From Gammaproteobacteria bacterium (GTDB lineage Bacteria > Pseudomonadota > Gammaproteobacteria > JAJDOJ01): 33,500 nt of DNA. Positions 1 to 33,500 of this stretch are shown piece by piece. The notes beneath the pieces were generated by a model. It saw only the letters and a program-made list of their open reading frames with translations. It ran no database searches and was not told the origin of the DNA. Position 1 is the stretch's first letter; each line of letters opens with the position of its first letter. Made by a program: the position numbers and the translations under genes. Where the stretch lies: positions 1 through 33,500 of the forward strand of contig JALVEU010000140.1 in the NCBI GenBank assembly GCA_027030565.1, given 5' to 3'.

Positions 1-62
1 TGCCCCCGTGGCCCGGCGTGGCGGCGGCTCCGCCCCCCGAATAGACGCGCGCGCAGGGACCG

Positions 63-1910
63 ATGAGCCTCAGCCCCCCACGGATCAATGCCTTTCTGAC
101 CCTGCTCGCCGTAGTGTTCGCCGCCGTCGGCTGCTTTCTCCAATGGGAGCTGATTGAGAGTCAGAGCCGCGCCGACCGCAGGGCGGCCAAATTCCGACAG
201 GCCATGGAGAACTACGAGCGCGAGAACATCTACTACGATCCCCAGGCCACCATCACCTGGCTGCGCAACCGGCAAAATCCCGCCGGCTACTTCGTCCCCA
301 ACCCGGATCTCATCTTCGAGCCCTCCCAGCGCAATGCCAACACCCTGCGGGCCACGCGCTATGCCATCGCAACGCTCCGTGAACTGGACGCCCTGGACCA
401 AATCAACCGACGGGCCGTGGTGGAGTTTGTGCTGGCCAACTACGTGCCCAACGTGGCAGAGACCCAGAGCGGCCCCTACGCGGACATCTATCGCAACGGT
501 CGCTACGCAGGCTTTCGCACACTGGAAGGCAAGCCGGTGGGCGTCAGGCCGACGATGGACGCCCTGATCATCCTGGACGCTCTGAACGCGCTGGACGATC
601 CCCGCATCCGGCTCGAGGACATCCGCCGCTTCATACTCGTACACCAGAATCCGGATGGCGGGTTCTGGGACGAACACTACCCCGAAAGTGGGCAGTCCTC
701 CTGTCTGAAATGCACCTCTTTCGCATTGCGTGCCCTGGGGGTGATGCATCGCCACACCCACGCACCATTCCCGCCCGTGTTCAAGGAGCAGGTGGCGGGC
801 TTCGTCGCCCGCTGTAGGGACCCGGAAAGTGGGGGATACGGCTCGGCTCCGGGCAAGGCGGCCGAAGACCTCTACAACGTCTTTCGGGCCTTCATCACGC
901 TGTGGTGGCTCGGCGGCGGCTCGGATGCGGCAGGCCAGGCCTTTGTTCGTGCCCACATGGATGTCGGCGGCGCCCTCGACTACGCCAATCGCGAGCACTA
1001 CCTGCCGGCGGCGGGCGCATTCGCCCGCTATCGGAACCATGGCGATCCGCGCCACCCTTCCCTCAAGGCCACGCATCTCATGGTCTGGCTGGCCACGGCG
1101 CTGGGACGTGTGGACAGCCTGGACGTTCAGGCCATCGCCCGTTTCACGGCGAGCAAGGAAAGCCGTCCCGGGGAATATGGGGGCGACATCTATTCCACTT
1201 ATTCCGCCACGGGGATCTTCAAGAAGCTGGGCGTGCGAACGAGCCCGCTGCCCAAACCCGTCCGGCCGCCCCCGTATCGCCCCCCCTTTCCTGCATATCT
1301 GCCGCCGCTGTTCTTCGTCCTGGCCCTGGTCACCCTCACGCTGAGCTACTTATCGAAGCGGCAAGAGCTGGAAACCATCAATCAACTCCTCGCGCATCAG
1401 GCGGCCGTGGACGGGCTCACCGGTGCCCTGAACCGGCTGCGCTTCGAGGAGCTGCTCAGCGCGGAGATGCGACGTGCACAGCGGTATGGGTCGCCACTGT
1501 CGGTGATCCTCTTCGACGCCGACCGTTTCAAGCACATCAACGACCGCCACGGGCATCTCGCCGGGGACCGCGTACTCAGGGCGCTCGCGGAACAGGTCAC
1601 GAAGGCACTGCGGGCCCCGGACCAGCTCGCCCGGTGGGGCGGAGAGGAATTCATCGTACTGGCCCCGGGGACGGACCTGCAGGGCGCGCTGCGACTCGCC
1701 GAGAAGCTGCGCCAGCTCGTCGAACGGACCACCTTCGAGGAGGTGGGACACATCACATGCAGCTTCGGCGTGGCGCAGTACCGGCCCGGCGAGCCGAGTG
1801 AGCGCTTCCTGGAGCGGGCGGACCAGGCCTTGTATCAGGCCAAGCATGCAGGACGCAACCGGGTATGTGCGGAGCGCCGCTACGGAGATGTGGCACGGGT
1901 GTCGGCCTGA
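63..1910 (+). CDS. Membrane-anchored diguanylate cyclase (GGDEF) with an extracytoplasmic prenyltransferase/squalene-oxidase-repeat-like domain
   Basis: C-terminal GGDEF domain: D-GLTGALNR, DADRFKHINDRHGHLAGD, RAPD I-site, RWGGEEF, ADQALYQAK. Hydrophobic helices at about aa 9-27 and 412-430. Between them are repeats RQNPAGYF, HQNPDGGF and CRDPESGGYG. Confidence 0.85.
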   Translation: MSLSPPRINAFLTLLAVVFAAVGCFLQWELIESQSRADRRAAKFRQAMENYERENIYYDPQATITWLRNRQNPAGYFVPNPDLIFEPSQRNANTLRATRYAIATLRELDALDQINRRAVVEFVLANYVPNVAETQSGPYADIYRNGRYAGFRTLEGKPVGVRPTMDALIILDALNALDDPRIRLEDIRRFILVHQNPDGGFWDEHYPESGQSSCLKCTSFALRALGVMHRHTHAPFPPVFKEQVAGFVARCRDPESGGYGSAPGKAAEDLYNVFRAFITLWWLGGGSDAAGQAFVRAHMDVGGALDYANREHYLPAAGAFARYRNHGDPRHPSLKATHLMVWLATALGRVDSLDVQAIARFTASKESRPGEYGGDIYSTYSATGIFKKLGVRTSPLPKPVRPPPYRPPFPAYLPPLFFVLALVTLTLSYLSKRQELETINQLLAHQAAVDGLTGALNRLRFEELLSAEMRRAQRYGSPLSVILFDADRFKHINDRHGHLAGDRVLRALAEQVTKALRAPDQLARWGGEEFIVLAPGTDLQGALRLAEKLRQLVERTTFEEVGHITCSFGVAQYRPGEPSERFLERADQALYQAKHAGRNRVCAERRYGDVARVSA

Positions 1911-1921
1911 CCGACGAAACC

Positions 1922-3100
1922 TCAGCTCGCTCGATCGAGCGGGGACCCGTCCGTCGTACCTGACACCTTCGGATCCAGTGTTTCACCGCCACGGGGGTGC
2001 GTCGGATCGGCCGAGCTCAGATGGCGCGAGAGGAACGCCCCCAGCTCCCGATAGACTGCGCGCGACTCCGGCGAATCGGGCACACCGATGTAGTCGCCGT
2101 GCGAGAGGCCTTCATACACATTGAGCTCGGCTGGCACACCAGCCTCTCGGAGTCGGCGGTGCACCCGAATGGTGTGACTCAGAAAGAGGTCGCGCGTCCC
2201 AGTGACCAGATAGGCGGGCGGCAGACCGGCGAAGTCCCCGTAGACCGGGGACAGCAGCGGATCTCTCAGATCATGGCCGCCGGCGTACAGCCGTGCTGCC
2301 GCGTGCAGTGGGCCGTCGTAGGTGACCAGCAGGCGATCGATCCCCTCGTTGATCCACAGGCTGTCGCCTGTCTTGGTGAGATCCGCCCAGGGCGTGCCCA
2401 GATACATGGCTCCCGGCAAAGGCAGGCCGAGCGACTTCAGCCGCTGCATCAGGGCCAAGGTCAAACCGCCCCCCGCAGAGGTGCCCCCCACCGCGAGTGT
2501 GCATGGATCCCGAGTCTCGAGCTGTGCCCGGTACACGGCCACCGCGTCTTCGAGCGCCGCCGGAAACGGGTGAGCGGGCGGCATGCGGTAGTCCACGGCG
2601 AGCACTGGGATGCCGATGCGAGCCGCGATCAGCACGGGCTCCATGAGTCCCGCCACCCCTGCATTCAGCACGTAGGCGCCACCATGGAAATAGAGCAGCA
2701 GGTGATTCTGATGTTCCCGCGCGATGGCGGGGGGCCAAACGCGGTGCACACGCGCGCCCGCAATGGTCGCAGGCTGGAGCGAAACGGAGGCGCGCCGGGC
2801 CGCCTCCCGCACCGCTCTGGCGGCCGCCCGATCATTGCGCTCGGCCTCCCGCGCCCAGTCCGCCGGCACCGCCTTGCGAGCCGCCTCGACATTGGGTACC
2901 GGCCCGCTGCGTAGCACCTCGCGCAGCTCGGGGCTGGCCGCGGCGGGCAGCGGCAGCTGCCTGCCCGGTACCCACCAGCCTTCCCGGACCTCTTGGACCA
3001 GGGCGATGGATGCGAGGCCCAGCAAGGCCACAGCCCCCAAGCCGAGCCGATATCCCCCTTTCATGTGGGTCTGTTGTTTGCTGGCCCGTCGTTTGCGCAT
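1922..3100 (-). CDS. Alpha/beta hydrolase, hormone-sensitive lipase (family IV) esterase, GTSAG type, with N-terminal signal/anchor
   Basis: HGGAY oxyanion motif, VDYRMPP, nucleophile GTSAGG, acid GTRDLF, His in EGLSHG. The start may be the ATG at 3064. Confidence 0.85.
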   Translation of the reverse strand: MRKRRASKQQTHMKGGYRLGLGAVALLGLASIALVQEVREGWWVPGRQLPLPAAASPELREVLRSGPVPNVEAARKAVPADWAREAERNDRAAARAVREAARRASVSLQPATIAGARVHRVWPPAIAREHQNHLLLYFHGGAYVLNAGVAGLMEPVLIAARIGIPVLAVDYRMPPAHPFPAALEDAVAVYRAQLETRDPCTLAVGGTSAGGGLTLALMQRLKSLGLPLPGAMYLGTPWADLTKTGDSLWINEGIDRLLVTYDGPLHAAARLYAGGHDLRDPLLSPVYGDFAGLPPAYLVTGTRDLFLSHTIRVHRRLREAGVPAELNVYEGLSHGDYIGVPDSPESRAVYRELGAFLSRHLSSADPTHPRGGETLDPKVSGTTDGSPLDRAS

Positions 3101-3228
3101 CGCCGGCGCGTCATCACCCCCTCCGGGATCTGCGCCTCCCTACACGCCTGCTTCACACGCCGCACCCATGGCGCCGGTCCAGGGAGACCAGCCCGAGCAC
3201 CCGCACCGCGCGACCGGAGTCAGGCCAC

Positions 3229-3741
3229 TCACACGCCGCCGCTGTGGACGACCTCGTAGTAGAGCTTCTCGAGCTCGCGCTTGTGCTCAGCCTCCTCCTT
3301 GGCCAAAAAGACGAACAGGTCGCGGATGGGACCCTCCGGGGCCGACTCGGCCAGGGACTGGTACTGCTCCATGGCCGTTTTCTCGCGGCCCATGGCGTAC
3401 TGCAGGATGGACTGATCGTCGGGATGCTCGCCCAGATCCGGGATGTGGATGTGGTCGGAGAAGCGGGTGTTGCTGGGCGGCGTCTTGACCTTCTCCTTGA
3501 GCTGGTCCTCAAGGCCCGGGGTCTTGGCCAGGTTCATGAACAGGTCGTAGTGGCGCTGTTCCTCCTGGGCCAGCTCGTCCACCAGCCAGCGGATGTTCTT
3601 GCTCACCTTGGGCGCCAGGTCCCGGTAGAAGTCCCGCGCGGTGCGCTCGAACTCCGAGGCGGTCTCCAGGATCTCGGCCAACGTCGTCTTGGACTGGATG
3701 CGCGCGTAGGCGCTGGGCTGTCCCTCGGTCGGCTCGCTCAT
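3229..3741 (-). CDS. Ferritin-like/rubrerythrin-family di-iron protein without a rubredoxin domain
   Basis: Duplicated E-x6-Y...EExxH pattern (ERTARDFY...EEQRH; EKTAMEQY...EEAEH). The ATG at 3741 overlaps the upstream stop (ATGA). Confidence 0.85.
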   Translation of the reverse strand: MSEPTEGQPSAYARIQSKTTLAEILETASEFERTARDFYRDLAPKVSKNIRWLVDELAQEEQRHYDLFMNLAKTPGLEDQLKEKVKTPPSNTRFSDHIHIPDLGEHPDDQSILQYAMGREKTAMEQYQSLAESAPEGPIRDLFVFLAKEEAEHKRELEKLYYEVVHSGGV

Positions 3742-5591
3742 GCCGTCTTCTCCAGTTGCGTGAGACAAGCGTCGATGCTCGCCGCCACCCGGTGGCCGTC
3801 GGCCACGGCATGGACCACATCGGGGCCGTGCACATCGTCACCGGCGGCCCACAACCAGGGCACCGCAGTGCGCCCCTCCTCGTCCACCTGCAGGCGCCCC
3901 CGCACCCATTCGAGCTGTTCGATCAGATCCTCGCCGAGCAGGCTCATGTCGGCCATCTGACCGATGGCCTCGACCACCCACTCGCCCTCGTGGAAGCGCT
4001 CGTCCTCGGGGTCCAGCTCGGGGGCGAACCGGCCCTTCTCGTCGAAGATGGACTTCACCCGCCAGGTGACCAGCCCCTTGATGCGGCCGTCCTCGATCAC
4101 CACCTCGCGGGGTCCTCGCGAATCCAGGATCTCGATGCCCTCCTCGCGCGCCTCCTTGACCTCCACCGGGTCGGCCAGGAAGTGATCGAAGTCCTCCAGC
4201 GCCACCACGGTGATGCGCACCTCGCCGTACTTCTGCATCTGGAAACGGGCCATGGTGCGGGCGATGTCCATGGCCACGTTGCCGCCGCCGATGACCACGG
4301 CGGTCTGCGGCACGTCCAGCGCGCGGCCCTCGCCCGCCTCGCGCAGCAGGTCCACCGCGCGCTTGACGTCCTCATGCTCCGAGCCCGGGATGCGCGTGGA
4401 ACGGCCCATCTGCAGGCCGATGGCCAACACCACGGCGTCGAACTCCTCACGCAGCGCCTCCATGGTCACATCCCGACCCACGCGGGTGTTGTAGCGGATC
4501 TCCACGCCCAGGGACTCGATGACCTCGACCTCCCGGTCCAGGATCTCCTCCGGCAGGCGGTAGTAGGGGATGCCGTAGCGGGTCATGCCGCCGGCCTTGG
4601 GCTGCGCCTCGAAGACCACCACCCGATGGCCCTTCTTGACCAGATCGTAGGCGGCGGTGAGCCCGGCCGGCCCCGCGCCGACGATGGCCACGGATCGGCC
4701 GGTGACGTAGTCGGCCTTGCCCTCGGCGGCGATCGCCTTGATGCGTTCGTGGGGAACCCGATCCGTGGCATAGCGCTTGAGCCAGCGGATCGCCACGGGC
4801 TCTCCGCGACGCCCGATGGAGCAGGCGGCCTCGCAGCGGTGGGTGCAGACCCGGCCGCAGACCTGGGAGAACGGATTGGTGCGGTACATCCAGCGCACCG
4901 CCTCCTCCGGCTCCCCGCGCCAGATGGCCCGGATGTACTCGGGGGCGTGCATGTGCGTGGGACAGGCGTCGTGGCACATGCCGCACTGCACGCAGCGCGA
5001 GGCCTCGATGATCGCCTGCTGATCGTCGTAGCCCAGCACCATCTCCTGGAAGTTGTCCACCCGTTCCTCGGGCGGCAGCTCCGGCATGGGCTGGCGCTCC
5101 AGGTCCAGGAGGTCGTTGGTGGGCGTCTTGGTCCAGCCCAGCGGATAGGGTGTGCCGTGGATGCCGTGCTCGTCCGGCAGCACGAAGTAGCTGTCGATCT
5201 CCTCTTGCGTGCAGGTGTGCACGTACTCGCGCGACAGCTTGATGGCGCTGGTGGGGCAGATGTCCACGCACAAGGCGCACCAGCAGCAGCGTCCGTAGTC
5301 GATGGCCGGGCGCAATGGCCGGATCCCCTTGACCGGGTCCTCCGGGGCCCCCGGCACGTGGACCATGGTGATGGCCGCGTTGTCGCAGACCTTCTGGCAG
5401 CTCCCGCAGCCGATGCAGGCGTTCCAGTCGTTGAGGTGAAAGCCCCGGTAGATCTCCGCGGCCGGCCGTGGTTCCAACGGCTCGGTCACCGGCGGCCGGA
5501 ACAGGAACTGCAGGTTCTTGAGCGGCGCCAGCAGCGAGCCGCGGTCCTCGTAACGGACCTCCGAGCGCCGTGCCTTGGGCTTACCGGTCAT
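3738..5591 (-). CDS. NuoI/MbxN-like 2x[4Fe-4S] domain fused to a GltD/NfnB-like FAD-dependent NAD(P)H oxidoreductase
   Basis: N-terminal YRGFH..CIGCGSCQKVC and IDYGRCCWCALCVDICP (NuoI-like). Then EASRCVQCGMCHDACP, GRVCTHRCEAAC, VGAGPAG, GIPYYRLP, VIGGGNVAMD and AAGD (GltD family). Confidence 0.9.
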   Translation of the reverse strand: MTGKPKARRSEVRYEDRGSLLAPLKNLQFLFRPPVTEPLEPRPAAEIYRGFHLNDWNACIGCGSCQKVCDNAAITMVHVPGAPEDPVKGIRPLRPAIDYGRCCWCALCVDICPTSAIKLSREYVHTCTQEEIDSYFVLPDEHGIHGTPYPLGWTKTPTNDLLDLERQPMPELPPEERVDNFQEMVLGYDDQQAIIEASRCVQCGMCHDACPTHMHAPEYIRAIWRGEPEEAVRWMYRTNPFSQVCGRVCTHRCEAACSIGRRGEPVAIRWLKRYATDRVPHERIKAIAAEGKADYVTGRSVAIVGAGPAGLTAAYDLVKKGHRVVVFEAQPKAGGMTRYGIPYYRLPEEILDREVEVIESLGVEIRYNTRVGRDVTMEALREEFDAVVLAIGLQMGRSTRIPGSEHEDVKRAVDLLREAGEGRALDVPQTAVVIGGGNVAMDIARTMARFQMQKYGEVRITVVALEDFDHFLADPVEVKEAREEGIEILDSRGPREVVIEDGRIKGLVTWRVKSIFDEKGRFAPELDPEDERFHEGEWVVEAIGQMADMSLLGEDLIEQLEWVRGRLQVDEEGRTAVPWLWAAGDDVHGPDVVHAVADGHRVAASIDACLTQLEKTA

Positions 5592-5610
5592 GGCCGTCCC
5601 CTGGAATACG

Positions 5611-5696
5611 CACCGCGAAGGCGCGAAGCATATGTGTTTGGAGAAACGAGTACACCAATTCCATTTTCTCTTCGCGTCCTTCGCGCCTTGGCGGTG
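5611..5696. repeat. Intergenic inverted repeat of the CACCGCGAAGGCGCGAAG family around an AT-rich spacer
   Basis: caccgcgaaggcgcgaag (5611-5628) pairs with cttcgcgccttggcggtg (5679-5696) at 17/18. An extra cttcgcgtc unit is at 5670-5678. The same arms recur at 6873-7054. Confidence 0.85.
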
Positions 5697-5708
5697 AAAA
5701 ATATGACA

Positions 5709-6851
5709 TCACCGGTCCACCTCCGGCGGGCAGGCATCCAGCGTGAACATGATCTGGGCCACGTCCTCGATGCGGGCGCCACGGGCCAGGTGCTCCAGGA
5801 CCTGCACCGCGTGCATCATGGAGGCGCCGCGCACGTGGACCCGGTAGGGCTTCTCGCCCCCGTCGGAGACCACGTACCAGGCGAGCTCCCCCTTGGAGGA
5901 CTCCACCCGCGTGTAGGCCTCGCCGGCCGGGACCTTCCAGGCCAGGGGGTTGGGGATCGGCGCGCGCACCGGACCCGGGATCTCCGGGAGCCGCTCGATC
6001 ACCTGGCGCACGATGCGGATGCTCTGGACCAGCTCGGCACGGCGCACCAGGGTGCGGGCGTAGGCGTCGCCCGCCGACTCGGTGGGGATGTCGAACTCGA
6101 GCTGGTCGTAGACCAGATACGGGTCGTCGCGGCGCACGTCGAAGGCCAGGCCCGTGGCGCGCAGATTGGGTCCCGTCACACCCAGCTCCAAGGCGGTCTC
6201 CTGATCCAGCACCCCGACCCCCTTGGCGCGGTCCACCAGCACCTGATTGCGGAAGAACAGGTTGTCGTAGTCGGGCAGGCGCGATTCCAGATAGTCCATG
6301 GTCGCCGCCACCCGACCCAGGAAGCCGGGCGGGACGTCGCGCCGTACGCCCCCGGGGATGTTGAAGATGTGATAGACACGGCCCCCACTGAGCTCCTCGA
6401 ACAGGTCGAGAATGCGATCCCGGTCGGCCACACCCCAGAACATATTGGTGTACATGCCGGTGGTGGAGGCATGGCCGCCGAAGGTGAACAGATGCGCGGC
6501 GATGCGGGAGAGCTCGAGCTGGAGCACACGCAGCCACTGGGCCCGCTCGGGCACCTCCAGCCCGCAGAGCTCCTCCACCGCCAGGGAATAGGACACCTCC
6601 ATGGGCACCGGGTCCGGCACGCAGATCCGGGGCACCAGGGCGATGTTCTGAATCCACAGCCGCCCCTCCATGAGCTTCTCGAAACCGCGGTGCAGATAGC
6701 CGGCGTCGGCCTTGCCCTCGATCACCCGGTCGCCGTGCAGGCGCAGCTTGAAGGCGTAGTTGCCCTCGATGCCGGGGTGGTTGGGCCCGATGAAGAGCTC
6801 GTACTCGTGGCTCGGCGGATGACTCCGGGCCTGGTAGTTCTCAGGACGCAT
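5709..6851 (-). CDS. NuoD/group-4 hydrogenase large-subunit homolog of MbxL/MbsL type (not a NiFe hydrogenase)
   Basis: IGPNHPG, GYLHRGFEKL, ELSRIAAHL, GVTGPNLRATG...DVRR, ESSKGE. RICVPD and DACPPEVDR replace the two CxxC NiFe motifs. Confidence 0.9.
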   Translation of the reverse strand: MRPENYQARSHPPSHEYELFIGPNHPGIEGNYAFKLRLHGDRVIEGKADAGYLHRGFEKLMEGRLWIQNIALVPRICVPDPVPMEVSYSLAVEELCGLEVPERAQWLRVLQLELSRIAAHLFTFGGHASTTGMYTNMFWGVADRDRILDLFEELSGGRVYHIFNIPGGVRRDVPPGFLGRVAATMDYLESRLPDYDNLFFRNQVLVDRAKGVGVLDQETALELGVTGPNLRATGLAFDVRRDDPYLVYDQLEFDIPTESAGDAYARTLVRRAELVQSIRIVRQVIERLPEIPGPVRAPIPNPLAWKVPAGEAYTRVESSKGELAWYVVSDGGEKPYRVHVRGASMMHAVQVLEHLARGARIEDVAQIMFTLDACPPEVDR

Positions 6852-6872
6852 GGGGACTCACCATCGGTCACT

Positions 6873-7054
6873 CACCGCGAAGACGCGAAGTAGCTGTAGG
6901 CCGGATAAGCGAAGCGCATCCGGCACGCCGAGGTTCCAATCGCCCGATGCGCTGCGCTTATCGGGCCTACGGCTTGCCCTGCCCGATGTGCCACCACGAT
7001 CGGGTCCGCGAGGAAGCGCCGTTCGTTCTCGGTGCCCTTCGCGCCTTCGCGGTG
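6873..7054. repeat. Second CACCGCGAAG-family inverted repeat pair, enclosing a REP doublet
   Basis: caccgcgaagacgcgaag (6873-6890) and cttcgcgccttcgcggtg (7037-7054) are 17/18 complementary. Confidence 0.85.
6896..6970. repeat. GTAG-family REP doublet (REPIN/BIME-like), 75 nt
   Basis: gtaggccggataagcgaagcgcatccggc (6896-6924) and the inverted gcccgatgcgctgcgcttatcgggcctac (6942-6970). Each unit is a GTAG foot plus a hairpin, resembling enterobacterial REP. Confidence 0.9.
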
Positions 7055-7062
7055 CACGCCCA

Positions 7063-7647
7063 TCAGTCCTCCCGGCGGCTGTAGCGCTGTTCGTCTGGGG
7101 GGATGGCGATACCGCCCCCCTGGGCCTCGAGCTCCTTGAGCCAATCGGGGCGGTACTCCTGCCAGTTGAAGAATTGATTGATATAGGCCTCGCTGTCGAA
7201 GTCCTTGCGCATGGGCGGAGGGCCGTCCCACTCGGTGAGGATGAACTTCTCCATGAACGGGCTGCCCTCGAAATAGACGCCGAACATCTCGTAGATGTCG
7301 CGCTCGAAGAAGGCTGCGGGCTTGTAGAGATCGTAGACCGACAGATACCTGCCAGGCTCGCGCGGGATGCGCGTGTGCGCCGAAATCAGGGACTGGGTCT
7401 CATAGGACCACACGTGGTAGATCAGCTCGAACTCGCCCTCCGCGATCCAGTCCACGCAGGTGATGGCCGACAAATGCACGTAGGAGGCCTTGCCCTTGAG
7501 GAGCTCAAGGAGGGTGGGCAGGGCGTCGGCATCCACGTCCAGACGCATGCGTCGCTCGCGTTTGCGTCGCATCTCCACCTGCTCGATCTCGGCGAGCAGG
7601 TCGTCCAGCCAGACCTGGAGCTCACGAGAGCCCTGGTTCATCGGCAC
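7063..7647 (-). CDS. NuoC/MbxK-like subunit
   Basis: LSAITCVDW, FELIYH, FFERDIYEMFGVYFEG, PPMRKDF (complex I 30 kDa subunit signature). Confidence 0.9.
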   Translation of the reverse strand: MPMNQGSRELQVWLDDLLAEIEQVEMRRKRERRMRLDVDADALPTLLELLKGKASYVHLSAITCVDWIAEGEFELIYHVWSYETQSLISAHTRIPREPGRYLSVYDLYKPAAFFERDIYEMFGVYFEGSPFMEKFILTEWDGPPPMRKDFDSEAYINQFFNWQEYRPDWLKELEAQGGGIAIPPDEQRYSRRED

Positions 7648-7648
7648 C

Positions 7649-8341
7649 TCACTTGAGCCGCATCCGATGGGGGATCAGGGGCTGTTGCACCTGCTGCAAC
7701 AGGGCGGTGTGCTCACCCTCGGTCTCGGGCCCATGCAGGCCGTATTGCTGCGCCTCGCCCAGCACGTCCGTGGGCGTCTGCCAGCGCTCGCCGAACAGGG
7801 CCTGCTGATTGCCCAAGTAGTGGTCGTAACGCCGGTAGTAGTCCTTCCAGCTCTCGGCCTTGCCGGTCTTGATGAGGCCCATGAGCTTGCGCATGCCGGA
7901 AACCACCGCCTCGGGCCGCGGCATGCAGCCGGCGATGTAGAGGTCGACCGGCAGGTAGTCGGCCAAGACCTTGGCGGTGGCGTAGCTCTGCCAGTACATG
8001 CCCCCGTTGACCGTACACGAACAGATGCCGATGACGTACTTGGGCGCGGGCATCTGCTCGTAGGTGAGGATGATCCGTTTGAGCGTCTTGACCGAGACGT
8101 AGCCCGTCACCAGCAGGATGTCGGCCTGGCGCGGGGTGACCATGGGCTGAATCCCCAGGCGCTCCATGTCGAAGCGCGAGGTCATCGCCGGGGGCAGCTC
8201 GATGGCCCCGCACCCGGTGCAGTAGTGCAGCATGAACAGCGAGTGCGAGCGGCAGAAGCGCACGAACTCGTCGAAGACATGGGCCAACGGATTGGTCCGC
8301 TTGGCAAAGGCCCCTTCGGTCCGGACAGGCAGCTCTTTCAT
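7649..8341 (-). CDS. NuoB/MbxJ-like [4Fe-4S] subunit
   Basis: YCTGCGAIE, RFDMERLG, PRQADILLVTG, PKYVIGICSC, VDLYIAGCMPRPE. The ATG at 8341 overlaps the upstream TGA. Confidence 0.9.
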   Translation of the reverse strand: MKELPVRTEGAFAKRTNPLAHVFDEFVRFCRSHSLFMLHYCTGCGAIELPPAMTSRFDMERLGIQPMVTPRQADILLVTGYVSVKTLKRIILTYEQMPAPKYVIGICSCTVNGGMYWQSYATAKVLADYLPVDLYIAGCMPRPEAVVSGMRKLMGLIKTGKAESWKDYYRRYDHYLGNQQALFGERWQTPTDVLGEAQQYGLHGPETEGEHTALLQQVQQPLIPHRMRLK

Positions 8342-9225
8342 GACCACATCACCACCGCTAGGCCCAGCAGACCCGCCAGGACCGGCCACTTCCACAGCGA
8401 GCCCAGCATCTGCTCGGCCCGGTAGCGCGGAAACTGAAACGCGATCGTCATGGGGATGGCCACCACCAAGAAGGCCTTGACCAGAAAATCGATCCAGGTC
8501 ACGCCACCGCCCAGGAACAGGGTGGTGTACAGGATACCGGCCGTATACAGGGAGAAACTCTGCATCACGATCAGGCTCCCCAGATACTTGCCGCCCATCT
8601 CCACCATGGGACCGGTGGCGATCTCCGCCGGGGCCACGTAGATCTCGAAGGGCTGCTTGCCCAACATGCCCTGCAGGGCGAACAGCCCCGCAAACGCCAG
8701 CAGCGGCGCCTGGAACAGCCCCCAGCCATGGGCCTGCTGGTATTCGACCATCTGCACCAGGTTGGTGGTTCCATACATCCACGACATGCCGAAGATCACG
8801 ATCACGAACGGGATGTCGTAGGCCAGCATGGCGGTGAGCGCGCGGGAGATGCCGATGGAGGCATTGGGATTGGCGCACTGGCCGGCCGCCAGCGCCATGC
8901 CCAGCGACGGCACCATCAGGAAATAGATGAGCGTGATGACGTCCGTACGGTCGGCGATTCCCGTCATCCCCGGCACGGGAATCAATGTCTCGGCGGCGAT
9001 GTAGCCCCCCACCGCCACGATGATCCCCACGTCGTGGATGAGCCCGTGGGAGATCTGGGTCTGCTTGCCGAAGAACTTCACCACGTCGTACAGGGGCTGG
9101 AAGAACGGCGGACCCACACGCCGCTGAATCTTGGCGGCGATCTTGCGCATCATGAGGAGCATGGCGAGCCCCACCACGAAGGCCACCGCGGGCATCAGCA
9201 CCAGCTCGACGATCAGCGCCATCAT
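8338..9225 (-). CDS. NuoH/MbxM-like membrane subunit
   Basis: RKIAAKIQRRVGPPFFQPLYDVVK, KQPFEI..AEIATGPMVEMGG, FPRYR. About 8 hydrophobic segments. ATGA overlap at 9222-9225. Confidence 0.9.
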   Translation of the reverse strand: MMALIVELVLMPAVAFVVGLAMLLMMRKIAAKIQRRVGPPFFQPLYDVVKFFGKQTQISHGLIHDVGIIVAVGGYIAAETLIPVPGMTGIADRTDVITLIYFLMVPSLGMALAAGQCANPNASIGISRALTAMLAYDIPFVIVIFGMSWMYGTTNLVQMVEYQQAHGWGLFQAPLLAFAGLFALQGMLGKQPFEIYVAPAEIATGPMVEMGGKYLGSLIVMQSFSLYTAGILYTTLFLGGGVTWIDFLVKAFLVVAIPMTIAFQFPRYRAEQMLGSLWKWPVLAGLLGLAVVMWS

Positions 9226-11093
9226 GCCGCCACCCACCAGAGCGCCAGGACGGTCACCCCCAGGAGCCAGGCGGCAGGCTGAACCACCCGGTAGACCCCC
9301 GCGGCGGCCTGGGCCAGCAAGTCCGTGGCGGCGACCACGGAATCCTGCAGCCACTGGAAGCTGCCGCGATACCAGGGACCGATGCGGTGCATGAGCCCGG
9401 CATAGAAGTTGTCGCTGTAGTGGTAGCGCACCTCGGCGGTGAGAAAGTGGCCGCCGGCATAGTTGTCCAGTTGATGCACGGTGCGCGCCCGGCCGCCGGC
9501 CAGGAAGATCAAGGCCCCGACACCGAAGCCGGCGAACAGGATGCCCACCACCCAGAGCATGTCCAGCCCCCCGTCCGGCCTCTCCACACCCCCCAGGGTG
9601 GGCGCCAGCACGGCCAGCCCAAGCTCACGCTGCACCGTGGTCAGCCAGTCGAGGACCAGGCCCGGGGCGAGCCCCGTGACGAACACGATGAGGGAGAGGG
9701 CGAGCATGGGTGCCAACATGGACCCGGGGACCTCGCGCACCGACTCGTGCTCCACGCGCAACTGGCCCAGGAAGATGTTGTGCAGCAGCTTATAGACCGA
9801 GACGATGGTGCCCAGGGTACCCACCACCGCCGCCACGAAGAGCAGCGGCTGCCCGTCGTCGATGAGCGCCCGGTAGATGAGCCACTTGGACACGAAGCCA
9901 TTCATGGGTGGGAGCCCCGCCAGGCCGATGATCCCGACGAGCAGCACCAGGAAGGTCAGCGGCATGCGGGTGACCAGACCGCCCAGCTTGTTGAGATCGG
10001 CCGTGCCCGTGCGGTAGACCACCGCCGTGACCGCCATGAAGAGCGCCGCCTGATAGGTCGCATGGTTGAACACGTGCATCAAGCCCCCAGCGCTCGCCAG
10101 GGCATCCCCCATGGCCACCCCCATGAGCATGTAGCCGCCCTGCCCGATGCCGTGCCAGGCGAGGAGCCAGCGCGCATCGTTCTGCTTGAGCGCCGTGAAG
10201 GTCGGCAGGACGATGGTGAAGGCGGCGATCCAGGCCAGCAGCTCGTGGGCCTCCAATGGTGTCCACGGAATGCTGAGGGCCTTGAGCGTCCCCAGCCCCA
10301 GCACCCCGAACAGGGTGAGCAGCATGGCATACAGGCCCATGCGCGAAGAGATGGCCCCCAGGAACGCCGATCCGGGTCCCGGCGTCTCGGCGTAGGCGCC
10401 CGCCTGCCAGAGGTGGAAGGGCAACAGGCCCATCTTCACGCCGAAGCCACCGGACAACAGGATCACCAGGGACCACAAAGTCCCGGCAGAGAGGTCCGGC
10501 ACCACCGCCGCCAATGCGCCAAACTCGAACGAACCGGTGAGCGCATGGGACAACACCATCGCCGCCATGACCGCCATGGCCCCCCCGATGGCATACACCA
10601 GGTACCGCAGCGCCCAGCGCACCCCCACGCCCCCGGCTGCGAGCATCAGCACGAAGCTCGCCCAGCTCACCAGTTCCCAGCCCACGAACAGGGAGAGGAA
10701 GTCGCGGGAGGCCAGGAGCACGTACATGGTCGAGGGGTTCAGGGCCAGGGCGAGCTGCAGCAGGCGCAGATCACCACCTTGCTCGGCGTAGTGCCGCCCC
10801 CAGGCGCCACTCATGAACCACGCCGCCGCCAGCGCGGCACCCGCCGTGATCACGGCGAAGAACCACGACAGGGCCGTGAACTGCCAGCTCAGGCCGTACC
10901 CCAGAACGCTGAATGCGGGGGAGGCCGGCACCGGATCCGCCCCGTAGGCCAGCGGACCCATGAACGCCACCAGCAGGAACTGCACTCCATACAACGCAGT
11001 GAGCCACGGCCCAGCCGAGGGCGAGCGCCCGAAGAGCCCCGCGGCCAGGGCGGTCAGGGCAGAGGCCAACCAGAGCCCGTCCAGCAGCGTCAC
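9222..11093 (-). CDS. MrpD/NuoL-like proton-translocating antiporter subunit (MbxH'-like)
   Basis: LFVGWELVS, GVKMGLLPFHLW, FNHATYQ, GLAGLPPMNGFVSKW. The GTG at 11093 overlaps the upstream TGA, with GAGGGG upstream. Confidence 0.88.
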   Translation of the reverse strand: MTLLDGLWLASALTALAAGLFGRSPSAGPWLTALYGVQFLLVAFMGPLAYGADPVPASPAFSVLGYGLSWQFTALSWFFAVITAGAALAAAWFMSGAWGRHYAEQGGDLRLLQLALALNPSTMYVLLASRDFLSLFVGWELVSWASFVLMLAAGGVGVRWALRYLVYAIGGAMAVMAAMVLSHALTGSFEFGALAAVVPDLSAGTLWSLVILLSGGFGVKMGLLPFHLWQAGAYAETPGPGSAFLGAISSRMGLYAMLLTLFGVLGLGTLKALSIPWTPLEAHELLAWIAAFTIVLPTFTALKQNDARWLLAWHGIGQGGYMLMGVAMGDALASAGGLMHVFNHATYQAALFMAVTAVVYRTGTADLNKLGGLVTRMPLTFLVLLVGIIGLAGLPPMNGFVSKWLIYRALIDDGQPLLFVAAVVGTLGTIVSVYKLLHNIFLGQLRVEHESVREVPGSMLAPMLALSLIVFVTGLAPGLVLDWLTTVQRELGLAVLAPTLGGVERPDGGLDMLWVVGILFAGFGVGALIFLAGGRARTVHQLDNYAGGHFLTAEVRYHYSDNFYAGLMHRIGPWYRGSFQWLQDSVVAATDLLAQAAAGVYRVVQPAAWLLGVTVLALWWVAA

Positions 11094-12667
11094 GAGCGTG
11101 CCCCTCGAGTCGGCGACCCCGCCGGCCACCCATAGGCCCGATCAGCACGGCCCATCGGGCGATCGGAACCTCTGGAGGCGGGATGCGCTTCGCTGATGCG
11201 GTCTTCGCGCTGCCCGCGCCGGGCTACCGCGCGATCACCGAGCACGGTGCGTATATAGCCCTGGACGTCGGCCGCTTGCGCGGCCATGGCCTTCAGACCA
11301 TCGCCCAGCGGGTGCAGGGCGAATACGGAACCCACGAGCACCAGGCCGGCGAGGGAGGCCGTCACCAAGTCCAGCCCCCGATGCGGCCCGGGACTCGTGT
11401 AGCCGGCTTCACGCGCCAGTAGCACCGACAAGGTGCGAAACAGATAGGCCGCCTCCACAACCGTGGCCGCCATGACGGTCAGAGCGCCGAGCCACGCCAG
11501 TCCGGTGCCCAACCCCATCAGGCCCATCACGGTGAGGAGCTTGGCCCAGAAGCCCGGCAGGGGCGGCAACCCCACCAGCGACAGCGCGAACAGGATGAAC
11601 AGCCCGCTGGCCAGCCAGTGGCCGCGACCGGCGCCGCGCAGGCCTTCGATGGACCCGCCCCAACGCTCCGCCAACAGGAACAGCGCGGGCTTCACCAGCA
11701 GATGGTGCAGGGCCACGGCGAGCCCGGCGACGATGCCCGCCTCGCCCGGCACCGAGAAGGCGACGAACACGATGCCGAGCTGCCCGATGGACGAGAATGC
11801 GAACTGGCGCCGGAGGTCACGGGCCCGCCAGGCGGCCAGCTCGCCGGCCACGATGCCCAGCATGCCCAGCACCAGCATGAGTTGGGCCGCCTCGGGTTGC
11901 GGAAAGATCAACACCAAGATCCGCACCACCACCAGAACCGCGAGCTTGGACACCAGCCCCGCCAACAGCCCAGCCAGACGCCCGGATACGCTGCCATACA
12001 CCTCCGGCACCCAGCCGTTGACCGGGAACAGCTCGCCCTTGACCCCGAGGCCGATGAGCATGAGGGCAAAGGCCGCCAGCCCCACCGGGTCCTGGAGCCG
12101 CTCCGGGGCGAGTGTGGCCAGATGGGCCAGGTTCAACGTGCCGGTGCGCAGGTAGACGATGGTGATCCCGGCCAGCAGCAGCACCGAGCCCGCCGCGCTC
12201 AGCAGCAGGTAGCGCAGCGCGGCCCCCTGCGCCGCACCGGTACCGCGGCCGGCGATGAGCCCGAAGGAGGCCGCCGCCGTGAGCTCGTAGAAGACGTACA
12301 GGTTGAAGATGTCGCCGGAGAGCGCCAGACCGGTGGCCGAAGCGGTGAGCACCAGCGTGAGCGCGAACTGCTGCGGCGTGCCCTCGCGCGGCCACAACAG
12401 CAACGCCATGAGAGGCACCGCCAGCCCGAACAGCAGGGCCACGGCATCCAGATAGAAGACGATCCCCAGCGGGGGGCGGAAGCCGCCGATGGCAATGGCC
12501 ACCGTGCCACCGTCCAGGCGCGCCCATGCGACCCACAGGACGCCGATGCAGACGGCCAGCGTCCCCCAGCCCAGCCACTGTGCCAGGGCGCGCGAACTGC
12601 GCCCCAACGCTGGAGTCAGGAAGCCAGCGAGCAGGGGCAGGGCCACGGCCAGGACCACGAAGTTCAT
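11090..12667 (-). CDS. MrpD/NuoN-like antiporter subunit (MbxH-like) with a repeat-derived C-terminal tail
   Basis: GDIFNLYVFYEL, GVKGELFPVNGWVP, AFSSIGQLG, HHLLVKPALF, SLVGLPPLPGFWAK. Confidence 0.88.
   Translation of the reverse strand: MNFVVLAVALPLLAGFLTPALGRSSRALAQWLGWGTLAVCIGVLWVAWARLDGGTVAIAIGGFRPPLGIVFYLDAVALLFGLAVPLMALLLWPREGTPQQFALTLVLTASATGLALSGDIFNLYVFYELTAAASFGLIAGRGTGAAQGAALRYLLLSAAGSVLLLAGITIVYLRTGTLNLAHLATLAPERLQDPVGLAAFALMLIGLGVKGELFPVNGWVPEVYGSVSGRLAGLLAGLVSKLAVLVVVRILVLIFPQPEAAQLMLVLGMLGIVAGELAAWRARDLRRQFAFSSIGQLGIVFVAFSVPGEAGIVAGLAVALHHLLVKPALFLLAERWGGSIEGLRGAGRGHWLASGLFILFALSLVGLPPLPGFWAKLLTVMGLMGLGTGLAWLGALTVMAATVVEAAYLFRTLSVLLAREAGYTSPGPHRGLDLVTASLAGLVLVGSVFALHPLGDGLKAMAAQAADVQGYIRTVLGDRAVARRGQREDRISEAHPASRGSDRPMGRADRAYGWPAGSPTRGARS
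11132..11206. repeat. Degenerate copy of the 75-nt REP doublet inside the 3' end of the MbxH-like CDS
   Basis: Ungapped hand alignment to the reverse complement of 6896-6970 gives 60/75 identity, including part of the spacer (ggaacctc). Confidence 0.85.
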
Positions 12668-13095
12668 GCCGGACGCTCCACGGCCGGCGCGTTGCGGCTG
12701 GTCTCCGGCGGCAGGCCGGCGGCCGCGTCCAGGTCCTCGTGCAAGCGCGCCCGCAGGGTGCGCATCTCCACCGTCCCATAGGCGCGGCGCACGCGCAGCA
12801 CCAGGGCCAGGGCCAGGGCCTGCACGCCCACCCCGATGACGATGGCGGTGAGCACCAGGGCCTGGGGAATCGGGTCCACCATGGGCCCGGGAACCCGACC
12901 CTCCAGTAGAATGGGGGCGAACGCACCCTGACGAAAACCGGACAGCACCAGCAGCAGATTCACCCCAGCCTCGGCCACCGCCAGGGCCAGGACCAGACGC
13001 ACCAGATTGTCCCCCATCACCAGTCCGGCCAACCCGATGATGAGCAGGCTCACCGCACCCGTATACAGGACGATCTCCAGTGGGGGCAGGGTCAC
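12664..13095 (-). CDS. MrpC/NuoK-like subunit (MbxG-like)
   Basis: NLVRLVLAL..GVNLLLV, DPIPQALVLTAIVIG signature. The GTG start overlaps the upstream stop. Confidence 0.9.
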   Translation of the reverse strand: MTLPPLEIVLYTGAVSLLIIGLAGLVMGDNLVRLVLALAVAEAGVNLLLVLSGFRQGAFAPILLEGRVPGPMVDPIPQALVLTAIVIGVGVQALALALVLRVRRAYGTVEMRTLRARLHEDLDAAAGLPPETSRNAPAVERPA

Positions 13096-13787
13096 GGCTC
13101 AGCGGCCTCCGTCTCCTGCAGGGTGCTCATCAGGCCCGCGATCTCGGCGCCCACCTTGAGCCCTACGGCGATGTAGAGCAGCGGCAGGGTGCCGGCCGAA
13201 AACAGGCTGCCCAAGGCGCCCTTGCCCAGCATCGGTGCGAGGAAGTCGCCCTTCACCGCCAGTGCCCACAGGCCGATCAACACGAACGCCCCACCCGCCA
13301 GCCCCTCGACCCAGTTCACCACAGCGTGGTTCAGGCTGTCCCCAGGGCGGCCCAGCAGCGGCAGGAAGAAGGCGGCGGCGAGGATCACGCCCCCCTGGAA
13401 ACCGCCACCCGGAGTCAAATGGCCGTGCAGGACGATGTACAAACCCACGATCACCAGAAGCGGAAACAGGAGATCGGCCGCCGCCAGCAGGATGAACCCG
13501 CCCTCGGGATCGGGCCGCTGGTCGGCACGTCGTCTCATGCCCGAAAGGATCAGTCCCACGCCGGCGGCCGCCGCGAACAGGATTGAGAGCTCACCCAGGG
13601 TGTCGATACCGCGATAGGCCAGCACCACGGCGGTCACCAGGTTTGCCGCCCCAACGGCCTCGGGACCCTGGCCGAGGATCCCCTCTCCCGCGACCATGGG
13701 CGCCGCCCCCACCGGCAGATCCGCTGCGAGCACGAGCAGGAAGAAACCGAGGCCACCGGCAAACAGCAGCGAAGTGAAGTTACGCAT
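13092..13787 (-). CDS. MrpB/MnhB-like subunit (MbhE+MbhF-like)
   Basis: NLVTAVVLAYRGIDTLGE and HGHLTPGGGFQGG signatures. Confidence 0.9.
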   Translation of the reverse strand: MRNFTSLLFAGGLGFFLLVLAADLPVGAAPMVAGEGILGQGPEAVGAANLVTAVVLAYRGIDTLGELSILFAAAAGVGLILSGMRRRADQRPDPEGGFILLAAADLLFPLLVIVGLYIVLHGHLTPGGGFQGGVILAAAFFLPLLGRPGDSLNHAVVNWVEGLAGGAFVLIGLWALAVKGDFLAPMLGKGALGSLFSAGTLPLLYIAVGLKVGAEIAGLMSTLQETEAAEP

Positions 13788-14076
13788 CGTCGCCCGACCC
13801 CTGCAGGGAATCCCCCGGCCGCGGGTGGTTGTCGTCGCCGAGCCCCCAGAGGCCGAGGCGGCGCAGCGCCAACACCAGGATCACTCCGCTGAGACCCGCC
13901 CCCACCGCAGCCTCGGTCATGGCCACGTCCGGCGCGCGGATGATGACGAACACCACGGAGAGGGCCAACGAGACCACCGAAGAGGCCGCCACGGCGGCCA
14001 GCAGATTGGGCAGCAGCAATACCGCCAGGGCCGAGAGGATCATGATCGCCACCACCAGGACCGTGATCCAGTACAT
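13780..14076 (-). CDS. MbhD/DUF4040-like small membrane subunit (MbxD-like)
   Basis: APDVAMTEAAVGAG motif and three hydrophobic helices. TGATG overlap at 14074-14078, with GGAGG upstream. Confidence 0.85.
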   Translation of the reverse strand: MYWITVLVVAIMILSALAVLLLPNLLAAVAASSVVSLALSVVFVIIRAPDVAMTEAAVGAGLSGVILVLALRRLGLWGLGDDNHPRPGDSLQGSGDDA

Positions 14077-14396
14077 CAGCCCTCCTCCCGGGCCGGCGCT
14101 TCCCGGTCTTCCGGCGCCCGCCAGGGGCGCACGCCCGCGATGAGGAAGGCACGGGCCAGCGCCGACGAGCTCACCGGGCTCGTCACCAGGATGAAGCCGC
14201 CGATACAGACCAGCTTGGTCCACCACTCGGGGTGCAGGAAACCGATGCCGAGCAGAAACGACAGCGCGCCGAGGGTCACCGCCTTGGTGCCCGTCTGGAT
14301 GCGGTTGAATACGTCCGGCATGCGCACGAGCCCCAGTGCGCCCAGGAAGGAGAACGCCGCCCCGATCAGCAGGAACACGTCACCGACCCAGCGCAT
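14076..14396 (-). CDS. MrpG/MnhG-like subunit (MbxC-like)
   Basis: GALGLVRMPDVFNRIQTGTK..TLG and TSPVSSSALARA. GAGGTG lies before the ATG at 14396. Confidence 0.9.
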   Translation of the reverse strand: MRWVGDVFLLIGAAFSFLGALGLVRMPDVFNRIQTGTKAVTLGALSFLLGIGFLHPEWWTKLVCIGGFILVTSPVSSSALARAFLIAGVRPWRAPEDREAPAREEG

Positions 14397-14468
14397 GCAC
14401 CACACCTCTGCTGCGGCCCACCGCGCCGGCACCAGACCGGACCGAGCCGGCAGCCGCGGGCAGTGCTC

Positions 14469-14729
14469 TCACGAACGATTCCCTTCCACCACACGGGCCA
14501 GGGCCACCATGCCCACAAAGGAGAGCACGCCGTAGATCATGGCCACGTCGAGGTAGAGGGGGCTTTCGAACACCGCGGCAAAACCGGCCAGCGCCACGGT
14601 GGTCACCACCGAGACCATGTCGGCGCTCACAAAGCGGTCCGGGTTGGTGGGACCCACCACCAGGCGCCCCAGCCCCAGCAGCACGGCTGCACACAAGAGT
14701 ACGGTGGCGACGATCTCGACGGCGGTCAT
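14469..14729 (-). CDS. MrpF/MnhF-like subunit (MbxB-like)
   Basis: RLVVGPTNPDRFVSAD and YLDVAMIYGVLSFVG. GGAG lies before the ATG at 14729. Confidence 0.9.
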   Translation of the reverse strand: MTAVEIVATVLLCAAVLLGLGRLVVGPTNPDRFVSADMVSVVTTVALAGFAAVFESPLYLDVAMIYGVLSFVGMVALARVVEGNRS

Positions 14730-14819
14730 CGTATCTCCCTGGACGGCGACCCGTCCCCAGCTTGCCCGCAATCTACACCGATCGGGCGGCCCGCTACTGA
14801 TCTGGATCAGACCCGATGT

Positions 14820-15332
14820 CTACTGGAGAAAACCCCGAATGTGGCGTTCGAAGCCCGCAGCGATCCGCCGGGTGGCCGACTCCAGATCGGTACCGGGTGA
14901 GGCGTCGATCCAATGGACCAGTATCCGGTCCCCACGCACGTCCACCGACAACGTACCCGGCGTCAGTGTAATGCTGTTGGCCAGTAAGAGCCGCCCAAGA
15001 CGTGATTTCAGCCCGGTCCGCACCTCCACCACCGCCGGCCGGATGGGCAACGACGGCGACAAGACACGTCTGGCCACGTCCAGATTGGCGCGCACCAGGG
15101 CGTAGAAGAAATAGCCGAGATAGGCGACCAGGGCAACGGCTGCCGAAGGCACCAGGCGCACCCCGCCGAGGATGGCGAGCCGCGGCCCTGCGACCGCCAT
15201 GGTCGCCGCCACCACCAGCACCCCGGCGAGCAGTTCCTGTCCGTCGGACGTGCCGGTGAGCAGGACCCAGAGCAGCATGCCCGCAGCAAAACCGACCACG
15301 TACTGGGACAGACGGGGCGAGACTTCGGTCAT
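14820..15332 (-). CDS. MrpE/MnhE-like subunit (MbxA-like)
   Basis: ANLDVARRVL..P and LLANSITLTPGTLSVD signature. The start at 15332 has GGGGAG upstream; an alternative ATG is at 15347. Confidence 0.9.
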   Translation of the reverse strand: MTEVSPRLSQYVVGFAAGMLLWVLLTGTSDGQELLAGVLVVAATMAVAGPRLAILGGVRLVPSAAVALVAYLGYFFYALVRANLDVARRVLSPSLPIRPAVVEVRTGLKSRLGRLLLANSITLTPGTLSVDVRGDRILVHWIDASPGTDLESATRRIAAGFERHIRGFLQ

Positions 15333-15389
15333 GGATCCACTCCCCATAGTGGTCGCCCGGCCACTGAGGACCGGGCCTTCCGGAAGGCC

Positions 15390-15417
15390 AGTCTAGGCCT
15401 TTCTTTCCCGATTGCAA
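15390..15417 (-). promoter_or_regulatory. Candidate sigma70 promoter of the mbx-like operon
   Basis: The minus strand reads TTGCAA-N16-TAGACT, immediately followed by the perfect palindrome ggccttccggaaggcc (15374-15389). Confidence 0.4.
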
Positions 15418-15464
15418 GGTCGGGTCCCGGCCTGGTCCATCGGAGACATCCGGGCGCGACGGGT

Positions 15465-15480
15465 TGCACACCGGATGCCA
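15465..15480 (-). promoter_or_regulatory. Candidate sigma54 (-24/-12) promoter of the mbx-like operon
   Basis: The minus strand reads TGGCAT-CCGGT-GTGCA: GG-N10-GC spacing, one mismatch to TGGCAY-N5-TTGCW. Confidence 0.35.
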
Positions 15481-15528
15481 CGTCCCACCCGCCGCCGGGC
15501 ACCCAGACCCTTGGCCCATGAGCGAGGC

Positions 15529-16362
<834 letters not shown>

Positions 16363-16466
16363 TCACAACGGGGACGCAGCAGACCTGCAGCGCGGGCCAG
16401 GCACCGATGCAGGATGCATCTCCCCATTTATGCCAACGGCTCCGCGTTCTGCGTGCGAAATCCCCC

Positions 16467-17612
16467 TCAGCCCGAGATGCGCTGCTTGATTTCGTCGAAG
16501 AAATGTTTCACGCCGTCCAGCCACCCGTGGGCTCGGGGGCTGTGGCGCCTGCCACCCCGGCGCATGGTCTCGTCCAGTTCTTCCAGGAGCTCGCGCTGGC
16601 GGCGGGTCAGGTTCACCGGCGTCTCCACGACCACCGTGCAGATGAGATCTCCTGCCGGCCCACCACGCACCGGCCGTACACCCTTGCCTCGCATACGGAA
16701 CTGCTTGCCGGACTGGGTTCCCTCGGGGATCTTGAGCAACACCCGACCCTCCAGTGTGGGAACCTCCACCTCCCCGCCCAGGGCGGCCGTGGTGATGGAA
16801 ACCGGCACCTCACAGAGCAGATCGTTGCCCTCGCGGTGGAACAGCGGATGCGGCCTGACCCGCACCTGTACGTACAGGTCTCCCGGCGGACCGCCATTCT
16901 CTCCGGGCTCCCCTTCGCCGGCCAGGCGTACACGGTCACCGCTGTCCACGCCCGGCGGGATGCGCACGGCCAGGGTCCGCTCCTCACGCACGTAGCCGCT
17001 GCCCCGGCAGGCGCGACACGGCTCCCGCACGACCCGTCCAGAACCACCGCAGTGCGGGCAGGTCTGCTGCACCGAGAAGAACCCCTGCTGCATGCGCACC
17101 TGTCCCACCCCACCGCAGGTGGGGCAGGCCTCCGGCGCGGTGCCCGGGGCCGCACCCGTTCCGTGGCACACCTCACACACCGCCTTGGAAGGGACCCGGA
17201 TCTTGACCTCGGTACCGAAGACGGCCTCCTCCAGGCTCAGCTCCACGGTGAACTGCAGGTCCGAACCGCGGCGCGCACGGCGCGTGCTCCCACGCGCACC
17301 ACCGCCGAAGATGTCTCCGAAGATGTCCTCGAAGATGTCTCCGAAACCGCCGCGGAATCCACCGCCACCGAAGCCCCCGCCCGCCCCCGGAGCCTCCGTA
17401 TGGCCGAACTGGTCGTAGGCGGCGCGTTTCCGGGAGTCGGACAGGCAGGCATACGCCTCCTGGATCTCTTTGAAGCGTGCCTCGGCTTCGGGGTTATCGG
17501 GATTGCGGTCGGGGTGATACTTCATGGCCAGCCGGCGATAGGCCTTCTTGATCTCGGCCTCGCTGGCCGTGCGCGACACGCCCAGAATCTCGTAGTAGTC
17601 CTTCTTCGCCAT
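16467..17612 (-). CDS. dnaJ: Chaperone DnaJ
   Basis: J domain with HPD, G/F-rich region, four CxxCxGxG zinc-finger repeats. Confidence 0.98.
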
Positions 17613-17632
17613 AATGGTCCGTCAGACACACC

Positions 17633-17663
17633 AAAAGGCCCGGCCCCTCACCGGGGCCGGACC
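17633..17663 (-). terminator. Intrinsic terminator-like hairpin between dnaK and dnaJ
   Basis: The minus strand reads ggtccggcccc-ggtga-ggggccgggcc followed by tttt. Confidence 0.6.
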
Positions 17664-17733
17664 ACACGTAGCCCGCTCTGCCCGCCAGAGGCGGGCGCTG
17701 CGGTGGGAACATCCGGCGCCGGCCGGAGACCCG

Positions 17734-19686
<1,953 letters not shown>

Positions 19687-19740
19687 CGTTGTTCTCCACG
19701 CCTCTCGAATCTGAAAAATTTTCCGAAAATCTGCTTGCAG

Positions 19741-19768
19741 ACATGGGGGCGCGACCGCCCCCTTTCAA
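19741..19768 (-). promoter_or_regulatory. Sigma32 (RpoH) heat-shock promoter of dnaK
   Basis: The minus strand reads TTGAAA-N14-CCCCATGT. Confidence 0.8.
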
Positions 19769-19805
19769 CCAGTGCCGCTCTGTCCTCGCCCGGGGATCCC
19801 GCCGC

Positions 19806-20387
19806 TCACCCCGTCTCGGGGGGCTTGGAGACGATCACCATGGCCGGACGCAGCAGACGGTCGTTCAGCCGATAGCCCTTCTGCACCACCGTGAGCACCG
19901 TGTTGGGGGGCAGTTCGGCGTTCTCCTGGATGGACATGGCCTGATGCAGCTCCGGATCGAAGGGTTCCCCGAGTGGGTTGACCTCCTGCACGTTGAACTT
20001 TTGCAACACCTGCCCGAGCATCTTCAGGGTCAGCTCCATGCCCTCGCGCAATTTCTCCGCATCCACGTGCTCTGTGGCATGCCCCAGGCCCAGTTCCAGG
20101 CTGTCGACCACCGGCAGGAGCTCGCCGATGAACTTCTCCAGACCGTACTTGTGTGCCTGGGCCACATCACGCTCGCTGCGCTTGCGCAGATTGTCCAGGT
20201 CGGCCTGGGCACGCACCAGCTGGTTCCAGGTCTCCTCGGCCCGCCTGCGCGCGGCCTCGAGCTCCTCGCGCAACCGCTCAATCTCCTGGACCTCCGTCTC
20301 CTCTGTGCCCGTGCCGCTCTCGGCCGCCGGCGAGGCTCCGGCCTGCACTTCTTCGGCGATACGCTCGTTCTCGTGCTGTTGACTCAT
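19806..20387 (-). CDS. grpE: Nucleotide exchange factor GrpE
   Basis: ADLDNLRKR, FDPELHQAM, QKGYRLNDRLLRPAMV. GGAG lies before the ATG at 20387. Confidence 0.97.
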   Translation of the reverse strand: MSQQHENERIAEEVQAGASPAAESGTGTEETEVQEIERLREELEAARRRAEETWNQLVRAQADLDNLRKRSERDVAQAHKYGLEKFIGELLPVVDSLELGLGHATEHVDAEKLREGMELTLKMLGQVLQKFNVQEVNPLGEPFDPELHQAMSIQENAELPPNTVLTVVQKGYRLNDRLLRPAMVIVSKPPETG

Positions 20388-20466
20388 GGTCGCTCCATAG
20401 CGCAACTGGGTTGAATCCGTAAACCGACCCCGCCGGTTGTACGGGGTGCCCGAATGCATTCGAGCG

Positions 20467-20495
20467 ACATGGGGCTGGACCGACGGCATTTCAAG
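20467..20495 (-). promoter_or_regulatory. Sigma32 (RpoH) heat-shock promoter of grpE
   Basis: The minus strand reads CTTGAAA-N14-CCCCATGT. Confidence 0.8.
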
Positions 20496-20561
20496 GGATG
20501 TGCGGCCCGCCCGACGCCGTGCTCATCGATCGTGCCCCGCCCCTGCCCATACCGTTCCGGT

Positions 20562-21623
20562 TCACGCGCTGAGCGCCTCGCCCAGCAACCGTGCCGTGGC
20601 GTCCACCACGGGGATGACGCGTTCGTAGTGCATGCGCGTCGGTCCGATCACACCGAGCACCCCCACGATATCACCTCCGACACGGTAGGGCGCGGAGACC
20701 ACGCTGCAGCCGGCCAGCGCGTCGTACCCCGACTCCTGACCGATGAAGATCTGTACACCCTCGGCCTCGATGCACTTGTCCAGCAGTTCCAGGATCTCGC
20801 GCTTCTCCGTGAACGCCTCGAACAGCTGGCGGAGCTTCTCCACATCGGAGAGCTCGGCGTAACGCATGAGATGGGTCTGCCCCATCATCACGAAGTCCTC
20901 CGGATCGCGCAGGGTCTCCGCGAAGACCTTGTCCCCGAGCTCGGCAGCCGTACAGGCGAGCCGGTCCATGTCGCGACGCATGCAGTCCAGATCCTCCACG
21001 ATGCGGGCCCGCACCGCCTGCAGGTCCATGCCCGAGAAACGCTCGTTGAGGAACGCCGCCGCACGCTCCAGTGCCTCGCGCGAATAGGGCCGCTCCAGCT
21101 CGATAATGAGGTTCTGTACTTCGTGGGGTTCCAGCACCAGCACCACCAGGACCTTGCCACCGCTCAGCTCCAGGAACTCGATGCGGCGCAGAACGGCGTG
21201 CTCGGCCCGTGGCACCGTCACCAGACCCGCCAGCTGCGTGACCCGTGACAGCAGGGTCGAAGCCCGCTCCACCAGCTCATGGGGACCCTGTCCCGGACCG
21301 AGCACGTCCCGGAACTCCTCCATCAGCGCTTCGTCCAGGGGACGCACCTCGATCATGCGATCGACGAACAGACGGTATCCCAGCACCGTGGGCACACGGC
21401 CGGCCGAGGTGTGCGGCGAACGCACCAACCCCATCTCCTCCAGATCGGCCATGACGTTGCGTACCGTGGCCGGGCTGAGATCCAGCCCCGAGGCTCGCGC
21501 GAGTGTCCGCGAGCCCACCGGCAGTCCCTCACGGATATATTGCTCGACCAGCACGCGGAGCAGATGCTCGGCACGCTGCGTCAATTCGATCTGGAGTGCC
21601 CGTTCCTCCATGGGGGAAACCAT
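20562..21623 (-). CDS. hrcA: Heat-inducible transcription repressor HrcA
   Basis: PVGSRTL, SPATVRNVMADLEEMG, PHTSAGRVPT, GVIGPTRM. An alternative start is at 21611. Confidence 0.96.
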   Translation of the reverse strand: MVSPMEERALQIELTQRAEHLLRVLVEQYIREGLPVGSRTLARASGLDLSPATVRNVMADLEEMGLVRSPHTSAGRVPTVLGYRLFVDRMIEVRPLDEALMEEFRDVLGPGQGPHELVERASTLLSRVTQLAGLVTVPRAEHAVLRRIEFLELSGGKVLVVLVLEPHEVQNLIIELERPYSREALERAAAFLNERFSGMDLQAVRARIVEDLDCMRRDMDRLACTAAELGDKVFAETLRDPEDFVMMGQTHLMRYAELSDVEKLRQLFEAFTEKREILELLDKCIEAEGVQIFIGQESGYDALAGCSVVSAPYRVGGDIVGVLGVIGPTRMHYERVIPVVDATARLLGEALSA

Positions 21624-21647
21624 CGTCCGTCGGCGACATCCGCTAAT

Positions 21648-21674
21648 TTAGCACTCAAAAACCACAAGTGCTAA
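21648..21674. promoter_or_regulatory. CIRCE operator (HrcA binding site)
   Basis: TTAGCACTC-N9-AAGTGCTAA, one mismatch to the TTAGCACTC-N9-GAGTGCTAA consensus, directly upstream of hrcA. Confidence 0.92.
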
Positions 21675-21772
21675 CGATCTCATAATGAGGGTGCTCAACC
21701 CGTGACACAAGCCCAGTCAGGGGCGGTCGGTGCGCTTCCCCCGACACGCCGTGTTCAGAGTAGAATCAGCGG

Positions 21773-22645
21773 ATGCCCGTCTTCCGCACGATACTCCTCG
21801 TCAGTAAACCGGGCGATCCTACCCTGCGTTCAACCTTGGAAACCCTGTGGTCTTTTCTCGAGCGCCGGGGCTGCCGCGTGTTGCTCGACCCGTCGGCCTG
21901 CACCCTGCTGCAGGCGCAGGGTCGCGCCCCTTGTACCCATGGCGAGACACCCCCTCCCGATCTCGTGCTGGCCGTGGGCGGCGACGGCACCCTGCTCCAC
22001 GCCGCACGTCGTTTCGTGGACCGAGGCGTCCCCCTGGCGGGTGTCAACCGGGGCCGGCTGGGCTTCCTGGCCGACATCTCCCCGGATGAGATGCTGGAAC
22101 GCCTGGAGGAAATCCTCTCCGGTCAGTATCAAGAGGATCAGCGCACCATGCTCTGCGGCCGCGTGTTGCGAGACGGCACGGAGATCCTGAGCAACTCCGC
22201 CCTCAACGACGTCGTGCTCCATGCACGCCGCAGCGTGCGCATGATCAGTTTCGACGTCTACGTGGGCGGCCGGCTCCTGGCGCGCCAGAACGCCGACGGC
22301 ATCGTGGTCGCCACCCCCACCGGATCCACCGCCTATGCCCTGTCGGGCGGGGGCCCCATCCTGCATCCCGACGTGGCGGCCTTGACCCTGGTACCCATCT
22401 GCCCACACACCCTGAGCAACCGGCCGATCGTCATCGACGACCGTTCTCGACTGGGACTGACCCTATGTCCCGACAACACCGTGCCGGCGGTGGTGTCCTT
22501 CGACGGGCAGGTGGACTGCGACCTGGAACCAGGGGACTGCGTCGAGGTGTGGCTCAAGGAGGCCCGGCTGCGACTCATCCAACCGCTGAACCTGGATTAC
22601 TTCGAGATCCTGCGCGCCAAGCTCAAGTGGAGCGAGCTGCCCTAG
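21773..22645 (+). CDS. nadK: NAD(+) kinase
   Basis: GGDGTLL, GRLGFL, ALND, DGIVVATPTGSTAYALSGGGP. Confidence 0.96.
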   Translation: MPVFRTILLVSKPGDPTLRSTLETLWSFLERRGCRVLLDPSACTLLQAQGRAPCTHGETPPPDLVLAVGGDGTLLHAARRFVDRGVPLAGVNRGRLGFLADISPDEMLERLEEILSGQYQEDQRTMLCGRVLRDGTEILSNSALNDVVLHARRSVRMISFDVYVGGRLLARQNADGIVVATPTGSTAYALSGGGPILHPDVAALTLVPICPHTLSNRPIVIDDRSRLGLTLCPDNTVPAVVSFDGQVDCDLEPGDCVEVWLKEARLRLIQPLNLDYFEILRAKLKWSELP

Positions 22646-22664
22646 CGCCCGGCTTCCCACGGCC

Positions 22665-24329
22665 ATGCTCACCCGGATCACGCTACGCGACTTCGCCATC
22701 TTCCAGGCCCTGGAGCTGGAGCCCGGGGCGGGGATGAACGTGTTCACCGGCGAGACCGGTGCGGGCAAGTCTCTGGTGGTGACGGCCCTGGGACTGGTGC
22801 TGGGCGATCGCGCCACACGCGGCACCGTGCGCGCCGGTGCCGCCCGCGCCGACCTGGCCGTGGAGTTCACGCTGGAGGCCGCCCCCGGAGCCCGCCGCTG
22901 GCTGGCCGAGCGCGATCTCGACCAGGAGGACACCTGCCTGTTGCGCCGGGTGATCACCCGTGAAGGTCGCTCCCGAGCCTACATCAACGGCGTCCCCATG
23001 CCGCTGCAGGCCGTGCGCGAGCTGGGAGAACAACTCGTGGACATCCAGGGACAACACGCCCATCAGGCCCTGCTGCGGCCCGGCATGCAACGCCGCCTGC
23101 TGGACGAGTTCGCCGGTCATGACACCCTCTTGGAAGAAGCGGGTGCCCGCTATGCGCAATGGCGCCGGCTGCACGACCGGCTCCAGGATACGGACCGTCG
23201 AGCCGGTGAGATCCGCGACCGCAAGGCACTGCTCGGCTTCCAGATCCGCGAACTGGAGACCCTGGGGCTGCGCGCAGGGGAGTATGCCGAGCTGGACGCC
23301 GAGCAGACGCGGCTCGCCAACGCCGAGTCGGTGCGCGAACAGACCTGGGAGGCGGCCCAGGCACTGTACGACGCCGACAGGGACACCCTCTACGAGCGAC
23401 TGGCCCACATCGCCTCCGGGCTGCGTGAGGCGGCAACGTCCCATCCCGCACTGGGTGACTCGGCCGAGGTCGCCGAAGGTCTGGCTATCCAGGCCCAGGA
23501 ACTGGCCGCTGCGCTGCGCCAGTACGCCGAGACGCTGGAGAGCGATCCGGAACGCCTGGCACAGGTGGACGAACGCCTTCGGGCCATTCACGACCTTGCT
23601 CGCAAGTACGCGGTGGAGCCCGAGGCCCTACCGGAACTGCACCACCGGCTCAAGCGTGAGCTGGCGGAACTGGAATCGCCGGAGTACGACGTCGACACAC
23701 TGCGCACCGCCCTGCGCGAGGCCGAAGAACGCCTGGACGAGACCTGCGAACGCCTATCGCGGGCGCGCCGAGCAGCGGCACAGCGGCTCGCCGAGCAGGC
23801 CGCCGGACATCTGGCCGCGCTGGGGATGCCCGAAACTGAGCTGGAGATCCGCGTCACACCGCGGGGCCCCGAAGGCCGCGGCCCCCAGGGCTGGGACGAA
23901 GTACGAATGTACATCCGCACCAACCCGGGGCAGCCCCCGGGCCCGCTGGAGACAGTGGCCTCGGGGGGCGAGCTCTCGCGCATCAGTCTGGCGGTGCGGC
24001 TGGCGGCCGTGGACGCCTTGCCTCTGCCCACGCTGGTGTTCGACGAGGTGGACACTGGTATCGGGGGCGCGGTGGCCGAGGCGGTGGGCCAGCGCCTGAA
24101 ACAGCTCGCCGGCTCGCGTCAGGTCCTGTGCGTCACGCACCTGCCGCAGGTGGCCGCGCAGGGTGACCACCACTTCCGCGTCCGCAAGGAAAAGGCCGAG
24201 CAGGGCGTGGCCACCCGTGTGGAGCATCTGGACCCCGATGGGCGGGTCCAGGAGATCGCCCGCATGCTTGGAGGCCGTCGGGTCACGCAGCGCGCCCTGG
24301 AGCATGCACGCGAGATGCTCGGCCGCTGA
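22665..24329 (+). CDS. recN: DNA repair protein RecN
   Basis: Walker A TGETGAGKS, coiled coil, ASGGELSR, FDEVDTG, VTHLPQVA. Confidence 0.97.
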   Translation: MLTRITLRDFAIFQALELEPGAGMNVFTGETGAGKSLVVTALGLVLGDRATRGTVRAGAARADLAVEFTLEAAPGARRWLAERDLDQEDTCLLRRVITREGRSRAYINGVPMPLQAVRELGEQLVDIQGQHAHQALLRPGMQRRLLDEFAGHDTLLEEAGARYAQWRRLHDRLQDTDRRAGEIRDRKALLGFQIRELETLGLRAGEYAELDAEQTRLANAESVREQTWEAAQALYDADRDTLYERLAHIASGLREAATSHPALGDSAEVAEGLAIQAQELAAALRQYAETLESDPERLAQVDERLRAIHDLARKYAVEPEALPELHHRLKRELAELESPEYDVDTLRTALREAEERLDETCERLSRARRAAAQRLAEQAAGHLAALGMPETELEIRVTPRGPEGRGPQGWDEVRMYIRTNPGQPPGPLETVASGGELSRISLAVRLAAVDALPLPTLVFDEVDTGIGGAVAEAVGQRLKQLAGSRQVLCVTHLPQVAAQGDHHFRVRKEKAEQGVATRVEHLDPDGRVQEIARMLGGRRVTQRALEHAREMLGR

Positions 24330-24379
24330 GATGCAGGCTCACCCGCCGGCCCAGGGCGTCCACCCCCGGAGGGAGGGCC

Positions 24380-24802
24380 TCAACTCTCGCTTGCCGATTC
24401 GTCGTCGATGAACTCGCCGTACAGGATCAGGGAGTGATCGCGGATCCGGAAGCCGTGCGCCTTGGCGATCTCCTGCTGGCGCTTTTCGATGATCTCGTCG
24501 TAGAACTCGACGACACGGCCGGTGCGGCTGCAGACCATGTGGTCGTGGTGGGTTCCCCGGTCGAGTTCAAACACCGCTTGCCCACCCTCGAAGTGCAGCC
24601 GATTGACCAGGCCGGCAGCCTCGAACTGGGTGAGCACCCGGTAGATGGTGGCCAGACCGATCTGTTCACCCTCCTCGAGCAGCTTCCGGTAGATGTCCTC
24701 GGCGGTCAGGTGGTGCTCCGGGGCTCGCTCCAGGATCTCGAGGATCTTCATCCTCGGATGTGTCACCTTCAAGCCCGCCTTCTTCAGGTCTTGTGTCTCC
24801 AT
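24380..24802 (-). CDS. fur: Ferric uptake regulator Fur
   Basis: LKKAGLKVT.PR, GLATIYRVLTQF, HHDHMVC. The start is the ATG at 24802, inside the longer ORF. Confidence 0.96.
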   Translation of the reverse strand: METQDLKKAGLKVTHPRMKILEILERAPEHHLTAEDIYRKLLEEGEQIGLATIYRVLTQFEAAGLVNRLHFEGGQAVFELDRGTHHDHMVCSRTGRVVEFYDEIIEKRQQEIAKAHGFRIRDHSLILYGEFIDDESASES

Positions 24803-24945
24803 GAGACGGCTCCCGATCCTCAGACTCTGCCGGCCGATACGCAGGCCACCGATACGGATAGAATGGCGTCGGCATCGCCCCGGGGCTGATACGCGCAGCC
24901 CCGCCCGGCGAAACCGCCACCGCTCACATGACTTCCGCATGCGAT

Positions 24946-24964
24946 TATGAGAAAGATTCTCAAT
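24946..24964. promoter_or_regulatory. Candidate Fur box overlapping the bamE start, upstream of fur
   Basis: TGAGAAA-G-ATTCTCA 7-1-7 inverted repeat in a local AT-rich patch. Confidence 0.4.
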
Positions 24965-25330
24965 TTTTTCATCCCCGTATGGGTGGGGGTCACCTGCGCT
25001 GGCTGCAGCTGGTCCTGGGACTATGCGCGGGATCTGTTCAGCATCCACCGCATCGACGTCCAGCAGGGCAACGCGCTGGAGGAGGACGAGATCGCCCTGC
25101 TGCGCGAGGGCATGACCCCGGAGCAGGTCCGTTTCCTCCTGGGCACGCCGCTGGTGACCGATCCGTTTCGTCCCCAACGCTGGGACTATGTGTACTACTT
25201 CCGTCCCGGGAGCCGCAAGCCGGTCCTGCGCCGGGTCACGGTGTTCTTCGAAGGTGGCGAGGTGGTGCGGATCGAAAAGCAGGGACTGGACGAAATGCAC
25301 CCTGCACAGGGCGCGTCGCCCGAAGGCTGA
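24947..25330 (+). CDS. bamE: Outer membrane protein assembly lipoprotein BamE (SmpA/OmlA)
   Basis: Lipobox-like CAGC, IDVQQGN, GMTPEQVRFLLGTP, RWDYVY. Divergent from fur. Confidence 0.93.
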   Translation: MRKILNFFIPVWVGVTCAGCSWSWDYARDLFSIHRIDVQQGNALEEDEIALLREGMTPEQVRFLLGTPLVTDPFRPQRWDYVYYFRPGSRKPVLRRVTVFFEGGEVVRIEKQGLDEMHPAQGASPEG

Positions 25331-25332
25331 AC

Positions 25333-25683
25333 TCAGCGCCCTCCGGCGCCTTTCTTCATGGGCTTGCCGGCGGCGGCACGTTTGCGGCGGATCTCCTTGG
25401 GGTCGGCGATGAGCGGCCGATAGATCTCCACCCGATCATGGGCACGCAACGCGCGGTTCAAAGGCACCACCTTGCCGAAGATTCCCACCTTGTTGGTGCG
25501 TCCCAGGTCGATTTCGGGAAACTCACCGAGGATGCCCGAGGCGCGAATCGCCTGCTCGACGGTGGTCCCCTCGGGTACGTCCAGCTCCACGATCAGCTGG
25601 CGCTCGGGCTTCGCGTAGGCGACCTCCACCGGGATCATTCGAGGCGGCGGCCGCCGGGTCGGAGAATGCTCAGGACTTTCCAT
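25333..25683 (-). CDS. ratB: RnfH/RatB (PasI) ubiquitin-like protein
   Basis: VEVAYA, GIFGK, DRVEIYRPLIADPKEIRRKRA. The ATG at 25683 has GAGGTG upstream; an alternative start is at 25638. Confidence 0.9.
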   Translation of the reverse strand: MESPEHSPTRRPPPRMIPVEVAYAKPERQLIVELDVPEGTTVEQAIRASGILGEFPEIDLGRTNKVGIFGKVVPLNRALRAHDRVEIYRPLIADPKEIRRKRAAAGKPMKKGAGGR

Positions 25684-26107
25684 ACACCTCACGGGCCCGC
25701 TTGACGAAGGCGTCCACCAGGGAATTGGTGATCTGTGTGAACAGGGGCCCCAGGGTCATGCGCAGCACCGGATTGGCGATCTCGAAGTCCAGATCCAACG
25801 AGACCCGGCTGGCGCCCTCGCCCAGCGACTCGAAACGCCAGAAACCCTGAAGATGCTTGAAAGGGCCGTCGACCAGTCGCATCTCGATCATCTTTCCGGG
25901 CTGGAGACGGTTCAGGGTGGTGAAACTGGTGCGAATGGCGCCTTTCTCGAAATGGAGGCGGGCCTTCAGCTCGTCCTCTCCTTCATGGAGCACCTCGGCC
26001 CGCGTACACCAAGGCACGAACTCGGGGTAGCGCCGCACATCGTTGACCAGGCGGAACATGGCCGAGGCCTCATAAGGCACCAGGGCACTGCGCCGGACGA
26101 CCGTCAT
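25670..26107 (-). CDS. ratA: RatA/PasT (Coq10-like START-domain) protein
   Basis: SALVPY...MFRLVNDV..YPEFVPWC, GPFKHLQGFWRF, LVDAFVKRA. ATGA overlap with the transporter stop. Confidence 0.92.
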   Translation of the reverse strand: MTVVRRSALVPYEASAMFRLVNDVRRYPEFVPWCTRAEVLHEGEDELKARLHFEKGAIRTSFTTLNRLQPGKMIEMRLVDGPFKHLQGFWRFESLGEGASRVSLDLDFEIANPVLRMTLGPLFTQITNSLVDAFVKRAREVYGKS

Positions 26108-27465
26108 ATCACCTCGATCACGTTGAGGAACACCAGACCCACCCCGACGGGCGTGATATAGCGCACCAGGAAACGCCACAGCCGATAGCCGAGGGAGTCG
26201 TCCATCTTGAGTTCCTCCTTGACCGAGCGTTCCTTCATCAGCCAGCCGGCGAAGATGGCGATGAGCAGTCCGCCGATGGGCAGCATGATGTTGGAGGTGA
26301 GGTAGTCGAGCAGATCGAAGAACGTGCGTCCGAACAGCCGGTAGTCCGACCACAGGTTGAACGAGAACACGGTGCCCAGCCCCACGAACCAGGTGAGCAT
26401 GCCGCAGACCACGGCCGCATAGACCCGAGTGTGACCCCGGTTCTCCACCAGCCAAGCCACTGCAGGCTCCACCAGCGAGATCGCCGAGGTCCACGCGGCG
26501 AACACCAACAGAATGAAGAACAAGGTGCCGAAGAACGCCCCACCCGGCATCTGCCCGAAGGCGATGGGCAGGGTCTGGAAGATCAGGCCCGGGCCCGCGT
26601 TGGGCTGCAGGCCGTATTCGAACACGACGGGAAAGATGGCCAGCCCGGCGATCAGGGCCACCAGGGTGTCGGCGCTGGCCACGGCGATGCTCGTGCGCGC
26701 GATGGAGGCGTCGTGGGGCAGATACGAGCCGTAGATCATGATCGCCCCCATGCCCAGACTGAGACTGAAGAAGGCCTGCCCCATGGCCATGAGGATCACC
26801 TCGGGCGTCACCTTGCCGAAATCCGGGGCGAAGAGGAACTGCAGACCATGGACGAACTGGCCCTCCGCCATGGCATAGCCGACCAGCAGCAGCAACAGGA
26901 CGAACAGGCCCGGCATGAGAAACCGCACCGCCGTCTCCAGGCCTGCCGCCACCCCGCGCGCCACCACCACCATGGTCATGATCAGGAACAGCGTATGCCA
27001 GGCGATGAGCTTTTCCGGATCGGAGATCAGATTGGAGAACACCTGTGCGGTGAAATCCGCCGTCGCCCCGTCGAACAGACCCGCGGCGGTGCGAAACACG
27101 TAGGCCAGCGCCCAGCCGGCGATCACGCTGTAGAACGACAGGATCAGGAACCCGGCCAGTACGCCCATCCAGCCGAGCAGACCCCAGCGCGGCGAGCGAC
27201 CCTCCTCGGCGGCCAGGGTGCGCATGGTGTTGATGGGGCTCTGCCGGCCACGCCGACCCAGCATGACCTCCGCCATCATGATGGGTACGCCGATGATCGC
27301 CACGCAGGCCACGTAGATGAGCACGAACGCACCGCCGCCGTTCTGGCCGGCCACATAGGGAAACTTCCAGATGTTTCCGAGTCCGACCGCCGATCCCGTG
27401 GCAGCGAGCACGAAGGCCAGCTTGCTGGACCACTCACCGTGGATCGATGTGCGCACACCGGCCAT
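26104..27465 (-). CDS. Sodium-dependent transporter, NSS/SLC6 (LeuT-like) family
   Basis: GSAVGLGNIWKFPY, NGGGAF, GQAFFSLSLG, GPGLIF. About 11 TM segments. Confidence 0.93.
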   Translation of the reverse strand: MAGVRTSIHGEWSSKLAFVLAATGSAVGLGNIWKFPYVAGQNGGGAFVLIYVACVAIIGVPIMMAEVMLGRRGRQSPINTMRTLAAEEGRSPRWGLLGWMGVLAGFLILSFYSVIAGWALAYVFRTAAGLFDGATADFTAQVFSNLISDPEKLIAWHTLFLIMTMVVVARGVAAGLETAVRFLMPGLFVLLLLLVGYAMAEGQFVHGLQFLFAPDFGKVTPEVILMAMGQAFFSLSLGMGAIMIYGSYLPHDASIARTSIAVASADTLVALIAGLAIFPVVFEYGLQPNAGPGLIFQTLPIAFGQMPGGAFFGTLFFILLVFAAWTSAISLVEPAVAWLVENRGHTRVYAAVVCGMLTWFVGLGTVFSFNLWSDYRLFGRTFFDLLDYLTSNIMLPIGGLLIAIFAGWLMKERSVKEELKMDDSLGYRLWRFLVRYITPVGVGLVFLNVIEVI

Positions 27466-27565
27466 CTCCGTCCCCCTGTCAGGCCCTGCACGAGGCCGCG
27501 GTATTCTGTGGGATTCGCCGCCACCCGGCAACCTGGCCCGAGAGCCCTGCGTATAATGCCCCGCC

Positions 27566-28048
27566 ATGGGAAAGGCGAAGAAAAAGAAAAAGTCCGACGG
27601 CGGCGCCCTCATCGCCGTCAACAAGAAGGCCCGCCACGACTACTTCATCGAAGAGACCCTCGAGGCAGGTCTGGCCCTGCAGGGCTGGGAGGTCAAGAGC
27701 CTGCGCGAGAAGCGGGTGCAGCTCAAAGAGGCCTACGTACTGATCAAGGACGGCGAGGCCTGGCTGTTCGGCGCCCACATCTCGCCCCTGCCCACCGTCT
27801 CGACCCACTACGTGGCCGATCCCCTGCGCACGCGCAAGCTCCTCCTTCACCGGCGCGAGATCGACCGCTTGACCGGCGCCGTGGAGCGGCGGGGCTACAC
27901 CCTCGTGCCGCTGTCCCTGTACTGGAAACACGGTCGGGTCAAACTGGAGATCGGGTTGGCCAAGGGCAAGAAGCTCCACGACAAACGTGCGGCACAGAAG
28001 GAGCGGGACTGGCGGCGCGAGCAACAGCGGATCCTGAAGCACGGCTGA
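27566..28048 (+). CDS. smpB: SsrA-binding protein SmpB
   Basis: [33 protein letters not shown]. Confidence 0.98.
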
Positions 28049-28092
28049 GGCCGGTCTCCACATGCCCGCTCCGGCCCGGTGCCGGCCCGTCA

Positions 28093-28125
28093 CGGGTGGA
28101 CCGGTCCCACACCACGGTCCACCCG
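28093..28125. terminator. GC-rich hairpin between the convergent smpB and peptidase genes
   Basis: cgggtggaccg-N11-cggtccacccg forms a perfect 11-bp stem, but there is no U tract. Confidence 0.35.
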
Positions 28126-28147
28126 CCATCTAGGCTGGGCGGGAAAC

Positions 28148-30970
28148 TCAGCCCGGGTTGCGGCGACGGCGTGCCGCCCAGCCGGCCGCCGCCAGACCGA
28201 GCAGCGTCCATGGGCCCAGCGCGCCACCACCACTGGCGCCCTCCACCCGCACCGCCACGGTATCCGTCGCGCTGGCGCCGCTGTCGTCGCTCACCGTCAG
28301 CTCGAAGACCAGGGTGCCATTCTCGTTGGGCGCCTGGAAGCTGGGCGTGGCCGTATCCGCGCCATGCAGCACCACGGCCGGACCGGAGACCTGGGTCCAG
28401 CGATAGCTGAGCGGATCCCCCTCCGGATCCGTACTGGCACTCCCGTCCAGTCGGACCGTCGTCTTGGCCTGCACCGTCTGGTCTGCACCGGCATCGGCAC
28501 GGGGCTTGAGGTTGATCTCCAGGGTCACGGTATCGGTCTCGGACGCGCCGAAGCGGTCCACCACCGTGAGCTGGAACGCCAGGATGCCGTCCTCGCCGGG
28601 GACCGTGAAGCTGGGCGTCTTGCTGTCCGGATCACTCAACTGGACGGCCGGGCCGAGGGTCTGCACCCAGGTATAGGTGGCGCCGTCGCCCTGGCTGCGG
28701 CTGCCATCCAGGGTCACCCGCTCGCCCTCGGTGACCTTGCCGCCGGGACCCGCGTCGGCGATCAGCGCCGTCTTGCAGATGTAGAGCCGCACGTCGTCCA
28801 GATACCAGCCCCGCGCCCCCACGTTGGGGTCCGTGGAGATCCGCCACCGGAACCGCACGTGCTGGCCCGCCAGCGGCCCCAGATCCAGGCGCGTCGACAC
28901 GTAGCCATGGCTCAGGCGCGTGAACGCCGCGTGGCCAGGGTTGGGATTGCCCTGGTTGGGATCCAGCGCCCCGTTGTAGCCCTGGCCGGAGTCGATGAGG
29001 TGACCCGCGTCGAACCAGGTCTTCCCGTTGTCGGTGCTGTACTCGAGAAACCCGCCGTCGAAGGTGCGCGTACCCGACTGCCCGAACTCGAACTCGAAGG
29101 CATGACGGAAGTGCAGATAGGCCTTGGCGGGGACGCCCACCGCCGGCACCATCTCCGCCACCGAATCGGTGGTCTCAGGCAGATCGGGCGCACTGAGCAT
29201 GGACCGGCCGGAGGTGGCGTAACCCTGCGCGTAGGCCCAGGCCACCGGCCCGCTGAACGTCTTGAAGGCCCAGTATCCGCGACTCGGATCCTCCATGTCG
29301 TCGAAGAACAGGTGGTGCGGCACCAACCCGGCCGGACACAGGGCCGCCTCGGGATTGAATCCCGGCTGCGGCTGCTCGTTCATCTCCACCGCTTCGGTGG
29401 CAGCGCGGACCTGGTCACAGTCGTCGGCGGTGATGCCCCGGGTCCCCACCAGATTGAGGCAGGCCTGATGCAGATCGTAATACAAGTCCAGATAGTCGCT
29501 GCCCGAGGTGAGCAGATTGGTCAGGGCCTCGTAATAGATGGCGGCCACCTTGTCGATGCCGAGTCCGCGGACAGTGACACCGTTGAAGGTGTCGCCATCG
29601 GTCATCAGGTAGGCGGCCTTGTTGTTGATGCCACTGTTGATGTGCACCCCGCCGTTGTCGGTGGCGGCCCGGTGGTAGAGGGGGCTGCTCATACGGTCCG
29701 GCTGCACGGTCCCGAAGGGCCCCAGGCGTTGATCGCTGGCGGGGTTGCGCATGTCGCGCACGGCACCGGAGAAGGCGATGGCATCCTCGCCGAGCAGCCA
29801 GCGAACCTCGGGAGAGTCGTCTCCAGCCCCGTCGGTCAGGTCGATGAACTCACCGAAGATGTCCGACAGCGACTCGTTGATGGCCCCAGACTGGAAGTAG
29901 TAGAAGAGGTTGGCCTCGAACTGGGTGATGCCGTGCACCATCTCGTGGCCAGCGATGTCGTCGGTGACCGCGCCGTCGCAGTACGTCATTTCGTCACCGT
30001 CCCAGAAGGCGTTGGGGCAAGACACCCCATCGTTCCAATGCACGGTGGAGATCAAGGGCGAGCCCAGGTCGTCGATTCCATCGCGACCGAATCGCTGGAA
30101 AAAGAAATCATAGGTATGGCCCGCGAAGCGGTGGGCGTCGTCGCCCTCTGGGTCGAGCCCCCCCGTGCAGTCCGGCTGCGCCTCGGTGCACAGGAGGGTC
30201 TTGCGCTGGACCGCGGTCCCGTCCGCCGAGTAGGTCAGCCGGTCCCGGGCGGCGTGGATCTGATTGAAATGCAGCGCGACCGAACCGTCGTGGGCATCGA
30301 TCAGGACCAATTCACGTACGGGGAGGCCAGTGGCCTTCACTTCCAATTTCCAGACCAGGCGCGCAGGTCCATCGCCGGGTTGCAGCAGGCGGGGGACGTA
30401 GACGAACAGCTGCGCCTCACCGGCCTGGAGTGCCGAAGGGTCCAGCCCATGCCATTTGGCCACTGCGGACAGGGCGGTGGCCCGGGCCTGCGCTGCGTCG
30501 ACCAGGGGCTGCGTGTCCACCGCTGGGCTTGCCCCCTCCCCGTTGATGGCCAGCACCGCCCCATCGGGCGACAGGTGCACCCGAAGCTCGCCGCCCAGCA
30601 CTGGGACACCGCCCACCTCCTGGCGGTAGCCCACCACGGCGCGCCCCCCATCCAGCACCCGTTTCCATACGGGCCGCAGCTGCGCGGCGGGGTCCCGCAC
30701 CCCGAACAGCGGCGCATACTGCTGGAGTGCGGCCGAGGCACGTGCCTTCACGGAGGCCCGGGCATTGAGGGGTGCGTCCACAGGCAGGGCGCCACCCGGC
30801 GGGGCACCCACGAACCGCACCTGCTGGGTGGCCGTGTCGGTGCCTACCCGCACCCCCTGCTTCTCCAGAGCGGTGACCGAAAGCGAGGCTTCGGCCCCGG
30901 TCGAGGTCCAGAGTGTCACCCCCAATGCCGCGCCCACACACCAGCGCAATCGTTCCCCGGTCGTCCACAT
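28148..30970 (-). CDS. Secreted M4 (thermolysin-like) zinc metallopeptidase with FTP/PepSY propeptide, a beta-sandwich domain, two PKD-like domains and GlyGly-CTERM
   Basis: Signal peptide ending AEA, NAFWDG, HEMVH, GAINESLSD, GGVHINSG, two ADAG...LDGS.S repeats, C-terminal SGGGALG-hydrophobic-RRRR. Confidence 0.92.
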   Translation of the reverse strand: MWTTGERLRWCVGAALGVTLWTSTGAEASLSVTALEKQGVRVGTDTATQQVRFVGAPPGGALPVDAPLNARASVKARASAALQQYAPLFGVRDPAAQLRPVWKRVLDGGRAVVGYRQEVGGVPVLGGELRVHLSPDGAVLAINGEGASPAVDTQPLVDAAQARATALSAVAKWHGLDPSALQAGEAQLFVYVPRLLQPGDGPARLVWKLEVKATGLPVRELVLIDAHDGSVALHFNQIHAARDRLTYSADGTAVQRKTLLCTEAQPDCTGGLDPEGDDAHRFAGHTYDFFFQRFGRDGIDDLGSPLISTVHWNDGVSCPNAFWDGDEMTYCDGAVTDDIAGHEMVHGITQFEANLFYYFQSGAINESLSDIFGEFIDLTDGAGDDSPEVRWLLGEDAIAFSGAVRDMRNPASDQRLGPFGTVQPDRMSSPLYHRAATDNGGVHINSGINNKAAYLMTDGDTFNGVTVRGLGIDKVAAIYYEALTNLLTSGSDYLDLYYDLHQACLNLVGTRGITADDCDQVRAATEAVEMNEQPQPGFNPEAALCPAGLVPHHLFFDDMEDPSRGYWAFKTFSGPVAWAYAQGYATSGRSMLSAPDLPETTDSVAEMVPAVGVPAKAYLHFRHAFEFEFGQSGTRTFDGGFLEYSTDNGKTWFDAGHLIDSGQGYNGALDPNQGNPNPGHAAFTRLSHGYVSTRLDLGPLAGQHVRFRWRISTDPNVGARGWYLDDVRLYICKTALIADAGPGGKVTEGERVTLDGSRSQGDGATYTWVQTLGPAVQLSDPDSKTPSFTVPGEDGILAFQLTVVDRFGASETDTVTLEINLKPRADAGADQTVQAKTTVRLDGSASTDPEGDPLSYRWTQVSGPAVVLHGADTATPSFQAPNENGTLVFELTVSDDSGASATDTVAVRVEGASGGGALGPWTLLGLAAAGWAARRRRNPG

Positions 30971-31163
30971 GATTTGTTGTCCTCGCTGCCTTTCCAGCCC
31001 TTCCGACTTCTTTCTGTCTGCGACCCCGCGCACCGCGCGGTCTGCAAGCAATGGTCCTGCGGCAAGTGCTCGCAAGCCTGTGACCGCAGGCCGCAGTACA
31101 CCCTCGCCCGCACAGCCGGGCCGGCCTCGGGTCGCGGCCCCGGCGGCGGAGCGCCGGTCACAT

Positions 31164-31679
31164 TCACTCTTCGGGCACTTGCCCCAGGCAGTCCTTGCGC
31201 GAACCGGCCGACTCGAGAAGCGCGAAATAGCCGGCCAGCTTCCTGATGAGCGCCTGACGGGGATCCGATTCCGGAAGCGGCCCCACCCAGGCGGTCCGGT
31301 GCACGCCGCGCGCATCGATCAACGTGAGATCGTAGTCCAGGCAGTCACGACACGCTGTGGACAAGGCGGCAGACGGTGCCGTTTTCCGGTCGAACTCCAC
31401 CCTCGCGGCCATCGCCGCCAGCGCGTCCAGCTCCTGCCGCGTGGCCGCGCCACGGGCGCAACGTCCCCGACGGCGGTCCGCGACCCACACCACACCATCG
31501 CCCCGCACGCGGAGCACTCGCACGAGTCCCGTCAGGCCACCGGAGACCTGGAGGCGCAGCTCCTCGAAGTCCGCACGTGTTCCTCCGGAGTCGGGGTGGG
31601 TGACGGCACAACCGAGCAGGAACAGGGAGAGCAGGGCCATGGCCGCCGTGCGGGCGCCGAGCCTACTATGTGGAGCCAT
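31164..31679 (-). CDS. Putative lipoprotein with an emfourin (M4 peptidase inhibitor)-like sequence pattern
   Basis: Lipobox FLLGC, then LQVSGGLTGL and CRDCLDYDLTL. The start is uncertain (31679 or 31640). Confidence 0.6.
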   Translation of the reverse strand: MAPHSRLGARTAAMALLSLFLLGCAVTHPDSGGTRADFEELRLQVSGGLTGLVRVLRVRGDGVVWVADRRRGRCARGAATRQELDALAAMAARVEFDRKTAPSAALSTACRDCLDYDLTLIDARGVHRTAWVGPLPESDPRQALIRKLAGYFALLESAGSRKDCLGQVPEE

Positions 31680-32214
31680 GGCCGGCGCCCTGCGATGGGT
31701 TCTGGGTGGGCGAGTGCATCGTCTGCAGTCGATACAGGATGAGTCGCACGGCCTCACGCTCCATGTCCTCGCGTCGGGCCGCCGCTTCGGCGTCGACGGC
31801 CAACACCTGGTTGGGGTCGAACAACAAGGTGCGGGTCAGGTGAAGCTGCGCCGGCCGGAGCAGGGTCCGTCCCCGGCGATCCACCACATCGTAGCGCACG
31901 TCCATGAACAGTGCATATTCTTGCGCCTTGCCGCTGGGGGCCACGGAAACCACACGCAGGCCGGAACGGTTGTGCAGGATGCGCAGGACCGCATCGGCCG
32001 GCTCCCCGGGTCCCGCCACCCGCACCCCATGGGCCTGGAGCCGCCGGCGCAGCTCGGCGCCGAGCACGGTGAAACCCGGCGCTCCCCGGATCTCGATCCG
32101 CTCGAGTCCCTGGGGCACGGCGATCTGCCCCCGCGGGTGGAAGCCGCAACCCGCGCCGACCAGCAGGCAGACCACGATCCCCCAGCCCCAAGGGTGTACC
32201 CGCCCGCCGCTCAT
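31666..32214 (-). CDS. lptE: LPS assembly lipoprotein LptE
   Basis: Lipobox [16 protein letters not shown], and the conserved position directly after leuS (ATGA overlap). Confidence 0.9.
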
Positions 32215-33500
32215 GCCACCACGAAGTTGACCAGCCGGCCGGGCACCACGACGACCTTGCGCACGGTCCTGCCCTCCAGATGGCGGGCCACGTTGGGCTG
32301 CGCCCGGGCCAGGGTCTCGAGGGTCCCGCGGTCCGCATCGGCCGGCACCACGATGCGCGCGCGCAACTTACCGTTGACCTGCACCCCGATCTCCACCGTG
32401 GCCGAGACCAGCGCGGCCTCGTCCACCTGCGGCCAACCCGCCTCGAGCACATCCTCACCCAGACCGAGTGCACGCCACAAGGCGTGGGTGATGTGCGGTG
32501 CGATGGGGGCCAGCAGGCGCAGCACGATGGACAGTCCTTCGCGCAGCACGGCATCGGCATCACGGCCGGACCCGAGCCGCGTCAAGACGTTTACCATGGT
32601 CATGGCCGCCGAGACTACCGTGTTGAACTGCTGGCGTTCGTAGTCGTAGAGTGCCTTCTTCAAGGCCGCGTGGATTTCGCGCCGGGCGTCACGCAGCGTC
32701 TCGTCCAGCCCGGCGGGATCCACTTGTGCGGCCTCCCGCACCGATGCTGCACGCTCCTGCGCCAGATTCCACAGACGGCGCAGGAAGCGGTGCGCCCCTT
32801 CGACCCCCTCGTCCGACCACTCCAAGGTCTGATCCGGGGGTGCGGCGAACATGACGAACAGGCGCACGGTATCGGCCCCGAACCGGTCGATGAGCGCCTG
32901 CGGGTCCACGCCGTTGTTCTTGGACTTGGACATCTTCTCGAGGCCACCGGGGGTGACCGGTTGCCCGTCGTGCCGCCACACCGCGCGCAGCACCCGGCCC
33001 TTCTCGTCGCGTTCCACCTCCACCTCGGCCGGATTGAACCACTCGATGCGCCCGTCCTCGTGCCTGCGATAATAGGTCTCGGCGACCACCATGCCCTGGG
33101 TGAGCAGCCGCGTGAACGGCTCGTCACAGTGCACGAGTCCCTCGTCACGCATCACCTTGTGGAAGAACCGGGCGTAGAGCAGATGCAGGATGGCATGCTC
33201 GATGCCCCCCACGTACTGATCCACCGGCATCCAGTAGTCGACCCGTTCGTCCACCATGGCGGTGGCACAGTCGTGGGAGCAATACCGCGCGAAATACCAA
33301 GAGGACTCCACGAAGGTGTCGAAGGTGTCGGTCTCCCGCCGCCGGCCGTCGCCCAGGTCGTAGAACTCGGGCATCCGTGCCAGGGGCGAGCCGGTGCCGT
33401 CCACCACCACGTCCTCGGGCAACACCACGGGGAGCTCGGGGGCAGGCTCGGGGGTACCGTCAGGAGCGTAGACCACGGGGATGGGACAGCCCCAGTAGCG
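32211..33500 (-). CDS. leuS: Leucine--tRNA ligase, C-terminal part (5' end lies outside the window)
   Basis: RYWGCPIP at the window edge, [39 protein letters not shown]. Confidence 0.97.

What the first reader, a model, noticed from the sequence alone, without database searches (positions are those of the whole stretch)
3229..15332. Complete MBX/MBS-type (archaeal sulfane-sulfur reductase-like) respiratory complex in a proteobacterial chromosome
Seen: transcription order is MrpE, F, G, MbhD-like, MrpB, MrpC, MrpD, MrpD/NuoL, NuoH, NuoB, NuoC, NuoD, NuoI(+GltD), ferritin-like. Many junctions are ATGA/GTGA/TGATG overlaps. There are no nuoA/E/F/G/J genes, no hyp genes and no maturation protease. 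Known: this is the 13-gene layout of the Pyrococcus furiosus mbx/mbs operon, an ion-pumping reductase of polysulfide sulfane sulfur regarded as intermediate between group-4 hydrogenases and complex I. From memory, related clusters occur in Thermotogae. Inference: this gammaproteobacterium-like host may conserve energy by NAD(P)H-linked sulfur/polysulfide reduction, or run the reaction in reverse during sulfur oxidation. Automated pipelines would probably split it into 'Mrp antiporter' and 'NADH dehydrogenase'.
Basis: partly seen in the sequence, partly recalled or inferred. Interest (0 to 1): 0.88.

Follow-up and report, generated by a model that had tools for sequence, protein, structure and literature searches.

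The report
Bacterial NAD(P)H-linked MBX/MBS respiratory complex
This vent sulfur-oxidising bacterium carries a complete ion-pumping complex closely matching the archaeal sulfur reductase MBS but wired to NAD(P)H; the type has already been noted in print, and its real job in bacteria is still untested.

Summary
Window 3229-15347 (minus strand) holds 14 co-directional genes: MrpE/F/G, MbhD, MnhB, MrpC, two MrpD-like, NuoH/B/C/D, a NuoI::GltD fusion and a rubrerythrin-like protein. 8 of 13 junctions overlap.

All seven core subunits compared with PDB chains hit P. furiosus MBS (6u8y) best, by wide margins. The MbsL and MbsJ hallmarks are kept, and the quinone-ligand residues are missing. In a tree the NuoD-like subunit sits inside an MBS/MBX clade that holds Thermococcus, apart from the genome's own canonical NuoD.

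It is not new. Degli Esposti 2015 described mbx-like operons with gltD and a terminal rubrerythrin in Thermotoga and proteobacteria. Mitchell 2024 noted an Mrp-Mbx complex in the Riftia symbiont.

- The NuoI::GltD fusion is the bacterial norm.
- MbsL-type genes occur in 21 of 400 class genomes, and 19 of those 21 carry dsrA.
- The rubrerythrin gene follows GltD in 13 of 13 proteobacterial loci but 1 of 27 others.
- A fold model supports rubrerythrin docking on GltD, and the GltD+Rbr module has moved between two MBX backbones.

Substrate and direction remain untested.

The parts
14820..15347 (-). MbsA-like (MrpE family) subunit; the start is ATG 15347 or ATG 15332
   Evidence: Pfam MNHE, E 6e-38; start candidates
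14469..14771 (-). MbsB-like (MrpF family); likely start ATG 14729
   Evidence: Pfam MrpF_PhaF, E 4e-15
14076..14432 (-). MbsC-like (MrpG family)
   Evidence: Pfam PhaG_MnhG_YufB, E 2e-22
13780..14076 (-). MbsD-like (MbhD family); ATG 14076 overlaps the preceding stop (TGATG) and follows a GGAGGAGGG Shine-Dalgarno
   Evidence: Pfam MbhD, E 2e-18
13092..13787 (-). MbsE-like (MnhB / MbhE)
   Evidence: Pfam MnhB, E 6e-21, and MbhE, E 6e-4
12664..13095 (-). MbsG-like (MrpC / NuoK family)
   Evidence: Pfam Oxidored_q2, E 4e-19
11090..12667 (-). MbsH-like antiporter-type pump subunit
   Evidence: Best PDB hit 6u8y_H at 192 bits; next is MrpD 7qru_D at 133 bits. Residues checked.
9222..11093 (-). MbsH'-like antiporter-type pump subunit with a C-terminal extension (the HL helix region in MBS)
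   Evidence: Best PDB hit 6u8y_X at 197 bits over residues 65-630; next is MbhH at 122 bits
8338..9225 (-). MbsM-like (NuoH family) membrane anchor of the peripheral arm
   Evidence: Best PDB hit 6u8y_M at 196 bits; next hit 60 bits
7649..8341 (-). MbsJ-like (NuoB family) carrier of the proximal [4Fe-4S] cluster; motif C-T-G-C ... C ... C
   Evidence: Best PDB hit 6u8y_J at 207 bits, aligned without gaps over 151 residues; NdhK 109 bits, MbhJ 100 bits
7063..7647 (-). MbsK-like (NuoC family)
   Evidence: Best PDB hit 6u8y_K at 90 bits; next hit 47 bits
6852..7062 (-). 211-nt structured spacer between K and L: REP-like nested inverted repeats. An insertion, not a gene.
   Evidence: Sequence. RNA fold -117.5 kcal/mol, z -5.47, 0 of 200 shuffles as low. 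K/L spacing varies widely among relatives and is under 30 nt in many.
5709..6851 (-). MbsL-like (NuoD / NiFe large-subunit family) without a NiFe site. It keeps one N-terminal Cys (RICVPDP) and one C-terminal Cys (LDACPPEVDR).
   Evidence: Best PDB hit 6u8y_L at 415 bits; Nqo4 272 bits; MbhL 147 bits. Tree.
5592..5708 (-). 117-nt spacer between L and N with the same outer inverted repeat (AAGGCGCGAAGG ... CTTCGCGCCTTCGCGG)
   Evidence: The fold as a whole is not significant (z -1.07).
3738..5591 (-). Fusion protein, 617 aa. MbsN-like 2x[4Fe-4S] part (about residues 12-133) plus a GltD/NfnB-like part (about residues 165-611) with 2x[4Fe-4S], FAD and an NAD(P)H site.
   Evidence: Pfam. PDB: 6u8y_N 82 bits for residues 12-133; NfnI large subunit 5jca_L 229 bits for residues 165-611. 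NCBIfam NF010590, 821 bits over the full length.
3229..3741 (-). Rubrerythrin/ferritin-like di-iron protein, 170 aa, with no rubredoxin domain. ATG 3741 overlaps the GltD stop (ATGA).
   Evidence: Pfam Rubrerythrin, E 4e-14. Invariant E, ExxH, E, ExxH in 12 sequences. Junction. Complex model.

Best explanation
The cluster encodes a bacterial member of the MBS/MBX branch of the complex-I superfamily.

Shown by sequence: it has the same 13-subunit backbone as the P. furiosus membrane-bound sulfane-sulfur reductase. That backbone is an Mrp-type ion module, two antiporter-like pump subunits, and a NuoH/B/C/D-type arm with no NiFe site and no quinone ligands. The ferredoxin-accepting subunit MbsN is fused to a GltD/NfnB-type FAD, NAD(P)H and 2x[4Fe-4S] domain.

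Inferred electron path: NAD(P)H, then FAD, then four [4Fe-4S] clusters, then the proximal cluster in the MbsJ-like subunit. There an S-S bond of a polysulfide, organic polysulfane or persulfide is cleaved in the hydrophobic chamber. The reaction is coupled to H+/Na+ movement through MbsH, MbsH' and the Mrp module.

Inferred physiology: the NAD(P)H/sulfane couple has a small driving force, so the enzyme is probably reversible. It would reduce stored sulfur when the cell is energy-starved and anoxic. It could run backwards when the membrane is energised.

Supported by a model only: the rubrerythrin-like protein is probably an extra, proteobacteria-specific subunit bound to the flavoprotein domain. 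I infer that it protects against oxidants, or repairs, an oxidant-labile Fe-S enzyme in hosts that meet oxygen.
For: 1. Order and families of all 14 genes, with 8 of 13 junctions overlapping.

2. 7 of 7 core subunits compared with PDB chains hit the matching MBS chain of 6u8y best.
- L: 415 bits, against 272 for Nqo4 and 147 for MbhL.
- J: 207 against 109.
- M: 196 against 60.
- H': 197 against 122.
- H: 192 against 133.
- K: 90 against 47.
- N-terminal part of N: 82 against 42.5.

3. MBS hallmarks named in Yu 2020 (sections read).
- The two retained MbsL cysteines align (RICVPDP and LDACPPEVDR).
- Nqo4 H38 and Y87 are replaced by E and V, as in MbsL.
- The MbsJ C-x-x-C...C...C motif aligns with MbsJ without any gap.
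- 7 of 10 named pump residues are identical.

4. Tree of 85 NuoD-type rows. The window lies in a 15-row clade (SH-aLRT 100): 9 rows titled Pseudomonadota, 5 unnamed and 1 titled Bathyarchaeota. That clade lies inside a 60-row clade (96) that holds both Thermococci rows. The genome's canonical NuoD falls in the other, 20-row group.

5. The C-terminal 450 residues of N match NADPH-type flavoproteins: NfnI large subunit 229 bits and GltD 168 bits.

6. Link to sulfur. The genome has dsrA, soxB, RuBisCO and a canonical nuoD/nuoF. In an even sample of the class, 19 of 21 genomes with an MbsL-type gene have dsrA, against 103 of the other 380.

7. T. maritima mbxA rises 4.4-fold on S0 (PMC9431562, passages).

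8. Rubrerythrin-like protein.
- Its start overlaps the GltD stop (ATGA).
- It lies directly downstream in 8 of 8 and 5 of 5 loci of the two proteobacterial clades, against 1 of 27 other loci.
- The complex model scored 0.66 with best control 0.00. That mark was reached by 58 of 80 solved complexes and 2 of 110 mismatched pairs. The runs agree in at least 0% of contacts, and partner pLDDT is at least 67.
- The GltD domains of all 15 Rbr-linked operons form one clade (100). Their MbsL subunits do not: AU p 6e-9.
Against: - No activity, expression or knockout data exist for any proteobacterial member.
- The two MbsL cysteines that are kept are not needed for catalysis in P. furiosus. Their conservation therefore says little about the substrate.
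- Three-Cys coordination of the proximal cluster cannot be read from sequence.
- Three of ten named pump residues differ: MbsH E219 is K, MbsH H330 is V, and MbsH' K248 is R.
- NAD(P)H to sulfane sulfur offers only about 50-100 mV (recalled standard potentials). That is thin for a complex with two pumps plus an Mrp module.
- In this lineage sulfur globules are periplasmic (recalled), so the cytoplasmic substrate is unclear.
- The dsrA association is among related genomes and is not independent evidence.
- One of three complex runs scored 0.01, and the alignments used were my own.
- The groups for the AU test were named after the tree had been seen.
Confidence: 0.5

Rival explanations
1. Same enzyme, opposite physiological direction. 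It would be a membrane-potential-driven sulfide/polysulfide:NAD(P)+ oxidoreductase that gives sulfur-oxidising autotrophs a cheap route to NAD(P)H. This would replace or supplement reverse electron flow through complex I.
For: - The host is a dsrA+, soxB+, RuBisCO+ autotroph that needs NAD(P)H.
- The gene is enriched in dsrA-bearing genomes: 19 of 21.
- The sulfane/NAD(P)H couple is near equilibrium (recalled potentials), so direction would follow the membrane potential.
Against: - Reverse catalysis has never been shown for MBS.
- In Endoriftia the genes are co-expressed with the rTCA cycle, hydrogenases and V-type ATPase rather than with the CBB cycle and sulfide oxidation.
- The genome keeps a canonical complex I for reverse flow.
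Confidence: 0.2
2. An alternative NAD(P)H:quinone oxidoreductase. The GltD domain would replace the NuoEFG module, and the chamber would bind a quinone.
For: - The MBS chamber is hydrophobic and as wide as that of complex I (Yu 2020).
- NCBIfam scores the L subunit above the cut-off of a NuoD model: NF004739, 449 bits against a cut-off of 360.
Against: - The quinone head-group ligands Nqo4 H38 and Y87 are E and V here.
- The subunits are far closer to MBS than to any complex I.
- The NuoB-like motif is C-x-x-C as in MbsJ, not the adjacent CC of complex I.
- The genome already has a canonical nuo.
Confidence: 0.1
3. A ferredoxin:NAD(P)+ oxidoreductase, the older Mbx model adopted by Degli Esposti 2015. 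GltD would be the NAD(P)+-reducing exit and there would be no sulfur chemistry.
For: Stated for mbx-like operons in PMC4758237. The GltD/NfnB family does link ferredoxin-level clusters to NADP(H).
Against: - GltD is fused to the distal end of the cluster chain, where ferredoxin docks in MBS. Electrons passing between ferredoxin and NAD(P)+ would bypass the proximal cluster and chamber, which is where coupling to the pumps occurs (Yu 2020).
- The old model was replaced for P. furiosus by direct sulfane reduction.
- No RnfC above cut-off was found, so no need for it can be inferred either way.
Confidence: 0.1
4. A group-4 membrane-bound [NiFe] hydrogenase (MBH-like) or a formate hydrogenlyase relative.
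For: Same superfamily and a similar Mrp-linked layout.
Against: - Only 2 of the 4 NiFe cysteines are present.
- MbhL scores 147 bits against 415 for MbsL.
- There are no hyp or protease genes in the cluster.
Confidence: 0.01

Closest known systems
[quoted passage not shown] 2020, PMC7684303)
   Same: - The same 13 subunits in the same gene order.
- All seven core subunits compared hit the matching MBS chain best.
- MbsL keeps the same two cysteines and lacks the quinone ligands.
- The MbsJ cluster motif aligns without gaps.
- There are two pump subunits, H and H'.
   Different: - MbsN is fused to a 450-residue GltD/NfnB-type NAD(P)H flavoprotein. The likely donor is therefore NAD(P)H rather than ferredoxin.
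- A translationally coupled rubrerythrin-like gene is added.
- Three of ten named pump residues differ.
- The host is a mesophile-type sulfur-oxidising autotroph, not a sulfur-reducing heterotrophic archaeon.
Bacterial 'mbx-like' operon with gltD and rubrerythrin (Degli Esposti 2015, PMC4758237); T. maritima MBX (PMC9431562)
   Same: The paper describes a gltD-related flavoprotein at the NuoI position and an operon that 'often terminates with rubrerythrin' in Thermotoga and proteobacteria. That is exactly this layout.
   Different: - The paper says NuoI is 'substituted'. Here, and in at least 44 of 68 loci, the NuoI-like domain is kept and fused.
- Among my loci the rubrerythrin gene was found only with proteobacterial operons, apart from one weak case. 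It was not next to the Thermotogota locus L043.
- The paper assumes ferredoxin:NADP+ activity.
Putative Mrp-Mbx complex of the Riftia symbiont 'Endoriftia' (Mitchell et al. 2024, PMC11636981)
   Same: It is a gammaproteobacterial vent sulfur oxidiser, read as S0 reduction coupled to a sodium-motive force, with direction stated as unknown. Tubeworm-symbiont proteins are 79-82% identical to the window's MbsL-like protein.
   Different: - I saw only passages of the paper and could not see its supplements. Identity of its gene set with this one is therefore inferred, not checked.
- This genome showed no V-type ATPase subunit I, unlike the co-expression partners reported there.
Respiratory complex I (Nuo) and group-4 [NiFe] hydrogenase MBH
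   Same: Shared NuoB/C/D/H/I-type arm and antiporter-like subunits.
   Different: - No NuoEFG/A/J in the cluster and no quinone ligands. A separate canonical nuo exists on contig C24.
- No complete NiFe cysteine set.

Membership tests
MBS/MBX (membrane-bound sulfane-sulfur reductase) | 13 genes in the order A-B-C-D-E-G-H-H'-M-J-K-L-N, an Mrp module followed by a Nuo-like arm | tested here: met
   Pfam family and order for all genes. Chain-specific best hits for H, H', M, J, K, L and N. A-G were assigned by Pfam only.
MBS/MBX (membrane-bound sulfane-sulfur reductase) | MbsL keeps only two of the four NiFe cysteines (C85 and C385) | tested here: met
   RICVPDP aligns with MbsL RICVPEP, and LDACPPEVDR aligns with LDNCPPDIDR. 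The same holds in all complete rows of the window's clade.
MBS/MBX (membrane-bound sulfane-sulfur reductase) | Absence of the quinone head-group ligands (Nqo4 H38 and Y87) | tested here: met
   In the Nqo4 alignment, H38 aligns with E29 and Y87 with V, as in MbsL. The feature is stated in Yu 2020.
MBS/MBX (membrane-bound sulfane-sulfur reductase) | MbsJ has a shortened cluster loop, so the proximal [4Fe-4S] has only three Cys ligands (C28, C93, C123; C25 is free) | tested here: inconclusive
   The 151-residue alignment to 6u8y_J has no gap, and CTGC...C...C aligns with C25/C28/C93/C123. Loop length is therefore as in MbsJ. The real coordination cannot be read from sequence.
MBS/MBX (membrane-bound sulfane-sulfur reductase) | Two antiporter-like pump subunits with the conserved charged axis | tested here: met
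   H and H' are both present. 7 of 10 named residues are identical. MbsH E219 is K, MbsH' K248 is R, and MbsH H330 is V, with H321/H322 next to it.
MBS/MBX (membrane-bound sulfane-sulfur reductase) | Stand-alone MbsN that takes electrons from ferredoxin | tested here: not met
   The MbsN-like part is the N-terminus of a 617-aa fusion with a GltD/NfnB-like flavoprotein. The Thermococci loci L046 and L051 have the short, unfused form.
MBS/MBX (membrane-bound sulfane-sulfur reductase) | Large subunit branches with archaeal MbsL rather than with NuoD | tested here: met
   A 60-row clade (SH-aLRT 96) holds the window and both Thermococci rows. The genome's own NuoD lies in the 20-row outgroup. No named Ehr, Fpo or MbhL rows were in the tree.
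MBS/MBX (membrane-bound sulfane-sulfur reductase) | Polysulfide / dimethyl trisulfide reductase activity that is lost on ferricyanide treatment | not testable with these tools
   This needs enzyme assays.
Bacterial mbx-like operon (Degli Esposti 2015) | gltD-related flavoprotein at the NuoI position, and an operon ending in rubrerythrin | tested here: met
   Literature passages.
Group-4 [NiFe] hydrogenase (MBH) | Four Cys ligands of the NiFe site, with hyp and protease maturation genes | tested here: not met
   Only two Cys are present. No maturation genes lie in the cluster.
Respiratory complex I (NuoA-N) | NuoEFG input module, NuoA/J, adjacent CC motif in NuoB, and quinone ligands in NuoD | tested here: not met
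   None of these genes is in the cluster. The NuoB-like motif is C-x-x-C. The quinone ligands are absent. A separate nuoD/nuoF lies on contig C24.
Stand-alone Mrp Na+/H+ antiporter | Seven genes mrpA-G forming an operon of their own | tested here: not met
   The Mrp-type genes run without a break into the NuoH/B/C/D genes, with overlapping junctions.

The most novel reading that the evidence does not exclude
The rubrerythrin-like di-iron protein is a true fifteenth subunit bound to the NAD(P)H flavoprotein domain. The GltD+Rbr pair is a portable input module that proteobacteria have moved between two different MBX backbones. This module would let an oxidant-labile, archaeal-type sulfane reductase work in microaerobic sulfur-storing bacteria. 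There the complex would act as a reversible valve between stored sulfur, NAD(P)H and the membrane potential, including potential-driven NAD(P)+ reduction by sulfide.
Probability: 0.2. Interest if true: 0.7.

Novelty: new member of a known kind. Interest (0 to 1): 0.4.

Why it matters
MBS is regarded as an evolutionary step between hydrogenases and complex I, and it has been studied only in a hyperthermophilic archaeon.

This operon shows the NAD(P)H-linked bacterial form in a vent sulfur oxidiser. MbsL-type genes occur in about one in twenty sampled genomes of its class, nearly always together with dsrA. Public pipelines label the large subunit as ordinary complex I, so metabolic models of sulfur-oxidising symbionts and free-living relatives probably overlook it.

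If it is a reversible NAD(P)H:sulfane-sulfur, ion-translocating enzyme, it could explain two things. One is how sulfur-storing bacteria gain energy from stored sulfur under anoxia. The other is how they might make reductant cheaply.

The function is still unmeasured. The value of this window is as a well-characterised example and a source of testable predictions, not as a discovery of a new kind.

Tried and rejected
Tools that gave nothing:
The unnamed representatives P0121-P0270 could therefore not be named, and they were used only to build alignment A1.
- The look-up of sequencing runs listed no RNA holder. The DNA is held by vent-metagenome runs of 3 studies, one of which may be the source.

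Literature searches: 'mbx' together with 'Chromatiales' gave 0 papers. The four terms 'mbx, Mrp, Gammaproteobacteria, sulfur' gave 1 paper, which I did not open.

Own-genome searches, in a genome 93.5% complete, so these do not show absence:
- V-type ATPase subunit I: no match.
- ATP-citrate lyase Citrate_bind: no match, but the control rang nowhere, so the result is uninformative.
- RnfC: nothing above the cut-off.

Readings rejected:
- Hydrogenase, because the cysteine set is incomplete.
- Canonical complex I.
- Two separate systems (Mrp plus Nuo), because the junctions overlap.

Other points:
- The promoter scan found 0 sigma-70-like sites, and the terminator-like hits all lie inside genes. 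Operon ends are therefore set by the flanking genes only.
- The L/N spacer fold is not better than shuffles (z -1.07).
- I did not test sHdr genes, named Ehr/Fpo/MbhL references, or whether cultured Allochromatium or Sedimenticola strains carry the operon.
- Supplements of Yu 2020 (MbsJ loop alignment) and of Mitchell 2024 (gene lists) were not seen and may bear on membership test 4 and on the Endoriftia comparison.

Papers, and what I saw of each:
- PMC4758237: passages.
- PMC9431562: passages.
- PMC7684303: outline and sections 7, 9, 10 and 11.
- PMC11636981: passages.
- All others: search listings only.

From memory, not from any call: redox potentials, the periplasmic location of sulfur globules, dark sulfur reduction by Chromatium, and the likeness of the spacer to enterobacterial REP.

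Full report
**What is there**

On the minus strand, from 15347 down to 3229, lie 14 co-directional genes. Pfam assigns them as follows:
- MrpE
- MrpF
- MrpG
- MbhD
- MnhB/MbhE
- MrpC/NuoK
- two Proton_antipo_M subunits (525 and about 623 aa)
- NuoH
- NuoB
- NuoC
- NuoD
- a 617-aa protein with a NuoI-like di-cluster part followed by Fer4_20 and Pyr_redox_2 (GltD type)
- a 170-aa rubrerythrin-like protein

Eight of the 13 junctions overlap (TGATG, ATGA, GTGA or 8 nt), including the GltD/rubrerythrin junction at 3741.

Two junctions are wide: K/L at 211 nt and L/N at 117 nt. Both carry the same inverted repeat. The K/L spacer folds far better than its shuffles (z -5.47). K/L and L/N spacing varies widely among relatives, from overlaps to several hundred nt, and both junctions are tight in many. 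I read the spacers as REP-like insertions.

No nuoA/E/F/G/J, hyp or protease gene is in the cluster. The flanks are dapB-dnaJ-dnaK-grpE-hrcA on one side and an alpha/beta hydrolase on the other.

**What it is**

Against all PDB chains, each core subunit I tested hits the matching chain of the P. furiosus MBS structure 6u8y best, with a wide gap to the next family.

| Subunit | Bits to 6u8y chain | Next best |
|---|---|---|
| L | 415 | Nqo4 272; MbhL 147 |
| J | 207 | 109 |
| M | 196 | 60 |
| H' | 197 | 122 |
| H | 192 | 133 |
| K | 90 | 47 |
| N, first 133 residues | 82 | 42.5 |

I read the MBS paper's sections on its hallmarks and checked them here.
- The two cysteines that MbsL retains from the NiFe site align (RICVPDP and LDACPPEVDR).
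- The quinone ligands Nqo4 H38 and Y87 are E and V, as in MbsL.
- The MbsJ motif C-x-x-C...C...C aligns with MbsJ over 151 residues without a gap. The shortened loop that leaves one iron without a cysteine in MBS therefore has the same length here.
- Seven of the ten named pump residues of MbsH and MbsH' are identical. MbsH E219 is K, MbsH H330 is V with two histidines next to it, and MbsH' K248 is R.

**Phylogeny**

The best 80 loci were kept.

A tree of 85 NuoD-type proteins was built from 83 loci, the window and the genome's own canonical NuoD, with no rows dropped.
- The window sits in a 15-row clade (SH-aLRT 100). Nine rows carry Pseudomonadota titles: Chromatiales, Sedimenticola, Thiodiazotropha, Thiohalobacterales, Thiobacillaceae and others. 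Five rows are unnamed and one is titled Bathyarchaeota.
- Its nearest outside rows are two Spirochaetota-titled MAG loci, L028 and L029.
- It lies inside a 60-row clade (96) that also holds the two Thermococci rows.
- The genome's canonical NuoD, on contig C24 next to nuoF, falls in the other, 20-row group.

Named Ehr, Fpo and MbhL references were not available to me, so that part remains open.

**The input module**

Residues 165-611 of the fusion protein match NfnI large subunit (229 bits), GltD (168 bits) and related NAD(P)H flavoproteins. NCBIfam has a full-length model for the whole fusion: NF010590, 'putative oxidoreductase', 821 bits, below its cut-off of 946.

By tblastn, 28 of the 83 loci show all 14 pieces from A to GltD in the window's order. 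Many of the rest are cut by contig ends.

The NuoI-like and GltD-like parts lie in one open frame in 44 of 68 loci by my script. Three further long ORFs (L043, L045, L071) were missed by its filter. The Thermococci loci have the short, unfused form. The NAD(P)H-linked fusion is thus the usual bacterial form of MBX.

**The rubrerythrin-like protein**

It has all four di-iron motifs (E, ExxH, E, ExxH), invariant in 12 sequences, and no rubredoxin domain. Its nearest solved relatives are uncharacterised ferritin-like proteins, at E 2e-4.

Among loci that extend at least 600 nt past GltD, a homologue lies directly downstream as follows:
- 8 of 8 loci of the window's clade;
- 5 of 5 loci of a second proteobacterial clade;
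- 1 of 27 other loci, and that one weakly, at 27% identity.

A complex model of the fusion protein with this partner scored 0.66, with best control 0.00.
- That mark was reached by 58 of 80 solved complexes and 2 of 110 mismatched pairs.
- The three runs scored 0.72, 0.66 and 0.01, and agree in at least 0% of contacts.
- Partner pLDDT is at least 67.
- My own alignments were used.
- The modelled interface is residues 397-567 of the fusion against the partner's conserved 47-53, 92-99, 109-114 and C-terminal 155-169.

In a tree of 45 GltD domains, truncated loci were left out. All 15 Rbr-linked domains form one clade (100), and the second clade nests inside the first. In the MbsL tree, holding the two clades together costs 202.8 log-likelihood units (AU p 6e-9). 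The groups were named after the tree had been seen.

I read this as exchange of a GltD+Rbr module between two MBX backbones. NuoI-part identities follow the backbone, while GltD and Rbr identities do not.

**Context**

The genome is 2.78 Mb in 398 contigs and 93.5% complete. It has dsrA, soxB, RuBisCO, two NiFe hydrogenase loci and a canonical nuo. The DNA is held by hydrothermal-vent metagenome runs.

In an even sample of its class, 21 of 400 scored genomes have an MbsL-type gene.
- 16 have the window's type, at 70% identity or more.
- 6 have the second type.
- One genome has both.

19 of these 21 have dsrA. So do 103 of the other 380, one of which was not scored for MbsL. These genomes are related, so this is an association and not a test.

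**Mechanism**

Shown: homology, architecture, motifs and the NAD(P)H-type domain.

Inferred:
- NAD(P)H feeds FAD and four clusters to the proximal cluster, which cleaves S-S bonds of a sulfane substrate.
- Turnover is coupled to ion movement.
- The small redox span (recalled potentials) makes the enzyme reversible in vivo.

I give 0.5 to this reading with the direction left open, 0.2 to the reverse mode as the main role, and about 0.1 each to quinone reduction and to ferredoxin:NAD(P)+ exchange.

**Novelty**

[quoted passage not shown] Mitchell 2024 reports a putative Mrp-Mbx complex in the Riftia symbiont, of unknown direction. T. maritima mbxA responds to S0.

The window is therefore a new member of a known kind.

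In my six literature searches I found nothing in print on three points: the fusion being retained rather than substituted, the restriction of Rbr to proteobacterial operons, and the modelled docking with module exchange. The searched library is limited and supplements were closed.

Noticed in passing
window 6852-7062 and 5592-5708 (minus strand): REP-like inverted repeats sit inside the operon at the K/L and L/N junctions. Both share the outer arms AAGGCGCGAAGG ... CTTCGCGCCTTCGCGG. The K/L copy encloses a second long hairpin ending in ...TTATCCGGCCTAC, which resembles enterobacterial REP (recalled). The 12-mer occurs 31 times, with at most 1 mismatch, on 23 contigs of the genome.
   Followed up: partly
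L056, L057, L060, L061, L068, L069, L073 (loci): A second proteobacterial MBX type, found in loci titled Thiodiazotropha sp., Rhodospirillaceae, Gallionellaceae, Rhodocyclales, Burkholderiales and Chromatiaceae. Its MbsL is only 46-49% identical to the window's. In the six loci that reach the C-terminus, the C-terminal Cys is lost (HTYPPEIER). Yet its GltD and Rbr parts are 53-61% identical and nest inside the window's clade. One class genome (G217) holds both types.
   Followed up: partly
L027 (JAIVTC010000306.1): A 4.9-kb contig titled 'Candidatus Bathyarchaeota archaeon' carries H'-M-J-K-L genes 60-79% identical to the window's and nests among Gammaproteobacteria in the tree. It is probably a mis-binned bacterial contig.
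   Followed up: no
L043 (Thermotogae MAG): The gene order is permuted: J-K-L-N::GltD comes first, followed by A-B-C-D-E-G-H-H'-M. The two halves of the operon can therefore be arranged either way.
   Followed up: no
window 15529-21623 (minus strand): A heat-shock gene row, hrcA-grpE-dnaK-dnaJ followed by dapB, lies directly upstream of the operon on the same strand.
   Followed up: no
window 21773-22645 (+), 22665-24329 (+), 24380-25300 (-): NAD kinase, a RecN-like SMC protein and a Fur-family regulator. The longest Fur ORF is 306 aa with the FUR domain only at residues 174-294, so the real start is probably later.
   Followed up: no
window 28148-31315 (-) and 63-1910 (+): A 1055-aa secreted-type thermolysin (M4) peptidase with PKD domains, and a GGDEF diguanylate cyclase with a prenyltransferase-like N-terminal domain.
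   Followed up: no
NCBIfam NF009413: A curated family is described as a trifunctional protein that joins a GltD-like part to a ferritin domain. That is a possible natural fusion parallel to the GltD + rubrerythrin-like pairing seen here.
   Followed up: no
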